In this document: positions 1 to 64,000 of the stretch, piece after piece
How positions within the stretch are numbered: the first letter of the stretch is position 1
How the letters are laid out: each line of letters opens with the position of its first letter
Assembly: GCF_051903065.1 (NCBI RefSeq)
Contig: NZ_CP178438.1
DNA length: 64,000 bases
Source of the DNA: Escherichia coli
Lineage (GTDB): Bacteria > Pseudomonadota > Gammaproteobacteria > Enterobacterales > Enterobacteriaceae
Direction: 5' to 3' (one strand)
The notes under the pieces: model-generated
Seen by the model: only the letters and a program-made list of their open reading frames with translations
Databases searched by the model: none
What the model was told of the DNA's origin: nothing
Translations under genes and position numbers: made by a program

Positions 1-108
1 TGGTTCTTCGTTATCATGAGCAGCGAACAGATTTGGCAAAGCGTATGCAGCCTGGGGCCCCTTAGGGTTTAAGCCCATATGTAAGCAAATGGCGCATACG
101 CTGAGCCA

Positions 109-151
<43 letters not shown>

Positions 152-168
152 AGCAAGAATGGGCAATA

Positions 169-816
<648 letters not shown>

Positions 817-919
817 AGAAATGTAATGAATCCTGCCATCAGGTTACTCCATAATTTTGTTGGTCAAGACAGTTAATTACGTGACGTATGCTCAGGCACC
901 GGATGCCGTTTTACAGGGC

Positions 920-1651
920 TCACCTGCCATCCAGTAGACGCCCCGGCCCACGACTGCAACCATAATTACGTTGCCCAGAACCGTCATGCTGCTTCGTCTC
1001 ATACTTCACGAGATAACAGGCTCTCTCCATGGCTTTCTGCATCGCTTCCACATCACCACGCTTGACCCAGAGAACAGCGGCTTCACCCGGCTTTTTGTCT
1101 GAAGCCTTCCTGGTTTCAGAACATCCACCCGACAAAGGCGTATCATCGGAAGAAGGGCGAGCATCAGATGATGTCGGTTTACGGAAAGGCGTCCGCCTGG
1201 AAAAATGAACCAGTCCATTACCCTGCCAGGGCTCGAGATGCAGAGCACTGCACCATGCCAGCTTGATCAGCGTCGCCAGCGAAGAAGGAACGGTGAAATC
1301 CCCTGGCGAGCACCAGGTATCTTTGTTGAGCAGTAATATCACGTGATAATGTTTCCTGCCTTTTTCCTTGCCAAACTCCCGACACCAGAAATAACGCAGA
1401 GTGGTTGCACGCACACGCTTGTTGGCACGTCGTTTTTTCCGCTGGTAAGCCTGAATTTTTGCTTTCAGGGATTCGAAAAAACGAGAAATCACTGCTGAAT
1501 CTAAATCGGTATCCATAATAGTGGCAGGCATATACTCAGGAAAACGTAAATCCACCCGAATTAACGAGACGGCACGGTGCTGCACTAGGGCACTGTCGAG
1601 AAGGCTGTCAAAACGGGATAACCAGTAAGCATTGTGTATTGGTTGATTCAT
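920..1651 (-). CDS. YfjJ/YagK-family protein (inovirus Gp2-like) of cryptic prophages
   Basis: 243 aa ORF; recalled similarity to E. coli YfjJ/YagK paralogs; sits beside the CP4-like module. Confidence 0.7.
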   Translation of the reverse strand: MNQPIHNAYWLSRFDSLLDSALVQHRAVSLIRVDLRFPEYMPATIMDTDLDSAVISRFFESLKAKIQAYQRKKRRANKRVRATTLRYFWCREFGKEKGRKHYHVILLLNKDTWCSPGDFTVPSSLATLIKLAWCSALHLEPWQGNGLVHFSRRTPFRKPTSSDARPSSDDTPLSGGCSETRKASDKKPGEAAVLWVKRGDVEAMQKAMERACYLVKYETKQHDGSGQRNYGCSRGPGRLLDGR

Positions 1652-2499
1652 GATGAGAGATCTCCGTTGATTTGGATTGACTTCACATCATTAATCACTG
1701 CGGTAAAACTTTACGGCATCCCGCCATTGAGCAACGCCAATGGCTCCTGATTAAAACAGAATGAATCCCCCACGAAGAAAAGATAAACCTACACGCAGGG
1801 TAAAACACACAACAACGGCATAAATGGTTTTTAAAAACTACAAAGCCCGAAGGGAAACGGATCAACAGAACGTGCAAACAAAACACCAAAAACGCAATCA
1901 GAACGCTTTCTGCTGCTGTGAATCAACAACAATACCAAAACCTACAGCTTAACCACAAAACTCAATCACAGAGCCGAATAGCGCGTTTAAAACCTGTTTA
2001 CAGATAACCCTGCCCCGAGAACAAAAACCACCAACATCAGAATCGATTTTCTTATCCTGAAAACGTTACTTTTCAACACACCATAAAAACGATTAACCAT
2101 CGATAACGTAAATCTCATCTGAATCAAAACACCAGAACCAATCATCACGCTTTTTCTGAAAAGAGCCTTATGATGAAGATAATCACCTTGCACTGAGAAA
2201 AAACACCAGGGCCAGTTAATCATCTCATCAATCTTATCGCTACAAAATCATCCATAAAACCATTTAACAAAATCATCGTAAGCACACAGTAAATCACGCC
2301 AGGTTATCTCAGCCGGATTTGCGTTTTACATAAAAACACTTGTCTCAGGTTAACGACTAAAAACACGAAAACTCATAAAAGGTTAAATGTAACATCAGAA
2401 AAATAGAATATCATATTGATTGCTTAAACAGGAAAGATTGTTTTGTAGTAGCATTAAGCTGATTTTAGTTAACGTAAAAACAGGACTGACAGGTTTACT

Positions 2500-2722
2500 A
2501 AACTGGATGTGTATCAGACAAAGCAATGTGTATAACAATACTTAATGAAAACACTTGTAGAATTGTTTATGAAAACATGTGTATGTCTGGTAAAACACTT
2601 AGTAGAAAATACGTGTATAACACTTACTGAAATGCTTAGTAAAAACACTTAGTAAAATATGTGTAGAATTATCTATTTAAAAAGATATGTATATAACACT
2701 TAATAAAAACATGTGTATATAG
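2500..2722. repeat. Array of degenerate direct repeats (ATGTGTAT / AACACTTA units), iteron- or operator-like
   Basis: At least seven copies of ATGTGTAT-like and five of AACACTTA(G/A)TA-like motifs within about 220 bp of AT-rich DNA; fused unit GTGTATAACACTTA seen at about 2612 and 2687. Confidence 0.55.
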
Positions 2723-3401
2723 TATCATACCGACATTCTCAACATCTTCAGACACTCATGCAGACTGAATGTTCGTTTCAGTTTTTCACGGCCAGCATGG
2801 GGATTTTTGTTCTGAAAACGGAGCAGATTTACTCTGGAATTATTTTTCTGTCCCCGTATTTCAGGCCCCAGAAAAGACAATCCGAAGCAAACCGTTTGTC
2901 AGCTTCCATATCATCTTTTACCCCCGGAAAGTGATCGCGTTTTACAACCAGAATGACAGCCATACTGATTATGTCGTCTCCCGGCCCCCTTCACATATAA
3001 CATGCATGCCTGTCATTGCTTACTGCTCCACATGACAGGATTTCACATACAGGATGCGCATTCAGTGTTTTTATCGCCACTATAACAGACAGATTACTGT
3101 CGCTTTTACTCTTCAGATTGTTAATCTGACCACAAGAACAGTCGAACAGTACAACGACACACCCAAGGAGGATATGAGCAGTAGTTGATAGCATGTTTTA
3201 ATTTATTATGAATAGATCAAGAATAGATCGTGAATAGTTAGAGAATAGTTCTTCAGCATCTCACAGAGTGATCAAGCCTTGAAGTGATTGCTTTTTGAAC
3301 ACAAGTCCGGATGCAATGTTTTTTTGTTAACTTCCTTGCATATTCGATTTCCATGTGATAGTGAAAATCACCAGAAGAGAATGCGATTGAGGCGTAATCA
3401 G

Positions 3402-4211
3402 ATGAAACAATATGAAGATGGTTATAACGTGAATGGATATAGCTGGGAAAATGAAACAATTGAGTATTTGTTGAATGATAAACAACTGACAGATAATCAC
3501 ATACCTGAATGGGTTAAAAAAAATGAAATTGCAGCATTCTGGTTCTGGTTAGTTATAATTAACACAGATCCCAAACTCCTTGGGGTTCGTAATGAATTAG
3601 GGTTCAATACAGCCATGATGGGGCTGATTCCTGCGGGGAGTATACCCATAACAACAATTCCTTCAGATCATGAAATGAGACTGGATGTTATAAGCAAATG
3701 GATTAATGCATTAATCCTTGACAATCAATCAGATTGCTTCATCTCAACAATGCATCAAAACTGGCTGCAGATCGAAAAGAGAAACGAAGCCAAATGGCTT
3801 AAAAAGAATACAGAACAACTCGAATGGGCATGGAAATATATCAATGCACGCATCCCGCACACGTATCTTTCCTGGTTTTATCCTGTAAGTGATAACGAAA
3901 GATACATTGCTATCGTAGTTTTACTAAAAATTTTATTCCCCGCAGATACACCATACTTACAGCAGCCAAAAGTACTTCACTATGGGGTTGCCGCAAAAGA
4001 AAAATTTTTCGACAAGATGCACAATGCATTCCGAAAACAGTTTACCGACGGAAAAAAAGATAAGCGGGTACAAATCAACGTTAAAATATCATCAGATGCA
4101 AAACGTACTCTGGACAGACTGACCAGAGAACTGAAAACAACACAACAGGCTGTCCTGGAACATCTGATTCAGAACCACAGGCTGGTGATTCAGAACCACA
4201 GACTGTATTAA
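3402..4211 (+). CDS. Hypothetical protein with C-terminal ribbon-helix-helix-like segment
   Basis: ORF 3288-4211; preferred ATG at 3402 (MKQYEDG) preceded by GAGG. C-terminus RVQINVKISSDAKRTLDRLTRELKTTQQAVLEHLIQ resembles an RHH DNA-binding motif. N-terminal about 220 aa unrecognised. Confidence 0.5.
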   Translation: MKQYEDGYNVNGYSWENETIEYLLNDKQLTDNHIPEWVKKNEIAAFWFWLVIINTDPKLLGVRNELGFNTAMMGLIPAGSIPITTIPSDHEMRLDVISKWINALILDNQSDCFISTMHQNWLQIEKRNEAKWLKKNTEQLEWAWKYINARIPHTYLSWFYPVSDNERYIAIVVLLKILFPADTPYLQQPKVLHYGVAAKEKFFDKMHNAFRKQFTDGKKDKRVQINVKISSDAKRTLDRLTRELKTTQQAVLEHLIQNHRLVIQNHRLY

Positions 4212-5155
4212 CTTTCACCACTTCTGCTCCTGCCGATTTTCTTCTTTTGGTAGTGTCTCCTGGCTGCGGATATCAGATACTTTTCCGTCATTTTGTTGCA
4301 GAACTCTTCAATGTAGTTAATCATTTTCTGGTGTGCTTTCAGCTTTTCTTCCCCGGGGGACGCTTTCAGATAAATGTCCTCCTTTTCCACAAGCGCATTG
4401 ACAAACTCCCCTAAACATCCCTGGTTATAAAGCGACGTGAAAAACAACACATCCCCCAGTCTCTCCAGTAACTGTGGTTTATCCCCGAAATGTTTTTTTA
4501 TACTTTCAAAAGGTTTTCTATTTTCCGGATCAAAAAAAACACTTAATCCCAGTCGCTTATATTCCTGGTAAAAAAGTTCAAACGTCGGGGATGCTGAACG
4601 GCAAATAAACGAAGACTGCGCCCATGGATTAAAATCTGTGACACGCCTCCCCTCCCGCACTTCCTGTCGTGTCAGCGGTGGTTCAGCAAACCAGGCGTCC
4701 AGCTCAGCCGAATCGTTATCCCTGCTCAAAACCTCATACAAACTGCCCGTGAACGGTTGAGCCGTTTGTTTTGTTGCTTCGCCTTCTGATTGTCTGAATC
4801 CATCCACTTTTCTCCGGATATTACGCGGAATCAGCATAAAAGGCGGGACATTAAGTGATAAACGTTTACCCGTCATGCGATACCATTGACCTACCTCAAC
4901 CTTAATCCGTGTATCTGACTTTAGCTCAAGTGCCATTATGTTAAGCAGGTACAGATAACGCACCGTATAACGATTAAAATGTTTCTCCGGATCAAACGAT
5001 TCTGACCGTTCTCCTCTGTACACGAGTCTGCTGCGCTTCAGTATTCGCAGAGTATATTTCCAGGCCGGACTTTTACAAATGGCGGTAACTCTGGCCTTAT
5101 TAACAATGTCGCGTAATGCATCAATCTGTTGTGCAGTCATCTCTTCCCTCCACAC
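4208..5155 (-). CDS. Hypothetical protein, no recognisable domain
   Basis: 315 aa ORF (alternative start 5140, MTAQQ). Convergent with the previous gene; stop codons overlap within TTAA. Uninterrupted long ORF, basic C-terminal tail. Confidence 0.5.
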   Translation of the reverse strand: MWREEMTAQQIDALRDIVNKARVTAICKSPAWKYTLRILKRSRLVYRGERSESFDPEKHFNRYTVRYLYLLNIMALELKSDTRIKVEVGQWYRMTGKRLSLNVPPFMLIPRNIRRKVDGFRQSEGEATKQTAQPFTGSLYEVLSRDNDSAELDAWFAEPPLTRQEVREGRRVTDFNPWAQSSFICRSASPTFELFYQEYKRLGLSVFFDPENRKPFESIKKHFGDKPQLLERLGDVLFFTSLYNQGCLGEFVNALVEKEDIYLKASPGEEKLKAHQKMINYIEEFCNKMTEKYLISAARRHYQKKKIGRSRSGES

Positions 5156-5246
5156 TTTGTCACTCCAGATTTTTTCACGCCCATATTACCTGAATGATAA
5201 ACCGGATTAGTGTGATCCGGTTCAGTGAAATCAACAGGATACCGGT

Positions 5247-6131
5247 ATGTCATTCAGCCATTCTTCCCTCTCCGCACAAGTGAAATCATATCTGACGTTT
5301 CTTCCTGAAGAAATTCGCCAGAAAATCCTTGAACATCTCCACGGTGTTATTCATTACGAGCCCGTGATTGGCATTATGGGTAAATCCGGCACCGGCAAAA
5401 GCAGTCTGTGTAATGCCATTTTTCAGTCCCGTATCTGCGCCACGCATCCCCTGAACGGCTGCACCCGCCAGGCTCATCGCCTCACCCTGCAGATTGGTGA
5501 ACGCAGAATGACGCTGGTCGATCTGCCCGGCATTGGTGAAACACCGCAGCATGATCAGGAATACCGGGAGCTTTACCGTCAGTTACTGCCGGAACTGGAT
5601 CTGATTATCTGGATCCTGCGGGCTGATGAACGTGCGTATGCTGCTGATATTGCCATGCATCAGTTTTTACTGAATGAAGGTGCAGATCCCTCGCGTTTTC
5701 TGTTTGTTCTCAGCCATGCCGATCGCGTGTTTCCTGCTGAAGAATGGAACGACGCAGAAAAATGCCCGTCCCGTCAGCAGGAACTCTCACTGGCGACAGT
5801 AACAGCCCGGGTGGCCACCCTGTTCCCGTCATCATTTCCGGTACTCTCCGTTGCAGCGCCTGTCGGCTGGAATCTTCCGGCACTGGTGTCACTGATGATC
5901 CACGCACTGCCACCACAGGCAACCAGCGCGGTTTATTCACATATCCGGGGGGAAAACCGCTCTGAACAGGCCCGGAAACACGCACAACAGACTTTTGGTG
6001 ACGCCATCGGGAAAAGTTTTGACGACGCCGTTGCCCGGTTCAGTTTTCCGGCCTGGATGTTACAGCTTCTGCGTAAAGCCCGGGCCCGCATTATCCACCT
6101 ACTGGTCACACTGTGGGATCACCTGTTCTGA
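5247..6131 (+). CDS. YeeP/YkfA/YfjP-family P-loop GTPase of CP4-like islands
   Basis: Walker A GIMGKSGTGKSS; G3-like DLPGIGE; recalled similarity to the YeeP/YfjP/YkfA family. Confidence 0.8.
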   Translation: MSFSHSSLSAQVKSYLTFLPEEIRQKILEHLHGVIHYEPVIGIMGKSGTGKSSLCNAIFQSRICATHPLNGCTRQAHRLTLQIGERRMTLVDLPGIGETPQHDQEYRELYRQLLPELDLIIWILRADERAYAADIAMHQFLLNEGADPSRFLFVLSHADRVFPAEEWNDAEKCPSRQQELSLATVTARVATLFPSSFPVLSVAAPVGWNLPALVSLMIHALPPQATSAVYSHIRGENRSEQARKHAQQTFGDAIGKSFDDAVARFSFPAWMLQLLRKARARIIHLLVTLWDHLF

Positions 6132-6249
6132 GCGCCCCGGAGTCCCCCGTGGCAACCGTATACCTTTACACGACAACGGATTACGGTAACCACTGCCGTA
6201 TACCGTCTGTCATTATCAATAACACGCTCTTTAATTTCAGAGGTCAGTC

Positions 6250-6927
6250 ATGAATACCAGAATGCTTTTTCCCCTGCTGTTCACTGTGGCATCCTTCTCC
6301 ACCTCCGCCGGTAACTGGGCTGTCAAAAACGGCTGGTGTCAGACCATGACGGAAGATGGTCAGGCGCTGGTAATGCTGAAAAATGGCACGATTGGTATTA
6401 CCGGCCTGATGCAGGGATGCCCGAATGGCGTACAGACGCTCCTGGGCAGCCGTATCAGTATTAACGGTAACCTGATCCCCACATCACAAATGTGTAATCA
6501 GCAGACAGGATTCAGGGCTGTTGAGGTGGAAGTCGGACAGGCGCCGGAAATGGTCAAAAAAGCCGTTCACTCCATAGCAGAGCGTGATGTGTCCGTTTTA
6601 CAGGCATTTGGTGTACGAATGGAATTCACCCGCGGTGATATGCTGAAGGTCTGTCCGAAATTTGTCACATCACTTGCCGGTTTTTCCCCGAAACAGACAC
6701 CCGCCATTAATAAAGATTCCGTCCTGCAGGCTGCCCGGCTGGCATACGCCCGGGAATATGACGAGGAAACAACAGAAACCGCTGATTTTGGCTCTTACGA
6801 AGTAAAAGGCAATAAGGTTGAGTTTGAAGTGTTCAATCCTGAAGACCGTGCGTACGACAAAGTGACCGTCACGGTTGGTGCTGACGGTAATGCCACCGGT
6901 GCCAGCGTTGAATTTATCGGAAAATAG
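6250..6927 (+). CDS. Secreted protein of unknown function (N-terminal signal peptide)
   Basis: 225 aa; hydrophobic N-terminus MNTRMLFPLLFTVASFSTSAG; occupies the slot downstream of the GTPase where flu (Ag43) sits in CP4-44. Confidence 0.55.
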   Translation: MNTRMLFPLLFTVASFSTSAGNWAVKNGWCQTMTEDGQALVMLKNGTIGITGLMQGCPNGVQTLLGSRISINGNLIPTSQMCNQQTGFRAVEVEVGQAPEMVKKAVHSIAERDVSVLQAFGVRMEFTRGDMLKVCPKFVTSLAGFSPKQTPAINKDSVLQAARLAYAREYDEETTETADFGSYEVKGNKVEFEVFNPEDRAYDKVTVTVGADGNATGASVEFIGK

Positions 6928-6956
6928 CCGGTATGTCGGACTGTCACCCTGTTTAA

Positions 6957-7166
6957 TTGCCCGAAGGCCCTTTCTCACGCGAACAGGCGGTTGCCGTCAC
7001 AACAGCTTACCGCAATGTGCTTATTGAAGATGACCAGGGAACGCATTTCCGGCTGGTTATCCGTAATGCTGAAGGTCAGTTGCGCTGGCGGTACTGGAAT
7101 TTTGAATCCGATGCCGGAAAACAGCTTAATGTGTGGCTCGCCAGTGAAGGGCTTCTCAGACAATAA
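6957..7166 (+). CDS. Small conserved island protein (DUF905-like)
   Basis: 69 aa ORF followed directly by a hairpin plus T-tract terminator; family recalled from CP4-like islands; start uncertain. Confidence 0.4.
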
Positions 7167-7189
7167 ACGTCATTCATTTCATCCATCAG

Positions 7190-7220
7190 GCCGCGTCTTC
7201 TCCGGGAGGCGCGGCTTTTT
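7190..7220 (+). terminator. Rho-independent terminator
   Basis: GCCGCG ... CGCGGC stem followed by TTTTT. Confidence 0.6.
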
Positions 7221-7256
7221 CATTTATATCGCTAACTCATTCATAAGGAGCAAATC

Positions 7257-8075
7257 ATGCGATTAGCAAGTCGTTTTGGTTATGCGAACCAGATACGCCG
7301 TGACCGCCCCTTAACTCGCGAAGAACTGATGCAGGTCGTCCCCAGCGTATTCGGGGAAGATAAGCACACATCCAGAAGCGAGAACTATACCTGGATCCCC
7401 ACCATCACCGTGCTGGAAAGCCTGCAGCGGGAAGGCTTTCAGCCCTTCTTTGCCTGCCAGACCCGCGTACGTGACCCGGGCCGCCGGGGGTATACCAAAC
7501 ACATGCTGCGTCTGCGCCGTGACGGGGAGATAAACGGACAACATGTCCCTGAAATCATCCTGCTGAACTCCCATGACGGTACCTCCAGCTACCAGATGCT
7601 GCCGGGTTACTTCAGGTTCGTCTGCCAGAACGGCTGCGTCTGTGGTCAGTCTCTGGGGGAAGTGCGTGTTCCGCACCGGGGAAATGTGGTGGACAGAGTC
7701 ATTGAAGGGGCTTACGAAGTGGTGGGCGTTTTTGACCGGATTGAGGAAAAGCGTGATGCCATGCAGTCGCTGGTCCTGCCGCCACCGGCACGCCAGGCGC
7801 TGGCACAGGCGGCACTGACTTACCGTTATGGTGACGAACATCAGCCCGTCACCACCGCCGACATTCTGACGCCACGACGCCGGGAGGATTACGGTAAGGA
7901 CCTGTGGAGTGCTTATCAGACCATCCAGGAAAATATGCTGAAAGGCGGGATTTCTGGTCGCAGCGCTAAAGGAAAACGTATCCACACCCGTGCCATTCAC
8001 AGCATCGACACGGACATTAAGCTCAATCGCGCATTGTGGGTGATGGCAGAAACGCTGCTGGAGAGCATGCGCTGA
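7257..8075 (+). CDS. DUF932-family protein (YfjQ/YafZ-like)
   Basis: 272 aa; recalled similarity to YfjQ/YafZ; conserved position upstream of the antirestriction gene. Confidence 0.75.
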   Translation: MRLASRFGYANQIRRDRPLTREELMQVVPSVFGEDKHTSRSENYTWIPTITVLESLQREGFQPFFACQTRVRDPGRRGYTKHMLRLRRDGEINGQHVPEIILLNSHDGTSSYQMLPGYFRFVCQNGCVCGQSLGEVRVPHRGNVVDRVIEGAYEVVGVFDRIEEKRDAMQSLVLPPPARQALAQAALTYRYGDEHQPVTTADILTPRRREDYGKDLWSAYQTIQENMLKGGISGRSAKGKRIHTRAIHSIDTDIKLNRALWVMAETLLESMR

Positions 8076-8166
8076 TGCTGTTTCCCTGAAAGTGCAACCC
8101 TGACTCACGTCTGTACCAGTCCCCGGGCATTCTTCCATTCATTTACTTTTTATAAGGAATCATCTC

Positions 8167-8652
8167 ATGACAACCTTTTCGCATAGCTCCACCACGCCTT
8201 CTGTTTCCGTAACCACTGCACCAGGGAATAACCAGTCTCAACTGGTTGCCACTCCCGTCCCTGATGAACAGCGCATCAGTTTCTGGCCGCAACATTTTGG
8301 CCTCATTCCACAGTGGGTGACCCTGGAGCCCCGTGTCTTCGGCTGGATGGACCGTCTTTGCGAAGACTACTGCGGTGGTATCTGGAATCTGTACACCCTG
8401 AACAACGGTGGGGCATTTATGGTACCCGAACCGGATGACGATGATGACGAAACATGGGTACTGTTCAATGCCATGAACGGCAACCGCGCTGAAATGAGCC
8501 CGGAAGCCGCCGGCATTGCCGCCTGTCTGATGGCGTACAGTCATCACGCCTGTCGTACAGAGAATTATGCCATGACGGTCCATTATTATCGGTTGCGGGA
8601 TTACGCCCTGCAGCATCCGGAATGCAACGCCATTATGCGCATCATCGACTGA
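8167..8652 (+). CDS. Antirestriction protein, ArdB/KlcA-like (YfjX/YafX family)
   Basis: 161 aa; acidic stretch PEPDDDDDETW; family and position typical of CP4-like islands. Confidence 0.75.
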   Translation: MTTFSHSSTTPSVSVTTAPGNNQSQLVATPVPDEQRISFWPQHFGLIPQWVTLEPRVFGWMDRLCEDYCGGIWNLYTLNNGGAFMVPEPDDDDDETWVLFNAMNGNRAEMSPEAAGIAACLMAYSHHACRTENYAMTVHYYRLRDYALQHPECNAIMRIID

Positions 8653-8667
8653 ATGGAGAGAAGCACA

Positions 8668-9144
8668 ATGCAACAGCTTTCCTTTCTGCCCGGAGAGATG
8701 ACGCCCGGCGAGCGCAGCCTCATTCTGCGGGCCCTGAAAACCCTGGACCGCCATCTTCATGAACCCGGTGTGGCCTTCACCTCCACGCATGCGGCACGGG
8801 AATGGCTGATTCTGAACATGGCGGGACTGGAGCGGGAAGAGTTCCGGGTACTGTATCTGAACAACCAGAATCAGCTGATTGCCGGTGAAACCCTCTTCAC
8901 AGGCACCATCAACCGCACGGAAGTCCATCCCCGGGAGGTAATTAAACGTGCCCTGTACCACAATGCCGCTGCCGTGATACTGGCACACAACCACCCGTCC
9001 GGTGAAGTCACCCCCAGTAAGGCAGATCGCCTTATCACGGAACGCCTGGTACAGGCACTGGCCCTGGTGGATATCCGGGTACCGGACCATCTGATAGTTG
9101 GTGGCAACCAGGTTTTCTCCTTTGCGGAACACGGTCTGCTTTAA
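8668..9144 (+). CDS. yeeS: RadC-like JAB/MPN domain protein (YeeS/YfjY/YkfG family)
   Basis: JAMM motif HNHPSG; near identity to recalled YeeS from MQQLSFLPGEMTPGERSL; ORF track starts 15 nt upstream at 8653. Confidence 0.85.
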   Translation: MQQLSFLPGEMTPGERSLILRALKTLDRHLHEPGVAFTSTHAAREWLILNMAGLEREEFRVLYLNNQNQLIAGETLFTGTINRTEVHPREVIKRALYHNAAAVILAHNHPSGEVTPSKADRLITERLVQALALVDIRVPDHLIVGGNQVFSFAEHGLL

Positions 9145-9212
9145 CCCGTCACCGCCACAACCATATCACACCTGTTTTCACTTTTATCTTCTGTCTTCAG
9201 AGGTATCCCACT

Positions 9213-9434
9213 ATGAAAATCATCACCCGTGGCGAAGCCATGCGTATTCACCGTCAGCATCCGGCATCCCGTCTTTTTCCGTTCTGTACCGGCAAATACC
9301 GCTGGCACGGCAGTGCTGAAGCGTATACCGGTCGTGAAGTGCAGGATATTCCCGGTGTGCTGGCCGTGTTTGCTGAACGCCGTAAGGACAGTTTTGGCCC
9401 GTATGTCCGGCTGATGAGCGTCACCCTGAACTGA
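9213..9434 (+). CDS. yeeT: DUF987 protein (YeeT-like)
   Basis: 73 aa MKIITRGEAMRIHRQHPASRLFPF... matches recalled YeeT. Confidence 0.85.
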   Translation: MKIITRGEAMRIHRQHPASRLFPFCTGKYRWHGSAEAYTGREVQDIPGVLAVFAERRKDSFGPYVRLMSVTLN

Positions 9435-9513
9435 GTCTGGAAGGGCATTCAGAAGAGCAGAATTATCGCCACCACCGGACCATTCTTAACCAATTTTCTG
9501 TGAGGATTTTATC

Positions 9514-9888
9514 GTGTCAGACACTCTCCCCGGGACAACGCATCCCGACGATAACAACGACCGCCCCTGGTGGGGGCTACCCTGCACCGTGACGCCCTGT
9601 TTTGGGGCACGTCTGGTGCAGGAGGGTAACCGGTTGCATTACCTTGCAGACCGCGCCGGTATCAGAGGCCGGTTCAGCGACGCGGATGCGTACCATCTGG
9701 ACCAGGCCTTTCCGCTGCTGATGAAACAACTGGAACTCATGCTCACCAGCGGTGAACTGAATCCCCGCCATCAGCATACCGTCACGCTGTATGCAAAAGG
9801 GCTGACCTGCAAAGCCGATACCCTCAGCAGTTGTGGTTACGTTTATATGGCTGTTTATCCGACACTGGCACCCGCAACCACCTCATAA
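9514..9888 (+). CDS. cbeA: CbeA (YeeU) antitoxin of the CbtA/CbeA type IV toxin-antitoxin system
   Basis: 124 aa; near identity to recalled YeeU (MSDTLPGTT...WWGLPCTVTPCFGARLVQEGNRLHYLADRAGIRG). Confidence 0.9.
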   Translation: MSDTLPGTTHPDDNNDRPWWGLPCTVTPCFGARLVQEGNRLHYLADRAGIRGRFSDADAYHLDQAFPLLMKQLELMLTSGELNPRHQHTVTLYAKGLTCKADTLSSCGYVYMAVYPTLAPATTS

Positions 9889-9934
9889 CCCCGAATATCT
9901 CACCTTTAGCACTACCAGTTACAGAGAACTTAAG

Positions 9935-10312
9935 ATGAAAACATTACCTGACACACACGTACGGGAGGCATCGCGCTGCCCGTCTCCCGTCACCATCTGG
10001 CAGACACTGCTCACCCGACTGTTGGACCAGCATTACGGCCTCACACTGAATGACACACCGTTCGCTGATGAACGTGTGATTGAGCAGCATATTGAGGCAG
10101 GCATTTCACTGTGCGATGCGGTGAACTTTCTCGTTGAAAAATACGCACTGGTACGTACCGACCAGCCAGGATTCAGCGCCTGTACCCGTTCTCAGTTAAT
10201 AAACAGTATTGATATCCTCCGGGCCCGCCGGGCAACCGGCCTGATGGCCCGCGACAATTACAGAACGGTAAATAACATTACCCTGGGTAAACATCCGGGG
10301 GCGAAACAATGA
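9935..10312 (+). CDS. cbtA: CbtA (YeeV) toxin, cytoskeleton-binding type IV toxin
   Basis: 125 aa from ATG 9935 (MKTLPDTHV...); matches recalled YeeV (LNDTPFADERVIEQHIEAGISLCDAVNFLVEKYALVRTDQPGFSA); directly downstream of cbeA. Confidence 0.9.
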   Translation: MKTLPDTHVREASRCPSPVTIWQTLLTRLLDQHYGLTLNDTPFADERVIEQHIEAGISLCDAVNFLVEKYALVRTDQPGFSACTRSQLINSIDILRARRATGLMARDNYRTVNNITLGKHPGAKQ

Positions 10313-10800
10313 AACTGGCCCTGACGCTGGAAGCCGACAGCATTAACGTGCAGGCACTGAACATGGGGCGCATTGTCGTTGACGTCGATGGTGTTACTCT
10401 CGCTGAACTGATTAACGTGGTCTGCGATAACGGTTACTCCCTTCGTGTTGTTGATGAATCTGACCGGACATCAGCAGAGCGCACGCCATCATCTGCGGCG
10501 GCCCTTACCGGCATACGCTGCAGTACCGCGCATATCACGGCAAAGGACAACGCCTGGCTGTACTCGCTGTCACATCAGACGAATGGCACCGGCGAATCAG
10601 AATGGATTCATTTCACAGGTAGCGGATATCTGTTACGTACCGATGCGTGGTCATACCCGGTTCTGCGGCTTAAGCGCCTGGGCCTGTCAAAAACGTTCCG
10701 TCGTCTGGTTGTCACACTTACCCGACGTTATGGCGTCAGTCTCATTCATCTGGATGCCAGCGCTGAATGTCTGCCGGACCTGCCCACTTTCGACTGGTAA
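10309..10800 (+). CDS. YeeW-like protein
   Basis: 163 aa ORF whose start overlaps the cbtA stop; conserved position after cbtA. Confidence 0.65.
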   Translation: MKLALTLEADSINVQALNMGRIVVDVDGVTLAELINVVCDNGYSLRVVDESDRTSAERTPSSAAALTGIRCSTAHITAKDNAWLYSLSHQTNGTGESEWIHFTGSGYLLRTDAWSYPVLRLKRLGLSKTFRRLVVTLTRRYGVSLIHLDASAECLPDLPTFDW

Positions 10801-10811
10801 CCAGGAACAAC

Positions 10812-11009
10812 ATGAAATCATTAACCACGGAAACCGCACTGGATATTCTGATTGCGTGGCTACAGGACAATATCGACTGCGAATCGGGAATTATCTTTGA
10901 CAACGATGAGGATAGAACGGATTCGGCAGCACTGTTGCCCTGTATCGAACAGGCCAGGGAGGATATCCGTATCCTGCGCCAGTTGCAGCTTCTGCAACAG
11001 AACCGGTGA
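10812..11009 (+). CDS. Small hypothetical protein
   Basis: 65 aa from ATG 10812 (MKSLTTETALD...); followed by a hairpin plus T-tract terminator. Confidence 0.4.
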   Translation: MKSLTTETALDILIAWLQDNIDCESGIIFDNDEDRTDSAALLPCIEQAREDIRILRQLQLLQQNR

Positions 11010-11038
11010 GTCTTACTCACCAGACTTCATTCCACTGA

Positions 11039-11066
11039 CGCCAGCCTGAACAGGGCTGGCGTTTTC
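11039..11066 (+). terminator. Rho-independent terminator
   Basis: CGCCAGCC-TGAACAG-GGCTGGCG stem-loop followed by TTTTC. Confidence 0.65.
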
Positions 11067-11093
11067 ATTTATCTGCAAAAAGGAATATCGATT

Positions 11094-11960
11094 ATGTCTG
11101 AAATCACAGCCCCCCGTCCGGAAGTGGTCAACGGGCATACGGACGTTATCGGCTCAACCAGCATCCGCCACATTCTGGCTGTACGAAAGAGTGCGCTGCT
11201 GCAAATCGACACACTTATCCGGCAACTGGCAGAAATCTCGGTGCTGACGGAAAGCATCGGAGGTAAAACTGCACTGGACTGGGCCATGAAACAGGATTTT
11301 CGCTGCGGTTGCTGGCTGATGGAAAAACCGGAAACCGCAATGAAAGCCATCACCCGCAACCTTGACCGCGAAATCTGGCGTGATCTGATGCAACGTTCAG
11401 GGATGCTGTCATTAATGGATGCACAAGCCCGTGATACATGGTACCGGTCACTGGAGTACGATAATTTTCCGGAAATCAGCGAAGCAAATATCCTGAGCAC
11501 GTTTGAACAACTGCACCAGAACAAAGATGAAGTGTTTGAGCGAGGGGTGCTCAACGTTTTCAGAGGACTGAGCTGGAATTACAAAACCAATTCACCCTGC
11601 AAATTTGGCAGTAAAATTATCGTCAACAATCTGGTGAGGTGGGACCGGTGGGGGTTTCATCTTATCACCGGACAACAGGCCGATCGACTTGCCGATCTGG
11701 AAAGAATGCTGCACCTGTTCAGCGGCAAACCGATCCCCGACAACCGGGAAAACATCACCATTCATCTGGATGATCACATCCAGTCTGTTCAGGGTAAAGA
11801 GGACTATGAAGATGAGATGTTCAGCATCAGATACTTTAAGAAGGGCTCCGCGCACATCACGTTCAGGAAACCAGAGCTGGTTGACAGGCTTAATGATATT
11901 ATTGCCAGACACTACCCGGAAGCCCTGGCAAGCACAGTGAACAAAAGCCGCAAGGCATAA
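11094..11960 (+). CDS. Hypothetical protein (conserved island cargo)
   Basis: 288 aa uninterrupted ORF with AAAGGAA ribosome-binding site upstream; no catalytic motif recognised. Confidence 0.6.
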   Translation: MSEITAPRPEVVNGHTDVIGSTSIRHILAVRKSALLQIDTLIRQLAEISVLTESIGGKTALDWAMKQDFRCGCWLMEKPETAMKAITRNLDREIWRDLMQRSGMLSLMDAQARDTWYRSLEYDNFPEISEANILSTFEQLHQNKDEVFERGVLNVFRGLSWNYKTNSPCKFGSKIIVNNLVRWDRWGFHLITGQQADRLADLERMLHLFSGKPIPDNRENITIHLDDHIQSVQGKEDYEDEMFSIRYFKKGSAHITFRKPELVDRLNDIIARHYPEALASTVNKSRKA

Positions 11961-12031
11961 AAGAGGTATTTTACAATTCGCGAATATTAACTATTATTAA
12001 TTGATAGTAATCAATCGGCGAGAAAATAACC

Positions 12032-12295
12032 ATGCCTACCAGTGTATCCCTCAGTCCTTACTTTGAAACGTTTATCCGCGAACAAATAGAAAGTGGTCGG
12101 TACAACAATACAAGTGAAGTCATTCGTGCCGGACTTCGTGCTCTGGAAGAACGGGAACAGCAGATAAAGCTTGAATCACTCCAGAGCGCCGTGGCCGCAG
12201 GCATCAACAGCGGTGAAAGTAAAAGTGCTGAAGAGGTATTCGGGCGACTGACGCACAAATACAAAAAGATGGCAGAAGGTGAACAGCCAATATGA
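12032..12295 (+). CDS. parD: ParD-family type II antitoxin (RHH)
   Basis: 87 aa; start overlaps ParE by ATGA; motif SEVIRAGLRALEEREQ typical of ParD/COG3609. Confidence 0.8.
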   Translation: MPTSVSLSPYFETFIREQIESGRYNNTSEVIRAGLRALEEREQQIKLESLQSAVAAGINSGESKSAEEVFGRLTHKYKKMAEGEQPI

Positions 12296-12618
12296 AACTG
12301 ACTGTTTCACCATTAGCAGAACACGATCTTGAAGCTATAGGTGACTGGATCGCTCAGGATAATCCTGTCCGTGCAATCAGTTTTACCGAAGAGCTTTACC
12401 AACAATGTCTGTTGATAGCCGAATCGCCAGTACTCTACAGAGAAAGACCCGAGTTAGGGGCTGGGATCAGAGGTTGTTCGTATGGTCGTTACCTTCTGCT
12501 GTTCAGGGTACTGGATACTGAAGTTCGTATCGAACGTATCGTTCATGGTTCCCGGGATATCAACAGGGTACTTGCAGAGCCAGACGACAAACCATCAGAT
12601 CATTTCTGGCAGCCATAA
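12292..12618 (+). CDS. parE: ParE/RelE-family type II toxin
   Basis: 108 aa; 4-bp overlap with the upstream antitoxin; RelE/ParE-like size and context. Confidence 0.8.
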   Translation: MKLTVSPLAEHDLEAIGDWIAQDNPVRAISFTEELYQQCLLIAESPVLYRERPELGAGIRGCSYGRYLLLFRVLDTEVRIERIVHGSRDINRVLAEPDDKPSDHFWQP

Positions 12619-12895
12619 ACAAAATCTGTGCGTTAACGCTCCCTAACACAGGTAGCCAGGTATTTTATAAATCTCTGTATTTTGTTGTCACTTCGATTCC
12701 GCGATTCAGCATATCGAACCAGACAAAATGATTACAACAAACCACAAGAAAGAGGGATTATAGCGTCAAAAGAATTCGAATTGCACATGGGGGCCTCATT
12801 GGTGGCCTCAAAAAGAACAAGGATAAAACAGTCGATACAAAACAATTGGTTATATAACCAGTTTCATTCCGAGTCCGGGCACCACTATTCATAAG

Positions 12896-12920
12896 GCCTC
12901 GCTGCAAAGCGGGGCTTTTT
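12896..12920 (+). terminator. Rho-independent terminator
   Basis: GCCTCGC-TGCAAA-GCGGGGC hairpin (one G-U pair) followed by TTTTT. Confidence 0.5.
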
Positions 12921-13244
12921 CACTTTCTGGCTACGGTAGATTTCTGGCCATTGCAAAGCATTATCTATTGGCTGGTTTTTTTCGCCTTTTCACGGATGTT
13001 CGTGACGTTTATACACCTCAGTACCCTCTGATATACCTTCTCTCTGCTGCCTGAAAACAAGAAATTCAATAGGTTAATAATTTATGCGTTTGTCCATCTA
13101 AAGGCGACAGTTGCCACAGTATCTAAACTGACTGATGCAAAGTCCCTCTACCCGGTAAGGTATCAGGACCATCAACGCAGACTTTTCGCAACAACCACTA
13201 CCAAAATACCGCGTAAATAACCTTCCAGAACAAGCATGACTTTT

Positions 13245-13928
13245 TTAACTCTCTTTTCCCCACCTGAGAAGCACCTCTTCCGCAATCCCCACAGGCAAAA
13301 ACTCCTGCTCCAGACGACCACGCGGTAAACGGGTTAAGTAGCGATAAAAATCGGCCTCCTCGTTAAGCAAGCCATCAGGTACAGCTTCCTTCGCTATGAC
13401 CGGTTCTGGAACGGCGCTATGACTGGCATACTGCTCAAACAACTCACGGTTCATGAGCAGGGCATCAAGCGTCGGACGACAACGCCTGGCTCTCGCCAGC
13501 ATCAGTAGTCCCCAGCTATCCATGTCCCCCCAATAGGCAACGCGTTTTTCATCCAGAACAGAACTGGATAGCCATTGCACGTCCAGGCCACAGCCTAAAA
13601 TCGCGATAGTGTCAGATAATGCTGGAAGATGATGCAAACACTGCTCATTTTCAACCACCAGCACTTGCGACGCGGGTAATGTTGTTTCCGCCAGTTCCGC
13701 CGTTGTTACCCGGCATTTTTTAAAAGGAAGCAAGCCGGGTGATAATGGTACAACTAAAACCCAGTGACTGGACTCATCAAAAGCATCAAGAAAAGTTGTT
13801 AATCCCTGCTCGCTGGCTTCTCCTGAAAATCGCACGTCCAACTGACCATAGTGTTGTTCCACAAACGTAATTTCGGCAACCGTCCACTGTGCCCAGTGAT
13901 TACGGTAATGCTGCGTTTTATCCACCAT
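13245..13928 (-). CDS. Toprim-like (Topo VI-A/Spo11/JetD C-terminal-type) domain protein, standalone
   Basis: 227 aa; motifs VLVVENEQCLHHL and YWGDMDSWGLLML resemble the Toprim glutamate and DxD signatures of DUF2220/JetD; family assignment from recall only. Confidence 0.5.
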   Translation of the reverse strand: MVDKTQHYRNHWAQWTVAEITFVEQHYGQLDVRFSGEASEQGLTTFLDAFDESSHWVLVVPLSPGLLPFKKCRVTTAELAETTLPASQVLVVENEQCLHHLPALSDTIAILGCGLDVQWLSSSVLDEKRVAYWGDMDSWGLLMLARARRCRPTLDALLMNRELFEQYASHSAVPEPVIAKEAVPDGLLNEEADFYRYLTRLPRGRLEQEFLPVGIAEEVLLRWGKES

Positions 13929-13945
13929 GTCAGACCTCCCGGGTA

Positions 13946-15400
13946 TCAGTCTCGTTGTTTTTCCTGCGCCAGCGTAAAGATTTGAGCCCGGAGTTGTTGT
14001 TCAGCCTGCAGGACCGCCTGCTGACGCTGCAGTGAGACTTCAGGGAGCAACTTCAACTGCCGAAGCTGCTCTTCTACCGGTACGGTCTGCCGGAAGCTTG
14101 TCAGCATGCCAAAGACCTGCGATTTAAGCTCACTGACGGTAATGTATTTTCCTCTCTGACCATCAAGCGCATTCAGTTTATGGGCAAGTGCCTGAAGCTG
14201 TGTCATTCCTTCATGCCAGCCATTCATTGTATCGACAGGAAGTACTGAGACATTAACCTGTTGCTGCCACTGCTGTGTCAGAGGCTTAGCCTGCTCCGGC
14301 CACAACGACTGAGCTTGTTCTGTAAGTTTTCTGGCATAAGTGATATTCCAGTCAGGAGGTGATTTATCCAGTCGGGCCAGCTGCTGCTGTGTCTGTGCAA
14401 TAAGATCCTGCGGTAACGGAGTCTGCTGACGCAACATCCGCAGCTGTTCAGACGTGAGAGGTGCAGGGAACGGAGCCAGTGAAGCAGCTAGCTGATTCTG
14501 TAGAGGGTCTGGCCGGTGAATAAAATGCCAGCTCCACACTGAAACTATGCTTATCACCAACATGGTACACATCCCGGCGGCAAAGGATTTCCACTTTTTA
14601 ACCGGAACAGGCATTGTCGACAGCACTTCCACATTCGGCTGCGACTGCGGTTCCCGTTGAGCAACGTAAACCCACTGTACTGCACTCCCTGGCGTATCTT
14701 CATTCGGTCCACCAGAAAAGTCTCTCGTGGATGCTATCGCATCATTTGTCACGGTGGCAGGCAACCCGATACCAGGCTGAATGCTCGAGCCGGTACTGGT
14801 TATGCCATTGCTGTTTTCCAGCCGGGCAGCACTATTGTGCATCAGGATACGCAATGTATCGAGTTGGCTGAGATGTTTTAGCTCCAGGCGCTGTAGTACC
14901 TCTCCAAGGCCTGTAAGCAGTTGCTCCACCCGGTACAGCTGGTTGATGTCGCTGTAATTTAACGGGAGCGATCGCATTCGTTGCTGCAGGCGCTGACTCA
15001 GGCTGCTGAGGATTTCCATGCGGGCATGAACTGGATGCGGCCACAGAGTCCCCCACTGATGGCTTATCAGTGCCTCGAGTATCGCCAGCCCTTCATTGAG
15101 CCCGAATAAGCCAGCCAGCTGCGTACGCGCAAGCGTATACCAGGCTGCCGTTTGCAACTCCACGCCGTTCTGCTCAAACAGTGAGAGACAAAGTTTTTCG
15201 ACATACTGCCAGCTCACATCCGGGCGAGCCGGATGTGTTAGCTTACTCAGTTCATCACGCAGGGCGGCATAATCCGGTAGCATGCGCGGGTCGCCGCCGG
15301 TTTTTAATTTACGCTTGGGGATATCATTCATGGTCAGTTGTCCATTAGACGTACCAGGGGCTATTAAAGGGTATTGTTTATGCGGCTTCACTTTCTGCAT
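13946..15400 (-). CDS. ImpA_N-domain, membrane-anchored type VI secretion accessory protein (VasL/TagA-like)
   Basis: N-terminal GGDPRMLPDYAALRDEL...DVSWQYVEKL...LQTAAWYTLAR...GLNEGLAILEALISHQWGTLWP matches the ImpA_N signature; one predicted transmembrane helix (FAAGMCTMLVISIVSVWSW); start may be the internal ATG at 15331. Confidence 0.7.
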   Translation of the reverse strand: MQKVKPHKQYPLIAPGTSNGQLTMNDIPKRKLKTGGDPRMLPDYAALRDELSKLTHPARPDVSWQYVEKLCLSLFEQNGVELQTAAWYTLARTQLAGLFGLNEGLAILEALISHQWGTLWPHPVHARMEILSSLSQRLQQRMRSLPLNYSDINQLYRVEQLLTGLGEVLQRLELKHLSQLDTLRILMHNSAARLENSNGITSTGSSIQPGIGLPATVTNDAIASTRDFSGGPNEDTPGSAVQWVYVAQREPQSQPNVEVLSTMPVPVKKWKSFAAGMCTMLVISIVSVWSWHFIHRPDPLQNQLAASLAPFPAPLTSEQLRMLRQQTPLPQDLIAQTQQQLARLDKSPPDWNITYARKLTEQAQSLWPEQAKPLTQQWQQQVNVSVLPVDTMNGWHEGMTQLQALAHKLNALDGQRGKYITVSELKSQVFGMLTSFRQTVPVEEQLRQLKLLPEVSLQRQQAVLQAEQQLRAQIFTLAQEKQRD

Positions 15401-15995
15401 ATTCGAGACTCTGCAGATACTTTAGCGCCAGCGGGTCAGCAATATATTCAACCTGCCCGTGGTGACGCTCCACCTCATCGATTATCCGGCTGAGTTCACC
15501 CCGGAAAAACTTCTTATGCAGGTTGATTCGGTTAATCCGGTAGCTTTCCAGAGGGTCATGTAGTGTCTTTTCAAGCGCAGGAGCGTCATCGCTGGAAATC
15601 ATGGCGTGTGCGTCAAAATCAAACAGCACGGCTGCCCCGCTCAGTTCTTTCACGCGCTCCATAGGCTCCAGCCGTCGGGCCATGCCGATTTTGAAGACGT
15701 TTTCACCGAAGGAGCCGATATTAGAAATTACATACACATGTCCCTGCTTCGTGAACTGGGCCATAGATTTGGCGCGTTCATACTGCTGATGAACGTCCTG
15801 TATTTTCCGCTCCAGCTCCAGACGCTGTCTTTCCAGTTCATCCCTGTGAGCACCTTCTACGGCGAGCAGGGCTTCTTCCAGGAATACCGGTACACATTTT
15901 ACCGACCGGTCGTCGATACGAAGAACGAGTGCGCCAATATCAAATACTCCCCACTCAACCAGCAGGTCCGTAACGGATGTACTGATCAGTGTCAA
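15378..15995 (-). CDS. T5orf172 (GIY-YIG-like) domain protein with N-terminal coiled coil
   Basis: GHVYVISN...FKIGMARRLEPMERVKEL...LEKTLHDPL...INLHKKFFRGEL matches the T5orf172/Mug113 pattern; overlaps tssE by 41 bp and the VasL ORF by 23 bp, so the start is uncertain. Confidence 0.55.
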   Translation of the reverse strand: MTLISTSVTDLLVEWGVFDIGALVLRIDDRSVKCVPVFLEEALLAVEGAHRDELERQRLELERKIQDVHQQYERAKSMAQFTKQGHVYVISNIGSFGENVFKIGMARRLEPMERVKELSGAAVLFDFDAHAMISSDDAPALEKTLHDPLESYRINRINLHKKFFRGELSRIIDEVERHHGQVEYIADPLALKYLQSLEYAESEAA

Positions 15996-16425
15996 GATAC
16001 TGCTGTTGCTTCAGGTGTCTCAGCATCACTCGTCCCTCGGGCATAAACTCGGTGCCGTAACGCACGAGGCCAATCCCCTTAAGCTCAGCATCAATGGCAT
16101 AACGAAGCTCGCCGGGGACGCTCTGCTCCAGCAGGATGACAGTAATTTTTTTCAGGCGCGGTTCGTATTTGAGCAGGACGGCAGACAATGTGCCCATCAG
16201 CTCATGGGCCGTTCCCGGCATGCCCTGGAGAACTCTGGTCATATCCGGCAGGCCATAGTCCGGCAGATGCGCCAGCGTGCCGGCACGGCAGTTGAGGATA
16301 CGCTGCATATTGTCGAGTACGGACAAAATGACCTGGTTCTGCTCGCTGACCTGGTGCAGGTCGAGGCCGCCGGTGAAGTTGCCATAAAGAGTTTCATACA
16401 ATGAAGGACGGGATGACTCACTCAT
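15955..16425 (-). CDS. tssE: Type VI secretion baseplate subunit TssE (gp25-like)
   Basis: 156 aa; motifs SLYETL, LDNMQRILNCRAGTLAHLPDYGLPD, LKYEPRL typical of the TssE/GPW-gp25 family. Confidence 0.75.
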   Translation of the reverse strand: MSESSRPSLYETLYGNFTGGLDLHQVSEQNQVILSVLDNMQRILNCRAGTLAHLPDYGLPDMTRVLQGMPGTAHELMGTLSAVLLKYEPRLKKITVILLEQSVPGELRYAIDAELKGIGLVRYGTEFMPEGRVMLRHLKQQQYLDTDQYIRYGPAG

Positions 16426-16960
16426 CTTTCAGCGCCTTCAGGGTCAGGCGGTTGTTACCGGCCTCAATCACCCGGGCTTTATCCGGATCAAGGTCATCAC
16501 GGCTCAGCACCACCCGCCAGGTGTTGTTCACCTGGTCTGGCGACATAAACATGCCAGCCACTGCGACATACTGCGCATTTTCATCCATCGGCATATCCAC
16601 CATCACCGCCCCACCCGGCTGCAGGCGGATGTCTTTCTCAGCTACCAGGTCTGCTTTAATGGCCTGACTGTCCGCCCTGAACAGTGACGGGTAGTCCGTC
16701 GTGTCAAAGGTTTTGCGGTCTTTAAGCTGGTAAATACGCACCACCGTCGACAATGCCACGCCGCCTGCATTGCTGTTCACTGCCTCACGGGCCCGAATAT
16801 CCAGATGCAGAGTTTTTATCTGCTTATAAAAAATCGATTTGGTCACAGCAACGGTGCCGTCTGTCACTTTTTGCGTCAGCCCACAGCCCGCCAGCATCAA
16901 GGTGATACCCGCGGCCAGCGCAGCCAGAGGAAATTTACCAGCGGTAATCGCCATCTTCAT
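16418..16960 (-). CDS. tssJ: Type VI secretion lipoprotein TssJ (SciN/VasD-like)
   Basis: Start MKMAITAG with lipobox LAGC; VVRIYQLKD...LQPGG...AVAGMF pattern of the TssJ family; ATG at 16960 checked on the sequence. Confidence 0.75.
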   Translation of the reverse strand: MKMAITAGKFPLAALAAGITLMLAGCGLTQKVTDGTVAVTKSIFYKQIKTLHLDIRAREAVNSNAGGVALSTVVRIYQLKDRKTFDTTDYPSLFRADSQAIKADLVAEKDIRLQPGGAVMVDMPMDENAQYVAVAGMFMSPDQVNNTWRVVLSRDDLDPDKARVIEAGNNRLTLKALKDE

Positions 16961-17580
16961 CGGTCTCCCTGCGGTGAATATTTTCCTGTACCCGCTCATA
17001 GCGGCCCAGATTAATGGTGATTGTTTTTGGGTGTGATGCGGTCCTGGCCGCATTCAGCGGTCGCATCACGGCAGTGCGGCCCAGTTGCACCGCCCCTGCG
17101 TTGGGTTTACTGCTCATGGTCGCGTCAGGAAGCAGACTGCGATCGACACACAGCTGTAGCCGCACATCCAGGCGAGACCCAAGATACACGTGCAGGAGCG
17201 CCATCAGGTCCGCGTGAAGCTCCCCGCCCGATAACCAGCCCTGCACTTCTGCCGGGTCAGTGGTGGTCAGGCGCATCAGCACCTGGCTGTTCACGTCGGC
17301 GGCATAGTTGCCCATCACCGGTCGGTTTGTCAGGGTGACGGGCTGGCTAACGCTCATGGTCAATGGCTTCTTCAGCGGCACACGGCGTTTGTCGTGGTGC
17401 CAGATTTTCGCCTGCGTGTTGGGTGCCAGCAGGCGCACCAGCGAGGCCATGCCTTCTGCGGTACGCCCCGGCAGTAACATGACCGGCAGCAGTGCCAGAA
17501 AGCGCGAAGCCGGGGTCGCGATACTGTCCGTGCAGCCGTTAATCCCGAGCCCGGCCAGTCCCAGCAGGTACTGCGAGGTT
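16935..17580 (-). pseudogene. C-terminal fragment of a type VI secretion-associated gene, truncated by IS1
   Basis: The reading frame runs without a native start into the IS1 end at 17581; identity (TssG or other) not resolved. Confidence 0.5.
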
Positions 17581-17595
17581 GGTAATGACTCCAAC

Positions 17596-18099
17596 TTATT
17601 GATAGTGTTTTATGTTCAGATAATGCCCGATGACTTTGTCATGCAGCTCCACCGATTTTGAGAACGACAGCGACTTCCGTCCCAGCCGTGCCAGGTGCTG
17701 CCTCAGATTCAGGTTATGCCGCTCAATTCGCTGCGTATATCGCTTGCTGATTACGTGCAGCTTTCCCTTCAGGCGGGATTCATACAGCGGCCAGCCATCC
17801 GTCATCCATATCACCACGTCAAAGGGTGACAGCAGGCTCATAAGACGCCCCAGCGTCGCCATAGTGCGTTCACCGAATACGTGCGCAACAACCGTCTTCC
17901 GGAGCCTGTCATACGCGTAAAACAGCCAGCGCTGGCGCGATTTAGCCCCGACATAGCCCCACTGTTCGTCCATTTCCGCGCAGACGATGACGTCACTGCC
18001 CGGCTGTATGCGCGAGGTTACCGACTGCGGCCTGAGTTTTTTAAGTGACGTAAAATCGTGTTGAGGCCAACGCCCATAATGCGGGCTGTTGCCCGGCAT
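17596..18099 (-). CDS. insB: IS1 InsB
   Basis: 167 aa matching recalled IS1 InsB. Confidence 0.9.
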
Positions 18100-18293
18100 C
18101 CAACGCCATTCATGGCCATATCAATGATTTTCTGGTGCGTACCGGGTTGAGAAGCGGTGTAAGTGAACTGCAGTTGCCATGTTTTACGGCAGTGAGAGCA
18201 GAGATAGCGCTGATGTCCGGCGGTGCTTTTGCCGTTACGCACCACCCCGTCAGTAGCTGAACAGGAGGGACAGCTGATAGAAACAGAAGCCAC
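18018..18293 (-). CDS. insA: IS1 InsA
   Basis: 91 aa [43 protein letters not shown]... matches IS1 InsA. Confidence 0.9.
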
Positions 18294-18457
18294 TGGAGCA
18301 CCTCAAAAACACCATCATACACTAAATCAGTAAGTTGGCAGCATCACCAACGGAGACTATGTATTAAGAAGCCAATCGTAAAAACGGTTCCCTGGCGAGA
18401 TAAACGACAAACAAATGGAAAGCCGGATGATATTTACCTTCATCCGGCATTATTGAC

Positions 18458-20140
18458 TTACGAAACTAACATCCCGGTAAACACATACGCCTGCAACAGC
18501 GTGATAATGCCGATAACGCTGGCAAAAATCAGACTGTGCTTCACGGTGTAGCGGAACAGTTCAGATTCTCGGCCCACCATGCCCGTCGCGGCGCAGGCCA
18601 CGGCGATAGATTGCGGGGAGATCATCTTGCCAGTTACGCCGCCGCTGGTATTTGCTGCCACCAGCAGAGTGTCAGAGACGTTGATTTGCTGCGCCGTGGT
18701 CGATTGCAGTGAACCAAACAGGGCGTTAGAGGAGGTGTCCGAGCCGGTAAGGAATACGCCCAGCCAGCCGAGAAACGGTGAGAAGAACGGGAACATCACG
18801 CCTGTACCTGCCAGTACCAGCGCCAGCGTGGTGGACATGCCGGAATAGTTGGTGACGAAAGCGAACGCCAGCACCATGCCAATCGACAATATCGGCCACT
18901 TCAGACTAATTAGCGTTTCGGCAAAGACGCCAATCCCTTTCTTGATGCCCACGCCGAGGATGAAGATAGAGATAATCGCCGCAATAAAAATAGCGGTGCC
19001 GCCAGCCGAGAGGGGGTCGAATTTAAACACCGCATCCATCGGCGTTGGTTGGGCGACAATGGGTGCCGCTTTCAACACTTGTTGATGCAAATGAGGGATC
19101 TGGAAATTAATCACCAGTGAATAAAACGCGCCGCCCGGAGCAAATAACGCTTTAAACGGCTTCATGGTCCAGATGGTGACCAGCACCGTTAAGATTAAAA
19201 ACGGTGACCACGCTCGAATGATTTGCCCCAGACTATATTCTGAAGGCACGGGACCGCCAGAAGATGGCTTATTTACCACCATCGCACCTGCGGATTGTCC
19301 CATGCTGATTGCCGTTTCGGTATTTTTCGGCCGCCAGACTTTAAGGAATAAAGCGAGTGAGACGATACTCACCAGCGCCGAAGTAATATCCGGCAGTTCC
19401 GGACCAATATAATTAGAGGTAAAGAACTGAGTGACAGCGAAGCTTCCCCCAGCAACCAGCGCCGCTGGCCACGTCTCTTTCACCCCTTTCCAGCCGTCCA
19501 TCATTGCTACCAGCCAGAACGGCACAAGAACCGACAGGAACGGTAACTGACGTCCCGCCATTGCGCCAATGTGGAACGGATCGATTCCCGTTACCTGACC
19601 GGCGACCAGAATCGGCACGCCCAACGCACCAAACGCCACCGGCGCAGTATTGGCAATCAGACACAGCCCTGCCGCGTATAAAGGTTTGAAGCCCAGGCCC
19701 ACCAGCAGAGCACCAGTAATCGCCACCGGAGCACCAAAGCCAGCCGCCCCTTCCAGCAGCGCGCCAAAGGAGAAACCAATCAGTAACACCTGCAAACGCT
19801 GATCGTCAGTGATGGAGATGACCGAGCTGCGGATAATATCAAACTGACCGCTGGCAACGGTTAATTTATAGAGGAATACCGCTGCAACAATAATCCAGGC
19901 AATAGGCCATAAACCATAAATAAAGCCATAGCCCGCAGCAGCAAATGCCATATCAATCGGCATTTTAAAGGCGAATATCGCAATCAGGATAGATAATATA
20001 AGGGTTATCGCTCCAGCGACATGTCCTTTCAGACGTAATACCGCGAGTGCAACGAAGAAGAATATTATCGGGATCAGGGCGACCAGAGCGGATAGCCCCA
20101 GTCCTCCCATCGGCATATACATTTGGGTCCAGGTAACCAT
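18458..20140 (-). CDS. glcA: Glycolate/lactate permease GlcA (LctP family)
   Basis: 560 aa polytopic membrane protein; position downstream of glcB. Confidence 0.85.
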
Positions 20141-20495
20141 ATTGTTCAGTCTCTTATTATCTTTATATGCTTGATATACTTAAGGTTGTAATAAGCAAAA
20201 GAGGACTGAACTGTAAAATATAGGCGTTATACTTTACAGCAACAGTACGCCGCTAACGCAATTGCTACCTCTGGCATAACAAGTATATCGGGTAAGGGTT
20301 TCTGTTCCGCACACGCAGGCGCAGAGTATCGTTAAGATATCCATATTGTTGTTTTAGGCCCGCTAGTAATGCGCTACGGGTATTTAATATTGTTAAACCC
20401 TGATAATCGCTCCGGTTATTTCCGGGATAAATGTACTACCGCAGTTACTATCATAGCCCCGACAATAAAACTTGCCGGGGCTTTTTTTGACGCTA

Positions 20496-22667
20496 TTAAT
20501 GACTTTCTTTTTCGCGCAAACGCCAGGCGTGTAATAACGGTTCGGTATAGCCGTTTGGCTGTTTCACGCCAAGGAAGATTAAATCGCTGGCAGCCTTAAA
20601 GGCACACGAGTTAGCGAAATTCCCCGCCATCGGACGATAAGCCGGATCGCCAGCGTTTTGCTGATCAACCACTTTCGCCATATTCTCCAGCGACGCCTGC
20701 ACCTGTTCTTTGGTCAGAATACCGTGACGTAACCAGTTGGCGATATGCTGGCTGGAGATACGCAGCGTTGCGCGGTCTTCCATCAGCGCCACATTGTGAA
20801 TATCCGGCACTTTTGAACAACCAATCCCCTGCTCCACCCAGCGCACCACGTACCCCAGAATCCCCTGCACGTTGTTATCCAGCTCTTGTTGGATCTCTTG
20901 CGCCGACCAGTTAGCGTTTTCAGCAACCGGAATAGTCAGCAGATCGTCCAGCAGCGGTTCAAATTCAGCATTGAACTCGGTCTGGGCAATGTTGGCTTGC
21001 ACGCTCTGTACGTTGGTTTGGTGGTAGTGCAGCGCATGGAGCGTAGCAGCGGTTGGTGACGGAACCCAGGCTGTGTTTGCCCCGGCACGCAGTTGGTCGC
21101 CCTTCTGGCTGTACATGTCTGCCATCAGGTCCGGCATTGCCCACATGCCTTTACCAATTTGCGCTTTACCGCGCAGCCCACAGAACAGACCGGAAAGCAC
21201 GTTATTACGCTCGTAGGCTTTGATCCAAGGCGTCGATTTCATCTGATTTTTACGCAGCATCGGGCCAGCTTCCATCACCGAATGCATTTCATCGCCGGTA
21301 CGGTCGAGGAAACCGGTATTGATGAACGCCACGCGGTTGTGCGCCTGAGCGATACAGCTACGCAAGTTCAGCGAGGTCCGACGTTCTTCATCCATAATGC
21401 CCATTTTCAGGGTATTCGGTGCCATACCGAGCATTGTCTCAATGCGGGTAAACAGTTTGTTGGCGAACGCCACTTCCAGCGGACCGTGCATTTTCGGTTT
21501 CACAATATAGACGCTGCCAGTGCGCGAGTTTTTCTGCACTTTTAAATCATAGAGGGCAATCGCGCCAGTCATGACGCCATCAAGAATGCCTTCCGGTATT
21601 TCATTACCTTCGCTGTCCCAAATCACAGGAATGGTCATCAAATGACCCACGTTGCGGATAAACAGCAACGAGCGTCCGTGCAGAGAAATTTCAGAGCCAT
21701 CGGCGGCGGTGTACTGACGATCGTCATTCAGTTTACGTACGATTTGCCGACCGTTTTTCTCCATTTTCTCTTGCAGAGTCCCCTGCATCAGGCCCAGCAG
21801 GTTGCGGTACAGCAGGATTTTATCTTCCGCATCAACCGCCGCGACCGAATCTTCGCAGTCGAGAATGGTACTGATGGCCGCTTCGACGATAACATCGTTG
21901 ATGTGCGCCGGATCGTCTTTGCCAATCCGCCCGTTGGCATCGATTTGTAGCTCAATATGCAGGCCGTTATTTTTCAGCAAAATGCAGGTCGGCGCAGCGG
22001 TATCGCCACGGTAACCGACAAACTGCGCCGGGGTACGTAACGTGGTTTCTTTACCATTTTTCAACTGGATGCGTAATTGTTTATCGACCACCTTAAACGC
22101 CACCACATCCTGATAGCTGCCGTTTTCCAGCGGTAGAGATTCATCGAGGAAACGCCGAACCCAGGCGATAACTTGCTCACCGCGTTGCGGATCGTAGCCG
22201 CTGACCATCGCCCCTTCCTGTGGGATGATGTCGCTGCCGTATAACGCATCGTACAGTGAGCCCCAGCGAGCGTTCGCCGCGTTCAGCGCGTAGCGGGTGT
22301 TCATTGCCGGAACCACCAGCTGTGGCCCCGCCTGACTGGTGATTTCGCTGTCAATGCCCGTGGTTTCCACCGTCACGCGCTCCGGTTGCGGCACCAGGTA
22401 GCCCAGTTCACGCAGGAAAGATTTATAGGCCGCTTTATCTTTTACCGGCCCCGGATTGCTGCGATGCCACTCATCAAGCGCCGCCTGAATGCGATCGCGT
22501 TCTGCCAGCAACTGACGATTTTCTGGTGCCAGATCGTGAACGATCTCATCAAAATTGCGCCAGAACGCCGCAGCGTCCAGCCCTGTTCCCGGTAAAACTT
22601 CTTCATCCACAAAACGTTTAAAATTGGCGTCAATGCGTAAACGGCCCTGGGTTATGGTTTGACTCAT
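20496..22667 (-). CDS. glcB: Malate synthase G
   Basis: 723 aa; matches recalled GlcB ([31 protein letters not shown]...). Confidence 0.95.
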
Positions 22668-22688
22668 TGTTTCTCTCCTCGTTTTCGC

Positions 22689-23093
22689 TTATTTCGCCAA
22701 CACCGCTGCTGCCGCTTTCGCGACCTGCGCATCCTGTGCTCCGGTTAAACCAGAAACGCCCACGGCACCAATAATTTGCCCATCAACAACAACCGGTACG
22801 CCGCCTTCCAGCGACGTTAATAACGGCGCAGTCACGAACGCGGTACGTCCGTTGTTCACCATCTCTTCATAGCCCTTAGTTTCACGACGCCCCAGCGCGG
22901 CGGTACGCGCTTTCTCTTGGGAGATGTAAGCCGCAATCGGCGCGCAATCGTCCATGCGACTTAACGCCAGCAGATGACCGCCGTCATCGGCAACAGCAAT
23001 GGAAACAGACCAGTTATTTTTCTGCGCCTCTTCCTGACCTGCGGCAATAATTGCACTCGCCATTTGCTGGCTAAGAATGACTTTAGTTTTCAT
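22689..23093 (-). CDS. glcG: GlcG protein
   Basis: Start MKTKVILSQQMASAIIAAGQEEA; ORF track extends to 23111. Confidence 0.85.
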   Translation of the reverse strand: MKTKVILSQQMASAIIAAGQEEAQKNNWSVSIAVADDGGHLLALSRMDDCAPIAAYISQEKARTAALGRRETKGYEEMVNNGRTAFVTAPLLTSLEGGVPVVVDGQIIGAVGVSGLTGAQDAQVAKAAAAVLAK

Positions 23094-23097
23094 TTTT

Positions 23098-24321
23098 TTA
23101 TTCCTTTTCAAGGGCTTGTTCTACAATTTCAATCCAGTGACGCACAGAGGTACGACCGGCGCTCGCCAGATGCGTCTGGCAACCAATGTTGGCGGTGACG
23201 ATCATTTCCGGTTTGCCGCTTTCCAGCGCATTCATTTTGTTATCCCGCAGCTGGCGTGCCAGATCGGGATGCGTGAACGCATATGTTCCCGCTGAACCGC
23301 AGCACAGATGGCTGTCGGGAACGTCCGTTAAGGTAAATCCAAGACGAAGCAACACTTTTTCCACTTCGCCGTTCAGCTTTTGCGCATGTTGTAGGGTACA
23401 CGGGCAGTGGAAGGCCAGTTTTTTATCGCCGCGAATTGCCAGTTTTTCCAGCGGTTCCTCGCGCAGAAGCTCGACTAAATCGACCGCCAGTTCACTGACC
23501 TGACGCGCTTTATCGGCATATAACGCATCGTTTTTCAGCATCTGCCCATACTCTTTGACAAACGCGCCGCAACCGCTGGCGGTTTGCAAAATTGCCTCGG
23601 CACCTGCTTCAATCGCGGGCCACCAGGCATCAATATTATTGCGCACCCGTGCCAGCCCTTTCTCCTGCGCATTAAGATGATAGTCCACCGCGCCACAACA
23701 GCCTGCTTCGTTAGCTGGCATGACGCTGATCCCCAGACGATCCAGCACTCGCGCAGTTGCCGCGTTGGTGTTGGGCGAAAGCGTAGGCTGGGCGCAGCCT
23801 TCCAGCATTAAAACCCGACGCTTATGGCGCAGCGGCGGACGCGGTTTAGCTTTCACCGTTTCAGCAGGCAGTTTTGCTCTGACCTGTTCCGGTAAAAACG
23901 GTCGCAGCACCAGCCCTACCTGCGTCAGCGCACGGAAGACCGCCGGACGCGGCACTACCTGGCGCAATCCTTCGCGCAGTATTCGCTCCGGCAGTGGGCG
24001 TTTCACTTTCTGCTCGACAATATCACGCCCGATATCCAGCAAATTGTGATAGCGCACACCAGAAGGACAGGTGGTTTCACAATTGCGGCAAGTGAGGCAG
24101 CGATCGAGATGCTCCTGTGTTTTAAGCGTGACTTCGTTGCCTTCCAGCACCTGTTTAATCAGATAGATGCGCCCGCGCGGCCCGTCCAGTTCATCGCCCA
24201 GAAGCTGATAGGTTGGGCAGGTTGCGGTACAAAATCCGCAGTGAACACAGGCGCGCAGGATGCTGTCGGCTTCCAGCGCGCGCGCGTTCTGCCGCATCTC
24301 TTCAGTTAATTGGGTTTGCAT
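23098..24321 (-). CDS. glcF: Glycolate oxidase iron-sulfur subunit GlcF
   Basis: Start MQTQLTEEM; two CxxCxxC ferredoxin-type clusters (CVHCGFCTATCP, CLTCRNCETTCP). Confidence 0.9.
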   Translation of the reverse strand: MQTQLTEEMRQNARALEADSILRACVHCGFCTATCPTYQLLGDELDGPRGRIYLIKQVLEGNEVTLKTQEHLDRCLTCRNCETTCPSGVRYHNLLDIGRDIVEQKVKRPLPERILREGLRQVVPRPAVFRALTQVGLVLRPFLPEQVRAKLPAETVKAKPRPPLRHKRRVLMLEGCAQPTLSPNTNAATARVLDRLGISVMPANEAGCCGAVDYHLNAQEKGLARVRNNIDAWWPAIEAGAEAILQTASGCGAFVKEYGQMLKNDALYADKARQVSELAVDLVELLREEPLEKLAIRGDKKLAFHCPCTLQHAQKLNGEVEKVLLRLGFTLTDVPDSHLCCGSAGTYAFTHPDLARQLRDNKMNALESGKPEMIVTANIGCQTHLASAGRTSVRHWIEIVEQALEKE

Positions 24322-24331
24322 AGCCTGCTCC

Positions 24332-25384
24332 TCAAAGTTCCGCGTACATGCGACCGGGGTTAAACACGCCGCAAGGGTCGAGCTGCTGTTTAAGCTGCTG
24401 GTGATAGCGGAATAAAGGAGCCGATAGCGGGGCAAAGCCACCATCTCCGGCACTAAAGCGGGTCGCATGACCGCCAGCGTTGCGGGCGATGCGATGGATT
24501 TGATTGTCCTCGGCTGTCGATTTCAGCCAGCGTAACGCCCCGCCCCAGTCGATCAGTTGCTCGCCGGGTAAATCCATCATCGGCGCATCGCTGGGTAATG
24601 AAATGCGCCATAAGGTACCTGGTAACGAGAAGAACGGCAGTTGTTGTTCACGCAATTGCTGCCAGAACTGACCCGCCACCTCTTCGCCACCCAGCAGTTC
24701 ACGCGCTGCTTTTACCGATCCTTCGCCGCCCTCAAGGCGGATCCACAACGCATTGTCGAAGTAACATAAGCCACTAATGGGTAATGGCTGGAGTTGCCAC
24801 TCGGCGATTTCACTCATGGCTTCTTGCAGGCTGATTTCCCGACGCAGGCTCAGGGAGGCGCGCGGTCGCGGTAACACTTTCATTGAGATTTCAGTGAGCA
24901 CGCCAAGACAACCGTAGCTTCCGGCCATTAACCGTGAGAGATCGTATCCGGCAACGTTTTTCATCACTTCGCCACCAAAACGCAGATGTTTTCCAGCGCC
25001 GGTAATGATGCGCGTGCCGAGGACAAAATCGCGGACCGAACCGCTCCACGGGCGACGCGGCCCCGCCAGCCCGCAGGCGACCATCCCGCCCCAGGTGGCT
25101 TCTTCACCATAATGTGGCGGCTCGCAGGGGAGCATTTGCCCCGCGCTCTCCAGCGCCGCTTCAATCGCCACCAGCGGCGTTCCGGCACGAGCGGTTATCA
25201 CCAGCTCGGTCGGGTCGTAATTAACAATGCCGCGATGACAACGCACATCCAGCGTTTGCCCGGTGACAGGGCGACCTAAAAAGGCTTTGCTATTGCTGCC
25301 CTGAATCACCAGCGGCGTTTTATTGCTAATTGCCTGATTCACCTGCTCCAGCAGCGCCTGGCTGTAATCACACTCGCGTAGCAT
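24332..25384 (-). CDS. glcE: Glycolate oxidase FAD-binding subunit GlcE
   Basis: 350 aa; synteny between glcF and glcD. Confidence 0.9.
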   Translation of the reverse strand: MLRECDYSQALLEQVNQAISNKTPLVIQGSNSKAFLGRPVTGQTLDVRCHRGIVNYDPTELVITARAGTPLVAIEAALESAGQMLPCEPPHYGEEATWGGMVACGLAGPRRPWSGSVRDFVLGTRIITGAGKHLRFGGEVMKNVAGYDLSRLMAGSYGCLGVLTEISMKVLPRPRASLSLRREISLQEAMSEIAEWQLQPLPISGLCYFDNALWIRLEGGEGSVKAARELLGGEEVAGQFWQQLREQQLPFFSLPGTLWRISLPSDAPMMDLPGEQLIDWGGALRWLKSTAEDNQIHRIARNAGGHATRFSAGDGGFAPLSAPLFRYHQQLKQQLDPCGVFNPGRMYAEL

Positions 25385-26883
25385 CAGAAACGCTCCAGTT
25401 CAGGAAAAGGTAAATGACCGTGATGCACGTGCATGGCACCAAATTCAGCACAGCGGTGTAGCGTGGGAATGTTTTTTCCTGGGTTCAGCAAACCATCCGG
25501 ATCAAACGCCGCCTTGACCGCATGAAAGGTCGTGATTTCATCGCTGTTGAACTGGGCGCACATTTGATTGATTTTTTCTCGCCCGATGCCATGTTCCCCA
25601 CTGATGCTGCCGCCAACTTCAACGCAGAGTTCGAGGATCTTCCCGCCCAGCACTTCCGCGCGGGCAAATTCACCGGGTTCGTTGGCATCGAAAAGGATTA
25701 AAGGGTGCATGTTGCCGTCTCCGGCATGAAAGACGTTGGCAACGCGTAAATCATATTGCTGCGATAAACGGGCAATGCCTTCCAGTACGCCAGGCAGCGC
25801 GCGGCGCGGGATGGTGCCATCCATGCAGTAGTAATCCGGGGAGATACGTCCTACCGCCGGGAATGCATTTTTGCGACCGGCCCAGAAACGTACGCGCTCT
25901 GCTTCGTCCTGTGCCAGACGGACGTCAGTCGCGCCCGCTTTCAACAAGATGTCGTTAACCCGCTCGCAGTCTTCCTGTACATCAGACTCCACGCCGTCCA
26001 GCTCGCATAACAAAATCGCTTCGGCGTCGACGGGATAACCGGCATGAATAAAATCTTCCGCCGCGCGGATCGACAGGTTATCCATCATCTCCAGCCCGCC
26101 GGGGATAATGCCATTGGCGATGATGTCACCAACCGCAAGTCCGGCTTTTTCTACCGAGTCAAAGCTTGCTAACAGAACCCGCGCCACGGGCGGCTTCGGC
26201 AGCAGTTTTACCGTCACTTCGGTGGTCACGCCGAGCATACCTTCCGATCCGGTGAACAACGCCAGCAGGTCAAAACCAGGCGAATCCAGCGCATCCGATC
26301 CCAGCGTCAGCGCCTCGCCATCCAGCGTTTGCACTTCAATTTTCAGCAGGTTATGTACGGTCAGACCATATTTCAGGCAGTGGACGCCGCCGGCATTTTC
26401 AGCCACATTGCCGCCAATCGAACAGGCGATTTGTGATGAAGGATCCGGCGCGTAATAGAGATTATGCGGCGCAACGGCCTGGGAGATCGCCAGGTTACGC
26501 ACGCCCGGCTGCACACGCGCGCGGCGACCAACGGGGTTAATGTCGAGGATCTCTTTAAAGCGCGCCATCACCAACAACACACCTTTTTCCAGCGGCAGCG
26601 CGCCACCAGAAAGCCCGGTGCCTGCACCACGGGTCACCACCGGTACACGCAGGCGGTGGCAGACAGCCAGAATCGCTGTCACCTGTTCCATCTGCTTAGG
26701 CAGAACAACCAGTAATGGACGCGTGCGATACGCGCTCAACCCGTCACACTCGTAAGGAATGATCTCCTCATCGGTATGCAGGATCTCCAGTCCAGGGACA
26801 TGCTCACGCAGTGCCATCAGTACCGATGTGCGGTCGACATCGGGTAAAGCGCCATCAAGACGCTCTTCGTACAAGATGCTCAT
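25384..26883 (-). CDS. glcD: Glycolate oxidase subunit GlcD (FAD-linked oxidase)
   Basis: 499 aa; first gene of the glcDEFGBA operon. Confidence 0.9.
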   Translation of the reverse strand: MSILYEERLDGALPDVDRTSVLMALREHVPGLEILHTDEEIIPYECDGLSAYRTRPLLVVLPKQMEQVTAILAVCHRLRVPVVTRGAGTGLSGGALPLEKGVLLVMARFKEILDINPVGRRARVQPGVRNLAISQAVAPHNLYYAPDPSSQIACSIGGNVAENAGGVHCLKYGLTVHNLLKIEVQTLDGEALTLGSDALDSPGFDLLALFTGSEGMLGVTTEVTVKLLPKPPVARVLLASFDSVEKAGLAVGDIIANGIIPGGLEMMDNLSIRAAEDFIHAGYPVDAEAILLCELDGVESDVQEDCERVNDILLKAGATDVRLAQDEAERVRFWAGRKNAFPAVGRISPDYYCMDGTIPRRALPGVLEGIARLSQQYDLRVANVFHAGDGNMHPLILFDANEPGEFARAEVLGGKILELCVEVGGSISGEHGIGREKINQMCAQFNSDEITTFHAVKAAFDPDGLLNPGKNIPTLHRCAEFGAMHVHHGHLPFPELERF

Positions 26884-27133
26884 GAGTAGGCTTCGCTTTG
26901 TTATGTTGTGTGGCAGCTGATTTTTGCGCGCTGCTTCTGTGAACAGTTATTAAGCGGGCTTTTCGTTTTCGTCTATCTCTTTAGCTACCGGTCAGACCAT
27001 TTTTTTTCCAGCTCTGTGACCTTGTCTTGGTTAACTTAATGTTAAATTGATGTAACATAATCACTTACGTGATGTGCGTGTTTTGCGAGTTAAGAACAGA
27101 AAAATTGGTCCTACCTGTGCACGAGGTCCGGGA
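26884..27133. promoter_or_regulatory. Divergent glcD / glcC promoter region
   Basis: Intergenic region between divergently transcribed glcD and glcC; individual sites not mapped. Confidence 0.5.
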
Positions 27134-27898
27134 ATGAAAGATGAACGTCGCCCTATTTGCGAAGTGGTTGCAGAGAGTATCGAACGGTTAATTATCGACG
27201 GCGTACTGAAGGTCGGTCAGCCGCTTCCCTCGGAACGTCGACTGTGTGAAAAGCTCGGCTTCTCACGCTCCGCACTGCGTGAAGGGCTGACCGTGCTGCG
27301 CGGGCGCGGGATTATTGAAACGGCGCAGGGTCGCGATTCTCGTGTCGCACGGCTTAATCGGGTGCAGGACACCAGTCCGCTGATCCATCTGTTCAGTACG
27401 CAACCGCGAACGCTGTACGATCTGCTCGATGTTCGCGCATTACTGGAGGGCGAATCGGCAAGGCTTGCGGCAACGCTGGGAACCCAGGCTGATTTTGTTG
27501 TGATAACCCGCTGTTATGAAAAAATGCTCGCCGCCAGTGAGAACAACAAAGAGATTTCGCTGATCGAACATGCGCAGTTGGATCACGCTTTCCATCTCGC
27601 CATTTGTCAGGCTTCTCACAATCAGGTGCTGGTGTTTACGCTGCAATCATTGACCGATCTGATGTTTAATTCAGTGTTTGCCAGCGTAAATAATCTCTAC
27701 CATCGACCACAGCAAAAAAAGCAGATCGATCGCCAGCATGCGCGGATCTACAACGCGGTGTTGCAGCGGCTGCCGCACGTCGCCCAGCGCGCAGCACGCG
27801 ATCATGTGCGGACCGTGAAAAAGAATCTCCACGATATCGAGCTGGAAGGCCACCATTTGATTCGCTCGGCGGTGCCGCTGGAGATGAACCTGAGTTAG
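27134..27898 (+). CDS. glcC: GntR-family transcriptional activator GlcC
   Basis: Start MKDERRPICEVVAESIERLIIDG; ATG at 27134 checked on the sequence. Confidence 0.9.
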   Translation: MKDERRPICEVVAESIERLIIDGVLKVGQPLPSERRLCEKLGFSRSALREGLTVLRGRGIIETAQGRDSRVARLNRVQDTSPLIHLFSTQPRTLYDLLDVRALLEGESARLAATLGTQADFVVITRCYEKMLAASENNKEISLIEHAQLDHAFHLAICQASHNQVLVFTLQSLTDLMFNSVFASVNNLYHRPQQKKQIDRQHARIYNAVLQRLPHVAQRAARDHVRTVKKNLHDIELEGHHLIRSAVPLEMNLS

Positions 27899-27904
27899 CT
27901 GGTA

Positions 27905-29047
27905 TTAAATCTGCTTTTCATACAATCGGTAACGCTTGTACGGCTCCGCCCCAATGCGTTCCAGCATGTTATTCATGCCTGTATTGGTTTCGAGGATCCA
28001 TGACATCTCCAGCGCATCGATCTTCCGGCGGGCAAACGGATCGCGTAAGGCTTCAATCAATAACAGCGCAATCACCGGGCCGATGCGGCTGAACTGATAC
28101 TCGTCGCGCACGCCCATCAGCGGTACTCTCGCAGTTCGCACACCGCTGACTTTCAAACGCCACAGCAATTTTGCCCAGCCGAAGGGAAAGAGCGATCCGT
28201 TCAGATCGGCAATCGCCTCGTTGATGTTCGGCAAGCCGACAATAAACGCGCAGGGTGCAGAATCAATCTCAGCGATGTAGATCATATCGTCCGGCACCAG
28301 ATATTTAAGTTGGTCGCCCATGGTCGCGAATTCATGTTCGGTAAACGGCACAAATCCCCAGTTGTGCTGCCAGCCAGAGTTGAAAATCTCACGCAGGATC
28401 TGCATCTCTTCGGCAAACCGCTGACGATTGATGCAGCGAATGGTCACCTTTTTGCGCACCTGATCCATCAGTTTTTTTAGCGCCGGAGAGAAAGTGAGAT
28501 CGGTTCGCTGCATCCACCACGCCAGTAAATCAATGCCTTTGTGATAACCCAGTTGTTCAATATGCGCGGCATACCACGGTTTGCCGTGTGGCATCATCGC
28601 ACAGGGTGGTGTATCGAAACCTTCAATCAGTAATCCGCTTTCCTGATTGATATTCAGGCTGAAAGGACCGCTGATCTTACTTGCACCTTGTGACTTCAAC
28701 CACGCTTCCGCTGCGCCAAACAACGCGGCAAAAACCTGCGGATCATCAATGGCGTCAATCATGCCGAAATGACCGGTATCTTCGCCGTAACGCTCGCGGT
28801 GTAAGGTATCGATTTGCGCGGTAATACGCCCAACTATCTGCCCGGCTATTTTTGCCACCCACGCCTGCCAGATGATATGGTCCGTCCCCGGATTTTTCAC
28901 AGACAAATGCTCGTTGCGTTCAATGAATAAAGGGGGTATCCAGTTTGGATCGTCGGGATAAAGTGATGACGGAAAAGCGATAAATGCCTTAAGGTCATTT
29001 TTATTAGTTACTTTTTCAATTTGAATCATTAGCAGATCGCATTCCAT
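27905..29047 (-). CDS. yghO: YghO, predicted acyl-CoA N-acyltransferase fold (candidate ceramide-synthase-like enzyme)
   Basis: 380 aa intact ORF matching recalled YghO; acyltransferase fold is recalled annotation, not verified here. Confidence 0.75.
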   Translation of the reverse strand: MECDLLMIQIEKVTNKNDLKAFIAFPSSLYPDDPNWIPPLFIERNEHLSVKNPGTDHIIWQAWVAKIAGQIVGRITAQIDTLHRERYGEDTGHFGMIDAIDDPQVFAALFGAAEAWLKSQGASKISGPFSLNINQESGLLIEGFDTPPCAMMPHGKPWYAAHIEQLGYHKGIDLLAWWMQRTDLTFSPALKKLMDQVRKKVTIRCINRQRFAEEMQILREIFNSGWQHNWGFVPFTEHEFATMGDQLKYLVPDDMIYIAEIDSAPCAFIVGLPNINEAIADLNGSLFPFGWAKLLWRLKVSGVRTARVPLMGVRDEYQFSRIGPVIALLLIEALRDPFARRKIDALEMSWILETNTGMNNMLERIGAEPYKRYRLYEKQI

Positions 29048-29418
29048 AGTTCTGTAGATAACAAAAAATTAACGGTGACAAACAGGTTGCAACAGCAACG
29101 AACGGCATCTTAATAATCAACCCAATGAATACAAACGACGAATAAATAGTATTTATTAATGATTACGATAAGGTCAGAGACTACACAGAAGCGCCACAAT
29201 GCCTTTTGTCGATTTAAGGCGACCGGACAAGGCTTCTTCTTAATATATTCATAAATTAAATATCATTCACAATAAAAACAAAAAAACTCAAACTCATTAT
29301 TTAAATCAATGTTCATTTTCACACTGATGAAAATACTATCTCATTTATCTTTTATGCCTATATAATCCACCGCATTATTGTCATTTTATTTTGGATATCC
29401 AATTTTTTCGTGGTGTAT

Positions 29419-31140
29419 ATGTCTAATAAAATCTTTACGCATTCCCTACCTATGCGCTATGCCGATTTTCCAACGCTGGTTGATGCTTTGGACTACGCCG
29501 CTCTGAGTAGCGCTGGAATGAATTTTTATGACAGACGTTGCCAACTTGAAGATCAACTGGAATATCAGACGTTAAAAGCGCGTGCCGAAGCTGGTGCGAA
29601 GCGGTTGTTATCGCTAAACCTGAAAAAAGGCGATCGCGTGGCGCTGATTGCCGAAACCAGTAGCGGGTTCGTAGAGGCTTTTTTTTCCTGCCAGTATGCC
29701 GGCTTAGTCGCCGTCCCGTTGGCGATTCCAATGGGCGTCGGTCAGCGGGATTCCTGGAGCGCCAAACTGCAGGGTTTACTGGCAAGTTGCCAGCCCGCTG
29801 CCATTATCACTGGTGATGAGTGGTTGCCGCTGGTCAATGCCGCCACGCATAACAACCCCGAATTGCATGTATTAAGCCACACCTGGTTTAAGGCATTACC
29901 GGAAGCCGATGTTGCGCTCCAGCGTCCAGTTCCGAACGATATCGCCTACCTCCAGTACACCTCCGGCAGCACCCGTTTTCCCCGTGGCGTCATTATCACC
30001 CATCGCGAAGTGATGGCTAATCTACGTGCTATAAGCCACGACGGCATTAAATTACGCCCTGGCGACCGCTGCGTCTCCTGGCTGCCTTTCTACCATGATA
30101 TGGGACTGGTCGGCTTTCTCCTGACCCCCGTCGCCACGCAGCTTTCAGTAGATTATTTGCGCACTCAGGATTTTGCCATGCGTCCTCTGCAATGGCTTAA
30201 ATTGATCAGTAAAAATCGCGGCACCGTTTCCGTTGCGCCGCCGTTTGGCTATGAATTGTGCCAGCGCCGCGTGAATGAAAAAGATCTCGCTGAACTGGAT
30301 CTTTCCTGCTGGCGCGTCGCTGGTATTGGTGCAGAACCCATCTCCACAGAACAACTCCATCAATTCGCTGAATGTTTCCGTCAGGTTAACTTTGACAATA
30401 AAACTTTCATGCCGTGCTACGGACTGGCAGAAAATGCGCTGGCTGTCAGCTTCTCTGATGAAGCCTCCGGGGTTGTGGTTAACGAAGTGGATCGCGACAT
30501 CCTCGAATATCAGGGTAAAGCCGTCGCGCCGGGTGCAGAGACACGCGCCGTATCGACTTTCGTCAACTGCGGCAAAGCGTTGCCGGAACATGGTATTGAA
30601 ATCCGCAATGAAGCAGGTATGCCGGTCGCGGAACGTGTGGTAGGCCATATTTGCATCTCCGGTCCCAGTCTGATGAGCGGTTACTTTGGCGACCAGGCTT
30701 CGCAAGACGAGATTGCCGCGACGGGCTGGTTAGACACTGGCGACCTCGGATATCTGCTGGACGGTTATCTGTATGTCACCGGACGCATTAAAGATCTGAT
30801 TATTATTCGTGGCCGTAATATCTGGCCGCAGGATATTGAATATATAGCGGAACAGGAACCGGAAATTCATTCTGGCGATGCGATTGCTTTTGTTACCGCC
30901 CAGGAAAAAATCATTTTGCAGATCCAGTGTCGGATCAGCGATGAAGAACGTCGCGGGCAGCTTATCCACGCGCTGGCGGCACGGATCCAAAGCGAATTTG
31001 GCGTGACCGCGGCTATCGATCTGTTGCCGCCCCACAGTATTCCCCGAACGTCCTCCGGCAAGCCTGCCCGTGCGGAAGCGAAAAAACGTTATCAGAAGGC
31101 TTATGCTGCAAGCCTTCATGTGCAGGAATCCCTGGCATGA
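29419..31140 (+). CDS. Fatty acyl-AMP ligase / acyl-ACP synthetase (adenylate-forming enzyme)
   Basis: AMP-binding motifs YTSGSTRFPRGV and TGDLGY; ORF track begins at GTG 29410, first ATG at 29419. Confidence 0.85.
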   Translation: MSNKIFTHSLPMRYADFPTLVDALDYAALSSAGMNFYDRRCQLEDQLEYQTLKARAEAGAKRLLSLNLKKGDRVALIAETSSGFVEAFFSCQYAGLVAVPLAIPMGVGQRDSWSAKLQGLLASCQPAAIITGDEWLPLVNAATHNNPELHVLSHTWFKALPEADVALQRPVPNDIAYLQYTSGSTRFPRGVIITHREVMANLRAISHDGIKLRPGDRCVSWLPFYHDMGLVGFLLTPVATQLSVDYLRTQDFAMRPLQWLKLISKNRGTVSVAPPFGYELCQRRVNEKDLAELDLSCWRVAGIGAEPISTEQLHQFAECFRQVNFDNKTFMPCYGLAENALAVSFSDEASGVVVNEVDRDILEYQGKAVAPGAETRAVSTFVNCGKALPEHGIEIRNEAGMPVAERVVGHICISGPSLMSGYFGDQASQDEIAATGWLDTGDLGYLLDGYLYVTGRIKDLIIIRGRNIWPQDIEYIAEQEPEIHSGDAIAFVTAQEKIILQIQCRISDEERRGQLIHALAARIQSEFGVTAAIDLLPPHSIPRTSSGKPARAEAKKRYQKAYAASLHVQESLA

Positions 31141-32051
31141 ATCAAACTGTCGCGGTGACGGGCGCTACCGGTTTTATCGGTAAATATATTATCGATAACC
31201 TGCTCGCCCGCGGCTTTCACGTTCGCGCATTGACGCGTACTGCCCGCGCTCACGTCAATGATAATCTCACCTGGGTGCGCGGTTCGCTGGAAGATACTCA
31301 TTCACTTAGCGAACTGGTTGCCGGAGCCAGTGCGGTGGTCCATTGCGCCGGGCAAGTGCGCGGACACAAAGAGGATGTCTTTACTCGCTGTAACGTTGAC
31401 GGTAGCCTGCGCTTGATGCAGGCGGCAAAAGAGAGCGGCTTTTGCCAACGTTTTCTATTTATCTCTTCGCTGGCGGCGCGCCATCCCGAGCTCTCCTGGT
31501 ATGCAAAATCCAAACATGTCGCCGAACAACGACTGGCAGCAATGGCGGACGCAATTACGCTGGGCGTTTTTCGCCCAACGGCAGTCTATGGCCCCGGCGA
31601 TAAAGAGTTAAAACCACTGTTTGACTGGATGCTGCGCGGCCTGCTGCCACGGCTGGGCGCACCAGATACACAGCTCTCTTTCCTGCACGTCACCGATTTC
31701 GCACAAGCCGTGGGTCAGTGGTTAAGCGCCGACTCCGTACAGACGCAAACGTATGAATTATGTGATGGTGTCGTCGGTGGCTATGACTGGCAGCGCATAC
31801 AACAACTGGCCGCCGCCGCCCGCCAGGGAGCTGTACGGATGGTCGGCGTTCCTCTGCCGTTGCTCACCTGCCTTGCGGATATCAGTACCGCGTTGAGTCG
31901 CCTGGCAGGTAAAGAACCTATGCTGACCCGCTCGAAAATTCGTGAATTAACCCACGCCGACTGGTCGGCAAGTAATAACCGTATTTCTGAAGATATTAAT
32001 TGGTTTCCCGGGATTAGCCTGGAACACGCATTACGCAACGGGCTATTTTGA
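31137..32051 (+). CDS. Extended SDR (NAD-dependent epimerase/dehydratase family) reductase
   Basis: Rossmann GATGFIG at N-terminus and YAKSK (YxxxK) motif; start overlaps the upstream stop (ATGA). Confidence 0.85.
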   Translation: MNQTVAVTGATGFIGKYIIDNLLARGFHVRALTRTARAHVNDNLTWVRGSLEDTHSLSELVAGASAVVHCAGQVRGHKEDVFTRCNVDGSLRLMQAAKESGFCQRFLFISSLAARHPELSWYAKSKHVAEQRLAAMADAITLGVFRPTAVYGPGDKELKPLFDWMLRGLLPRLGAPDTQLSFLHVTDFAQAVGQWLSADSVQTQTYELCDGVVGGYDWQRIQQLAAAARQGAVRMVGVPLPLLTCLADISTALSRLAGKEPMLTRSKIRELTHADWSASNNRISEDINWFPGISLEHALRNGLF

Positions 32052-32082
32052 TTGTCTTGTTTAAAGGTGTGTTAACGTTTCT

Positions 32083-32331
32083 ATGGTAAATCGTGAAATA
32101 GTAATGGATTACATCCTTTCCTGTTTACAGGATTTGGTCGAAAACGGTGTGGAAATTAAGCCCGACAGCGATCTCGTCAACGATCTTGGCCTGGAGTCGA
32201 TCAAAGTGATGGATCTCTTAATGATGCTGGAAGACAGATTCGATATTTCCATTCCTATTAATATTCTGCTGGATGTCAAAACCCCTGCGCAATTAATGGA
32301 AACTCTACTTCCATGGCTGGAGAATAAATAA
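32083..32331 (+). CDS. Acyl carrier protein
   Basis: 82 aa; DLGLESIKVMDLLMMLED resembles the phosphopantetheine attachment region; AAGGTG upstream of ATG 32083. Confidence 0.7.
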   Translation: MVNREIVMDYILSCLQDLVENGVEIKPDSDLVNDLGLESIKVMDLLMMLEDRFDISIPINILLDVKTPAQLMETLLPWLENK

Positions 32332-33503
32332 TGGGGCTATACGATAAATATGCGCGCCTTGCTGGCGAGCGACTGCAATTTAGTGACAACGGGTTAACAC
32401 CGTTTGGCACCTGTATTGATGAAGTGTATTCCGCCACCGAAGGCCGGATCGGCAATAAAAAAGTGATTCTGGCCGGGACCAATAATTACCTCGGTTTAAC
32501 CTTTAATCATGATGCCATCGCCGAAGGTCAGGCAGCGTTAGCGACCCAAGGCACCGGCACCACCGGTTCTCGTATGGCAAACGGCAGTTATGCGCCGCAC
32601 CTGGCGTTAGAGAAAGAGATTGCCGAGTTTTTCAATCGCCCTACCGCTATCGTTTTTTCAACCGGTTATACCGCTAATTTAGGCGTCATCAGCGCACTTG
32701 CCGACCATAACGCCGTGGTGTTACTGGATGCCGACAGCCACGCCAGTATTTATGACGCCTGTTCTCTCGGTGGCGCGGAAATTATTCGTTTCCGCCATAA
32801 CGATGCTAAAGATCTGGAACGGCGCATGGTTCGCCTCGGTGAACGGGCGAAAGAGGCGATTATCATCGTTGAGGGCATCTACAGTATGCTCGGTGACGTT
32901 GCGCCACTGGCGGAAATTGTTGATATCAAACGTCGTCTCGGTGGTTATTTGATTGTCGATGAAGCGCATTCGTTTGGCGTGTTAGGCGCAACGGGGCGCG
33001 GACTGGCTGAAGCTGTAGGCGTTGAAGATGATGTGGATATTATCGTTGGCACCTTCAGTAAAAGTCTGGCCTCGATTGGCGGTTTTGCTGTCGGTTCGGA
33101 AGCGATGGAAGTGCTGCGCTACGGCAGCCGCCCGTATATTTTTACCGCCTCTCCTTCTCCGTCCTGCATTGCGACCGTGCGCTCGTCGTTAAGAACTATT
33201 GCCACACAACCAGAGCTGCGGCAAAAGCTGATGGATAATGCCAACCATCTGTATGACGGTCTGCAAAAACTGGGTTATGAGTTAAGTTCACATATTAGCC
33301 CGGTAGTGCCGGTAATAATCGGTTCGAAAGAGGACGGTTTACGCATCTGGCGCGAGCTTATTTCGCTGGGCGTTTATGTGAATCTTATCCTGCCACCTGC
33401 CGCGCCTGCAGGCATCACGCTGCTGCGCTGTAGCGTAAACGCTGCCCACAGTCGTGAGCAAATCGATGCCATCATTCAAGCGTTCGCTACTCTGAAGCAG
33501 TAA
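32331..33503 (+). CDS. PLP-dependent alpha-oxoamine synthase (serine palmitoyltransferase/BioF/Kbl family)
   Basis: 390 aa; PLP-lysine motif GTFSKSLASIGGF; start overlaps the ACP stop. Confidence 0.85.
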   Translation: MGLYDKYARLAGERLQFSDNGLTPFGTCIDEVYSATEGRIGNKKVILAGTNNYLGLTFNHDAIAEGQAALATQGTGTTGSRMANGSYAPHLALEKEIAEFFNRPTAIVFSTGYTANLGVISALADHNAVVLLDADSHASIYDACSLGGAEIIRFRHNDAKDLERRMVRLGERAKEAIIIVEGIYSMLGDVAPLAEIVDIKRRLGGYLIVDEAHSFGVLGATGRGLAEAVGVEDDVDIIVGTFSKSLASIGGFAVGSEAMEVLRYGSRPYIFTASPSPSCIATVRSSLRTIATQPELRQKLMDNANHLYDGLQKLGYELSSHISPVVPVIIGSKEDGLRIWRELISLGVYVNLILPPAAPAGITLLRCSVNAAHSREQIDAIIQAFATLKQ

Positions 33504-33537
33504 TGTGAGCCCGCTGTGGTGTTGCGCCACGGCGGGT

Positions 33538-34617
33538 TTAATGTTGTCTGTCATACCAATACACCAGGCTCAACGCCATCAACACAAACGCTACCGGTAA
33601 ACCGAGCGCGATAACAGGTGCGCTCAACGCAAATAGCAAACCCAGATTGACCATGATTTGATAGCTGATCCAGGTGAGTAAGCCAACGATGACGCCTACA
33701 GCGAGACGGCTACCCATCCCTGGCGAGCGCGGGGCGCTAAAGGTAAACGGCACAGCCAGCAAAATCATCGCCAGGGTCAGGATCGGTTGCCCCAGTTTTT
33801 CCCACAGTGCAAGGCGGTATTCGCTGCTGGGTTGCCCGGTTTCCTGCAAATAATGGATGTAATGATTAAGCTGACGGACAGAAAAAGTATTCCCCGGCAT
33901 CGATAGCTCTTCAAGATCCATACTGGTGAAGGCCGATTGCCAGGCAAGATTATCTGATGTTTCCAGCGTTTCTTTACCGTTAAGCCATTTTTTATGATTC
34001 ACACCATGCAGGATCCACATTTTGTCGTCTTTAATGGTGGCACTGCGTGCATAAATGTAGGATTCGAGCGAGAGATCGTCGCGATAATGAAATATCTCCA
34101 CGCCCACCGGCTGGCCCTGCTCGTTCAGCGATTTCACCGTTACAAATTCATTACCGCGCCTGGCCCAAAGCATATTGCCGGTAATATCATCGTCCTCCCC
34201 CAACGCAGTGGCGGTCGATTTGATTTGCAGCGCCTGTTGCTGCAATGGCGACGCTACCCACTCATCTATCGCGCCTAACGAAACAGTCCACAATATCCCG
34301 GCAACCAGCGCCACCAGTGCAATACGGAAGATAGAAAACCCCGTGCTGCGAATGGCGGTAAGCTCACTGTTTTTCGATAACTGCCCCAGGCCAACAATCC
34401 CTCCCAATAAGGCGATAAACGGCGAAAGTTCGACCAGTGTGCGCGGTAAGGTCATTAGCACCACCAGCACCGCCTGAGTCCAGCGATAACCGCCCGGGCT
34501 GACATCATCCAGTTCGTTAATCAGGTTGAAGGTGGTAAAAAGCGGCAGCAATAGCCCTGCGGCGGCGGCAAAACCGAGAAAGAGATGACGGATTAAATAG
34601 CGACTGAAAACATTCAT
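33538..34617 (-). CDS. LptG-like permease (YjgP/YjgQ family)
   Basis: Start MNVFSRYLIRHLFLGF; six-helix permease pattern; 4-bp overlap with the upstream LptF-like gene. Confidence 0.75.
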   Translation of the reverse strand: MNVFSRYLIRHLFLGFAAAAGLLLPLFTTFNLINELDDVSPGGYRWTQAVLVVLMTLPRTLVELSPFIALLGGIVGLGQLSKNSELTAIRSTGFSIFRIALVALVAGILWTVSLGAIDEWVASPLQQQALQIKSTATALGEDDDITGNMLWARRGNEFVTVKSLNEQGQPVGVEIFHYRDDLSLESYIYARSATIKDDKMWILHGVNHKKWLNGKETLETSDNLAWQSAFTSMDLEELSMPGNTFSVRQLNHYIHYLQETGQPSSEYRLALWEKLGQPILTLAMILLAVPFTFSAPRSPGMGSRLAVGVIVGLLTWISYQIMVNLGLLFALSAPVIALGLPVAFVLMALSLVYWYDRQH

Positions 34618-35684
34618 CGGGAAAATTTCTGCAGCAAAGAGAAGTCGCGTGCGACCAGCATCAGCAGGCCCATTAGCATGAGTCCGGGCACTAACCACAA
34701 ACCAGGAATGAGAGGAATCGCGCCGTTAGCCACCAGCGTACGGCAGACGTCGCCGCCATAAAAAATGACAACAAACAGCAACGTCAGTGGCAATAACGTT
34801 GAAAATCGCCCTTGCCGCGGTTTTACCCGACTTAATGAAATGGCCAGCAGCGCCATCAACAATGCGGTCAGGCCACGGCTTTGTCGCCATTGCAGTTCGG
34901 CATGATCGGCCGGAAAGACGGAGCGCGCCAGCTCCGTGACCGATTTTGCTTTGCGTTTGACGTTAGGGCTTTGATCCAGCGGATTCAGATGTAATTGCAG
35001 ATTACGGTAGATCTGTTCGTTGTCGTCACGCCCCTGATGATCGAGAAGATAGGCGGTGCCGTTGTGCAACATAACGGTCGGTTTCTCGGGAGATGGGTCA
35101 ACCACATCAACCGAACGGGCGCGGAAAATGCGGGTTCGATTGGCAGTAGAAGTATAAATCAGCGCGTCAGTCAGGCGATTATTATCCTGATCAACCGTCT
35201 GCGAAAGGATCATTCGTCCGTTATCGTTAGTGTTAAATTTCTTTGCCCGCAACTGGCGAACATCCAGCTCCGACTGCGACTGCTGCTCCAGTTGATAAAT
35301 CTGCGCATAAGCCCACGGACGACCATACATCGACAGAAGGGTGACAAAAATACTTAGCGGTATCGCCAGATAAAGAACGGCTTTGTACAAGCGTCCCGGA
35401 CTGCCCCCTGCCGCAGAGATAGCAGTAATTTCCGAGTCGGTATACATCTGCCCTAGCGTCACGCCAACTGACACATACAGTCCAACAGGTAACAACATCT
35501 CCAGTGCAATCAGCACCTTGTAGAAAACGATATCCAGCACAACATCAAGTGCTAATGTCCCATTTGCCGCTTCGGTCAGATAACGCTGTGCGGAGTAGCT
35601 GGCGAAAATAAAGATCAGAAAACCGACGATAATCAGCACCAGACGGCGCGTACCACGCATGATGTAGTGTTCAACCAGCTTCAT
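34614..35684 (-). CDS. LptF-like permease (YjgP/YjgQ family)
   Basis: 356 aa; MKLVEHYIMRGTRRLVLII; paired with the LptG-like gene. Confidence 0.75.
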   Translation of the reverse strand: MKLVEHYIMRGTRRLVLIIVGFLIFIFASYSAQRYLTEAANGTLALDVVLDIVFYKVLIALEMLLPVGLYVSVGVTLGQMYTDSEITAISAAGGSPGRLYKAVLYLAIPLSIFVTLLSMYGRPWAYAQIYQLEQQSQSELDVRQLRAKKFNTNDNGRMILSQTVDQDNNRLTDALIYTSTANRTRIFRARSVDVVDPSPEKPTVMLHNGTAYLLDHQGRDDNEQIYRNLQLHLNPLDQSPNVKRKAKSVTELARSVFPADHAELQWRQSRGLTALLMALLAISLSRVKPRQGRFSTLLPLTLLFVVIFYGGDVCRTLVANGAIPLIPGLWLVPGLMLMGLLMLVARDFSLLQKFSR

Positions 35685-35714
35685 CTCACTAACGCCCTCA
35701 ATCCTTTGAATTTT

Positions 35715-36278
35715 TTATTCATTGATCAGTTTCTGCGCCAGCGCAATGACATGATCTACCTCTTCCGGCGTCAGGCTGCCGTCCTTTGCCCACTGAATTT
35801 GCCCGGTTTTATTCAGCACCAGAATGGTTGAACTCTGCTCCGGCAAGCGCCAGGCAACGCGTCCCTGTCCATTGCCGTCAATAACGAATTGCGCCCACGG
35901 ATAGCGGCGTTTATTTTTTTCGATTTTGCCAACGACAAAATAGCCAGTACCAAAGATGGCATCATCAGTGTTCACAATGGTGGTGGGCTGAAAACGATCC
36001 TGTGGAAAGTTTGCCGCTTCAACCGCTTTAATTAACAGTGAGTTCTTTTTCTTCGCCGACTTACGCCCGGCGATATACTGGATAATGCGGACTTTTCCCG
36101 CCAATTGTGTGCTGTTCCACTTTTGGTAGTGAATTTCGTCGTCGCTATTCAGAAGCAGCTCGCCGCCTTCCTGAATATAAACAGGGGTAACCGTTTTGCC
36201 AGTGACGAAATTGTGTGCCTGCACACCCGGGGCTAAGAGCATGATAATCAGCGCAATAATCAAACGAGATGACATCAT
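35715..36278 (-). CDS. YtfJ-family periplasmic protein (paralog)
   Basis: 187 aa with signal peptide; clear similarity to recalled YtfJ (TTIVNTDDAI...YPW.QF..D.NG...WQL...VLDK.G..QWAKDG.LTPEEV). Confidence 0.75.
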   Translation of the reverse strand: MMSSRLIIALIIMLLAPGVQAHNFVTGKTVTPVYIQEGGELLLNSDDEIHYQKWNSTQLAGKVRIIQYIAGRKSAKKKNSLLIKAVEAANFPQDRFQPTTIVNTDDAIFGTGYFVVGKIEKNKRRYPWAQFVIDGNGQGRVAWRLPEQSSTILVLNKTGQIQWAKDGSLTPEEVDHVIALAQKLINE

Positions 36279-36286
36279 TGCTCCGG

Positions 36287-37111
36287 TTATAGCGGAAAAC
36301 GCGAAATCAGCAGCTCTAAGCGCTGGCGAATATCGCTATCCAGCGCCACCGGTGCATCATACGACTGGCGGTTTTCCATATCATCCGCCACCATGTCGTC
36401 GTGTTTATCCCCCATCAGGCCATTAATGGCGGCGAGGAAACGGGAAATCTGTAACGCCTCTTTATTTTCAGGATCAAGCGATCTTAAGGTGTCGTAATAA
36501 GAAACCTGCTGGCTGATGATTTTTCGCACATCATGAAATTCCCTGCCGGTTAGTCGCGGTTTGGCAATTATCTCTTTCAGGGCATGCATTTGCTTTTGCC
36601 GATAGGCAATAAAACCGCTTACGCTTTCTAACTGGCTATGGCGTAATGAATAGTTCACCAACGACCAGACCGGAGAGCTTAAATAAATCCGTAACAGGTT
36701 GCCGTAATACGACACAATATTTTTCTTACCGTTACGAAACCCGTCCTGAAAACGTCCCAGAAAAACGGTCGTTTTGCCGAATAAAAATCCGGCCTGATGC
36801 TTCTTTAAATACAGCCGTTGCGCAAAACGCAGGTGCTTGTAGCGCGCTCGCATGTATTTAAATTGTTTGCGCTCATCAGCAGTCAGCTCATCGCCTTTGG
36901 CTTGTTTGCGAACTAAACGCAGTAATTCCTGACGATTAACGCCATTGAGCCAGAATTGCAGGCATAACGCGTAATTATCATGAATGATTTCGGTGGTACA
37001 ACTTAGTGCAATAGTCGGCGGCAAACTAACCTGTGCATCAACGACATCATCTTCTTCAATCGCAACAAATAGACGCTCGCTCGCCTCAAGCGGGAAATAT
37101 TTTCTCATCAT
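36287..37111 (-). CDS. Hypothetical protein
   Basis: 274 aa ORF between the YtfJ-like gene and yghQ; no motif recognised. Confidence 0.55.
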   Translation of the reverse strand: MMRKYFPLEASERLFVAIEEDDVVDAQVSLPPTIALSCTTEIIHDNYALCLQFWLNGVNRQELLRLVRKQAKGDELTADERKQFKYMRARYKHLRFAQRLYLKKHQAGFLFGKTTVFLGRFQDGFRNGKKNIVSYYGNLLRIYLSSPVWSLVNYSLRHSQLESVSGFIAYRQKQMHALKEIIAKPRLTGREFHDVRKIISQQVSYYDTLRSLDPENKEALQISRFLAAINGLMGDKHDDMVADDMENRQSYDAPVALDSDIRQRLELLISRFPL

Positions 37112-38460
37112 CAGGATTTCTCTCCGGCTGCGTTATAAAGCAAGGAATGGCGCTGAAAAAATGCCTTTAAGGTTGGAATTAACGAGAGCGCCACGTCCAG
37201 ACATTGCCCACCGAAGTAAGCAAACGCTGCTCCCAGCACGCCAAACAGATGACAGAACATGAACAGCAATACGATGTAGCCGATTGAGGCGATGGTTTGC
37301 GCCACGAGAAAAGCGCGCTGTTTTCCCGCCATCAATAGCAATGACTCCTGAGGGAAGCCCAGCATCGAGATCACAATTGCGCCCAGCATCACCTGAATCA
37401 GGTCATACGCTTCGAGATACTTAACGCCAAACACCAGCGAAATGAGCGGCTTGCCGACGATCAACACCGCGAGCGCCACCAGAATACCGATTCCGCCCGC
37501 CAGTAAACCGGACTTCACGCCTAACAACCACGGTCTGGTGGTGCGCGGATCTAAACGCATCACCTCTGGGTAAAAACTTTTACCCAGTAAACCCGCTGGC
37601 GTTCCGGCGGCGTCGAAGAATGTCATGGCGATTTTAAATAACCCGGCGGCAGCGGGTCCTAACACGATCCCCACCAACACTGTGCTGCACGAGTTACGTG
37701 CCGACCAGATGGAGTGGGCAATGTTGGTCGACCAGACAAAACTCCACGCGCCTTTAATGTGTCGGGCAGACTCAAACAGATTCAATTTGAAGGCGTTATG
37801 GATATTTCTGCGGCGTAATTCGCGCGCGGCAAACCACCAGTACATGGTGCCGCCAACCAGATTCGACACGTACCAGGCAATAACAAAACCCGCAAAACCA
37901 AAGTCAAAATACCAGGCTACGACGCTCCCCGCTGCGCGCAGAAAAGGTTTCGTCGCCTGCTGTACAGCAATCAAATCAAAGCGATCTACCGCACGCAGAA
38001 TGCCGGTCGGCGTGGAGGAAGCCATTGAAGGAATGAGCGTGCAATACAGCGCCGCCAGCCAAAAGCTTTGGTCATCCAGACCTAATGAATGGGAAAGGAA
38101 TGGCAGTAAGGCAATGCCGCCGACAATCGCCACCGCGCCGCTGACGATATCCAGCGAGAAGGAAAATGAGACGACATTGCGAAATTGCTGCGGATTATTG
38201 TTGGTTAATGCTGGTGTTCCGTACTGAACCACCAGCTGCCATGTCTGAAACTTAATAAAATCGCTGATCGACTTGGCGTACGATTGCACAATCACCAGTA
38301 CGCCAAACATGGCGGGCGTCATCCCTTTACCGGCACACGAGAGCGCCAACAGCCCCAGCAAAGCGCTCACGACATTACTGGAGCCTAACCAGGCGCTATT
38401 GCGAATAATGGTGCGAAACGCGCCATCTGCAAACCAATGTTTGATGTTAAAACCCGCCAA
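37111..38460 (-). CDS. yghQ: YghQ, MOP/Wzx-like polysaccharide/lipid flippase family membrane protein
   Basis: 449 aa polytopic membrane protein; synteny with yghRST. Confidence 0.75.
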   Translation of the reverse strand: MAGFNIKHWFADGAFRTIIRNSAWLGSSNVVSALLGLLALSCAGKGMTPAMFGVLVIVQSYAKSISDFIKFQTWQLVVQYGTPALTNNNPQQFRNVVSFSFSLDIVSGAVAIVGGIALLPFLSHSLGLDDQSFWLAALYCTLIPSMASSTPTGILRAVDRFDLIAVQQATKPFLRAAGSVVAWYFDFGFAGFVIAWYVSNLVGGTMYWWFAARELRRRNIHNAFKLNLFESARHIKGAWSFVWSTNIAHSIWSARNSCSTVLVGIVLGPAAAGLFKIAMTFFDAAGTPAGLLGKSFYPEVMRLDPRTTRPWLLGVKSGLLAGGIGILVALAVLIVGKPLISLVFGVKYLEAYDLIQVMLGAIVISMLGFPQESLLLMAGKQRAFLVAQTIASIGYIVLLFMFCHLFGVLGAAFAYFGGQCLDVALSLIPTLKAFFQRHSLLYNAAGEKS

Positions 38461-38505
38461 TTCAGCCTGACCTTATCGTTGATAGTAAAAAGTATCCCGC
38501 CAGCC

Positions 38506-39264
38506 TTAAGTTAAACTTCGGCGGTCAGAAACGATGGCAACCAGAGAAACCGCCTTCTGTGCCTGTTCCAGCACTTCGCTGTAGGGCGCTCTGGAATCAA
38601 TCTCAAGAATTTTTGTGCCGTTATAGCCAATCGTCGACATAACACCGATTTTGTCCTGCAGCTCGGCATAGTCATGGTCAGGCTTGCGGGAGATGGCAGT
38701 CTCAATATCAATGCCCAGGCGAATAATTAATTCCGGGCGATATTGCGCCATTTGTTGGTATAAACGCCGTTCGCGCTGCGCCAGAAACATGCTTATTTTC
38801 CCGGTCGCACGTTCGACGCCAATCCCCGGTCCATCATAATAAAAGCCCGAAATTTCAGCCTGCGGGAAGCGATCGCTGACCACCAGAACGCCACTTTGCG
38901 CCAGTCGCTGAACCTTGCGTAGATTCGCCATTCTTCGCAGCGAGAAGCAGTACATAATCACCGCCGCCCATAGCGCCGGAGATTTGGTTTTCATGCTTTG
39001 GGTTTTCGAGGATTTGGCCGCCAGTCGCCGTTCCAGCCAGACGCCAACCAACGGCAATCGTTTGATTTTGTCGCCGTCTTCGCCCGAGAGCAGCCCCAAA
39101 TAGCGGCGCTCGGTTTGCCAGTGTTGTTGCAGCGATTTCACCAGGTCGGTGGTCAGCGTGGATTTACCGGTGCCATCACACCCGACCACCGCAATCAGCC
39201 CCGGAATGTAGTTGGGCTGCGGTGCGGTTGTACTATTAACAGTTTGTGTTTGTAGTGCATCCAT
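38506..39264 (-). CDS. yghR: YghR, P-loop ATP-binding protein
   Basis: Walker A GCDGTGKST; matches recalled YghR (MDALQTQTVNSTTAPQPNYIPGLIAVVGCDGTGKSTL). Confidence 0.85.
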   Translation of the reverse strand: MDALQTQTVNSTTAPQPNYIPGLIAVVGCDGTGKSTLTTDLVKSLQQHWQTERRYLGLLSGEDGDKIKRLPLVGVWLERRLAAKSSKTQSMKTKSPALWAAVIMYCFSLRRMANLRKVQRLAQSGVLVVSDRFPQAEISGFYYDGPGIGVERATGKISMFLAQRERRLYQQMAQYRPELIIRLGIDIETAISRKPDHDYAELQDKIGVMSTIGYNGTKILEIDSRAPYSEVLEQAQKAVSLVAIVSDRRSLT

Positions 39265-39295
39265 TCGTTAAATCATCCCCTATCCATTTTGGTGA

Positions 39296-40009
39296 TCAGG
39301 AAAGCGCGGCGTGAATTGCGCGTAGTGACGCTTGCATAATTTCATCGGCTGGTTGCCGACCATCCAGTTCAAGGATCTTTGCGCCATTGAATGTCAGTTG
39401 CGGCGTAACGGCGATTTTTTCCTGTAACGCTGCCAGTTGGTGGTCAGGTTTACGCGCAAACGCGGTTTGTTCATCAATGCCAAGACGAATCAACAATACG
39501 GGTAAATAAGACGCCATCCATTGGTACAGCTTCAACTCGCGCTGCCTTAACATTTTTATCCAACCGTTACCGCCCGTGGTTTTTGCCAATTGCGGGCCAT
39601 CAAAGCGAAAACCCGGCACTTCAACCTGCGGGTAGCGGTCGGTGATGAGCAGATGGCCTTGCTGGCTTCTACACAACATTTTGCGAAACTTGTACGCCCG
39701 CCAGCAGGAAAGCAGATAGATAACCAGCGCAGTAATATTGCCAGGCGGTGTTGAGGGCTTTTCGTGCACATGTGCCGCTTTACTTCGCAGATAACGCCCA
39801 AAAGGTGCGCCAATAACAGGGAGCTGTGAAATCCATTCGCCAATTCGCCCGGACGATTGCCCGAGATAAATGCGTTCTGTTGGCATTCTTGCTGCCAGTT
39901 CATTTACCAGGCTTGCCGTGAGGGTCGATTTACCTGAACCATCACATCCTACAATGGCAATAACACGCACTGGCGTGGAATTAATTATTGACATATTACG
40001 TTGATTCAC
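39296..40009 (-). CDS. yghS: YghS, P-loop ATP-binding protein (YghR paralog)
   Basis: Walker A GCDGSGKST; 237 aa. Confidence 0.85.
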   Translation of the reverse strand: MNQRNMSIINSTPVRVIAIVGCDGSGKSTLTASLVNELAARMPTERIYLGQSSGRIGEWISQLPVIGAPFGRYLRSKAAHVHEKPSTPPGNITALVIYLLSCWRAYKFRKMLCRSQQGHLLITDRYPQVEVPGFRFDGPQLAKTTGGNGWIKMLRQRELKLYQWMASYLPVLLIRLGIDEQTAFARKPDHQLAALQEKIAVTPQLTFNGAKILELDGRQPADEIMQASLRAIHAALS

Positions 40010-40182
40010 GAAAAACCCGGCAGTAAATAATGTATTGAATATTACGTGGTCCGTGCTCAGAATATCCGTTCAACCTTATTGTGACAATGGTTAATTGTGA
40101 CATTGACCTGAATTACGCTTTCATAAAAACATATTAACCAAATAAATATTTTGGATGGATATTTAAATTAAAGGATATATTC

Positions 40183-40875
40183 ATGCAGTCAATAACACCT
40201 CCATTAATTGCCGTTATTGGTAGCGATGGTTCAGGCAAGTCAACGGTGTGTGAACATCTCATTACCGTTGTCGAAAAATATGGTGCTGCCGAAAGAGTTC
40301 ATTTAGGAAAACAAGCCGGAAATGTCGGTCGTGCAGTGACAAAATTACCGTTGATGGGAAAATCCTTACATAAAACAATTGAACGAAATCAGGTGAAAAC
40401 AGCAAAAAAATTGCCAGGACCAGTTCCGGCGCTGGTAATTACAGCGTTTGTCGCCCGTCGCTTACTGCGCTTTCGTCATATGCTTGCCTGTCGTCGTCGC
40501 GGGTTAATTGTTCTAACCGACCGTTATCCTCAGGACCAAATTCCTGGCGCTTACGATGGTACGGTGTTCCCACCTAACGTTGAAGGTGGTCGTTTTGTCT
40601 CATGGCTGGCAAGCCAGGAACGTAAAGCGTTTCACTGGATGGCGAGCCATAAGCCTGATCTGGTCATCAAACTCAATGTCGATCTAGACGTGGCCTGCGC
40701 GCGTAAGCCTGACCACAAAAGGGAGTCGCTGGCAAGAAAGATAGCCATAACGCCACAGTTAACCTTTGGTGGTGCACAACTGGTTGATATCGACGCCAAT
40801 CAGCCACTGGAACAGGTGTTAGTTGATGCAGAAAAAGCGATTACGGATTTTATGACCGCGCGTGGTTATCACTAG
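40183..40875 (+). CDS. yghT: YghT, P-loop ATP-binding protein (YghR/S paralog)
   Basis: Walker [10 protein letters not shown]; 230 aa. Confidence 0.85.
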
Positions 40876-40922
40876 CCAAAAATGGAAATGCCCGATCGCC
40901 AGGACCGGGCATTTCAGGAAGG

Positions 40923-52906: not shown

Positions 52907-53794
52907 TCAGGAGAGATATTTATCGAACCATTTCAGTGTCCTTTGCCAGGCAAGATCGGCGGCAGATTTGTCATAACGGGGCGTGGAATCATTATGGAAT
53001 CCGTGATTAACCCCCGGATAGATATACGCCTCATAAACCTTATTATTGGCTTTCAACGCCGCCTCGTAAGCAGGCCAGCCCTCGTTGATTCGGGTGTCCA
53101 GTTCCGCGAAGTGGAGTAGTAAAGGCGCTTCAATCTTCGCCACATCGGCAGTGGGTGCCTGACGACCATAAAACGGCACCGCGCAGGCCAGTTCCGGATA
53201 CGCGACAGCCGCCGCGTTCGATACGCCACCGCCATAGCAAAATCCGGTAATACCCACTTTGCCTGTCGCTTGCGGATAGCGTTGCATAAACTCAATTGCG
53301 GCAAAAAAATCATTCATCAGTTTGGTTGGATCAACCTGCTGTTGCAGCTCACGACCTTTATCATCATTTCCCGGATAACCTCCAACGGAACTTAAGCCGT
53401 CAGGTGCCAGGGCGATATACCCCGCCTTCGCCACTCGCCGTGCCACATCTTCGATATACGGATTCAGTCCACGATTCTCATGCACCACCACCACGGCTGG
53501 CGTTTTGCCGCTCATCCTTGCGGGTTTCACCAGATAACCCCGTACCTCGCCGTGACCATTTGGCGAAGGATACGTGATGTACTCAGCAACAATCTCCGGG
53601 TCGGTAAACTCTACCTGAGTCGCCAGCGCATAATTTGGCTTGAGCAAATCAAACAACGCTAATGCCGTCATCCCGCCTACCGCATACTTCGCCGCAAGGT
53701 TGAGGAACTCACGTTTCGAGATTTTCCCGTGAGCGTAATAGTCGTAGTAATCCAGCAACTCTTGTGGGAAATCTTTGGCGGTTAAACGCGGCAT
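52907..53794 (-). CDS. yghX: Dienelactone hydrolase family protein (intact yghX)
   Basis: Start MPRLTAKDFPQELLDYYDYY; continuous reading frame; ORF track extends to 53839. Confidence 0.75.
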   Translation of the reverse strand: MPRLTAKDFPQELLDYYDYYAHGKISKREFLNLAAKYAVGGMTALALFDLLKPNYALATQVEFTDPEIVAEYITYPSPNGHGEVRGYLVKPARMSGKTPAVVVVHENRGLNPYIEDVARRVAKAGYIALAPDGLSSVGGYPGNDDKGRELQQQVDPTKLMNDFFAAIEFMQRYPQATGKVGITGFCYGGGVSNAAAVAYPELACAVPFYGRQAPTADVAKIEAPLLLHFAELDTRINEGWPAYEAALKANNKVYEAYIYPGVNHGFHNDSTPRYDKSAADLAWQRTLKWFDKYLS

Positions 53795-53950
53795 CGTTGC
53801 ACTCCTCAGTTGGTGTTTTTTTAAGCAAAGCATAAGCACGTGTTTTTGCCCAGTTTTTCGTCACTCTGTGAGCCAGACTACGGGATACGCGCTGGCGAAT
53901 CGCTAAACTAGAAACATTGTTTCGAAATTGAACGGTGGAAAGGAGAGGTC

Positions 53951-54991
53951 ATGGTCTGGTTAGCGAATCCCGAACGTTACGGGCAGATGCAATACCGCTA
54001 TTGCGGAAAAAGCGGTTTACGCCTGCCCGCGTTATCGCTCGGTTTATGGCACAATTTCGGTCACGTTAACGCGCTGGAATCACAGCGTGCGATCCTGCGT
54101 AAAGCGTTTGATTTGGGCATTACGCACTTTGATTTAGCCAACAATTACGGGCCGCCTCCAGGAAGCGCAGAAGAGAACTTTGGTCGCCTGCTGCGGGAGG
54201 ATTTTGCCGCTTATCGCGATGAACTGATTATCTCTACCAAGGCTGGCTACGATATGTGGCCCGGCCCTTACGGCTCTGGCGGTTCACGTAAATACCTGCT
54301 CGCCAGCCTCGACCAAAGCCTGAAGCGTATGGGGCTTGAGTATGTCGATATCTTTTACTCTCATCGCGTCGATGAAAATACGCCGATGGAAGAAACCGCC
54401 TCTGCGCTGGCTCATGCGGTACAAAGCGGTAAGGCGCTGTATGTCGGGATCTCCTCTTACTCGCCAGAGCGGACGCAAAAAATGGTCGAGTTACTGCGCG
54501 AGTGGAAAATTCCGCTGTTAATTCATCAACCTTCGTACAATTTACTAAACCGCTGGGTGGATAAAAGCGGCCTGCTGGATACCCTGCAAAATAACGGCGT
54601 GGGCTGCATTGCCTTTACTCCTCTGGCTCAGGGATTGCTGACCGGAAAATATCTCAACGGCATTCCTGAAGATTCACGAATGCATCGTGAAGGGAATAAA
54701 GTTCGTGGCCTGACGCCGAAAATGCTCACCGAAGCCAACCTCAACAGCCTGCGCTTATTGAATGAAATGGCACAGCAGCGTGGACAATCAATGGCGCAAA
54801 TGGCGTTAAGCTGGTTGCTGAAAGATGAGCGAGTGACGTCGGTATTGATTGGTGCCAGCCGCGCGGAGCAACTTGAGGAGAACGTGCAGGCGCTGAGTAA
54901 TCTGACGTTTAGCACCGAGGAGCTGGCGCAGATTGATCAGCATATCGCCGATGGCGAGCTGAATCTGTGGCAGGCGTCTTCCGATAAATGA
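53951..54991 (+). CDS. gpr: L-glyceraldehyde 3-phosphate reductase (aldo-keto reductase)
   Basis: 346 aa AKR family; synteny (yghZ). Confidence 0.9.
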   Translation: MVWLANPERYGQMQYRYCGKSGLRLPALSLGLWHNFGHVNALESQRAILRKAFDLGITHFDLANNYGPPPGSAEENFGRLLREDFAAYRDELIISTKAGYDMWPGPYGSGGSRKYLLASLDQSLKRMGLEYVDIFYSHRVDENTPMEETASALAHAVQSGKALYVGISSYSPERTQKMVELLREWKIPLLIHQPSYNLLNRWVDKSGLLDTLQNNGVGCIAFTPLAQGLLTGKYLNGIPEDSRMHREGNKVRGLTPKMLTEANLNSLRLLNEMAQQRGQSMAQMALSWLLKDERVTSVLIGASRAEQLEENVQALSNLTFSTEELAQIDQHIADGELNLWQASSDK

Positions 54992-55030
54992 CCTGTTAAT
55001 AACGGGCGCGAGAACCGCGCCCGAATCAGA

Positions 55031-55594
<564 letters not shown>

Positions 55595-55715
55595 TCAACA
55601 TATCCGTTAAACCTTTGTCGCATAATTCTGAGGGTTAGGGATCTTCCTGGTTCCCTTATCAACGCATCGAGAGCGTCTACCCTTAAAGGACGTTGAACCT
55701 GAAGGGAGAAAAACG

Positions 55716-56600
55716 ATGTCTCATTTAAAAGACCCGACCACGCAGTATTACACTGGTGAATATCCCAAACAGAAACAACCGACGCCAGGCATCCAGGCGA
55801 AGATGACACCGGTACCGGATTGCGGCGAGAAAACCTATGTTGGTAGCGGTCGCCTGAAAGATCGTAAAGCCCTGGTGACAGGGGGCGATTCCGGAATCGG
55901 TCGCGCTGCCGCCATCGCTTACGCGCGTGAAGGGGCTGACGTGGCGATCAGTTATCTTCCCGTGGAAGAAGAAGACGCTCAGGATGTGAAAAAGATCATT
56001 GAAGAATGCGGACGCAAAGCCGTTCTGCTGCCAGGCGATTTAAGCGATGAGAAATTCGCCCGTTCGCTGGTTCACGAAGCGCACAAGGCGTTAGGCGGGC
56101 TGGATATTATGGCGCTGGTCGCCGGGAAACAGGTTGCCATTCCTGATATTGCAGACCTCACCAGCGAACAGTTTCAAAAGACCTTTGCCATTAACGTTTT
56201 CGCGCTGTTCTGGCTAACCCAGGAAGCGATCCCCCTGCTACCGAAAGGTGCAAGTATCATCACCACTTCGTCAATCCAGGCATACCAGCCAAGTCCGCAT
56301 TTACTGGACTATGCGGCTACGAAGGCGGCGATTCTGAACTACAGCCGTGGCCTGGCAAAACAGGTCGCGGAGAAAGGTATTCGGGTGAATATTGTCGCGC
56401 CAGGCCCTATCTGGACGGCACTACAAATTTCCGGCGGACAAACGCAGGATAAGATCCCGCAGTTTGGTCAGAAAACGCCGATGAAGCGTGCGGGGCAACC
56501 GGCGGAACTGGCCCCAGTATATGTTTATCTGGCAAGTCAGGAGTCGAGCTACGTCACCGCAGAAGTGCACGGTGTGTGCGGCGGCGAGCATTTAGGTTAA
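55716..56600 (+). CDS. yghA: NADP-dependent SDR oxidoreductase YghA
   Basis: 294 aa; GGDSGIGRA Rossmann motif. Confidence 0.9.
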
Positions 56601-56624
56601 AAAAATGCCCGGTTGTGAAAAGCA

Positions 56625-56870
56625 ACCGGGCATCATTGTGAATTCACTCTTACCTGATGTGGCGAAAACGCCTTATCCGCCTACAAACGCATGAAGATTC
56701 AACATGTTGCAATAGATTTTGTAGGCCTGATAAGCGTAGCGCATCAGGCATTGAGCACCTAATGCCGGATGCGGCGTGAACGCCTTATCCGGCCTACAAA
56801 CGCACGAAGATTCAACATGTTGCAATAGATTTTGTAGGCCTGATGAGCGTAGCGCATCAGGCAATTCTAC
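56625..56870. repeat. BIME/REP repeat cluster (two tandem copies of an about 100 bp unit)
   Basis: Near-duplicate units CCTTATCCG(G)CCTACAAACGCA(T/C)GAAGATTCAACATGTTGCAATAGATTTTGTAGGCCTGAT(A/G)AGCGTAGCGCATCAGGCA. Confidence 0.8.
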
Positions 56871-56871
56871 T

Positions 56872-57297
56872 TTACTTCGCTTTGGCGGTTTCTTCGCCGA
56901 CCAGACCTATCTTCAGGTAACCCGCCTGATGCAGCGTATCCATTACCTTCATCAACGTCTCGTAATCGACGGTTTTGTCCGCTCGGAAGAAGATGGTGGT
57001 GTCTTTCTTACCTTCGGTTAACGCATTCAACGCCGTAATCATTGTTTCATCGGTGACTGGATCGTTACCGATAAACATCGAGTTGTCTGCCTTCACCGAC
57101 AGATAAACCGGTTTTTCCGGGCGCGGCTGCGGCGTGCTGGTAGAAGCAGGCAAGTTCACCTTCACATCTACCGTCGCTAACGGTGCCGCCACCATAAAGA
57201 TAATCAGCAGAACCAACATCACGTCGATAAACGGCGTCACGTTGATATCATGCATTTCGCCGTTATCATCGAGGTTTTCGTTAAGATGCATTGCCAT
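56872..57297 (-). CDS. exbD: TonB-system protein ExbD
   Basis: 141 aa; synteny with exbB. Confidence 0.9.
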   Translation of the reverse strand: MAMHLNENLDDNGEMHDINVTPFIDVMLVLLIIFMVAAPLATVDVKVNLPASTSTPQPRPEKPVYLSVKADNSMFIGNDPVTDETMITALNALTEGKKDTTIFFRADKTVDYETLMKVMDTLHQAGYLKIGLVGEETAKAK

Positions 57298-57303
57298 CGG
57301 ACA

Positions 57304-58038
57304 TTATCCTGCACGTAATTTTTGTGCGACACGAACCGGATGCGCAGCGGCGCTGGCTTCCAGATCCAGGTCACGGCTTTGCAGCAACAATACCTGCGCT
57401 GCGACATCACCCAGCATCGCTTTAAAGCCGCCAATCTGACGCGCGAATACGTTATAGATAACGACCGCCGGAATCGCTGCCACCAGACCGATTGCCGTTG
57501 CTAACAGAGCTTCTGCGATACCCGGCGCAACGACTGCCAGGTTAGTAGTCTGCGTTTGCGCGATACCAATAAAGCTGTTCATGATGCCCCAGACCGTACC
57601 AAACAGCCCAACGAACGGCGAAATCGCGCCGATGGTTGCCAGATAGCCGTTACCGCGGCCCATTTGACGACCTACTGCGGCGACCCGACGCTCCAGACGA
57701 AAGCTGGTACGTTCTTTAATACCTTCGTTATCGTCGCTGCCTTCTGACAGTTCCAGCTCATTCTGCGCTTCATTGAGCAAATGCAGGCTTAAGCTTTTGC
57801 TACCAAAATCAGCGGCGATATCGTTGGCCTGGTTTAAGGAACGCGCTTCAGCCAGCAGTTGCTGCTCGCGCTTAAGGCGACGCTTCTGATTGAAGAACTC
57901 TACGCTCTTACTGAAGAAGATTGCCCAGGTGACTACGGAGGCCAAAATAAGCCCAATCATCACGCACTTAACGACAATATCGGCGTGCTGATACATACCC
58001 CAGACGGAAAGGTCCGTCTGCATTAAATTATTACCCAC
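57304..58038 (-). CDS. exbB: TonB-system protein ExbB
   Basis: 244 aa MotA/TolQ/ExbB family. Confidence 0.9.
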   Translation of the reverse strand: MGNNLMQTDLSVWGMYQHADIVVKCVMIGLILASVVTWAIFFSKSVEFFNQKRRLKREQQLLAEARSLNQANDIAADFGSKSLSLHLLNEAQNELELSEGSDDNEGIKERTSFRLERRVAAVGRQMGRGNGYLATIGAISPFVGLFGTVWGIMNSFIGIAQTQTTNLAVVAPGIAEALLATAIGLVAAIPAVVIYNVFARQIGGFKAMLGDVAAQVLLLQSRDLDLEASAAAHPVRVAQKLRAG

Positions 58039-58289
58039 TGTGTATCTCCAGGACGCAAGTCACAAAATCTGCGCATAATAATATCAAAACGACGTCGAAT
58101 TGATAGTCGTTCTCATTACTATTTGCATACTGCCGTACCTTTGCTTTCTTTTCCTTGCGTTTACGCAGTAAAAAAGTCACCAGCACGCCATTTGCGAAAA
58201 TTTTCTGCTTTATGCCAATTCTTCAGGATGCGCCCGCGAATATTCATGCTAGTTTAGACATCCAGACGTATAAAAACAGGAATCCCGAC

Positions 58290-59477
58290 ATGGCGGACAA
58301 AAAGCTTGATACTCAACTGGTGAATGCAGGACGCAGCAAAAAATACACTCTCGGCGCGGTAAATAGCGTGATTCAGCGCGCTTCTTCGCTGGTATTTGAG
58401 AGTATGGAAGCCAAAAAGCACGCGACGCGCAATCGCGCCAATGGCGAGTTGTTCTATGGACGGCGCGGAACGTTAACCCATTTTTCCTTACAACAAGCGA
58501 TGTGTGAACTGGAAGGTGGCGCAGGCTGCGCGCTATTTCCCTGCGGGGCGGCAGCGGTTGCTAATTCGATTCTTGCTTTTGTCGAACAGGGCGATCATGT
58601 GTTGATGACCAACACCGCCTATGAACCGAGTCAGGATTTCTGTAGCAAAATCCTCAGCAAACTGGGCGTAACGACATCATGGTTTGATCCGCTGATTGGT
58701 GCCGATATCGTTAAGCATCTGCAGCCAAACACTAAAATCGTATTTCTGGAATCGCCGGGTTCCATCACTATGGAAGTCCACGACGTTCCGGCGATTGTTG
58801 CCGCCGTGCGCAGTGTGGTGCCGGATGCCATCATTATGATCGACAACACCTGGGCAGCCGGTGTGCTGTTTAAGGCGCTGGATTTTGGCATCGATGTTTC
58901 TATTCAGGCCGCCACCAAATATCTGGTTGGGCATTCAGATGCGATGATTGGCACTGCCGTGTGCAATGCCCGTTGCTGGGAGCAGCTACGGGAAAATGCC
59001 TATCTGATGGGCCAGATGGTCGATGCCGATACCGCCTATATAACCAGCCGTGGCCTGCGCACATTAGGTGTGCGTTTGCGTCAACATCATGAAAGCAGTC
59101 TGAAAGTGGCTGAATGGCTGGCAGAACATCCGCAAGTTGCGCGAGTTAACCACCCTGCCCTGCCTGGCAGTAAAGGACACGAATTCTGGAAACGAGACTT
59201 TACAGGCAGCAGCGGGCTATTTTCCTTTGTGCTTAAGAAAAAACTCAATGATGAAGAGCTGGCGAACTATCTGGATAACTTCAGTTTATTCAGCATGGCC
59301 TACTCGTGGGGCGGGTATGAATCGTTGATCCTGGCAAATCAACCAGAACATATCGCCGCCATTCGCCCACAAGGCGAGATCGATTTTAGCGGGACCTTGA
59401 TTCGCCTGCATATTGGTCTGGAAGATGTCGACGATCTGATTGCCGATCTGGACGCCGGTTTTGCGCGGATTGTATAA
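58290..59477 (+). CDS. metC: Cystathionine beta-lyase
   Basis: Start [20 protein letters not shown]; ORF track extends upstream to 58155. Confidence 0.9.
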
Positions 59478-59616
59478 CATTGCCACTTTTGGACAATTTT
59501 GCAGACATTTTATTGTGAAAAGTCTTAAATTGTTGCGTCCGGGATCAAGGCGTCCCGGACGATTCAGGAGTACAATAGGCAGATAAAGGCTTAAACGCTG
59601 TTCCACAGGAAAGTCC

Positions 59617-60270
59617 ATGGCTGTTATTCAAGATATCATCGCTGCGCTCTGGCAACACGACTTTGCCGCGCTGGCGGATCCTCATATTGTTAGCGTTGTT
59701 TACTTTGTCATGTTTGCCACGCTGTTTTTAGAAAACGGCCTGCTGCCCGCCTCATTTTTGCCAGGCGACAGCTTGTTGATACTGGCAGGCGCATTGATTG
59801 CCCAGGGGGTTATGGATTTTCTGCCTACGATTGCGATTCTGACCGCCGCAGCAAGTCTGGGCTGCTGGCTAAGTTATCTTCAGGGGCGCTGGTTAGGGAA
59901 TACCAAAACGGTGAAAGGCTGGCTGGCACAGCTTCCTGCTAAATATCATCAGCGCGCCACCTGCATGTTTGACCGCCACGGTCTGCTGGCGCTGCTGGCT
60001 GGACGTTTTCTTGCATTTGTCCGTACGCTGCTGCCAACCATGGCGGGAATTTCCGGTCTGCCAAACCGCCGTTTCCAGTTTTTCAACTGGTTAAGCGGAT
60101 TGCTGTGGGTCAGCGTGGTAACCAGTTTCGGCTATGCCTTAAGTATGATTCCGTTCGTTAAACGCCATGAAGATCAGGTAATGACGTTCCTGATGATCCT
60201 GCCAATTGCCTTGTTAACCGCTGGCTTGTTAGGCACGCTGTTTGTGGTGATTAAAAAAAAAATACTGTAA
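59617..60270 (+). CDS. yghB: DedA-family inner membrane protein YghB
   Basis: 217 aa; synteny between metC and yqhC. Confidence 0.85.
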
Positions 60271-60316
60271 CGCCTGACGATTTTCCCTGTTCCCGGTTGC
60301 TGTACCGGGAACGTAT

Positions 60317-61273
60317 TTAATTCCCCTGCATCGCCCGCATTCTTGCCGCATCTTCCCCCGGCGTCACACCGAAGTAACGTTTAAACTCACGGCTAAATTG
60401 CGATGCGCTTTCATAGCCGACGCGCATCGCTGCTGCGCTGGCCTTCATGCCGTCATGGATGATCATCATCCGCGCCTTATGCAGACGGTAATTCTTCAAA
60501 TACTGCAACGGCGAGGTGCTGGTGACAGACTTAAAATTATGGTGGAACGCCGATACGCTCATATTGGCTTCTGCCGCCAGTTGCTCGACGCTCAGGTTTT
60601 CGGTGTATTTATTCTCAATCCGTTTCAGCACGCGGCTAATCAGACTGAAGTGAGTCTGGCGACTGACCAGCGCCAGTAACGCGCCGCCGCAAGGTCCGGT
60701 CAGCACGTAGTACAGAATTTCGCGGATGATCTGTTTGCCGAGAATACGCGCATCCAGTGGTCGCTCCATCACGTCGAGTAACCGCTCCGCCGCGCATAAA
60801 ATCTCTTCTGATAACGTGGCGGAGTTAATCCCGCTGGCTGCCATCGACGGCTGGAAATGCTCATCTTCGCCAATGTCCATCAACAGTTCCTGTAACTGCA
60901 AAATATCGACATTGAGACGCAACCCTGCCAGCGGCACCTCTGACGTGGCATAGGTTTCGCACTCAAACGGCAACGGCACCGTCAGCAGCAGGTATTCATT
61001 GGCATCATAACGAAACACGCGTTCATTGATATAACCGATTTTATGTCCGGAAAAGAGAATTATGATGCCAGGCTCGTACATCACCGGTGTACGTGCGAAA
61101 GGCGTCTCGCCATACAACAAACGCACATCGGGCAACATTTCTGACAAACTATTTTCTTTATTTTTCAGTTTATTAACTTTATCCGCCAGCAAGCGGCAAA
61201 TCTCTTCACGTTTCATATCGCGTAATTTCTTAGGAATAATGCGGCAATTTGATTGTGCGCAATTTTGTAGCAT
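60317..61273 (-). CDS. yqhC: AraC-family transcriptional regulator YqhC
   Basis: Start [10 protein letters not shown]; ATG 61273 checked; ORF track extends to 61444. Confidence 0.85.
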
Positions 61274-61409
61274 TTCTCCAGCACTCTGGAGAAATAGGCA
61301 AGACATTGGCAGAAATGAGCATTGAGAGCCAGGGCGCTGGCGATCACAATGAAAAACATCAGGCAGATCGTTCTCTGCCCTCATATTGGCCCAGCAAAGG
61401 GAGCAAGTA

Positions 61410-62573
61410 ATGAACAACTTTAATCTGCACACCCCAACCCGCATTCTGTTTGGTAAAGGCGCAATCGCTGGTTTACGCGAACAAATTCCTCACGATGCTC
61501 GCGTATTGATTACCTACGGCGGCGGCAGCGTGAAAAAAACCGGCGTTCTCGATCAAGTTCTGGATGCCCTGAAAGGCATGGACGTGCTGGAATTTGGCGG
61601 TATTGAGCCAAACCCGGCTTATGAAACGCTGATGAACGCCGTGAAACTGGTTCGCGAACAGAAAGTGACTTTCCTGCTGGCGGTTGGCGGCGGTTCTGTA
61701 CTGGACGGCACCAAATTTATCGCCGCAGCGGCTAACTATCCGGAAAATATCGATCCGTGGCACATTCTGCAAACGGGCGGTAAAGAGATTAAAAGCGCCA
61801 TCCCGATGGGCTGTGTGCTGACGCTGCCAGCAACCGGTTCAGAATCCAACGCCGGTGCGGTGATCTCCCGTAAAACCACAGGCGATAAGCAGGCGTTCCA
61901 TTCTGCCCATGTTCAGCCGGTATTTGCCGTGCTCGATCCGGTTTATACCTACACCCTGCCGCCGCGTCAGGTGGCTAACGGCGTAGTGGACGCCTTTGTA
62001 CACACCGTGGAACAGTATGTTACCAAACCGGTTGATGCCAAAATTCAGGACCGTTTCGCAGAAGGCATTTTGCTGACGCTGATCGAAGATGGTCCGAAAG
62101 CCCTGAAAGAGCCAGAAAACTACGATGTGCGCGCCAACGTCATGTGGGCGGCGACTCAGGCGCTGAACGGTTTGATTGGCGCTGGCGTACCGCAGGACTG
62201 GGCAACGCATATGCTGGGCCACGAACTGACTGCGATGCACGGTCTGGATCACGCGCAAACACTGGCTATCGTCCTGCCTGCACTGTGGAATGAAAAACGC
62301 GATACCAAGCGCGCTAAGCTGCTGCAATATGCTGAACGCGTCTGGAACATCACTGAAGGTTCCGACGATGAGCGTATTGACGCCGCGATTGCCGCAACCC
62401 GCAATTTCTTTGAGCAATTAGGCGTGCCGACCCACCTCTCCGACTACGGTCTGGACGGCAGCTCCATCCCGGCTTTGCTGAAAAAACTGGAAGAGCACGG
62501 CATGACCCAACTGGGCGAAAATCATGACATTACGCTGGATGTCAGCCGCCGTATATACGAAGCCGCCCGCTAA
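61410..62573 (+). CDS. yqhD: NADPH-dependent aldehyde reductase YqhD
   Basis: Start [22 protein letters not shown]; iron-type alcohol dehydrogenase family. Confidence 0.9.
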
Positions 62574-62677
62574 GCTTTTTACGCCTCAAACTTTCGTTTT
62601 CGGGCATTTCGTCCAGACTTAAGTTCACAACACCTCACCGGAGCCTGCTCCGGTGAGTTCATATAAAGGAGGAACGT

Positions 62678-63505
62678 ATGGCTAATCCAACCGTTATTAA
62701 GCTACAGGATGGCAATGTCATGCCCCAGTTGGGACTGGGCGTCTGGCAAGCAAGTAATGAGGAAGTAATCACCGCCATTCAAAAAGCGTTAGAAGTGGGT
62801 TATCGCTCGATTGATACCGCCGCGGCCTATAAGAACGAAGAAGGTGTCGGCAAAGCCCTGAAAAATGCCTCAGTCAACAGAGAAGAACTGTTCATCACCA
62901 CTAAGCTGTGGAACGACGACCACAAGCGCCCCCGCGAAGCCCTGCTCGACAGCCTGAAAAAACTCCAGCTTGATTATATCGACCTCTACTTAATGCACTG
63001 GCCCGTTCCCGCTATCGACCATTATGTCGAAGCATGGAAAGGCATGATCGAATTGCAAAAAGAGGGATTAATCAAAAGCATCGGCGTGTGCAACTTCCAG
63101 ATCCATCACCTGCAACGCCTGATTGATGAAACTGGCGTGACACCTGTTATTAATCAGATCGAACTTCACCCGCTGATGCAACAACGCCAGCTACACGCCT
63201 GGAACGCGACACACAAAATCCAGACCGAATCCTGGAGCCCATTAGCGCAAGGAGGGAAAGGCGTTTTCGATCAGAAAGTCATTCGCGATCTGGCAGATAA
63301 ATACGGCAAAACCCCGGCGCAGATTGTTATCCGCTGGCATCTGGATAGCGGCCTGGTGGTGATCCCGAAATCGGTCACACCTTCACGCATTGCCGAAAAC
63401 TTTGATGTCTGGGATTTCCGTCTCGACAAAGACGAACTCGGCGAAATTGCAAAACTCGATCAGGGCAAGCGTCTCGGTCCCGATCCTGACCAGTTCGGCG
63501 GCTAA
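62678..63505 (+). CDS. dkgA: 2,5-diketo-D-gluconate reductase A (aldo-keto reductase)
   Basis: 275 aa MANPTVIKLQDGNVMPQLGLGVWQ. Confidence 0.9.
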   Translation: MANPTVIKLQDGNVMPQLGLGVWQASNEEVITAIQKALEVGYRSIDTAAAYKNEEGVGKALKNASVNREELFITTKLWNDDHKRPREALLDSLKKLQLDYIDLYLMHWPVPAIDHYVEAWKGMIELQKEGLIKSIGVCNFQIHHLQRLIDETGVTPVINQIELHPLMQQRQLHAWNATHKIQTESWSPLAQGGKGVFDQKVIRDLADKYGKTPAQIVIRWHLDSGLVVIPKSVTPSRIAENFDVWDFRLDKDELGEIAKLDQGKRLGPDPDQFGG

Positions 63506-63704
63506 CGTGCAAATTCTCCCGGTGGCGGTAATGTTCCGCTACCGGACTTTTCAGAAATCATTTATTCCCCTCGCGTCCCGCCCGTTGTTACTCTTCCTTG
63601 TTCAGGAATGCCAAATATAAGGACATCATCATGCAGAGCCGGAAGCTCTTAAAAGAACAACTCATCTATATCCGGGATAAACGCAACGGAGAGGTGAAAA
63701 ACAG

Positions 63705-64000
63705 ATGAAAATAATACTTCTGTTTTTAGCAGCCCTGGCAAGTTTTACCGTACACGCACAGCCCCCCTCACAGACCGTAGAACAAACAGTCCGGCATATT
63801 TATCAGAACTATAAATCAGATGCCACTGCCCCTTATTTTGGTGAAACCGGAGAGCGGGCGATAACTTCTGCGCGTATTCAACAGGCGCTTACCCTGAACG
63901 ACAATCTTACGCTGCCGGGCAATATTGGCTGGCTGGATTATGATCCGGTTTGTGATTGTCAGGATTTTGGCGATCTGGTGCTAGAAAGCGTAGCGATAAC
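63705..64000 (+). CDS. yqhG: YqhG (DUF3828) periplasmic protein, 5' part only
   Basis: MKIILLFLAALASFTVHAQPPSQ... runs off the window end. Confidence 0.7.
   Translation, partial: MKIILLFLAALASFTVHAQPPSQTVEQTVRHIYQNYKSDATAPYFGETGERAITSARIQQALTLNDNLTLPGNIGWLDYDPVCDCQDFGDLVLESVAI

Follow-up and report, generated by a model that had tools for sequence, protein, structure and literature searches.

A gene-free 1.7-kb region beside a replication-type nuclease gene in CP4-type islands of Escherichia coli looks like a regulatory spacer

What does a 1.7-kb stretch without genes do between two divergent genes of a mobile genomic island? The stretch occupies positions 1652-3401 of the window, by which we mean the whole 64,000 nucleotides of Escherichia coli DNA under analysis, and its host element is a CP4-type E. 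coli genomic island. As the original prediction stated, it is gene-free and flanked by a leftward Gp2-family gene (920-1651, minus strand) and a rightward gene encoding a 269-aa protein (3402-4211, plus strand); a replication origin, an operator array bound by the adjacent RHH-like protein and a long noncoding RNA had been proposed as its possible roles. The region looks like a regulatory spacer of the island beside a replication-type nuclease gene rather than a new RNA or a proven replication origin. Around 35 % of complete E. coli genomes carry its conserved portion, the module, and a single genome may contain up to 8 copies.

The region is a mosaic of five ORF-free parts that differ in conservation, and most of the 1.7 kb evolves almost neutrally. 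In all loci read, the order is the Gp2 gene (minus strand), the 1.1-kb module, variable cargo and a GTPase gene (plus strand), and although divergence reaches 24 %, 39 of 41 loci keep a distance of 1100-1222 nt between the Gp2 start and an invariant box. The segment at 2753-2860 is the last one common to all island variants; past about 2860 the sequences split according to the right-hand cargo, so the region is not one unit. Positions 1652-2860 are co-inherited with the Gp2 gene and not with the RHH-like gene, and the remainder (2861-3401, plus strand) is a cargo-specific upstream region of the latter, common in the alignment to type A variants only and absent in type B and type C loci. In type B islands the right-hand gene is also leftward, which places the spacer inside a co-directional string of genes. 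A search of genome contigs with a single protein matched only two close loci, so the breadth across species rests on plasmid matches; phage and viral collections yielded no match to the module. Two features lie beyond the original prediction, namely this module end near 2860 and a second tandem repeat (GAATAGWT, four copies at 3210-3250).

The left neighbour belongs to the Gp2 / YagK-YfjJ family of HUH, Rep-like proteins. Its Pfam matches are YagK_YfjJ_C (E=2.2e-36) and REP_ORF2-G2P (E=1.2e-7), and its PHROG matches are annotated 'replication initiation protein'. The HUH motif HYH at residues 101-103 (H101, H103) and Y213, K216 and K220 are nearly invariant in 12 distant homologues, which gives the region what a HUH rolling-circle origin has beside it, an initiator with HUH and catalytic Tyr motifs. 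In locus L003 a hypothetical gene and then an AlpA-like HTH gene come after Gp2; the paralogous YagK/YfjJ module of L001 carries the same downstream pair, and the linkage of Gp2 to AlpA extends to distant relatives. Here an IS110 remnant cuts the leftward operon short, whereas UTI89 and strains of the L003 type have an intact copy. Just 5' of the Gp2 start codon lies a nearly invariant 75-nt leader (1652-1726; conservation.94-.99), which contains the RBS and a putative control element and has a mean pairwise distance of.047 versus.088 at the 4-fold sites of Gp2. A good sigma-70 match on the Gp2 strand was not found in this leader.

The region shows no sign of coding. Its ORFs reach at most 88 aa; the longest stop-to-stop stretch among 30 variants is 123 aa and no reading frame is shared among them; there is no period-3 signal, the power being well below that of the neighbouring gene; and no annotated gene lies beneath the distant DNA matches. 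A coding or decayed gene was rejected on account of the unconserved frames and the missing periodicity. The earlier judgement that no convincing ORF is present is thus sustained, and decayed coding sequence in homologous islands, which had been named as part of the outcome that would speak against a functional region, was not found in these variants.

The most unusual feature of the module is its ORF-free left part (1727-2400), described beforehand as A+C-rich on the plus strand with long runs almost free of G; in the sense of Gp2 it reads G+T-rich and C-poor. Over 700 nt, the A+C content at 1704 is indeed the maximum of the whole 64-kb window (0.659; mean.517, sd.030, about 4.8 sd). The base make-up of 1700-2400 is A.404, C.251, G.140 and T.205, against window means of.25,.267,.246 and.238. 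The extreme composition therefore stands, but C is not enriched, the anomaly consisting of G poverty and A richness, and G-free runs reach 38 nt at most (at 2240), about the length expected from 14 % G. Folding energies follow the strand: per 300 nt, the plus-strand MFE of the stretch lies between -36 and -40 kcal (window mean -87, sd 15), making its plus strand the least foldable strand of the 64-kb window and leaving it unstructured over some 750 nt, whereas the minus strand, at -65 to -75 kcal per 300 nt, is ordinary. The composition is retained in copies that are 20 % diverged. No 10-11-bp periodicity indicative of A-tract phasing or curvature was found, and the paralogous long gaps (L001 6884-8479, L011, L013) have no DNA homology to the region. 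An R-loop reading was dropped upon inspection of the sequence, since the minus strand contains just 25 % G and hardly any G clusters. Most distant Gp2-family genes lack the skew in their upstream DNA, and the idea that it is a general trait of such upstream regions was rejected on that ground.

A strand so exceptionally devoid of structure, with its composition kept in diverged copies, could suggest that the A+C-rich strand is a long unstructured noncoding RNA with a trans function as a protein or RNA sponge. We consider this highly improbable. There is no Rfam match at the gathering score, and a permissive search returned chance-level matches only (E>2); RNAalifold windows on both strands gave consensus energies near zero and SCI values of at most 0.59, hence no conserved structure; and the Hfq (ARN)n, Crc/Hfq AANAANAA, CsrA ANGGA and MazF ACA motifs are not enriched. 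No convincing rightward promoter was found at the left end, and divergence is near neutral. Furthermore, Rho acts on RNA that is untranslated, unstructured and richer in C than in G, and it should cut such a transcript short. Of the original interpretation, the noncoding and repeat-bearing character holds; none of the three proposed roles, this RNA included, is established.

The G-poor part has a mean distance of.147, compared with.088 and.126 at the 4-fold sites of the flanking genes, a rate that is about neutral or faster; approximately 290 nt of it are swapped for foreign DNA in the L006/L007 type; IS1, IS3-family and IS5 elements have inserted in the module within otherwise identical copies; and module variants differ by many indels and a (CACCAT)n microsatellite. 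Three conserved blocks stand out. The first (1877-1951; conservation.91-.98 in 30 variants) contains the 18-mer CCAAAACCTACAGCTTAA, whose invariance among these variants is partly circular because it was the query pattern of the metagenome scan that gave most of them; it is also invariant in independently retrieved loci. The second (2027-2150;.90-.97) includes CCATAAAAACGATTAACCATCGATAACGTAAATCTCATCTGAATCAAAACACC and a weak minus-strand promoter-like match (2076->2046). The third (2377-2426;.94-.97) holds a leftward promoter-like sequence, ATGATA-17-TGT-TACATT (2414->2386), which is the best-scoring such site in this copy (PWM score 11.2) and a weak promoter candidate, as both hexamers are altered in most variants.

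Farther right lies a degenerate direct-repeat array with 74 % AT (2500-2722, plus strand). The at least seven degenerate repeats reported there are indeed present, as 7-8 cores resembling ATGTGTAT and 6-7 resembling AACACTTA, all on one strand. With at most one mismatch, ATGTGTAT occurs eight times within 2507-2718, always on the plus strand, out of 42 matches on both strands of the 64 kb; AACACTTA occurs six times within 2537-2702 and once more at 2335, again always on the plus strand. The composite unit approximates AAACACTTAGTAAAAT-ATGTGTATA, the better units recur every 44-51 bp, and self-comparison pairs 2533-2619 with 2640-2719 (E=6e-5). Together with 2400-2500, which is 71 % AT, the array makes up the weakest-folding, lowest-GC segments. 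It is present in every variant, with two to eight copies that come and go by whole-unit indels, and in copies that are otherwise identical, IS3-family and IS5 elements have inserted into it at 2562-2568 and 2598-2602. At its right edge, the invariant block TATAGTATCATACCGACATTCTCAACATCTTCAGAC (2718-2752; conservation.97) bears overlapping promoter-like hexamers in both directions, TTAATA-17-TATCAT on the plus strand and TTGAGA-17-TATACA on the minus strand. Across the region, promoter-like sites number 3 versus 7.4 in shuffles, and the best PWM matches are poorly conserved across variants.

Much of this is what would be expected of largely functionless AT-rich filler, that is, an old and decaying noncoding remnant with a minisatellite, kept by linkage to its flanking modules and silenced by H-NS, whose skew is inherited or mutational. 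The divergence at or above the neutral rate, the indels and microsatellite, the partial replacement and the IS insertions all point this way, as does the conservation of motif columns in the array, which is not significantly higher than that of the spacer columns (p=.2). In addition, the purines are at mutational equilibrium, the skew is missing in most other Gp2 lineages, and nearly all of 1876 genomes leave the module without annotation. We nevertheless judge filler somewhat unlikely. Bacterial genomes shed DNA that serves no purpose, yet these 1.1 kb have been kept at nearly constant length; five blocks are far better conserved than 4-fold sites; and no variant lacks the array. Filler also leaves unexplained the extreme asymmetry in foldability and an excess of C, whose share of plus-strand pyrimidines is.55 versus the.41 equilibrium predicted from the polymorphism spectrum, a weak hint of retention.

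The repeats and the Rep-like neighbour raise another possibility, that of an origin from which the excised island replicates (or is transferred), with the array as the binding and melting site for the HUH Gp2/YfjJ protein, possibly together with host DnaA, and the non-folding strand as the displaced or loading single strand. This neighbour, a HUH Rep-like protein with intact motifs, speaks for the origin role originally proposed. The array offers direct repeats of variable copy number in very AT-rich DNA and, with 2400-2500, an adjacent AT-rich unwinding region. One sequence, TTATACACA at 2527-2535, fits TTATNCACA, which we take to be the DnaA-box consensus, and five one-mismatch copies share its orientation. 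The paralogous module of L001 has a comparable layout, in which a 1.6-kb ORF-free gap carrying RATGGATR six times on one strand lies between YfjI (helicase-like) and the YagK/YfjJ gene, and islands with an iteron oriV beside rep genes are documented (10.64898/2026.01.12.698999). On the other side, a hairpin or inverted repeat for a HUH nick site is not conserved, the inverted repeats within 60 nt amounting to just five short ones, none of them retained. Iterons are at least three direct repeats of about 17-22 bp, regular and helically phased, whereas the core-to-core spacings are 19, 51, 34, 48, 28 and 24 bp. In most homologues another sequence takes the place of the TTAT half of the DnaA-like boxes, and the IHF consensus WATCAANNNNTTR has no match in the region. 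The array sits 850 nt away from the Gp2 gene and tolerates IS insertions, the gaps upstream of two close family members, K-12 yagK and Citrobacter yfjI-Gp2, measure just 137-271 nt, and the record search found the module in no small replicon or phage and no plasmid or phage record that uses it as a replicon. An origin is unlikely in our estimation. More specifically, it is quite doubtful that the Gp2/YfjJ HUH protein is the active initiator or nickase of these common E. coli islands with 1652-2860 as its cis site; in that event the array would bind the protein and open the duplex while the 0.7-kb strand would be kept hairpin-free for displacement, loading or priming, an origin architecture unlike both hairpin-based HUH origins and regular iteron origins.

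The right neighbour provides a different candidate ligand for the array. Its 269-aa product ends in a strand-helix-helix (RHH-like) tail that is conserved among homologues, and an RHH fold is weakly indicated: profile matches are weak (RepC_IncLM, E=.002, below the cut-off; RepB-RCR_reg, E=.08; RHH_1, E=.27), as is the profile match to HP0222 in the PDB (E=.12), and the AF2 monomer predicts an extended segment followed by helices at 231-244 and 248-268 with a pLDDT of about 80 there; Foldseek with this model returned nothing at E<1. That the array is the operator of this protein is very unlikely. Hand counts do give a mean of about 5.1 array copies in loci with the RHH-tail gene versus 3.3 in those without, but the array lies 680-900 nt upstream of that gene, is inherited with Gp2 and persists with two to five copies in type B islands, which have no RHH-tail gene within 4.5 kb. 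The gene instead has proximal repeats of its own. The GAATAGWT units at 3210-3250 (plus strand) follow an exact 11-bp period, form a putative operator of the RHH-tail protein and overlap the sole minus-strand promoter-like site of the scan (3234->3205). They are retained in L002, L017 and L087 and as two copies in L008/L044, and upstream of the type C homologue, GAAAACCAT x4-5 takes the place of GAATAG x3-4, so that the repeats follow the protein subtype. Judging by this co-variation, the GAATAG repeats are the likelier operator, and the operator role previously given to the 2500-2722 array would pass to them.

We tentatively favor, as plausible rather than probable, a reading in which the region is a noncoding control region of a CP4-type island, composed of a predicted protein-binding array at promoters and an untranslated spacer that Rho would block rightward and leave passable leftward. 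It would stand between a leftward operon, headed by the HUH Rep-like Gp2/YfjJ-family gene and extended in intact copies by a small hypothetical gene and one for an AlpA-like HTH regulator, and a rightward cargo/YeeP-GTPase module. The array, together with the invariant block that borders it on the right, may constitute a multi-site protein-binding and promoter region, in effect a switch, recognized through an A(T/A)GTGT core by an island-encoded or nucleoid protein. The 0.7-kb G-poor stretch would serve as an untranslated spacer or leader whose effect stems from composition and not sequence. Read rightward, it would yield naked, unstructured RNA with a C/G ratio of about 1.8, on which Rho should terminate, thereby shielding both array and right-hand genes against transcription that emerges from the Gp2 side. 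Read leftward, in the sense of Gp2, the RNA would be G/U-rich with 14 % C and a poor Rho substrate, so transcripts from a promoter that lies within the array or beyond it could reach Gp2-alpA over about 1 kb of untranslated sequence. The distal 540 nt would go with the RHH-tail gene, and the protein encoded there is the probable ligand of the 11-bp GAATAG repeats.

Several observations argue for this control region. Gp2, module, cargo and GTPase keep their order, with linkage to AlpA and a nearly fixed module length; the leader and the promoter-like block are invariant; and the array motifs are strongly clustered on a single strand. The strands differ in foldability, and the stretch has the untranslated, unstructured, C>G character of a rut region well beyond the 80 nt that one needs, with a C/G ratio of 1.8 over 700 nt and 281 consecutive 78-nt windows with C/G>1.3, tied for the longest run in the 64-kb window. 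The type B spacer within its co-directional gene string and, as a weak hint, the C share above equilibrium are also consistent with it. Other findings weigh against it. YC dimers are not enriched (11.0 versus 12.5 per 100 nt window-wide), neither C nor YC shows an 11-13-nt periodicity above shuffles, and the plus strand is G-poor and not C-rich. Promoter-like sites are fewer than in shuffles and their best matches poorly conserved, and the array motifs are no better kept than their spacers. The G-poor part diverges at or above the rate of 4-fold sites and has suffered replacement and IS insertions, most distant Gp2-family genes lack the skew, and the leftward operon is truncated here.

The question matters because the module adjoins Gp2/YfjJ/YagK, which among the core genes of CP4-type islands is the one least understood; the cargo of these islands comprises virulence, resistance and defence functions. 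Should it be a switch or an origin, it would provide a handle on when these islands are expressed, excised or copied. A Rho filter that is based on composition and selects by direction, if real, would be a design principle, both simple and general, by which mobile DNA could insulate its modules. If the region is filler, it is a useful negative, showing that extreme strand skew and a repeat array are insufficient to call an origin or a long noncoding RNA.

Known systems resemble parts of this region. Operator arrays of RHH proteins include the 11-bp iterons of R1 ParR/parC, the omega heptads and the CopG operators; the GAATAG x4 repeats are alike in being one-helical-turn tandem repeats that cover a promoter-like site in front of a gene whose product has an RHH-like tail, whereas the 2500-2722 array differs in its irregular spacing and its independence from the RHH gene. 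In the filamentous phages (Ff, If1, IKe), a Gp2-family (HUH) gene likewise stands beside a long ORF-free region containing the gpII origin. The intergenic region of these phages is rich in hairpins, however, whereas the present region is the least foldable DNA of the window, has no conserved hairpin and is not similar to phage records. The iteron oriV of integrative elements (PIME oriV; PICI and SGI1 origins) also has its direct repeats in DNA of very high AT content next to a replication-type gene, with variable copy number, a DnaA-box-like sequence and AlpA on the island (10.64898/2026.01.12.698999); here, by contrast, the repeats are degenerate and irregular, the array precedes the gene by 850 nt instead of closely following it, the neighbour is a HUH protein and not a RepA or Pri-Rep initiator, and the DnaA box is unconserved. 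Pseudomonas islands with IntY, AlpA, Gp2-like and RadC core genes share the same core set, and the role of the Gp2-like protein is open there too (10.1101/2024.08.29.610337). Their gap is about 0.5 kb, with no repeat array described and no DNA similarity. A Pseudomonas plasmid locus (L013) has a G+T-rich segment between alpA and Gp2. Finally, Rho/NusG blocks transcriptional invasion of H-NS-silenced AT-rich DNA (PMC6797219). The G-poor stretch differs from Rho utilisation regions and such barriers in that it is not enriched in C or YC dimers and its C residues are not periodic; it resembles them in that untranslated and unstructured C>G RNA would extend over hundreds of nucleotides beside an AT-rich segment of the silenced type in horizontally acquired DNA.

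The left end of the window falls within an E. coli genomic island of CP4 type. To the left of the gene-free region at 1652-3401 lies the minus-strand gene of an 'inovirus Gp2 family' protein (920-1651), with frameshifted IS110-family transposase fragments (1-840) directly downstream of it. To the right, a plus-strand 269-aa gene (3402-4211) converges on a minus-strand 315-aa gene (4208-5155), their ends overlapping by 4 bp (4208-4211). Pfam, NCBIfam, PADLOC and PHROG give no match for the 315-aa protein, a distant relative of the 407-aa protein that UTI89-type islands encode at this position. Next come a YeeP-type GTPase gene (5247-6131, plus strand), a DUF932 gene and the remaining genes of the usual antirestriction/RadC/CbtA-CbeA module. 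C0719, a marker of the K-12 backbone, sits at 20219, and no tRNA gene was found in the 64-kb window. In intact islands Gp2 opens a leftward string, followed by a hypothetical gene and an AlpA-like HTH gene. Since IS110-family fragments adjoin the Gp2 gene in the window copy, this string is truncated there.

The region is a composite, unannotated module of non-coding DNA, conserved in synteny, and the E. coli island it belongs to is very common. Its 1750 nt are matched in 1876 of 5426 complete E. coli genomes, at up to 8 places per genome, with at least 80 % of the query present in 527 genomes and almost never an annotated feature beneath. Matches usually retain query positions 1 to ~930-1200 and diverge beyond, which indicates that 1652-2860 descends together with the Gp2 gene, and the rest together with the right-hand neighbour. 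Searches of phage and viral collections returned no matches to the region, and plasmid matches are limited to a few island fragments on E. coli plasmids. A metagenome scan using an invariant 18-mer, together with the genome hits, gave 41 loci (32 distinct sequences).

The plus strand had been described as rich in A and C, with long runs almost free of G. This holds: A+C per 700 nt reaches the window maximum of.659 here, ~4.8 sd over the mean. C itself is not raised, the anomaly being A in place of G (A.404, C.251, G.140 and T.205 at 1700-2400, against window means of.25/.267/.246/.238), and the longest G-free run in the region, 38 nt, is that expected at 14 % G. The plus strand of 1800-2550 also folds less readily than any other single strand in the window (MFE -36 to -40 kcal per 300 nt versus -87, sd 15); its complement is ordinary (-65 to -75). 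The observation holds up and, by the statistics of the window, is extreme. The window's longest G-free run, 78 nt, occupies an AT-rich intergenic segment at 29233-29310, the second least foldable plus-strand segment.

Constraint is unevenly distributed along the module, as judged from an alignment of the 30 variants without the replacement carried by two comparison loci, L006 and L007. A leader at 1652-1726 is almost invariant (pairwise distance.047, where 4-fold sites of the Gp2 gene give.088). The G-poor stretch that follows (1727-2400) contains conserved blocks at 1877-1951, 2027-2150 and 2377-2426, alongside indels and a (CACCAT)n microsatellite; alignment-derived coordinates such as these run 1 nt low. 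This hexanucleotide, aligned to window ~2015-2030, is expanded in four loci (L005, L033, L032 and L072). Beyond the repeat array (2500-2722), whose copies number 2 to 8 owing to indels of whole units, come an invariant block, TATAGTATCATACCGACATTCTCAACATCTTCAGAC (2718-2752), and a tail common to the variants up to ~2860, after which the sequence is cargo-specific. In 39 of the 41 loci the Gp2 start and the invariant block lie 1100-1222 nt apart; in L006 and L007, ~290 nt of the G-poor part are swapped for ~1.15 kb with a 176-aa ORF. That replacement (positions 3178-4331 of L006/L007; hypothetical gene WP_000778605.1) falls between window-equivalent 1826 and 2114, and variants of this type recur in many genomes.

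Divergence of the G-poor part equals or exceeds neutral yardsticks (.147 versus.088 and.126 at 4-fold sites of the Gp2 and GTPase genes, respectively), and its history is incongruent with that of the gene. Selection, if any, would act on blocks, length or composition and not on most positions. When the majority base is taken to be the ancestral one, the substitution spectrum puts purines at mutational equilibrium, and the C share of plus-strand pyrimidines is.55 versus a predicted.41, a surplus that weakly hints at retention. In the array, motif columns show no significant excess of conservation over spacer columns. Three independent insertions interrupt copies of the region that are otherwise 100 % identical (comparison loci L095, L096 and L097): IS1 at 1989-1997, an IS3-family element at 2562-2568, and IS5 at 2598-2602, in the CTTAG of an array unit. 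It is unlikely, though worth keeping in mind, that the region is near-neutral filler.

The original prediction placed the region between divergent genes with no convincing ORF, which is borne out (largest ORF at most 88 aa). The region is not protein-coding: no stop-to-stop frame in the 30 variants is longer than 123 aa, frames are not shared, and period-3 power is far under that of the neighbouring gene. A single minus-strand frame is open in several variants and interrupted in most others. Nor is it a known or structured RNA: Rfam returned nothing for the region, and RNAalifold on 20 non-redundant sequences gave near-zero consensus energies for the plus strand and weak energies for the minus strand (SCI at most 0.59); the suggested long noncoding RNA is unlikely.

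At least seven degenerate repeats had been claimed at 2500-2722, and there are indeed eight copies of ATGTGTAT and six of AACACTTA with at most one mismatch, all on the plus strand (window-wide, 42 and 39 on both strands). GC is 26 % and internal repeats are significant. Their proposed role as operator of the RHH-like neighbour is unlikely. The 269-aa protein has no significant family match but does have a conserved C-terminal strand-helix-helix pattern, common to homologues of 19-94 % identity; hints of a ribbon-helix-helix (RHH) fold are weak. The ATGTGTAT array accompanies all three cargo types: A (RHH-tail gene plus convergent 310-328-aa gene), B (a leftward 376-407-aa gene alone, a distant relative of the 315-aa gene) and C (a longer RHH-tail homologue). 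Its presence in type B as well makes it independent of the RHH-tail gene. A better candidate operator, not mentioned in the original prediction, lies closer: four GAATAGWT copies at exact 11-bp spacing (3210-3250), 154-192 nt upstream of the RHH-tail gene, overlap the only minus-strand promoter-like site given by the scan tool. Homologues with the same predicted beta-strand retain GAATAG repeats despite differing flanks, and the type C homologue has four to five copies of GAAAACCAT instead, so that the repeat motif co-varies with protein subtype. In L031 and L076 these GAAAACCAT copies sit 330 nt upstream of a divergent 339-345-aa RHH-tail homologue.

We tentatively read the region as intergenic control DNA, in which a protein-binding array at promoter-like blocks would be combined with an untranslated spacer that works through its composition, and with an operator of its own for the RHH-tail gene. 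Because no ORF spans 1.1-1.7 kb, any transcript across it would be untranslated. Unstructured, untranslated RNA with C/G ~1.8 represents textbook conditions for Rho, to which the predicted rightward RNA would be suited; the leftward RNA (14 % C, 25 % G) should be a poor substrate, and by composition the stretch should be a one-way valve. Type B islands, where the spacer separates co-directional leftward genes, fit a read-through leader. Against the valve, YC dimers are neither enriched nor periodic, promoter predictions are poor, and the skew is missing upstream of most distant Gp2-family genes, which makes it lineage-specific.

The left neighbour raises a further reading, a replication origin, which we consider improbable. 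The Gp2-family protein (YagK_YfjJ_C E=2e-36; REP_ORF2-G2P E=1e-7) also matches PHROGs annotated 'replication initiation protein' and keeps the HUH histidines and a Y-x2-K motif in 12 homologues down to 19 % identity; it is most likely an active HUH endonuclease. Between the HUH and Tyr motifs (residues ~160-198) the window's lineage bears a 38-aa low-complexity insertion (RKPTSSDARPSSDDTPLSGGCSETRKASDKKPGEAAVLW), not present in 11 other family members. Besides this Rep-like neighbour, AT-rich direct repeats of variable copy number and DnaA-box-like sequences in the array favour an origin, as does a paralogous module in the same island region of another locus, L001, comprising a YfjI helicase-like gene, a 1.6-kb ORF-free gap and a YagK/YfjJ gene. 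That gap (6884-8479) holds six RATGGATR copies on a single strand and has no DNA similarity to the window's region; it has no ORF of at least 50 aa before 8015, and one 200-nt segment has A.41, C.06 and G.30. However, neither a conserved hairpin nor an IHF site was found, repeat spacing is irregular, DnaA boxes are not conserved, upstream gaps are just 137-271 nt in close family members, and no replicon is built on the module.

A literature search found no description of the region or of YfjJ/YagK function. Gp2 adjoins AlpA in Klebsiella, Proteus and Pseudomonas relatives, and a Gp2-like protein, AlpA and RadC are core genes, with roles unknown, of Pseudomonas islands (preprint, 10.1101/2024.08.29.610337). 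An iteron oriV beside repA has been documented in a different island family (preprint, 10.64898/2026.01.12.698999).

Follow-up and report, generated by a model that had tools for sequence, protein, structure and literature searches.

The stretch of Escherichia coli DNA analysed here (the window, 64 kb) contains two long open reading frames that face each other, gene A and gene B, between a YfjJ-like gene and a YeeP-like GTPase gene. This arrangement had been described in the earlier note, with frames of 269 and 315 aa and a TTAA common to both stop codons, and it is present as stated there, gene B being 310 aa long when counted from its ATG. The features of the locus are as follows.

920-1651, minus strand: "inovirus Gp2 family" (YfjJ/YagK-type) gene, flank
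3185-3250, plus strand: candidate promoter/operator of A, comprising a box and repeats upstream of A
3402-4211, plus strand: gene A, 269 aa, ATG at 3402, TAA at 4209-4211
4167-4208, plus strand: 21-bp tandem duplication at the 3' end of A, seen in the sequence and by alignment
4208-4211, both strands: shared stop tetranucleotide TTAA, with TAA on the plus and TAA on the minus strand
4208-5140, minus strand: gene B, 310 aa, start ATG at 5140 (MTAQQ...)
5141-5246, no strand: divergent intergenic region between B and the GTPase, from about 5171 on common to islands that hold a single (solo) gene in place of A and B
5247-6131, plus strand: GTPase (YeeP/YfjP-type), flank

The longest frame of gene B (4208-5155, minus strand, 315 aa) applies only if an upstream GTG is used; the ATG at 5140 is the start in PGAP, the RefSeq annotation of identical DNA, and in all homologues. 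Genes A and B have no intergenic space and no room for a terminator. In the nine E. coli loci compared, which cover five allele types of A, the two genes are convergent, and the TTAA overlap is kept in all nine despite completely different flanking codons. In the distant locus L005 the stop overlap reads CTAA, and the other distant loci have overlaps of 11 or 26 bp or gaps of 13-121 bp; convergence itself was found in 17 of the 17 loci examined. Tight convergent packing characterises the whole family; an overlap of exactly 4 bp is seen in the E. coli branch and in a single distant branch. The 21-bp duplication adds seven residues to A (LIQNHRL-VIQNHRL-Y) and is confined to the allele type of the window, alleles without it ending in ...LILNGRLD. 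Upstream of the Gp2/YfjJ-like gene, overlapping short frames at 169-826 of the window represent the frameshifted remnant of an IS110-family transposase, according to the annotation of locus L001.

Gene B has 69 close relatives, and a library-wide profile search added about 16 further full-length relatives at 23-29% identity with the motifs conserved. The family of gene A is smaller and extends to 25-28% identity. Homologue lengths are conserved down to 23-29% identity. The dN/dS values of B were mostly 0.26-0.84, with 0.12-0.22 for the GTPase as comparison; those of A were 0.10-0.19 in the C-terminal RHH part and 0.18-0.57 in the N-terminal part, except for one near-identical pair (about 1% divergence) at 1.45. 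Judged from these alignments, A and B are real genes, both under purifying selection. A scan of the genome collection with a reduced B alignment gave two loci and samples the taxonomic range poorly, and a literature search on six protein accessions found no papers.

B is present in 742 of 5,426 complete E. coli genomes. In the same set, the types of A detectable by blastn occur in 560 genomes, and the divergent MS1718-type A, which is 28% identical to the window A by BLASTP, occurs in 196. The pairing of A and B in E. coli is almost 1:1. The contigs of eight distant B homologues (23-29% identity) were read, and in all eight an A-like gene of 256-320 aa converges on the B homologue. Independent occurrence of the two genes across genomes was therefore not seen, in agreement with the co-occurring pair that the earlier note had proposed. 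Homologues of B were also found in Salmonella, and a match in Hafnia alvei, truncated by the edge of its contig, lies at the same fixed island position. A tblastn search with B gave no match in 50,697 phage records, matches in 2 of 72,556 plasmids and one in an IMG/VR contig; on these counts, A and B are not the established prophage regulatory or replication proteins that had been named as an alternative. The A-B pair is confirmed as genuine, linked and uncharacterised.

The N-terminal domain of protein A (about aa 1-205) is all-helical, Trp-rich and hypervariable, and its C-terminal RHH domain (about aa 218-260, strand RVQINVKIS) is predicted to bind DNA. The strand-helix-helix of about 40 residues at the C-terminus superposes on solved RHH domains at 1.4-2.0 A, which bears out the RHH-like tail suspected earlier in the plus-strand protein. 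Sequence matches of the window A fell short of the thresholds in Pfam (RepB-RCR_reg, PF10723, E 0.079; RHH_1, PF01402, E 0.27) and below the cutoff in NCBIfam (RepC_IncLM, E 0.002); PF10723 is matched in the A relatives P0080 and P0082-85 and in the A partners of loci L005, L008 and L009. With the RHH repressors of the Arc/MetJ/CopG superfamily, A has in common the strand-helix-helix C-terminus and tandem direct repeats, one helical turn apart, upstream of its own gene. However, A differs from these repressors by its length of 269 aa and by its unrelated, hypervariable N-terminal domain of 200 aa. This domain falls into five types at 18-68% identity; across four of the five, the identity of the RHH part is 74-100%. 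Between islands whose GTPases are 91-100% identical, the N-domain is 18-37% identical, and it varies independently of B, for instance with 37% identity where the C-terminal third of B is 91% identical. The dS of the N-domain ranges from 0.34 to over 2, versus 0.08-0.28 in the flanks; a dS so far above that of the flanks, with dN/dS below 1, suggests old exchanged alleles rather than recent bursts of positive selection.

Upstream of A, at a distance of about 150-220 bp, lie an invariant box TTGATAGCATGTTTT (3185-3199) and four direct repeats GAATAG(A/T)T at 3210, 3221, 3232 and 3243, with a period of exactly 11 bp (3210-3250). The repeat motif has six matches in the window, four of them in this cluster, and a background of 0.12 per kb. 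The box together with two to five repeats (degenerate copies included) was found in five allele types of A. Strict GAATAGWT repeats are present upstream of A in every locus with the RHH strand QIN[VI]K[IV]S, also in the distant L005, where the GTPase is only 50% identical, and loci with another RHH strand (MS1718 type, L008-L010) lack them. The strongest evidence for a recognition of the GAATAGWT repeats, which are candidate sites, by A comes from this co-variation. A scan for consensus promoters and terminators returned two promoter-like sites versus 5.5 expected, with no consensus sigma-70 promoter for A or B. Just upstream of A, an inverted repeat GTGAT-N(4-7)-ATCAC was also observed (window 3351-3375, L002 about 5163-5182, L003 about 4770-4785), in several allele types of A including the MS1718 type without GAATAG repeats.

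On the other side of the pair, matches to the GTPase region in islands lacking B begin at query position 31-32. A perfect 8-bp inverted repeat AACCGGAT-N6-ATCCGGTT at 5200-5221, in the leader or promoter of the GTPase, falls within the intergenic part common to the islands with solo B homologues. Between the Gp2/YfjJ-like gene and A, the window contains an ORF-free, AT-rich stretch of 1.75 kb (1652-3401, 27-45% GC), which is 73-93% conserved among islands and is the target of an IS3 insertion in CFT073. Its most AT-rich part (2500-2720, 27% GC) contains an iteron-like cluster of five AACACTTRNTRAAA copies, versus 0.24 expected by chance, among which ATGTGTATA-type motifs are interspersed. No alpA remnant was found in 1652-3401, and Rfam gave no match in window positions 1-12000. 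The ORF-free stretch may serve as an origin or for transfer, or it may be a regulatory region that is silenced.

Protein B (310 aa) is basic, with a pI of 9.6, and belongs to an orphan family. Its conserved motifs are AW..TQ..LKRSG, VRYLY, IRRKVDGFRQ, GSLY, LE.LG..LFF and a basic C-terminal tail; the invariant residues are mostly hydrophobic, together with an RRK patch. The N-terminal half is the most conserved part, and the C-terminal third tracks the RHH type of the neighbouring A. Structure prediction gave a confident model, with which Foldseek against AFDB50 retrieved only members of the own family. B had no match in Pfam, NCBIfam, PHROG, PADLOC or PDB. Motifs of nucleases, NTPases, TIR or SIR2 domains or pores could not be recognised in it, and neither its sequence nor its fold has the signature of HUH, Rep_trans or relaxase proteins. 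For the pair, PDB sequence profiles gave no match at E up to 10 and PHROG matches were at E 0.03 or worse; Pfam, NCBIfam, PHROGs and PADLOC, searched with A, B and their distant relatives, returned the RHH tail of A only. The remark in the earlier note that neither protein can be placed in a known family thus holds, apart from that tail. PDTR(P) peptide repeats (RPDTRPDTRPDTR), in varying number, were observed in a loop near residue 75-80 of B in the homologues P0050 and P0056 and at L012 3925-4926.

The A-B pair lies between two divergent arms, the alpA/YfjJ-Rep arm, divergent from A, and the GTPase/WYL-DUF932-ArdB-RadC-CbeA/CbtA arm, divergent from B. In compact relatives, the order is a leftward GTPase/WYL arm, B pointing right, A pointing left and a rightward alpA-YfjJ(Rep)-Zn-ribbon arm, and this position is fixed in the island backbones of E. 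coli and of metagenomic relatives. Integrated elements of the same class have been described as comprising an integrase, AlpA, an HUH Rep, a payload and a terminal RadC/ArdB/CbtA "moron" module, and as carriers of defence payloads, in a preprint from whose description the A and B genes are absent (PMC12458937). In the Shigella SRL PAI, the "no similarity" ORFs orf42-45 lie between vis/alpA and the YfjP/YeeP GTPase (PMC6980539); they occupy the same slot of the same island class as A-B and are recorded there as unassignable, with no function given, the comparison with A-B being one of position. A compact island relative between two LysR genes (L021 1750-15500) carries the full alpA/YfjJ and GTPase-DUF932-RadC-CbtA arms, with no integrase called within 19 kb.

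The allele family of the GTPase occupies 2,508 places in E. coli genomes and B 821. Islands without A-B have a single gene at the A-B position, of 407 or 376 aa, which points away from the GTPase and comes after the same conserved AT-rich gap.

L024 7752-8975: solo 407-aa gene, E. coli Nord1 island, 1,069 places in complete E. coli genomes
L025 7762-8892: solo 376-aa gene, E. coli FEX669 island, 515 places in complete E. coli genomes

Both solo genes encode remote homologues of B (hhalign 95.7% and 98.1%), in which AW..TQ, I.P..IRRK and GSLY align. Each has an additional N-terminal C-x4-C...C-x2-H and basic segment, predicted to be a Zn finger, and the pI of B and the solo forms is 9.6-9.8. 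Plausibly, the DNA-binding part would be supplied in trans by A rather than in cis as in the solo forms. A-B and the two solo forms together account for 2405 of 2508 GTPase-arm places (about 96%), which makes a gene of the B superfamily an almost obligatory part of the backbone. The core locus is fixed in position but polymorphic; A-B is one of its three alternative forms and not random cargo. The earlier proposal of variable cargo at a defence hotspot does not fit this fixed position between the arms, at which islands without the pair hold a remote B homologue. Fusion of A and B as the origin of the solo forms is rejected, as these have no similarity to A. YfjH of CP4-57, of similar size and divergent from alpA, was rejected as a relative of B or A (hhalign probability below 1%). 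Single genomes hold the same form, A-B or solo, up to three to four times, which makes an incompatibility or immunity determinant unlikely.

Diversity at the locus exceeds that of its surroundings: in comparisons of E. coli islands, identity is 84-100% for backbone proteins, 23-68% for A and 52-73% for B. For example, the GTPase and DUF932 proteins of CFT073 are identical to those of MS1718, versus 25% identity for A and 52% for B. The CP4-57 island of K-12 has no A-B locus and carries known defence genes upstream of the GTPase, namely abpBA (yfjKL), yfjM and rnlAB between yfjJ and yfjP, in agreement with the earlier note. In two related islands, TIR-domain proteins were observed in the alpA/YfjJ arm (L004 1658-2362, L023 10313-11287), so that recognisable defence-type cargo occupies another slot than A-B. 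In E. coli H9Ecoli, ISEcp1-blaCTX-M-55 lies within the cbtA toxin gene (L001 19007-21963) of an island otherwise identical to that of the window, which indicates that islands of this type acquire resistance genes.

The explanation that we favour, tentatively and at somewhat less than an even chance, is that A-B is the central control locus of this CP4-type island family, a DNA-binding sensor/regulator module split over two proteins. This reading draws on the RHH domain of A and the upstream repeats that co-vary with its strand, on the strict pairing of A with B and their central position between divergent arms, and on the solo B homologues that take this place in other islands and have a Cys/His and basic extension at the N-terminus, B itself being basic. 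The diversity of the N-domain of A next to a near-identical GTPase, independent of B and at dN/dS below 1, also points in this direction, as does the absence of B from phages and, essentially, from plasmids. A would bind the GAATAGWT repeats as an RHH oligomer and autoregulate, and its hypervariable N-domain may sense an external signal that varies, for example a factor from a helper phage, a plasmid or the host, by a logic like that of the SaPI Stl repressors. A would recruit or control B, which may act on DNA or RNA and set the expression of one or both arms. Since the genes are convergent and leave no room for a terminator, transcription of A and B could be mutually interfering, resulting in switch-like behaviour.

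The Stl-type master repressors of SaPIs serve as a working analogy only. Like A-B, they are located at the junction of divergent island arms, and like A, they have, besides a DNA-binding domain, a second and highly divergent domain which is not the same in otherwise near-identical islands. However, Stl is an HTH protein and A an RHH protein, with no sequence or fold relationship; in addition, SaPIs have no counterpart of B, A-B has no known helper phage, and the family is nearly absent from viral contigs. Other observations count against a split control module. No homology gives B an activity, and the fold predicted for it is unmatched; the scan found no consensus sigma-70 promoter for either gene. 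Antitoxins and regulators of defence operons just as typically have an RHH domain and autoregulatory repeats, and deep allelic diversity within a conserved backbone also marks arms-race (defence/anti-defence) loci. CP4-57 persists without the A-B locus, so the module is dispensable for island persistence.

A wider claim, which we put forward as rather improbable, is that B and its two solo relatives form a new superfamily of proteins whose fold has not been seen before and which serve as master control or effector of very common enterobacterial integrated elements. DNA recognition would be provided in cis by the Cys/His finger or in trans by the RHH protein A, whose alleles would recognise different inducing or invading elements.

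Anti-phage defence is unlikely but is the most serious competitor of the split control module; in an abortive-infection-like system, A would be the sensor and autoregulator and B the nucleic-acid effector. A-B lies upstream of the GTPase, where CP4-57 holds AbpAB and RnlAB, in an island class described as a carrier of defence payloads (PMC12458937), and it is a tight two-gene module of low GC content with a hypervariable sensor-like domain, deep allelic diversity and two orphan proteins. However, PADLOC-DB v2 returned no match at E up to 1 for A, B, five distant homologues of each or the two solo forms, and B lacks the effector motifs listed above. The backbone position is moreover fixed across genera rather than sporadic, and the presence of a B-superfamily gene in about 96% of GTPase arms suggests a function for the element itself and not swappable cargo.

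Less probable still is an accessory role in replication or mobilisation, in which A, as a CopG/RepB-regulator or TraY-like origin-binding protein, and B, as a loader or nicking accessory, would work with the YfjJ/Gp2-type rolling-circle Rep on the adjacent AT-rich, iteron-like region. The weak matches of A to RepB-RCR_reg, IncL/M RepC and RepA regulatory proteins would suit such a role but are explained by the generic RHH fold. A does adjoin the conserved ORF-free region with its iteron-like repeats near the Gp2/Rep gene, yet the GAATAG repeats are at its own promoter, outside the iteron cluster; B is basic, but it has no replication or relaxase signature and is nearly absent from plasmids.

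A toxin-antitoxin or addiction module stabilising the island, with B as toxin and A as RHH antitoxin-repressor, is the least probable reading. Like type II systems with RHH antitoxins (MazEF, ParDE, TacAT), A-B is a strictly co-occurring two-gene module on a mobile element with a probable RHH autoregulator. However, its genes are convergent and hence not a co-transcribed bicistronic operon, the RHH domain is at the C-terminus of A behind an N-domain of 200 aa whose variation does not follow that of B, and B, at 310 aa, has no toxin fold or family, with no relative outside its own in Pfam, NCBIfam, PDB or AFDB. IS3-family elements split A in the EC12 group and truncate it at the 5' end in STK39-3-E, the RHH-containing fragment persisting. 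In these at least two independent events B (WP_023155730.1) is intact and identical, which argues against a simple toxin-antitoxin pair, and solo B homologues occur without a partner in over 1500 places. Of the defence or addiction module suggested for the locus, the tight, co-occurring pair is confirmed; such a role is not supported, PADLOC having no match and B remaining intact where an IS element breaks A.

Islands of the type integrase-alpA-Rep ... GTPase-DUF932-ArdB-RadC-CbeA/CbtA are found in about one third of complete E. coli genomes, often in several copies, and ferry defence, virulence and resistance genes, as exemplified by ISEcp1-blaCTX-M-55 in the sister island. The interest of A-B lies in the unexplained fold of B and in the abundance of these islands. 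One locus is now pinned down between both arms, about 96% occupied and in three deeply divergent forms, and it joins a predicted DNA-binding function with an orphan-fold protein, which offers a handle for experiments on island control. If A-B were a defence system, it would be a new two-gene system; if B and its solo relatives do form a new superfamily, they would represent a new sensor-effector logic governing the induction or immunity of these islands.

Follow-up and report, generated by a model that had tools for sequence, protein, structure and literature searches.

A fixed in-frame 21-bp tandem duplication in the last codons of a predicted RHH gene from a CP4-type island of Escherichia coli

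Tandem repeats reside within the phase-variable genes of Haemophilus and Neisseria, the contingency loci, which typically feature many copies of units of 1–7 nt. The repeat described here resembles them because it is a tandem array inside a gene, in which gain or loss of units is conceivable. Unlike contingency loci, it is made by two diverged 21-bp copies, preserves the reading frame and is invariant in all carriers. In-frame indels made by slippage in bacterial coding sequences share with it the head-to-tail arrangement, a unit length divisible by 3, a structurally permissive protein terminus, fixation in one lineage, and the decay of the copies by point mutation. Compared with ordinary in-frame indels, its sole oddity is the location of the site, immediately next to the point where the stop codons of two convergent genes overlap. 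The encoded protein is similar to ribbon-helix-helix (RHH) proteins (CopG/Arc/MetJ; TraM, TraY, ParD/PrpA, TacA, FitA, RepB-RCR_reg) in its strand/helix/helix pattern, in the predicted fold and in the predicted dimer of paired strands. It differs from them because the RHH region is found at the extreme C-terminus of a helical domain of ~220 residues, for which Pfam, NCBIfam, PHROG and PADLOC have no matching family, and because helix B features a duplicated heptad in the allele analyzed here. Gene order at the locus is that of islands of the CP4-44 and CP4-57 type (YfjI, inovirus-Gp2-like, YeeP/YfjP-type GTPase, DUF932, antirestriction, RadC, CbeA/CbtA). Within this order, the annotation of the RHH gene and of its convergent partner is limited to "hypothetical protein". 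The feature is of an ordinary kind: a tandem duplication, in frame and fixed, within an uncharacterised protein whose predicted fold is a known DNA-binding one.

The window, i.e. the whole 64-kb stretch of E. coli DNA analyzed, includes the features listed in Table 1. Gene calls have been taken from the RefSeq annotation of one complete genome with an identical locus, and the 100%-identical stretch was found in many complete E. coli genomes. The 269-aa gene is preceded by genes of the YfjI and inovirus-Gp2 families, and followed, beyond its convergent neighbor, by genes encoding a YeeP/YfjP-like GTPase, DUF905, DUF932, an antirestriction protein, RadC, DUF987, CbeA/CbtA, DUF5983, DUF957 and DUF4942. 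According to this annotation, the CP4-type neighborhood (GTPase, DUF932, antirestriction, RadC, DUF987, CbeA/CbtA) is present, and by gene content the 269-aa gene sits in a CP4-type genomic island of E. coli. No tRNA gene was identified within the 64-kb window.

Table 1. Location of the 21-bp repeat and of the surrounding features in the 64-kb window
Feature	Position	Strand	Details
269-aa hypothetical protein gene	3402..4211	+	RefSeq WP_032153709.1
Predicted RHH domain	4065..4202	+	Beta-strand 222-230, helix A 231-244, helix B 248-257, on to 267 via the duplicated heptad
Repeat copy 1	4164..4184	+	CTGATTCAGAACCACAGGCTG; codes L255-L261 = LIQNHRL, C-terminal end of the predicted RHH helix B
Repeat copy 2	4185..4205	+	GTGATTCAGAACCACAGACTG; codes V262-L268 = VIQNHRL, extra heptad, missing in other allele lineages
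TTAA, overlapping stop codons of both convergent genes	4208..4211	.	
Convergent 310-aa hypothetical gene	4208..5140	-	RefSeq WP_023155730.1; no family match

The TTAA sequence is the sole overlap of the two genes. It is kept in 6/6 aligned E. coli alleles, and the same 4-bp gene overlap is found in a distant relative (L011). The 21-bp repeat was also said earlier to make up the 3' end of the gene region on the opposite strand, which is only loosely right, as the repeat lies 3 nt beyond the stop codon of the convergent gene, outside its coding sequence. Distant relatives keep the order RHH gene, convergent gene, GTPase, WYL, and longer loci add DUF932, RadC, DUF987 and CbeA. At the loci L011, L012 and L013, too, a convergent gene of ~275–310 aa assigned to no family comes next in each case, then a YeeP-like GTPase, then a WYL protein. 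Because gene order is kept in distant relatives, the RHH protein probably regulates something in the island module. No paper on the RHH gene or its convergent partner was retrieved in a literature search by the names of the neighboring GTPase. A widespread "hypothetical protein" is placed in this way in a broader family and in a conserved module, which is a starting point for studying island regulation.

Some genomes, NZ_CP033635.1 among them, host up to three paralogous loci, so that a single cell contains several CP4-type islands, in which the RHH gene is present as different alleles. In related genomes the gene pair has been repeatedly disrupted by insertion sequences. An IS3 element is inserted inside the 1.87-kb region in EC12, EC15, EC18, XH989, XH987 and STK39-3-E, and the convergent gene is truncated by IS26 in strain 730V1 (L002, 2334–3038).

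The two 21-bp copies are arranged head-to-tail, and are identical at 19/21 positions, with C/G at position 1 and G/A at position 18. The preliminary description had located a perfect 21-bp duplication at 4164–4205. The repeat is found there, but is not perfect, and the consensus string reported at the time is slightly wrong. TRF assigned to the tract a period of 21, 2.0 copies and 95% matches, and a repeat search a core of 20 nt, 95% identical. The LIQNHRL-VIQNHRL repeat noticed at the C-terminus of the protein is correct by translation (residues counted from the gene start at 3402), and is followed by Y and the stop codon. Adjacent repeats of period 15–30 with up to 2 mismatches were found at 2 loci of the window, against 0.035 expected from 200 first-order Markov simulations, and chance is therefore no explanation for the repeat.

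The origin of the duplication has been traced by comparing alleles. A 601-nt junction query matched 563 records among 5,426 complete E. coli genomes; 193 genomes match at ≥99% identity, and 37 fall in a 95% sub-allele (730V1 type), in which both copies are present. In the classes of 79–84% identity, each full-length match listed falls short of the query by 21 bp. Exactly one repeat unit is missing from the aligned alleles of LH85-a, CFT073, SCU-101 and strain 222 (84%, 83% and 79% nucleotide identity). The proteins of these strains terminate with one heptad, as LILYGRLD, LILNGRLD or LILNRRLD (...LEQLILNGRLD and close variants). Alleles with a single copy are the commoner ones, ~333 records vs 230 with two copies. 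Since four other allele lineages lack exactly these 21 bp, the duplication is, as judged from the alignment, derived and limited to one allele lineage.

The original unit was probably TGATTCAGAACCACAGACTGG, in the register 4165–4185/4186–4206. Aligned in this register, the event is an exact duplication of TGATTCAGAACCACAGACTGG, and the Leu/Val difference between the heptads is made by the duplication junction (ctG+TG to GTG), not by a later mutation. The two copies of the window differ just by one synonymous change and by the L/V made at the junction. The two-copy repeat exists in at least three haplotypes. Haplotype 1, the window type, combines AGG (copy 1) with AGA (copy 2), and TAT comes next. 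Haplotype 2, found in 730V1, DSM103246 and AR_0089, features CAA in copy 1, then GAT. Haplotype 3, found in C5 and SC418, features AGA in copy 1 and AGC in copy 2, which changes Arg to Ser. Each haplotype has its own point changes; the duplication therefore predates them, and the copies are diverging independently. By this comparison of haplotypes, the duplication is old and stable.

The 269-aa protein consists of an N-terminal helical, Trp-rich domain and of a predicted C-terminal RHH domain. The full-length protein gave no usable match in Pfam, PHROGs and PADLOC, and in NCBIfam just a sub-threshold match to RepC_IncLM (IncL/M RepC; E = 0.0018; 18.2 bits, below the cut-off of 80). A search of the PDB by sequence returned noise only. 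The tail matched RHH_1 (E = 0.007–0.015; 15.7 bits, cut-off 20.5) and RepB-RCR_reg (E = 0.004–0.011; 17.7 bits, cut-off 21), in both cases below the cut-off. A profile search among 1.84 billion cluster representatives identified 111 relatives (E ≤ 1e-3), mostly 250–370 aa long and aligned over nearly the full length. The 269-aa protein belongs, by these alignments, to a wider uncurated family of ~111 cluster representatives, the members of which combine a helical, Trp-rich N-terminal domain with a predicted RHH domain at the C-terminus. Among 57 aligned members, RepB-RCR_reg is matched by 12 (best 7e-6) and RHH_1 by 7 (best 6e-5). The family alignment features the pattern xxLNxxIS - xxxKxxLDxLA - xxxxExLIxxEY, which is the classic RHH one. 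The tail past the conserved LI varies from 4 to ~50 residues across the family.

Structure predictions are in line with these data. AlphaFold2, run on the family alignment, gave a model (pLDDT 80.9, pTM 0.72) in which helix A spans residues 231–244, and helix B extends from 248 to 267 through both heptads. The predicted fold, beta-alpha-alpha with a strand pairing to a second subunit, resembles that of solved RHH proteins. A dimer was modeled as a single chain, by joining two C-terminal domains with a Gly/Ser linker and using a matching alignment. Strands 222–230 are paired in this model (core pLDDT ~90), a kink is present at residue 258, and residues 259–267 form a helix of lower confidence (block pLDDT 75, then linker). 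Owing to the kink and to the falling confidence over the second heptad, it is not certain that helix B runs on unbroken as in the monomer, and the added heptad would be helical according to both models. In the models, copy 1 codes for the end of RHH helix B, and copy 2 supplies the extra heptad, which lies immediately past the conserved core, where length varies freely in the family. The RHH-like nature of the protein, proposed from the sequence in the preliminary description, is supported by the sub-threshold RHH_1, RepB-RCR_reg and RepC matches, by the better matches of the relatives and by the predicted fold, which agrees with them; as an RHH domain, the C-terminal region would bind DNA. 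The statement that the repeat alters the tail of the protein also holds, as seven residues are added to the C-terminus.

Two relatives of 333 and 337 aa (P0134 and P0138, respectively) are frameshifted read-through proteins. The repeat is read in these as DSEPQAG-DSEPQTG, and translation runs on across the antisense strand of the convergent gene.

These data are probably explained by a single, old in-frame duplication of the slippage type, fixed in one lineage, tolerated, and by now an ordinary stable indel. Replication slippage or misalignment, the most likely origin, would have generated one 21-bp tandem duplication in the last codons of the gene, later fixed in one allele lineage of this CP4-type island gene. 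The last heptad of the RHH helix B would be repeated as a result, giving the tail LIQNHRL-VIQNHRL-(D/Y) in place of LILNGRL-D and close variants, and in the prediction about two turns are added to the C-terminal helix. At present the locus behaves as an ordinary stable indel, with two copies per carrier and slow, independent point divergence. Given the varied tail lengths in the family, the extra heptad is probably near-neutral, and tolerated by the protein. The limited differences between the copies, one synonymous change and the L/V made at the junction, could also fit purifying selection on both heptads. The repeat can be regarded as a stable allele marker, which sets apart one lineage of a CP4-type island gene, and suggests that the tail of the RHH domain tolerates an extra heptad.

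Alternatively, the duplication may be adaptive. A helix B longer by one heptad could change oligomerisation, cooperative binding to an operator, or the binding of a partner. The hydrophobic pattern (L/V-I....L) is kept in both heptads, most changes are synonymous or conservative, the models place a helix in the added segment, and up to 3 paralogous loci are found in some genomes. A candidate operator is found upstream. However, R is changed to S in copy 2 of one haplotype and D to Y at the last residue of the window protein, tail length is unconstrained across the family, and the single-copy alleles, as reported above, outnumber those with two copies. Adaptation is an unlikely explanation on balance. 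A specific form of it is that the duplication is a specificity change, in which oligomerisation or cooperative binding is altered, possibly at the upstream repeats; this too is rather improbable. If true, it would imply that paralogous CP4-type islands in one cell are regulated independently.

The upstream repeats are found at 2333–2702, an AT-rich stretch of 370 bp, as direct repeats on the same strand with the core AWAACACTTR. Six of the 7 matches of this motif in the window fall in this stretch, vs 0.43 expected in the whole window. The array is located ~0.7–1.1 kb upstream of the RHH gene in the window and ~0.67–0.82 kb upstream in other alleles, in a gap of ~1.7 kb containing no annotated gene. 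Its position is kept in divergent alleles (212–290 in L002, 214–292 in L003, 182–336 in L005). Rfam gave no match at the array, which may be an operator or iteron array. A different repeat, identified by TRF at 3210–3248, ~150 bp upstream of the start of the RHH gene, has a period of 11 and consists of 3.5 copies of GAATAGATCGA, with 82% matches.

Fixation of the duplication in one lineage has been weighed also against frequent change in copy number. The preliminary description had considered the repeat a possible slipped-strand variation site, i.e. an active, contingency-type tract, the copy number of which changes often between strains or within populations. In favor of this view, the two units are direct and in tandem, and allele lineages differ in copy number. 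The two-copy allele resides in about 215–230 of 5,426 complete E. coli genomes. A 122-nt junction query matches 215 genomes, a count which, as those of the other megablast junction constructs (101 and 143 nt), cannot tell copy numbers apart, since split alignments are re-joined at ~99% identity. The constructs were therefore replaced by blastn queries of 580, 622 and 578 nt, for which a 21-nt gap drops identity to 96.5%. The synthetic 580-nt one-copy query and the 622-nt three-copy query, the latter built on the window background only, matched 0/5,426 genomes each at ≥99% identity. In their best matches (96.5% and 96.6%, respectively), the two-copy allele is aligned across a gap of 21 nt. A one-copy query in the background of the 95% sub-allele (730V1) identified no one-copy genome, and the best 36 matches all span 599 bp, which correspond to two copies.

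Protein data are similar. The window protein is found on at least 1,000 contigs in the protein database. In the two 90%-identity protein clusters featuring this tail, two heptads are present in every complete, in-frame member read, and no one- or three-copy variant was found among the 48 database cluster members read. A 262-aa protein (P0137) was considered as a one-copy slippage variant and rejected, being a mosaic that carries the whole C-terminal region of another allele. Exact-pattern scans of metagenome contigs for one- and three-copy junctions, carried out without a two-copy positive control, gave no match.

Copy number is thus invariant (two) within the allele lineage, and the comparison among strains suggested at the outset reveals a difference, one vs two copies, between lineages only, which fits an origin by slippage-type duplication. 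Relative to length-variable loci, a tandem tract is present at the minimum size of two copies, and no variation in copy number is found among the ~215–230 carriers. The copies have diverged by haplotype-specific substitutions. Moreover, they are only two, and the unit is long; as it measures 21 bp, or 7 codons, and keeps the frame, a change in copy number would be unable to switch expression on or off. The notion of an active slipped-strand site is accordingly very hard to sustain. The same gene hosts a second small tandem repeat at 3537–3548, made by two copies of TTCTGG (F46-W47-F48-W49), and this, unlike the 21-bp repeat, shows 1, 2 or 3 copies among database proteins (FW in P0136, FWFW in the window, FWFWFW in P0002), which counts in favor of the slipped-strand reading. 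Each of the variants is found on few contigs, and sequencing errors are possible.

A role of the repeat at the DNA or RNA level, as a direct repeat bound by a protein, or as a structure at the junction which ends or regulates transcription, is highly improbable. In favor of it, the convergent junction leaves no room for a separate terminator; against it, no terminator-like site was found at the junction, the RNA fold of 4130–4260 is no stabler than that of shuffled sequence (z = 0.51), and no inverted repeat is present. Rfam gave no match in positions 1–9000 of the window, the 21-bp unit has no further occurrence in 2400–5400, and the gene layout is the same in single-copy alleles. A sequencing or assembly artefact is next to inconceivable, as >200 independent complete genomes, contributed by many laboratories and taken from many hosts, share the identical two-copy structure.

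Two additional observations concern other regions of the window. The sole other near-perfect tandem repeat of period 15–30 is found at 42615–42700, in an intergenic region. It is AT-rich and has a period of 16, with units AATAAATATTGAAATAT and ATAAATATTGAATATT, and is followed by a perfect hairpin (CCCGTACTGA...TCAGTACGGG), which adjoins the end of a minus-strand ORF of 620 aa. Residues 184–286, in the C-terminal part of the YeeP/YfjP-like GTPase (5247–6131), match the PADLOC LeoBC model (E = 4.7e-8), and a weak match to LeoA was also found; these matches hint at a relationship with dynamin-like, defence-associated GTPases.

Follow-up and report, generated by a model that had tools for sequence, protein, structure and literature searches.

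An intact island gene for a predicted periplasmic protein between the YeeP-type GTPase and DUF932 genes of Escherichia coli

The stretch of Escherichia coli DNA analysed here (contig NZ_CP178438.1), referred to as the window, is 64 kb long. The ORF at 6250-6927 on the + strand, here called gene X, starts with ATG, has 225 codons and ends with TAG; its RefSeq name is WP_023155728.1, 'hypothetical protein'. A Shine-Dalgarno sequence, GAGG, is located at 6240-6243, 6 nt 5' of the ATG. The gene directly follows a YeeP-like GTPase gene, as the initial annotation had stated, and the ORF map places 118 bp between the stop of the GTPase gene (6131) and the start of gene X. In RefSeq the four genes are annotated, in order, as 'GTPase family protein', 'hypothetical protein', 'DUF905 family protein' and 'DUF932 domain-containing protein'. 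The 2.1 kb around gene X are 100% identical to many complete E. coli genomes. The region between the GTPase and DUF932 genes is called the slot below. Its features are listed here with the evidence used for each.

5247-6131 (+): YeeP/YfjP/YkfA-type GTPase gene, 294 aa, left border of the slot (Pfam MMR_HSR1, 4.5e-15; Dynamin_N, 1.6e-10)
6132-6249 (+): spacer of 118 bp between the GTPase gene and gene X (sequence; promoter, GATC and OxyR scans)
6250-6927 (+): gene X, 225-aa precursor; predicted mature form of 205 aa, 22.1 kDa, pI 5.2
6250-6309 (+): predicted signal peptide of X, residues 1-20, predicted cleavage STSA/GNW (hydropathy, conserved A-x-A/GNW, pLDDT)
6310-6669 (+): N-terminal beta-rich domain of X, residues 21-140, with invariant W23, C30, C57, C82 and C135
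6706-6924 (+): C-terminal domain of X, residues 153-225, a helix plus four strands with a PepSY/cystatin-like predicted fold
6933-7166 (+): DUF905 gene (Pfam DUF905, 1.4e-27)
7188-7227 (+): intrinsic terminator-like hairpin (7188-7217; 13 pairs, 8 of them G-C) and T tract
7257-8075 (+): DUF932 gene, right border of the slot (Pfam DUF932, 2e-51)

Gene X of the window is probably co-transcribed with the GTPase and DUF905 genes as far as the terminator at 7188-7227, which probably ends the GTPase-X-DUF905 transcription unit. A promoter scan of the spacer (6132-6249) gave no sigma-70-like match on the + strand. The hairpin element is also located 3' of the DUF905 gene in another E. coli copy of the region (locus L013). 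In most other E. coli, including loci L013 and L014, the ATG of the DUF905 gene lies 5 nt after the stop of gene X, a gap which suggests translational coupling. Codon 8 of the DUF905 gene is TAA in the window (6954-6956), whereas it is TTA in other E. coli copies (L013, L014); RefSeq therefore places the start of the window gene at TTG 6957, giving 69 aa and not 77 aa.

The left part of the island (169-1651) contains frameshifted remnants of an IS110-family transposase, followed by a gene of the 'inovirus Gp2 family' (YagK/YfjJ type) on the - strand. At the right end, after a DUF4942 gene, a ParD/ParE-type toxin-antitoxin pair is located at 12032-12618 and is so annotated in the identical region of NZ_CP033635. 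To the right of the island, on the - strand at 13245-16425, lie JetD_C (Wadjet), ImpA_N plus VasL (TssA/VasL-like, T6SS), T5orf172 and gp25/TssE-like ORFs, which look like remnants or a mosaic and not like a full T6SS or Wadjet system. The core context at 18458-26883 is the glc region, with genes for a lactate/glycolate permease and malate synthase G and glcF/glcD-like genes. Rfam matches are the C0719 RNA between glcA and glcB, two naRNA4 (REP-type) elements and the ES173 sRNA; the coordinates listed with the glc and Rfam features are 20219-20440, 45675-45751, 56724-56794 and 62576-62639. No tRNA genes were found in the 64-kb window.

Gene X is a real, intact gene under purifying selection. 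A search of 5426 complete E. coli genomes with the 678-bp ORF located it in 1843 (about one third), essentially at full length in 1834, with an identity of 95% or more for almost every copy. Public data contain the exact protein on 1000 contigs or more, and every source labels it hypothetical or uncharacterised; a literature search via gene neighbours and accession numbers found no report on the protein. Carriers include E. coli from water, animals and humans, bloodstream and urinary isolates among them. Orthologues of the same length and 55-65% identity occur in Klebsiella, Citrobacter, Enterobacter, Lelliottia, Atlantibacter and Trabulsiella, where they hold the same genomic position. The suggestion in the initial annotation that the protein is a novelty of this island variant therefore did not hold.

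The annotation as nothing else than a hypothetical protein, together with the existence of longer relatives of 330-490 aa, would suit an ORF that arose by chance or is left over from a bigger, decayed gene. Against this, the length of 225-229 aa is constant over five genera, each time with its own start, signal peptide and stop, and in Klebsiella with a terminator directly 3' of the gene. The dN/dS ratio is 0.26-0.30 among E. coli alleles and 0.13 in comparison with Klebsiella, values comparable to those of the flanking GTPase and DUF932 genes, and the AF2 models of the protein are confident. The conservation and selection data thus refute a chance or remnant origin, which is extremely improbable. 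The initial annotation had named a fragment of a larger decayed gene, such as an autotransporter gene, as the outcome that would refute its reading. Full length in five genera and the dN/dS values speak against such a fragment, and tblastn and blastp comparisons with flu of K-12 returned only noise (best E 0.016 in a 10-sequence database). A profile of X gave no match to K-12 flu. Descent from Ag43 or from another K-12 island gene was rejected, since no nucleotide or protein similarity was found to the CP4-44, CP4-57 and CP4-6 stretches. A tblastn search of GenBank phages with X gave no match.

The initial annotation had pointed out that in K-12 the CP4-44 island carries flu at the position of gene X, and this is correct: the layout there is yeeP (pseudogene)-isrC-flu-yeeR. 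The order GTPase, X, DUF932 is found in E. coli, Klebsiella and Citrobacter as well as for relatives of 23-33% identity, such as P0069 and P0070, the latter after a WYL gene. At every island locus with enough sequence the X-family genes are located 5' of the DUF932 gene, either directly or with a DUF905 gene, a paralogue or a DUF4234 gene in between. The junctions in the complete E. coli genomes were counted as follows.

yeeP-agn43 junction, covered at 80% or more: at least 1885 of 5426 genomes
GTPase-WYL regulator-X junction: 1609 of 5426 genomes
Window-type direct GTPase-X junction: 396 of 5426 genomes
CP4-57-type direct GTPase-DUF932 junction (yfjP-yfjQ): 571 of 5426 genomes

Gene X is an accessory gene of CP4-44/CP4-57-like integrative islands of the Enterobacteriaceae, and Ag43 is an alternative cargo of the same slot. 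It is a native, diversifying occupant of this slot and not an oddity of the window island.

The N-terminus of X consists of MNTR, a hydrophobic core at residues 5-16 and the sequence S-T-S-A/GNW. The 11-residue Kyte-Doolittle mean reaches 2.06 in the core, and no second hydrophobic segment is present. The cleavage site was placed by the -3/-1 rule from hydropathy and inspection of the motif, not with a dedicated predictor. Among the orthologues the A-x-A/GNW junction is kept while the sequence of the core diverges, which is the behaviour of a signal peptide. The protein shows the features of a Sec-exported soluble periplasmic protein: n-, h- and c-regions, small residues at -3/-1, no lipobox (L-x-x-C) and no further transmembrane segment. 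Neither a beta-barrel nor a passenger domain of an autotransporter was found, with no Pfam match at E<=0.1. Searches of Pfam, NCBIfam, PHROGs, PADLOC and PDB sequences, including profiles and isolated domains, remained empty, in agreement with the initial annotation of a signal-peptide protein with no recognisable domain.

The AF2 model of the whole protein has a pLDDT of 81, with disorder limited to residues 1-16 (pLDDT below 50); the N-terminal domain modelled alone reaches a pLDDT of 92 and a pTM of 0.86. This domain is predicted to adopt a beta fold that is weakly similar to IalB (PDB 3dtd), the sole notable fold match; the likeness is limited to this domain and comes with 7-8% identity, and the profile of the IalB Pfam family gave no match to X. 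The predicted C-terminal domain, a helix and a four-strand antiparallel sheet, resembles PepSY and cystatin folds, which are shared by YpeB, YpmB, M4 protease propeptides, cystatins and the colicin M immunity protein. X does not score above the gathering threshold of the PepSY profile (PF03413), and one of its relatives gives a sub-threshold match. These modelled likenesses are resemblances, not memberships. PepSY/cystatin-like domains typically bind or inhibit enzymes outside the cytoplasm. A BFVD fold search with X returned two unnamed phage proteins of ~150 aa (E ~1e-5), which were uninformative. Down to 23% identity only one Trp and four Cys are invariant in the N-terminal domain, a pattern typical of an extracytoplasmic domain that is stabilised by disulfides and has no evident active site. 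The invariant positions of X are Trp, Cys, Gly and Asn, none of them of catalytic type. X is a small, acidic, globular protein; it is predicted to be exported by Sec, cleaved after Ala20 and soluble in the periplasm, with two disulfides.

Only 61 relatives of X were recovered when 1.84 billion representatives were searched exhaustively with a profile; some of them are 330-490 aa long. A 7945-aa match with 53 matched stretches (P0061) was judged spurious, being a compositionally biased repeat adhesin. All 24 relatives that were inspected carry a signal peptide or a lipobox at the N-terminus. A lipobox was present in eight long relatives, with Asp at +2 in seven of the eight, and absent from all relatives of 225-237 aa. 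Asp at +2 is the inner-membrane retention signal for lipoproteins in Enterobacteriaceae. The presence of a signal peptide or lipobox in the relatives, mostly with Asp at +2, thus points to the periplasm and not to the cell surface. The initial annotation had left the choice between a surface and a periplasmic factor; a periplasmic location is likely, and a surface location finds no counterpart in a beta-barrel, a lipobox or an autotransporter part.

The X family is diverse, as might be expected of genes under conflict-driven selection. Some of its paralogues are short and soluble, others are long lipoproteins, and the two kinds sometimes stand in tandem. Tandem short and long forms and a WYL-X(long) form are located at 5001-7570 of locus L021 and 1760-4530 of locus L030. 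In a metagenomic island a soluble X of 229 aa is followed by a lipoprotein paralogue of 427 aa and a DUF4234 membrane protein; the 427-aa paralogue consists of an X-like N-terminal domain and a C-terminal domain common to the long relatives. Another contig has the order GTPase, WYL, long X (491 aa, lipoprotein), DUF4234, DUF932. No Pfam family matched the additional C-terminal domain of the long forms. A relative of 230 aa and 33% identity (P0065) does not lie in the GTPase-DUF932 context: it belongs to a tight co-directional array (locus L020, 1-10693) that also has genes for an endolysin-like protein and an acetyltransferase, and this array is probably a phage or a similar element.

Most E. 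coli copies of X have a gene for a WYL-domain regulator directly 5' of them. Copies without a WYL gene in Klebsiella, Citrobacter, Atlantibacter and Trabulsiella, in two metagenomic relatives and in two rare E. coli have a cluster of GATC sites within the 290-400 bp upstream of X. The spacing of the sites is 13/18/43-44 nt; it is 13/18/13 in locus L008, and locus L021 has the first three sites only. Each of 15 loci has the three-site motif exactly once, in every case upstream of X. Its core aligns with the regulatory region of agn43 in K-12, 'AACGATCAATA...ATCGATCGTT'. The 15-mers that start inside the third and fourth GATC sites agree with the consensus of an OxyR half site, ATAGnTnnnAnCTAT, in 9 of 10 positions. 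Matches of this quality number eight in 78 kb of these X-orthologue loci, and six of them are at these two sites. In Klebsiella a promoter-like TTGATC-N18-TAGAAT overlaps the first and second GATC sites, and together with the terminator mentioned above gene X appears to be a self-contained cassette there. An IsrC/IS102 leader RNA was not found upstream of X or its orthologues. The two rare E. coli islands, of strains R32_14_1F (locus L022) and ET881 (locus L023), are located at thrW and have the Klebsiella-type element with four GATC sites followed by X; the upstream region of X in R32_14_1F is at 3970-4255 of L022, and in ET881 X is annotated as truncated.

The GATC element upstream of the orthologues may thus be a Dam/OxyR phase switch like that of agn43, and the expression of X would be conditional in most lineages, by way of either the WYL regulator or this element. 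The slot idea of the initial annotation is strengthened by these orthologues in other genera, whose GATC/OxyR-like element aligns with the agn43 switch. The window copy belongs to a minority arrangement with neither the WYL gene nor the GATC/OxyR-like element. The spacer at 6132-6249 contains no GATC site, no 15-mer with 8/10 or better to an OxyR half site is present at 5900-6260, and the agn43 switch core has no match anywhere in the 64-kb window. Only the last ~50-60 bp before the ATG are homologous to the WYL-X spacer of other E. coli. In a comparison of window positions 6132-6199 with 4968-5943 of locus L013, the window lacks a segment of ~0.9 kb with the WYL regulator that is present in most E. 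coli.

The agn43/flu cassette resembles the X loci in its position directly 3' of a YeeP-type GTPase gene, in a product that is exported to the envelope, as predicted for X, and in a GATC cluster that aligns with the element of the X orthologues, where OxyR half-site-like 15-mers are also present. It differs in its product, an autotransporter of 1039 aa without sequence similarity to the 225-aa, presumably soluble X; in the number of GATC sites, three (19/13 nt) as opposed to four upstream of the X orthologues; and in the IsrC/IS102 leader, which the X loci lack, the X of the window being without any such switch element. In agn43 the three GATC sites lie within a single OxyR repressor site and binding is blocked by methylation; the GATC pairs of gtr are 13 nt apart inside OxyR half sites (PMC2909390). 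The gtr and opvAB loci of Salmonella, phase-variable under OxyR and Dam, are reported to have four GATC sites, 13-nt pairs included, upstream of horizontally acquired envelope genes (PMC2909390; PMC4856963). A 13-nt pair of this type recurs upstream of the X orthologues. The gtr and opvAB products are an inner-membrane glycosyltransferase and modifiers of O-antigen length, in contrast to the predicted soluble periplasmic X.

The yfjR-ypjK-yfjS-yfjT cassette of CP4-57 and the yafY-ykfB-ykfF cassette of CP4-6 in K-12 likewise consist of a WYL/DeoR-type regulator gene followed by genes for exported proteins or lipoproteins. They belong to the island family of X and are located between the GTPase and the antirestriction/RadC genes; in CP4-6 a DUF905 gene follows. 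These K-12 cassettes lie 3' of the DUF932 gene, whereas X lies 5' of it. Blastp and profile searches found no significant similarity of X, or of the extra C-terminal domain in its long relatives, to YfjS, YafY, YfjT, YkfB or YpjK; the family PF20494, to which YfjS belongs, gave no match to X. X, DUF905 and DUF932 matched no defence model of PADLOC-DB v2. The GTPase gave a weak partial match to LeoBC in this database, and the WYL protein of other E. coli matched the WYL models.

The explanation preferred here is that of an intact island gene whose product is a periplasmic binding protein with conditional expression and, speculatively, a role as a shield. X would be exported by Sec, oxidised to two disulfides and resident in the periplasm. 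Most likely it is non-catalytic and works by binding, because conserved residues of catalytic type are absent. For most lineages, expression would be conditional, or confined to a subpopulation, under the WYL regulator or the Dam/OxyR switch. Speculatively, the island would thus encode a shield or inhibitor for the periplasm: X would bind a protein that acts on the envelope, such as a component of a phage, a lytic enzyme or a toxin active in the periplasm, and the binding would change the susceptibility of the expressing subpopulation. This speculation draws on the inhibitor-type fold class of the C-terminal domain, on diversification and tandem paralogy, on the mobile-element context and on an analogy to other OxyR/Dam-controlled envelope loci. 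Counting against the explanation are the empty searches of PADLOC-DB and of GenBank phages, the absence of both control elements from the window copy, and the departures of the GATC element from the agn43 switch in spacing and leader RNA. The explanation as a whole is given a probability of about 0.45, slightly below even odds.

X could instead be an envelope factor for host interaction or colonisation, IalB-like and acting on host cells or on host-derived molecules. Its islands are of a type with virulence cargo such as Ag43, and factors exposed to the host are typically phase-variable (PMC2909390). The identity to IalB of 7-8% without a match to the Pfam family, the lack of an evident route past the outer membrane and the presence of the gene in E. 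coli regardless of whether the source is water, an animal or a human make this unlikely. IalB itself has no known biochemical function, which also counts against it. A service to the island itself, as a periplasmic factor of entry exclusion or transfer that acts with the DUF905, DUF932, antirestriction and RadC (early-entry-like) genes, would explain why the linkage of X to the GTPase-DUF932-antirestriction-RadC block is invariant even in distant relatives, and would suit the gap of only 5 nt between X and DUF905 in most E. coli. The slot is, however, empty in 571 genomes and filled with Ag43 in others, so that X is dispensable for the block; transfer machinery was not seen in the island part of the window, and VirB8-like fold matches are generic for the fold class. 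Such a service is therefore improbable.

The slot common to X and agn43, with an agn43-like element upstream of the orthologues, might also suggest that X takes over the function of Ag43 as an adhesin or aggregation factor at the surface. X has no beta-barrel or passenger domain, no Pfam match, no similarity to Flu and no lipobox, its lipoprotein relatives have Asp at +2, and its small, acidic, globular form does not favour adhesion either; with no feature for targeting to the outer membrane, a role as adhesin is very unlikely. A broader version of the preferred reading takes the position after the GTPase gene as a general site of conditional expression, at which an agn43-type Dam/OxyR switch or a WYL regulator drives swappable envelope cargo, with the X family as a second cargo class that is no autotransporter, a rapidly diversifying periplasmic immunity or exclusion protein expressed in a subpopulation against phages or toxins that act in the periplasm. 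This generalisation is rather doubtful.

Gene X is present in about one third of the complete E. coli genomes, by its occurrence an ordinary and very common accessory gene, yet it has neither a name nor a described family. Ag43, with which it has the slot in common, is among the phase-variable surface proteins that have been studied best. If X is a periplasmic inhibitor or immunity factor, it would bring a new fold combination into that class; if it is not, it would be an ordinary accessory gene. The apparent connection of X with a switch like that of Ag43 in sister genera offers a new lead, modest but open to testing. If it is true, X would be the first soluble periplasmic protein under an epigenetic switch of the Ag43 type. 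A working switch would extend the Ag43 paradigm to a new cargo and a new compartment, and would give a handle on what common 'cryptic' islands do for their hosts.

Follow-up and report, generated by a model that had tools for sequence, protein, structure and literature searches.

We consider it likely, at a probability of roughly 0.8, that the two genes at positions 9514–10312 of the Escherichia coli DNA analysed here (64,000 nucleotides of contig NZ_CP178438.1; hereafter the window) form an intact, co-oriented CbeA/CbtA toxin-antitoxin pair that would act in the manner of its K-12 counterpart and is located close to the attR end of a P4-like tRNA-Phe island. To judge from the alignments, the pair differs from that of K-12 by one short variable cassette, and the remainder is conserved by selection. 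One specific difference of the window toxin, Cys15, is a widespread natural allele and no lesion. The family is well characterised, and this pair is an ordinary representative of it that RefSeq already annotates.

Results

The upstream gene, cbeA (yeeU-type; 9514–9888, + strand), encodes an antitoxin of 124 aa from a GTG start, and the raw sequence shows a GAGG Shine-Dalgarno motif 8 nt 5' of this GTG. A full-length match to the Pfam profile CbeA_antitoxin (PF06154; E 2.1e-53; 179.5 bits, cut-off 27; profile positions 1–100 of 101) and resemblance to solved YeeU structures (PDB 2H28, K-12 YeeU, E 2e-77 over residues 1–117; PDB 2INW, E 1e-78) place the protein in the CbeA/YeeU family. Identity to K-12 CbeA amounts to 93% across the full alignment and to 96% within residues 1–117, the differences being found mainly in the tail after residue 117, and in identical loci the protein bears the RefSeq accession WP_032153712.1. 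CbeA, YfjZ and YagB have been listed among the E. coli proteins translocated via an F-type secretion system (PMC11288057).

The downstream gene, cbtA (yeeV-type; 9935–10312, + strand), encodes a toxin of 125 aa that carries Cys15 and Phe65 and ends at a TGA stop at 10310–10312. The mechanical list of open reading frames began this gene at a GTG at 9833, a start that we rejected, because the family's conserved MKTLP N-terminus, like the RefSeq annotation of identical loci, puts the true start at the ATG at 9935. The protein matches CbtA_toxin (PF06755) over the entire profile (1–112 of 112; E 1.7e-63; 212 bits, cut-off 25). It shares 89% identity with K-12 CbtA, 59% with YkfI and 64% with YpjF, and RefSeq names it 'TA system toxin CbtA family protein' (WP_000854735.1 in identical loci). 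The two reading frames were found exactly at the positions given by the earlier note, and its identification of a CbeA/CbtA pair is borne out by the full-length profile matches of both proteins and by their identities to K-12 proteins that have been characterised experimentally. [quoted passage not shown] A sequence search of the toxin against solved structures returned no match, and its AF2 model, which suggests no more than an unstructured tail at residues 1–17 before a helix at 18–34, with F65 within a helix at 59–73, is too weak (pLDDT 62, low) for placing residue 15 on the surface.

Comparison with the K-12 genes by the Nei-Gojobori method gave a dN/dS of 0.135 for cbeA and of 0.22 overall for cbtA; within cbtA, the value was 0.044 for codons 28–124 (3 non-synonymous versus 18 synonymous differences) and 0.76 for codons 1–27. 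The low values of the toxin core and the antitoxin indicate that both genes are kept by selection, and the toxin core is, on these codon counts, under strong purifying selection. Inactivating substitutions were sought in the toxin and none was found: the reading frame is full length, the core is constrained and F65 is kept. A pseudogenised toxin was likewise rejected, the gene having no frameshift, premature stop or truncation in addition to its low core dN/dS.

When the pair is aligned with the DNA of K-12 CP4-44, similarity collapses only from about codon 118 of cbeA through the spacer to about codon 27 of cbtA. This variable cassette (9866–10016, + strand) thus comprises the 3' tail of cbeA, the intergenic spacer, which measures 46 bp in the window versus 88 bp in K-12, and cbtA codons 1–27. 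The tail of CP4-44 CbeA after residue 117 differs from that of the window antitoxin, and residues 6–27 of CP4-44 CbtA are of another haplotype, with Arg15 and not Cys15. Most of the variation at the N-terminus of the family consists of two haplotypes, DTHVREASRC (Cys15) and VLPGQAASSR (Arg15), plus mosaics. At a query coverage of at least 80%, the window-type cassette is present in 1,979 of 5,426 complete genomes, including that of Nissle 1917, and the K-12-type cassette in 3,857 of the 5,426. That two haplotypes and mosaics circulate suggests that the toxin N-terminus recombines or that selection on it is relaxed or diversifying.

Phe65, the FtsZ determinant common to CbtA, YkfI and YpjF, is present in the window toxin; Arg15, an MreB determinant peculiar to K-12 CbtA and not shared across the family, is absent and residue 15 is Cys. 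A family search yielded 2,525 proteins at E <= 1e-10, and among the 73 full-length close relatives that were aligned, a sample biased towards the query, Cys15 occurs in 52, Arg15 in 17 and F65 in 72, the window toxin being one of the F65 carriers. Because Cys15 is also found in YkfI, in YpjF and in those 52 relatives, the lack of Arg15 does not exclude membership of the CbtA family. We also considered Cys15 as an inactivating mutation and rejected this, as it is the commoner state among the close relatives and the state of K-12's own paralogues.

The pair is embedded in a module of co-oriented genes, all on the + strand, of which the window holds one copy only. The module begins with a GTPase of the MMR_HSR1/dynamin-N type (5247–6131; PF01926, E 4.5e-15), which is distant from the K-12 island GTPases YeeP, YkfA and YfjP (34–36% identity). 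Its C-terminus gave a weak LeoBC-like match in PADLOC (E 4.7e-08; 30.6 bits); otherwise, no defence system was detected by PADLOC among the module genes. After a gene for a 225-aa protein follow a DUF905 gene of the YkfF type (6957–7166; PF06006, E 1.4e-27; 59% identity to YkfF), a DUF932 gene of the YafZ/YfjQ type (7257–8075; PF06067, E 2e-51; 76% identity to both YafZ and YfjQ), an antirestriction gene of the KlcA/ArdB type (8167–8652; PF03230, E 4.3e-37; 67–71% identity to YafX and LfgA, also called YfjX), a RadC-like JAB-domain gene of the YeeS type (8668–9144; PF04002, E 1.2e-45; 97% identity to K-12 YeeS) and a DUF987 gene of the YeeT type (9213–9434; PF06174, E 1.5e-40; 97% identity to K-12 YeeT). 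The RadC-like gene could start at 8653 or 8668, the latter corresponding to the RefSeq start; its CP4-57 paralogue LfgB is reported in PMC10846083 as a protease that cleaves MqsA.

Directly after the toxin lies a full-length DUF5983 (YeeW) gene (10309–10800; PF25638 and PF19419; 163 aa), whose ATG lies in a 4-bp overlap with the end of cbtA (ATGA in the raw sequence) and which, by virtue of this overlap, appears to be translationally coupled to cbtA. Among E. coli lineages, CbtA is usually followed by DUF5983, and a survey published in 2023 (PMC10790755) scored the latter as a toxin 'partner'. In a 2026 preprint, the sequence 3' of DUF5983 is linked to an AntiFam entry, which could represent a genuine protein. 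The RefSeq annotation of the identical locus continues on the + strand with a DUF957 gene (10812–11009), a methyltransferase-like DUF4942 gene (11094–11960; PHROG 6263 'DNA methyltransferase', E 5.6e-20) and a parD-parE type II toxin-antitoxin pair (12032–12618; reading frames overlapping by 4 bp). This parD-parE pair is a second toxin-antitoxin system and the last feature of the island ahead of the attR remnant. Rfam at gathering thresholds detected no RNA family inside the island and no isrC counterpart; outside the island, its matches (20219–20440, 45675–45751, 56724–56794 and 62576–62639) were C0719 sRNA, two REP-derived naRNA4 and ES173 sRNA.

The order from the GTPase to YeeW that the earlier note described holds in that all of the listed neighbours are present and match their Pfam profiles at full length, but the DUF905 gene had been omitted. 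That note had presented this order as the conserved one of cryptic prophages, in a CP4-44-like module; the protein-level comparison with CP4-44, CP4-6 and CP4-57 of MG1655 shows it to be a composite of the three K-12 islands, CP4-44 itself having neither DUF932 nor antirestriction genes. The description 'CP4-44-like' is apt for the end of the module from RadC to CbtA and fails for the left half. In the right half, identity to CP4-44 is 97% for RadC, 97% for DUF987, 96% for CbeA (residues 1–117) and 89% for CbtA, whereas the CP4-6 and CP4-57 homologues of these four proteins reach only 59–83%. With CP4-44 the window shares the Pfam families of the pair, the antitoxin-toxin order, the upstream RadC and DUF987 genes, F65 and a YeeW gene after the toxin; yet this last gene, full length in the window, is a 64-aa remnant in CP4-44, where DUF957 is also a partial remnant.

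The left half of the window module, with the 225-aa protein, DUF905, DUF932 and antirestriction genes, has the arrangement of CP4-6 and CP4-57. The left half of CP4-44 consists of yeeP, isrC, flu and yeeR, and the window contains no flu, yeeR or isrC. DUF932 (76% identity to the CP4-6 and CP4-57 proteins), antirestriction (67–71%) and DUF905 (59%) lack CP4-44 counterparts because K-12 CP4-44 has flu and yeeR in their place. CP4-6 and CP4-57 share with the window the GTPase, DUF932, DUF905, antirestriction, RadC, DUF987, antitoxin and toxin genes, and their pairs, YafW/YkfI and YfjZ/YpjF, respectively, are of the same families as the window pair, with toxins that likewise carry Cys15 and F65. 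The identity of these toxins and antitoxins to those of the window is, however, only 59–67%; YkfI and YpjF are shorter at the C-terminus, the spacer measures 20 bp and no DUF5983 gene follows.

The gene at 6250–6927 (+ strand) is a real and conserved reading frame for a protein of 225 aa with no known family: searches of Pfam, NCBIfam, PHROGs, PADLOC and PDB sequences gave no match. It has 59 homologous clusters, and those with a named source are all from Enterobacteriaceae. The earlier note had described a secreted protein of 225 aa where K-12 has Ag43. Like flu in K-12, the gene comes directly after the GTPase, yet its product is not an Ag43 homologue. 'Secreted' is deduced from a signal-peptide-like N-terminus, whose end is a conserved A-x-A|GNW motif, and from four invariant cysteines; the protein is probably exported. 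Its AF2 model is of moderate quality (pLDDT 76.6), and the matches to the C-terminal domain are only generic, of the cystatin/PepSY/NTF2-like type.

The right border of the island is marked by an attR-like copy of the 3' end of tRNA-Phe (pheV/pheU) at 12862–12884 (+ strand), in which 21 of 23 bases match the tRNA, with 2 mismatches; 0 such matches are expected by chance. This remnant lies approximately 2.6 kb downstream of the toxin-antitoxin pair, and the order RadC, DUF987, antitoxin, toxin and YeeW is thus found near an att site. Pairs of this kind have been located near the att sites of P4-like prophages (Wen et al., PMC5371832), and the distance observed here fits that placement. The window starts inside the island and contains no tRNA gene.

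The left part of the island (169–766, 920–1651 and 3402–5140) holds an IS110 transposase fragment, at 169–766, and also a replication-initiator-like gene of the inovirus Gp2 family and a convergent pair of hypothetical genes (269 and 310 aa) without a PHROG match; an integrase fragment is present in the island of related genomes. In some genomes the same island adjoins yghD/gsp/glcA, the pheV side, and in others cadC, the pheU side. Past attR, the window carries type VI secretion remnants on the minus strand (13245–18100; a VasL-domain protein and others) and then glcA. The corresponding place in other strains is occupied by yghD/gsp type II secretion genes, which means that the island flank itself is variable.

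At least 30 complete E. coli genomes carry an exact copy of the 871-bp locus of the pair (100% identity), 143 records match it at 99% identity or more, and a homologous place was found in 4,928 of 5,426 genomes, with a median of three per genome; a published survey counted up to eight CbtA copies per strain (PMC10790755). RefSeq already annotates the identical loci and gives their products the expected names. The identical locus, for example in ECCNB12-2 and A1_181, agrees over all 871 bp, with the same accessions and the same island genes, and differs in the flank past attR, where A1_181 has gsp genes versus the type VI secretion remnants of the window. Nissle 1917 also carries the window-type cassette.

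Discussion

By homology to K-12 CbtA, the window toxin would bind the H6/H7 loop of FtsZ via a surface that includes Phe65 and thereby block Z-ring assembly, and it would probably also bind the flat, double-filament face of MreB and block elongation. The earlier note took FtsZ and MreB as targets from published work on YeeV, and this holds: both are documented in PMC5624674, and the CbtA-FtsZ and CbtA-MreB interactions are direct and separable (Heller et al. 2017, PMC5624674). CbeA, presumably made from the same transcript, would neutralise the toxin, and in the published type IV model it would do so by bundling and stabilising the polymers of FtsZ and MreB and not by sequestering the toxin. 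This target-protection model comes, as cited in PMC5624674, from in vitro work on K-12 CbeA, and the identity of 93% between the two antitoxins suggests that it may extend to the window protein. Toxicity, targets, neutralisation mode and co-transcription of the window pair would all be those of the K-12 homologues. Three other explanations were weighed, and the evidence favours none of them.

The MreB arm is the least certain part of this mechanism, because residue 15 is Cys and not Arg, and the first alternative is that the Cys15 allele is a toxin of division only, which has kept FtsZ inhibition and lost or weakened MreB binding, so that its overexpression would produce filaments and not lemon-shaped cells. 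In K-12 CbtA, the R15C substitution alone specifically removes the two-hybrid signal with MreB, and the cells become filaments instead of lemons although the protein is still toxic (PMC5624674); CbtA, YkfI and YpjF all lose their FtsZ interaction through F65S (Heller, Tavag and Hochschild, PMC5624674), and the R15C/F65S double mutant of CbtA is the sole non-toxic form (PMC5624674). The window toxin carries Cys15 in a backbone that is 89% identical to K-12 CbtA, and nearly all of its divergence from K-12 falls in residues 6–27, around residue 15. On these grounds the MreB arm may be weak or absent in the window allele. However, YkfI and YpjF, which naturally have Cys15, still block elongation, and C15R has no effect in either of them (PMC5624674), which argues that the role of residue 15 depends on its context; in the MreB two-hybrid assay YpjF binds, whereas a YkfI-MreB interaction was not detected (PMC5624674). 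Moreover, the entire N-terminal segment differs and not residue 15 alone, so that compensating residues are likely, and the Cys15 allele is common. We therefore regard a toxin of division only as unlikely, and a probable action on MreB besides FtsZ remains the preferred reading.

A second alternative, that a degraded island has left the pair behind as a silent relic whose frames are intact but whose genes are unexpressed and without a present role, is very improbable. Degraded elements are indeed present, namely the IS110 fragment in the left part and the integrase fragment of related genomes, and the physiological roles of the K-12 copies are unclear (PMC5624674). A crude consensus scan found no sigma-70-like promoter directly upstream of cbeA on the + strand, and the same promoter and terminator scan gave promoter counts no higher than those in shuffled sequence and no convincing cbeA promoter. 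Against this, the scan is a crude measure and transcription could come from a promoter of the upstream operon; all ten module genes are full length; and a dN/dS of 0.04–0.14, versus a copy at a dS of 0.14–0.35, demonstrates that the protein sequences are under selection.

Equally doubtful is a unit of more than two genes, in which the coupled DUF5983 gene, and possibly the upstream DUF987 gene, would help to control the toxin, perhaps as a further antitoxin or as a regulator: the DUF5983 gene is full length, overlaps the cbtA stop and is consistently found 3' of CbtA across E. coli lineages (PMC10790755), but the two-gene pairs of the K-12 islands function as toxin-antitoxin systems although CP4-44 has only a remnant of YeeW and CP4-6 and CP4-57 have none.

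An intact CbeA/CbtA pair with K-12-like action thus stands as the reading that we prefer. As a discovery, this carries little weight; what the analysis settles is that this copy is intact and under selection. We speculate, with little confidence, that the cassette is a recombining specificity module whose main haplotypes set whether a CbtA copy hits MreB besides FtsZ. If this were true, multi-copy E. coli strains would hold toxins with different cytoskeletal target ranges. As a common allele with a natural Cys15, the window toxin is a ready natural variant for studying the target specificity of CbtA and the recognition of MreB.

Follow-up and report, generated by a model that had tools for sequence, protein, structure and literature searches.

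The stretch of Escherichia coli DNA analyzed here, 64,000 nucleotides in length and referred to as the window, contains two short overlapping genes that a sequence-only reading had taken for a ParDE-type toxin-antitoxin pair. In that reading the pair was a module of its own between a prophage module and a T6SS remnant, and it was suggested to stabilise the neighbouring DNA. This raises the question whether the two genes form an intact ParD-ParE operon, and to which of the adjoining blocks of accessory DNA they belong. As detailed below, the pair is with high probability a canonical type II ParD-ParE operon, predicted to be functional, and forms the final cargo cassette in a CP4-type island integrated at the tRNA-Phe gene pheV.

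Two overlapping genes form a ParD-ParE operon

The coordinates of all features are given in Table 1. A six-frame list of open reading frames contains both genes on the plus strand with exactly the boundaries that the sequence-only reading had assigned to them, and the stop codon of parD and the start codon of parE share the 4 bp ATGA at 12292-12295, as had been claimed. Through this overlap parE is translationally coupled to parD. The ATGA overlap is kept in seven of eight orthologous loci, the eighth having an overlap of 1 nt, while parD and parE are paired in all eight, and the pair is kept across Enterobacterales. A type II toxin-antitoxin operon is recognised by two small neighbouring genes on one strand, with the antitoxin gene leading, an overlap or a short gap between them, and conservation of the pairing; all of these hallmarks are found here.

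Table 1. Features of the locus, in positions of the window.
Feature	Position	Strand	Description
DUF4942 gene	11094-11960	+	PF13708, 2e-69; final gene of the CP4-type island backbone, directly 5' of the cassette
ParDE cargo cassette	about 11918-12689	+	772 bp; limits are homology breakpoints relative to ParDE-less islands
Candidate sigma-70 promoter of parDE	11970-11997	+	-35 TTTACA 11970-11975, 16-nt spacer, -10 TATTAT 11992-11997
Candidate ParD operator	11984-12017	+	conserved AT-rich repeat block, overlaps the -10 element
parD	12032-12295	+	87 aa, ATG start; ribbon-helix-helix antitoxin
parE	12292-12618	+	108 aa, ATG start; ParE-family toxin
Shared terminal segment of tRNA-Phe-type islands	12690-12884	+	about 195 bp, ends in attR
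attR	12866-12884	+	ATTCCGAGTCCGGGCACCA, final 19 nt of tRNA-Phe; 247 nt beyond the end of parE
JetD fragment (Wadjet), C-terminal half	13245-13928, homologous part about 13245-13842	-	PADLOC JetD1 positions 185-381 of 383
T6SS remnant	13946-18100	-	VasL, truncated GIY-YIG nuclease gene, TssE, TssJ, truncated TssG, then IS1 abutting glcA

The product of the first gene carries an N-terminal ribbon-helix-helix ParD domain and scores above the curated thresholds of both PF03693 (ParD_antitoxin; 62.7 bits against a cut-off of 21, E 4.5e-17) and TIGR02606 (96.8 bits against 46.2, E 5.7e-28, profile positions 2-69 of 70). By sequence it also matches solved ParD chains, namely 7b22 (5.4e-11), 3kxe_C (9.9e-11) and 8c24_C (1.7e-9), and in near-identical E. 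coli loci RefSeq names the product 'ParD family antitoxin'. The product of the second gene matches PF05016 (ParE_toxin) at 65.3 bits against a cut-off of 23 (E 7.9e-18), over profile positions 3-88 of 89 and thus over its full length. As evidenced by these profile matches the antitoxin gene does come first, and a chance pair of open reading frames is excluded at the level of sequence profiles, as both proteins lie far above the curated cut-offs of their families. Nei-Gojobori estimates against the seven orthologous loci, taken from comparisons with unsaturated dS, yielded dN/dS values of 0.05-0.12 for parD and 0.06-0.09 for parE, from which it follows that both genes are under purifying selection. 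A second ParD or ParE paralogue was not supported in the window, where the search gave a single weak ParE-like tblastn match. This match lies at 28103-28348 on the minus strand within the YghO reading frame (27905-29047), with 26% identity over 84 aa, E=0.008 and no Pfam family, and it was dismissed as a chance similarity.

The toxin is complete and of the ParE type

PF05016 covers ParE toxins as well as mRNA interferases of the RelE/StbE type, which share the same superfamily fold, and the RefSeq name of the toxin in near-identical E. coli loci is 'RelE/ParE family toxin'. We compared the protein with both branches. In a sequence search of the PDB it matched ParE-type chains only, with 6x0a_A as the best hit (2.8e-13, 39% identity), followed by 7ycs, 3kxe, 5ceg, 5cw7, 7r5a and 8c24; there was no RelE chain among the matches at E below 1. 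An AlphaFold2 model built on 36 homologues has a pLDDT of 85.6, with disorder confined to residues 96-108, and its predicted elements are strand 2-5, helices 7-21 and 25-44, strands 59-64, 67-73 and 77-85, and helix 86-94. When this model was compared with the PDB using Foldseek, the top 22 matches were all of the ParE type, with target-normalised TM-scores of 0.72-0.88, and matches of the RelE type (RelE, YafQ, YoeB) began at rank 23 with lower TM-scores. The predicted ParE-type fold, an N-terminal helical hairpin with a three-stranded sheet, is thus nearer in the model to solved ParE proteins than to RelE, YoeB or YafQ. Sequence matches and predicted fold both favor ParE over RelE, which supports an assignment to the ParE branch of the superfamily. 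An mRNA interferase of the RelE/StbE type was rejected: TIGR02385 reaches 24.3 bits and remains below its cut-off of 27.9, the ParE structures fit better than those of RelE, YafQ and YoeB, and the partner protein is a ParD rather than a RelB. The ParDE-type assignment of the sequence-only reading is therefore upheld by Pfam, by NCBIfam, by the sequence matches in the PDB and by the predicted fold of the toxin.

The same reading had held that a toxin truncated relative to its homologs would speak against the assignment, and this is not what we find. With 108 aa the toxin has a normal length, the homologues ranging from 95 to 116 aa, and in an alignment of 36 sequences it keeps all six invariant and all 20 near-invariant positions. 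The C-terminal tail of 15 residues (94-108) is variable across the family and predicted to be disordered. When a large protein collection was searched, 122 relatives were recovered from Enterobacterales, in genera that include Serratia, Salmonella, Enterobacter, Pantoea, Erwinia, Dickeya, Photorhabdus, Xenorhabdus, Proteus and Providencia; the intact ones mostly measure 95-111 aa.

Normal length, complete conserved residues and low dN/dS rule out a truncated or pseudogenised toxin. The pair might nevertheless be a selfish remnant, decaying or neutral and inactive in this particular strain. Its surroundings are rich in remnants, among them the JetD fragment, the truncated T6SS genes and IS1, and some other E. 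coli copies are frameshifted or truncated, as in clusters P0095, P0090 and P0094. The copy in the window, however, is intact and corresponds to RefSeq WP_000779483.1 over DNA that is 100% identical, dN/dS is well below 1 for both genes, and the promoter and operator block described below is conserved. Taken with these observations, an inactive remnant is hardly probable at all.

A conserved repeat block overlaps the candidate promoter

The sequence-only reading had proposed a search for a promoter with an operator palindrome upstream of position 12032. The candidate promoter found there matches the sigma-70 consensus at 10 of 12 positions, and its -35 and -10 positions align with TTGAGT/TTGAAT-17-TATTAT in the island copies from Serratia and Enterobacter; note that the promoter scan as a whole was unenriched, with two sites found against 2.3 expected from shuffled sequences. 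The candidate operator block comprises three 10-nt units that each start with TAA, TAACTATTAT, TAATTGATAG and TAATCAATCG (11988-12017). It holds an imperfect palindrome centered near 11999 and a perfect one, ATTGAT-agta-ATCAAT, at 12000-12015. An alignment of the upstream regions of eight loci (two from E. coli and one each from Enterobacter, Serratia, Pantoea, Photorhabdus, Dickeya and Proteus) shows 19 invariant columns. Of these, 12 lie in 11984-12009, with divergent sequence to either side, and the DNA homology to stand-alone loci of Pantoea begins at precisely 11984, 48 nt before the ATG of parD. The perfect palindrome was considered as the operator by itself, but it is specific to E. coli, and the broader block with its 10-nt periodicity was preferred. 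An autorepressing ribbon-helix-helix antitoxin would require a conserved repeat block of this kind, lying over the -10 element and over the start site presumed near 12004, and the block is a candidate for binding by ParD.

A further promoter-like match, GTGACA-18-TAAAAT at 12662-12691 on the minus strand, would read antisense into parE and is probably due to chance, the scan being unenriched relative to shuffled sequences. Between 9000 and 15000, no Rfam match to a structured RNA was obtained at E up to 0.1.

The pair is the terminal cargo of a CP4-type island at pheV

The window represents the E. coli pheV locus. In two near-identical annotated loci the genes upstream of the pair encode, in this order, an inovirus Gp2 family protein, a GTPase, DUF905, DUF932, an antirestriction protein, RadC, DUF987, CbeA/CbtA, DUF5983, DUF957 and DUF4942, directly followed by ParDE. 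This is the backbone of a cryptic CP4-type genomic island integrated at tRNA-Phe, with no recognisable prophage, and the upstream block is thus not the prophage module that it had been taken for. The island end with ParDE is found at two chromosomal places, beside cadC in one strain and at the glc operon in the other. CbeA/CbtA is itself a toxin-antitoxin pair, of type IV, located at 9514-10312 according to the annotation of both near-identical loci (L001, L002), and as it lies some 2 kb upstream of ParDE the island carries two toxin-antitoxin modules.

Homology to islands that lack ParDE ends at 11917-11922 and restarts at 12690-12694, as determined by BLAST and alignments. The cassette thus starts 14 codons before the stop codon of the DUF4942 gene and runs up to the start of the shared terminal segment. 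Those last 14 codons (11918-11960) vary with what follows them, be it ParDE, AbiE or nothing, which places the cassette junction inside the coding sequence and implies that each cargo brings its own C-terminus of DUF4942.

The terminal segment ends in a copy of the 3' end of tRNA-Phe, a match seen just once in the window, against a chance expectation of zero. ARAGORN detected no intact tRNA gene in the window, in which this 19-nt copy is the only trace of one. The DNA 3' of 12884 aligns with the flank of an unoccupied pheV, in an alignment that takes in the tRNA terminator hairpin (12893-12918), and as the following DNA is the native downstream flank of pheV we identify the copy as attR. The integrase of the island and attL lie outside the window. 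The terminal segment also starts with 10 nt, TTCGATTCCG (12692-12701), that are identical to the T-arm region of tRNA-Phe and lie some 170 nt upstream of attR; they may be a degenerate older att site, hinting at tandem accretion.

On the downstream side, the T6SS remnant begins beyond the native pheV flank and the JetD fragment. That a T6SS remnant is present had been correctly recognised, and the cluster is degraded, with truncated GIY-YIG and TssG genes; its gene names were taken from the PGAP annotation of a genome of 99.7% identity (L002). The JetD fragment, in which homology to full-length JetD/DUF3322 genes of other E. coli ends near 13842, is the remnant of a defense system between the pheV flank and the T6SS genes. 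A position of the pair directly at a junction of island and T6SS was rejected, as the pair is separated from the T6SS genes by attR, by native pheV flank over about 160 nt and by the JetD fragment. The claim that the pair marks the junction of two accessory blocks holds only approximately: the true boundary is attR, 247 nt downstream, and the T6SS remnant starts only at 13946. The corrected map of the locus reads CP4-type island, ParDE cassette, attR, native pheV flank, Wadjet remnant, T6SS remnant.

Among 5426 complete E. coli genomes, 472 (about 9%) contain an 851-bp segment around the pair, at 505 places in all. The unit of DUF4942, ParDE and island end is present in about 470 E. coli genomes, while only three have the same downstream join to the JetD fragment and VasL, and for this reason the pair belongs to the island. 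Rather than standing alone between two blocks it is terminal cargo inside the upstream one, co-occurring with the island and not with the T6SS remnant. A stabilising effect, if there is any, would consequently be exerted on the island rather than on the DNA on both sides.

ParDE or AbiE occupies the attR-proximal slot

In Serratia marcescens and Enterobacter ludwigii the same island slot holds ParDE, and in Pantoea, Photorhabdus, Dickeya and Proteus close relatives exist as stand-alone chromosomal pairs without an island. Due to these stand-alone relatives, island stabilisation is not the sole context of such pairs. They also bear on a different role, in which ParD or ParDE would mainly regulate the mobile element by controlling island excision, replication or neighbouring genes. 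The case for this is one of analogy: PrpA/PrpT acts on plasmid copy number and PfiA/PfiT on Pf4 production, and Foldseek places both PrpT (7ycs) and PfiT (9w3a) near the present ParE in structure. With orthologues occurring outside islands, however, we regard a primary role as an element regulator as very improbable.

Within E. coli the DUF4942 gene is found at 8106 places in 3938 of the 5426 complete genomes, and the terminal segment at 1178 places in 1113 genomes. The interval between the two is filled, in E24377A and in MNCRE44 (ST131), by a 1441-bp cassette encoding DUF6088 (AbiEi) and AbiEii, which occurs at 677 places in 667 genomes. Together, the 505 ParDE and 677 AbiE places make 1182, to be compared with the 1178 terminal segments, and each of ten sampled loci with the terminal segment, the window included, carries either a ParDE or an AbiE cassette. 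Sampled DUF4942 islands at the tRNA-Ser gene serX or near yicL, on the other hand, end directly after DUF4942. These counts are consistent with an either/or occupation of the attR-proximal slot by ParDE and AbiE, while falling short of proof.

In Salmonella enterica (L013 4107-6336 and L014 1466-3695) a truncated DUF4942 gene is followed by DUF6088/AbiEi, AbiEii, a 5'-truncated parE without parD and an attR-like match, an arrangement that looks like the scar of an AbiE cassette overwriting ParDE. At one and the same chromosomal place, next to an IS110 remnant and then kpsF and the capsule genes, ParDE is found in AR_0067 (L024 1839-2425) and AbiE in MNCRE44 (L003 2664-3985). With either pair at the same kps-adjacent place, the association of AbiE with capsule in CFT073 (PMC12488582) may reflect the end of the island rather than the capsule locus.

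AbiEi/AbiEii of PAI-pheV in CFT073 (c3681-c3682) occupies exactly the same slot, from DUF4942 to the terminal segment that ends in attR. The two cassettes differ in that AbiE, a type IV toxin-antitoxin system, consists of unrelated families (DUF6088/AbiEi and the nucleotidyltransferase AbiEii), with 1441 bp in contrast to the 772 bp of ParDE. The shared slot raises the alternative that ParDE serves mainly in abortive infection, where a phage would deplete ParD or stop host transcription and free ParE would kill the cell, the slot as such being one for defense cargo. That AbiE, a known abortive-infection family of toxin-antitoxin systems, fills this slot in its 667 genomes, that the CFT073 pair at the slot alters phage susceptibility (PMC12488582), and that a Wadjet fragment lies nearby would all fit. 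The shared location is circumstantial, however, no phage-defense role for ParDE was found in the literature consulted, and neither ParD nor ParE nor DUF4942 matched a PADLOC defense model at E up to 0.01. Accordingly the pair was rejected as a known anti-phage system, and a main role in abortive infection is unlikely.

A more far-reaching proposal, which we put forward as rather doubtful, is that the attR-proximal end of CP4-type islands at tRNA-Phe is an obligatory toxin-antitoxin slot with ParDE and AbiEi/AbiEii as exclusive alleles, one of them able to overwrite the other, as the apparent Salmonella scar would suggest. Beyond addiction, such alleles could mark 'incompatibility' lineages of islands that compete for pheV and pheU, or could supply alternative abortive-infection defenses.

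Predicted function and comparison with known systems

Both genes are intact members of the ParD and ParE families; they are coupled in translation, evolve under purifying selection and travel together with the island. From what the family does elsewhere, they most likely constitute an autoregulated addiction module with a gyrase poison that stabilises the island. ParD dimers would bind the conserved repeat block over the -10 element through their N-terminal ribbon-helix-helix domains and repress the operon, and the C-terminal part of ParD would wrap around ParE and neutralise it. The conserved repeat block and the pairing of the two genes in all eight loci lend this part of the model indirect support. 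ParD is expected to be proteolytically labile, as in its family. If the island were lost after excision, or expression stopped, free ParE would poison DNA gyrase and block replication, such that cells losing the island would be penalised and the island stabilised. Inhibition of gyrase has been described for ParE toxins (Jiang 2002 and Ames 2019, in the statements of PMC11869752 that cite them). For the present toxin we infer the same target from family and predicted fold; note that the closest solved relative, a Mesorhizobium ParE, does not by its degree of identity settle the target.

The system was compared with a reference set of ParD/ParE pairs comprising RK2 ParDE, Caulobacter ParDE1 (3kxe), Vibrio cholerae ParDE2 (7r5a), Mesorhizobium ParDE3 (5ceg/6x0a) and M. 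tuberculosis ParDE1 (8c24). It resembles them in being an antitoxin-toxin operon with overlapping genes, a ribbon-helix-helix ParD, a ParE fold and similar protein lengths, and the target-normalised TM-scores against the reference ParE toxins are 0.80-0.88. The best solved relatives come from different pairs, Mesorhizobium ParE3 for the toxin and V. cholerae ParD2 and Caulobacter ParD1 for the antitoxin. A literature search on the exact proteins, the pair or its context returned no paper. In the setting of the element, the nearest parallel is ParESO/CopASO of CP4So in Shewanella oneidensis, likewise with a ParE-family toxin on a CP4-type element integrated at a tRNA or tmRNA gene. According to the statement in PMC12548467 that cites Yao 2018, this ParE-type pair stabilises the CP4So prophage. 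The systems are likened by description, and they differ in that the antitoxin there is CopA and not ParD, as well as in host and element.

In itself the pair is unremarkable within a well-known family, with ParD and ParE already named by RefSeq in hundreds of E. coli genomes, and it carries little weight; the useful outcome is the corrected map of the locus. The one point that is mildly new is the choice between ParDE and AbiE beside attR in islands of the tRNA-Phe type. This choice bears on the reading of the AbiE-capsule association in CFT073, and on how islands of the PAI-pheV type, with their capsule and virulence genes, stay in the genome.

Follow-up and report, generated by a model that had tools for sequence, protein, structure and literature searches.

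The window analysed here, a stretch of 64,000 nucleotides of the Escherichia coli chromosome, contains a small group of type VI secretion system (T6SS) genes accompanied by two open reading frames (ORFs) with nuclease domains. The question raised by this locus is what these two ORFs are, and how they came to lie in or beside a secretion cluster. The minus-strand ORFs are present at the coordinates given by an earlier note on this DNA, and the surviving order is tssG′-tssJ-tssE-SNIPE′-tagA-jetD′, where the prime marks a fragment.

As read from the sequence, the region is the tail of a T6SS cluster left after a cut by IS1. Both nuclease genes are 5′-truncated relics of known anti-phage or anti-plasmid genes, namely Wadjet jetD and a homologue of SNIPE/PD-lambda-1. 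This is ordinary gene decay rather than a new system, since the families are already known and only their state is decayed. The whole explanation, in which a Wadjet locus underwent an island replacement and then an IS1 deletion, leaving two defence-gene fragments and a T6SS remnant, is given a probability of about 0.88. PGAP flags jetD′ and SNIPE′ as pseudogenes with a missing N-terminus in every carrier genome, and we infer that all three elements, jetD′, SNIPE′ and the T6SS remnant, are most likely non-functional.

The T6SS Remnant and the IS1 Deletion

The T6SS genes and the sequences bordering them are the following:
tssG′, 16935..17580, minus strand: C-terminal ~215 of 367 codons, truncated by IS1; PGAP pseudogene, 'missing N-terminus'
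tssJ, 16418..16954, minus strand: outer-membrane lipoprotein (TIGR03352), intact ORF at the PGAP start; mechanical ORF to 17053
tssE, 15955..16425, minus strand: baseplate subunit, intact ORF (TIGR03357, PGAP)
tagA (vasL), 13946..15400, minus strand: ImpA_N, hydrophobic segment and VasL domain; ORF appears intact; PGAP start at 15331
IS1, 17581..18348, minus strand: 768 bp, canonical IS1A-type, at the deletion junction
Island edge, 18349..18464, no strand: 116 bp of island-type sequence adjoining glcA, the edge of the Tad/fimbrial/T6SS island on its glcA side

TssE and TssJ, already named in the earlier note as core T6SS parts, both exceed their NCBIfam cut-offs (78.3 bits against 53.2 for TIGR03357 and 91.6 bits against 31.6 for TIGR03352). 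TssG′ aligns with positions 132–299 of the 300 of TIGR03347 and scores 78.6 bits, under the cut-off of 143.3, as expected of a fragment. The VasL-like ImpA_N membrane protein was also recovered: the 484-aa product of tagA matches ImpA_N (E 7e-18) and VasL PF12486 (E 6e-38) in Pfam, and its translation contains the hydrophobic stretch FAAGMCTMLVISIVSVWSWHFI, so that all three features of TagA, the class B TssA-like (VasL) proteins defined in PMC6745524, are present. The same product gives partial matches to TssA TIGRFAMs and is named 'VasL domain-containing protein' by PGAP.

No genes for the sheath, Hcp, VgrG, ClpV or TssM are found in the window, as had been claimed before. This absence was read from a collinear genome annotated by PGAP, which is 98–100% identical over window positions 6200–63787, and, for positions 1–10000, from a list of ORFs whose main unassigned members were scanned with NCBIfam. 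The core set of tssA-M, hcp, vgrG and clpV is incomplete, the window having tssE, tssJ, tagA and a fragment of tssG only. As assembly is impossible from tssE, tssJ and tagA alone, the T6SS is most likely non-functional. The window follows the order of intact homologous clusters, ...tssF-tssG-tssJ-tssE-(x)-tagA, but unlike them it has lost tssB, tssC, tssK, tssL, tagL, hcp, clpV, vgrG, PAAR, tssM, tssA and tssF. Its tssJ is 86.8% identical to that of intact-cluster strains, and tssG is full-length in PapRG-06-5 and 33F4.

The proposal that IS1 had cut the operon at its upstream end, leaving a C-terminal gene fragment, agrees with the direct contact of tssG′ with a canonical 768-bp IS1. The ends of this copy, which is 100% identical to another IS1A copy, were read directly from the sequence, and no 9-bp target-site duplication is present in its flanks (tgcgaggtt and aacggagac). 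In PapRG-06-5, these flanks sit 49,189 bp apart. Measured against this strain, IS1 marks a deletion of ~49 kb, the pre-deletion ancestor being deduced from a related but non-identical strain (tssJ and tssG′ are only 87–92% identical). A single IS1 copy without target duplication exactly at the junction resembles an IS1-mediated adjacent deletion, with nothing unusual about it. Beyond the element, PapRG-06-5 matches the window from 18349 and CX12 only from 18465, and the 116 bp in between are absent from Wadjet-carrying strains.

The jetD Fragment

The features of this end of the region are listed below:
jetD′, 13245..13843, minus strand: 3′ half of Wadjet jetD, JetD residues 185–382 plus stop, Toprim domain kept
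SANT/Myb-like start, 13844..13928, minus strand: 29 first codons, fused in frame to jetD′ and giving the ATG of a 227-aa chimera
pheV 3′-end copy, 12866..12884, plus strand: 19 bp of the 3′ end of tRNA-Phe (pheV), attR-like right boundary of a pheV-integrated island

The Toprim-type assignment is upheld by a Pfam match of the 227-aa ORF to PF09983 (E 3.7e-42); this family, called DUF2220 in the earlier note, presently bears the name JetD_C. The PADLOC profile JetD1 (PDLC00532) is matched with E 1.6e-101 over positions 185–381 of 383, and the intact JetD of CX12 covers positions 1–381. Full-length JetD has 382 aa, and its residues 185–382 are encoded at 13245–13843. The ORF is consequently no intact standalone gene, as had been supposed, but an in-frame chimera whose first 29 codons are foreign. 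In the alignment, homology to CX12 jetD stops at 13843/13844, with divergence beyond. The N-terminus of the chimera, MVDKTQHYRNHWAQWTVAEITFVEQHYGQ, matches a 105-codon ORF that follows vasL in strain BA92 and is only weakly similar to the annotated SANT/Myb-like protein of GXU-23-25-310. A small SANT/Myb-like gene follows tagA in related T6SS clusters, and matches of ~80% nucleotide identity to other T6SS remnants begin at ~13839, near the jetD breakpoint.

The jetD′ DNA is 97.7% identical to the intact jetD of CX12 and 97.4% identical to that of GF4-3. The fragment resembles JetABCD of GF4-3 (type I Wadjet/JET nuclease) in its locus, pheV-jetDCBA-glcA, and in its Toprim domain, where the catalytic residues E248, D290 and D292 are all retained. 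It differs from GF4-3 JetD in the loss of the aCAP/DUF3322 N-terminal half (the match to the JetD1 profile begins at position 185/383), in the loss of jetA, jetB and jetC, and in having 29 SANT/Myb-like residues as its N-terminus. No jetABC is present at the locus within the window, and the upstream neighbour of jetD′ is tagA. JetD is known to dock on JetC via aCAP, and perturbation of this interface inactivates JET in vivo (bioRxiv 10.1101/2023.11.03.565488). Since the aCAP docking domain is missing and jetABC is absent from the locus, jetD′ is most likely non-functional.

Some properties of the chimera speak against decay: it is open over 227 codons, has an ATG start, keeps the catalytic residues, and carries a single nonsynonymous change among the 13 codon differences from intact jetD, the other 12 being synonymous.

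The SNIPE/PD-lambda-1 Fragment

The second nuclease-domain feature is situated between tssE and tagA (vasL):
SNIPE′, 15378..15884 (codons 15381–15884), minus strand: 168 C-terminal codons plus stop, residues 247–414 of 414, with a linker helix and a T5orf172/GIY-YIG domain

The earlier claim that two genes are interleaved with the T6SS holds for this fragment and fails for jetD′, which is placed outside the cluster, past the last T6SS gene, between tagA and pheV-downstream sequence. SNIPE′ is 5′-truncated as well. The mechanical ORF of 205 aa extends past it to a TTG at 15995 inside tssE and opens with 37 residues of unrelated read-through, and SNIPE′ has no ATG start. The assignment to T5orf172/GIY-YIG is borne out by the Pfam match of the 205-aa ORF to PF10544 (E 1.3e-12), together with MUG113, and PADLOC matches SNIPE′ to PD-Lambda-1 with E 1.9e-65 over profile positions 313–476 of 491. 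The frame is still open over 205 codons, an observation which speaks against decay.

Protection against siphophages is a property of the SNIPE/PD-lambda-1 family. SNIPE, a GIY-YIG nuclease bound to the membrane, cleaves the DNA of phages as it is injected and requires its transmembrane (TM), DUF4041 and nuclease domains; without the TM part it is an active nuclease in vivo, and truncated SNIPE is toxic via self-DNA cleavage (bioRxiv 10.1101/2025.11.03.685801). The full-length E. coli relative WP_000897032.1 (414 aa) covers PD-Lambda-1 profile positions 189–475 and, like SNIPE homologues, has N-terminal TM helices, seen as two hydrophobic helices at residues ~11–34 and ~49–70, which are without counterpart in the window. 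A tblastn search with the 414-aa and 353-aa relatives gave no match within 13000–18000 except 15381–15884. The middle domain (DUF4041 or its equivalent) is absent from SNIPE′, as the profile match starts at 313/491 and no other piece lies in 13000–18000; DUF4041 is not detected by Pfam in the full-length two-TM relatives of this subfamily. The window copy thus shares with SNIPE/PD-lambda-1 the C-terminal linker and nuclease domain, and differs from it in its length of only 168 codons, the missing anchor and middle domain, and replaced conserved residues.

SNIPE′ keeps 50 of the 55 columns of at least 90% conservation, with the changes T106A, P124L, V129A, R160H and E162K, among which RKEFF has become HKKFF. 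Residue E142 of the 205-aa ORF, mapped by profile register only, is probably the retained equivalent of the published catalytic E414, a point against decay. Having lost its TM anchor as well as the DNA-binding middle domain, and with conserved positions replaced, SNIPE′ is most likely non-functional. Along the branch to the window copy, 14 changes are nonsynonymous and 10 synonymous, compared with 10 and 53 for the three other branches together (Fisher p = 2.6e-4), a difference which shows relaxed selection on this branch. The dN/dS is 0.007 between L011 and L012 and 0.11 between the window and L011. On the SNIPE′ branch itself, dN/dS is ~0.4, significantly below 1 (binomial p = 0.026), which also speaks against decay. 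Such a value is to be expected where the truncation happened only partway along the branch, but it does not establish neutrality.

The tssE–tagA Interval in Other Clusters

Comparison with intact T6SS loci gave a divided answer as to whether the two genes are native there. The nearest intact clusters, those of PapRG-06-5 and 33F4, carry both fragments, including the same GIY-YIG fragment. In Nissle 1917, a more distant E. coli strain with an intact T6SS, tssE directly adjoins tagA (vasL) with nothing between, which marks the GIY-YIG gene as an insertion and not a T6SS component. Among other genomes, the content of this interval varies, and some have there a full SNIPE homologue with a NERD/UvrD helicase, matching the PADLOC candidate C3a187. 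The association of a SNIPE-family gene with the tssE–tagA position is seen in at least six independent contexts. A broader proposal, which we regard as rather unlikely, is that two-TM membrane nucleases of the SNIPE family, often with a NERD/UvrD helicase, have landed repeatedly in this interval of enterobacterial T6SS-1-type clusters, and that the retained nuclease-domain stub is possibly still translated by coupling to tssE. If true, a contractile-weapon cluster would carry phage-entry defence genes along.

History of the pheV–glcA Locus

Three successive rearrangements at the pheV–glcA locus of E. coli would account for the region. The ancestral locus carried an operon of type I Wadjet in the order pheV-jetD-jetC-jetB-jetA-glcA, the state preserved in GF4-3 and CX12, where an intact jetABCD lies between pheV (or a pheV island) and glcA. 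An island of ~54 kb, with a Tad pilus, CS1-like fimbriae and a T6SS-1-type cluster, then replaced ~6.5 kb comprising jetA, jetB, jetC and codons 1–184 of jetD, and codon 29 of the SANT/Myb-like gene downstream of tagA was joined in frame to jetD codon 185. The incoming T6SS cluster would already have held the 5′-deleted SNIPE/PD-lambda-1-family relic between tssE and tagA. Finally, in the lineage of the window, an IS1-associated deletion of ~49 kb took out the genes for the Tad pilus and the fimbriae along with the T6SS stretch that runs from tssB into the 5′ portion of tssG.

The state before the last step is represented by PapRG-06-5, with the order glcA, Tad, fimbriae, T6SS (tssB...tssE, GIY-YIG′, vasL), jetD′, pheV. 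On the pheV side, the 19 bp at 12866..12884 are the longest pheV 3′ suffix in the window, which has no tRNA gene; to their right lies the normal pheV-downstream flank, and the three-way alignment is near-identical from this copy onward. The Wadjet ancestor, the island arrival and the IS1 deletion are each demonstrated by genome comparison, and the SNIPE truncation is dated to before the island arrival presumptively.

Alternative Explanations

The suggestion of the earlier note that defence cargo took over the locus is correct as to the defence origin of both genes, but the direction is reversed, the Tad/fimbrial/T6SS island having overwritten a resident Wadjet operon. A related explanation, that live defence cargo was inserted into a dying T6SS locus after its decay, could draw on the same origin and on the full SNIPE homologue with helicase found at tssE–tagA elsewhere. 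It is highly unlikely, because intact T6SS clusters have these two fragments at the very same places, so that both predate the IS1 deletion; besides, jetD is the older resident, truncated by the island arrival, and both genes are truncated and flagged as pseudogenes.

Nuclease effectors are common T6SS cargo, and the location in or beside a T6SS cluster would suit nuclease toxins that stayed behind in the remnant as orphan effector or immunity genes, as had also been proposed. This candidate was rejected, being already contradicted by the family matches, the missing delivery domains and the Wadjet orthology, and is judged extremely improbable. Both ORFs match defined non-T6SS families, JetD1 and PD-Lambda-1, with very strong E-values. 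Pfam finds only T5orf172/MUG113 and JetD_C, with no PAAR, Rhs, VgrG or other delivery domain, as the earlier note had observed. The neighbours of SNIPE′ are tssE and tagA, with no adjacent adaptor or immunity gene, and its full-length relative has the two N-terminal TM helices of SNIPE homologues. Moreover, jetD′ has an orthologue in the jetD of the complete Wadjet operon that other strains carry at this locus, and the intact cluster has its real effector/immunity modules (lipase, PAAR, Rhs-like) at other positions.

It is also conceivable, though quite improbable, that the fragments are expressed and were co-opted as minimal stand-alone nucleases with some defence or toxin activity, SNIPE′ as a linker-plus-GIY-YIG protein made by tssE-coupled translation and the SANT-JetD′ chimera as a free Toprim nuclease. 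Both ORFs are open, the chimera keeps its Toprim catalytic residues, the SNIPE′ ORF shares 41 nt with the end of tssE, and the TM-less SNIPE construct is active. Against this, SNIPE′ lacks an ATG and begins with read-through, its nonsynonymous change is raised and it has lost residues of conserved motifs; given the toxicity of truncated SNIPE, selection would act against an active soluble copy, and JetD depends on aCAP-JetC docking. The fragments are kept in all seven genomes of this lineage, four of them with an intact T6SS, but these genomes are 96–100% identical in the region, so their retention carries little weight.

T6SS genes and nuclease-domain fragments

The region at 13245-17580 contains six open reading frames (ORFs), arranged head to tail on the minus strand and terminating at a copy of IS1. 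Two of them encode nuclease domains; each is a truncated relic of a known defence gene, located in or near a type VI secretion system (T6SS) cluster that IS1 has cut short. The elements with mapped borders are:

13245-13843, minus strand, 3′ half of the Wadjet gene jetD (jetD')
13844-13928, minus strand, 29 foreign codons which extend jetD' to a 227-aa ORF
15381-15884, minus strand, C-terminal piece of a SNIPE/PD-lambda-1-family gene (SNIPE'), within a 205-aa ORF
16935-17580, minus strand, C-terminal fragment of tssG (tssG')
17581-18348, IS1

The NCBIfam profiles identify TssE (TIGR03357, 78.3 bits, cut-off 53.2), TssJ (TIGR03352, 91.6 bits, cut-off 31.6) and the C-terminal fragment of TssG (profile positions 132-299 of 300). 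The Pfam domains ImpA_N and VasL assign the 484-aa protein to the TagA class of TssA-like accessory proteins (PMC6745524). NCBIfam gave no match on either nuclease-domain fragment, so Pfam and PADLOC were required: T5orf172/MUG113 was found on the 205-aa ORF, and JetD_C (PF09983, formerly DUF2220) on the 227-aa ORF. The domain guesses of the earlier note (TssE, TssJ, ImpA_N/VasL, T5orf172 and PF09983) are thus all matched by profiles, the searches it had proposed for PF10544 (T5orf172) and PF09983 included. It was also right that IS1 cuts the upstream end of the operon, as the TssG C-terminus lies against IS1 at 17581, and that the other core genes are missing: besides tssE, tssJ, tssG' and tagA (vasL), none is present within the 64-kb window.

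Origin of the JetD fragment

The 227-aa ORF matches the PADLOC JetD1 profile (E 1.6e-101) only at positions 185-381 of 383, whereas the intact JetD of strain CX12 covers positions 1-381. In CX12 and GF4-3, the same locus has the order pheV(-island)-jetD-jetC-jetB-jetA-glcA, and the JetABCD of GF4-3 is the system reconstituted biochemically (bioRxiv 10.1101/2022.10.04.510915). In a three-way alignment, near-identity to CX12 begins at the 19-bp pheV 3′ repeat (12866-12884), continues across the flank downstream of pheV and on through the 3′ half of jetD, and ends at 13843, beyond which there is no homology. Codon comparison aligns residues 30-227 of the ORF with JetD residues 185-382; 12 of the differences are synonymous and 1 is nonsynonymous. 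Codons 1-29 match the opening codons of a small SANT/Myb-like gene found after vasL in other T6SS clusters. This in-frame joining of foreign codons to JetD 185-382 identifies the ORF as a chimera made at a recombination junction. The catalytic residues E248, D290 and D292 are kept. The N-terminal aCAP domain, which docks on the JetC head and without whose contact JET is inactive (bioRxiv 10.1101/2023.11.03.565488), is missing from jetD', as is jetABC from the locus.

Identity and decay of the GIY-YIG fragment

The 205-aa ORF matches PADLOC PD-Lambda-1 (E 1.9e-65) at positions 313-476 of a 491-position profile. PD-lambda-1, now called SNIPE, has a transmembrane (TM) anchor at its N-terminus, then DUF4041, which binds DNA, and a GIY-YIG nuclease at its C-terminus; defence is lost on deletion of DUF4041 or on the nuclease mutation E414A, and TM-less SNIPE is toxic via cleavage of self-DNA (bioRxiv 10.1101/2025.11.03.685801). 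A 414-aa relative from E. coli O104:H4 has two hydrophobic helices at its N-terminus, and a Pantoea homologue (P0007), for which no contig placement was obtained, is 358 aa long. When relatives of 414, 353 and 358 aa were used as tblastn queries, the sole match was residues 247-414 at 15381-15884, with no other part of the gene in 13000-18000. The first 37 residues of the mechanically called ORF are unrelated read-through overlapping tssE. In every genome that carries them, PGAP annotates both the GIY-YIG and the JetD fragments as pseudogenes "missing N-terminus".

The decay of SNIPE' was assessed from branch-specific changes in four orthologous 504-nt segments. The window branch has 14 nonsynonymous and 10 synonymous changes, against 10 and 53 for the remaining three branches summed (Fisher p = 2.6e-4). 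Two relatives, on a Salmonella and a Logan contig, are separated by 50 synonymous changes and 2 nonsynonymous ones (dN/dS 0.007), and the window and Salmonella copies show a dN/dS of 0.11. At about 0.4, the ratio on the window branch has not reached 1 (p = 0.026), which fits truncation part-way along the branch without proving neutrality. This test is stronger evidence of decay than the count of conserved columns: 5 of the 55 columns at least 90% conserved over 97 homologues are changed in the window copy (including RKEFF to HKKFF), a deviation in the tail, yet not unique among distant homologues.

The reading of E162K as a catalytic knock-out was rejected as stated. Judged by the GIY-YIG spacing (E...N 13-16 residues) and by the register of the PADLOC profile, E142, which the window copy keeps, is the likelier counterpart of the published catalytic E414. 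E162K alters a position conserved at 99% in the family rather than being an established loss of the active site.

Insertion at the tssE-tagA junction

The earlier note described two interleaved nuclease-domain genes, possibly orphan effector or immunity genes. The GIY-YIG piece does lie between tssE and tagA; jetD' lies outside the T6SS genes, and both are truncated. The note also asked whether the genes are native to the cluster. The closest intact cluster, that of PapRG-06-5 and the near-identical 33F4, 32F4 and 33E, has the order tssB...tssF-tssG-tssJ-tssE-GIY-YIG'-vasL-jetD'-pheV, so that four genomes share both fragments. The interval differs elsewhere:

Content of the tssE-tagA interval in other T6SS clusters
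Nissle 1917: tssE abuts vasL directly
BA92, GXU-23-25-310: tssE, 101-aa ORF, vasL
M18, GCA_029087385.1 contig: SNIPE homologue, NERD/UvrD helicase, vasL
O104:H4: SNIPE homologue and NERD/UvrD helicase beside a T6SS remnant; vasL deleted
Salmonella contig, Logan contig: SNIPE homologue immediately upstream of vasL
Metagenome contig: tssE abuts a 263-aa truncated copy

This variation marks the SNIPE-family gene as an insertion at the junction in some T6SS lineages, one that often decays and is neither a T6SS component nor an effector. One homologue (P0041) has genomic surroundings unrelated to T6SS. The effector/immunity reading is rejected for the two fragments, relics of Wadjet JetD and SNIPE/PD-lambda-1 which most likely have no function; there is a small residual chance that one of the two ORFs is expressed. 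That SNIPE-family genes recur at the tssE-tagA junction of several enterobacterial T6SS clusters is a minor lead for comparative work.

Three other E. coli homologues (P0008, P0009, P0035) are chimeric ORFs in which a TssB or IS1 InsA N-terminus precedes the T5orf172 nuclease domain, and are further independent truncations of the family. On the Logan contig (L012, 1-180), the TM-encoding 5′ part of the homologue upstream of vasL is out of frame, with a stop within the second TM helix, which points to a frameshift pseudogene or else to misassembly. In O104:H4 C227-11 (L009, 7016-10241) and two further loci (L010, L008), a full-length 414-aa two-TM homologue and a 581-aa NERD+UvrD helicase, which matches PADLOC candidate C3a187 (E 5.6e-137), lie as a pair next to T6SS remnants. 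For a 3.9-kb query across this pair, 138 complete E. coli genomes match at least 80% of its length and about 1,090 match parts of it; the pair may form a two-gene defence module.

IS1-associated deletion and history of the locus

The 9-mers flanking IS1 (tgcgaggtt and aacggagac) are unlike, which indicates the absence of a target-site duplication. Mapped on PapRG-06-5, the flanks are 49,189 bp apart. Missing between them are the Tad pilus genes together with a CS1-like fimbrial cluster, and the T6SS genes from tssB into the 5′ part of tssG. Between IS1 and glcA lie 116 bp of island-type sequence that the Wadjet strains lack, which confirms that the ancestor bore the island. Compared with PapRG-06-5/33F4, tagA, SNIPE' and jetD' are 99.5-100% identical, and tssJ (86.8%) and tssG' (89-92%) together fall at 87-92%; the island ancestor of the window was therefore not identical to PapRG-06-5. 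The identity shift at 16300-17300 (5′ part of tssE, tssJ, tssG') implies a recombination breakpoint near tssE and hence a mosaic cluster.

A search of 5,426 complete E. coli genomes places this exact remnant in 3, the intact cluster with both fragments in 4, and jetD' joined to a truncated tssL in 3. The jetD 3′ region is found at 97-98% identity in 13 among the matches listed; the two of these loci inspected (CX12, GF4-3) both hold a complete jetABCD operon. In E. coli 14EC033 (L005, 15146-16123), jetD' is fused directly to truncated tssL (DotU), which represents another internal deletion of this T6SS island.

The locus exemplifies turnover at the pheV-glcA hotspot, where a Wadjet operon, orthologous to the GF4-3 system of JET biochemistry, was overwritten by a T6SS island later gutted by IS1. 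The biology is known, and standard annotation already captures most of it. The main value is a clean negative: what looked like two mystery nucleases in a T6SS remnant turn out to be pseudogene relics of two characterised defence systems.

Surroundings of the locus

The remainder of the window comprises a pheV-type island with CbtA/YeeU and ParDE modules, followed by glcA-glcC, yghO, an spt/lptFG-like cluster and hyb, among others. Strain 23CRST027 is 100% identical over 13000-17700 and 28327-63787, 98.2% overall over 6200-28334, and 79-93% over 1-6200. Identity throughout was thus rejected, also in view of an extra IS1 in yghO, and since identity is partial the 23CRST027 annotation serves as a guide only. 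In the window, yghO (~27900-29050) is unbroken; the otherwise near-identical 23CRST027 has it split by a second IS1A copy. The IS1 beside tssG' in that strain also departs from the window copy by a 1-bp indel, and its annotation marks a frameshift. A ParD/ParE-type toxin-antitoxin pair (12032-12618), which closes the pheV island on the right immediately ahead of the 19-bp repeat, is present in 23CRST027 and not in the 33F4 or CX12 islands. Between yghO and yghR (~29450-38460), genes for a fatty acyl-AMP ligase, an epimerase, an acyl carrier protein and a serine palmitoyltransferase (spt) are accompanied by extra lptG/lptF paralogues, YtfJ and an LPS-biosynthesis protein; this cluster, also present in PapRG-06-5, looks like a sphingolipid-like or lipid-export module.
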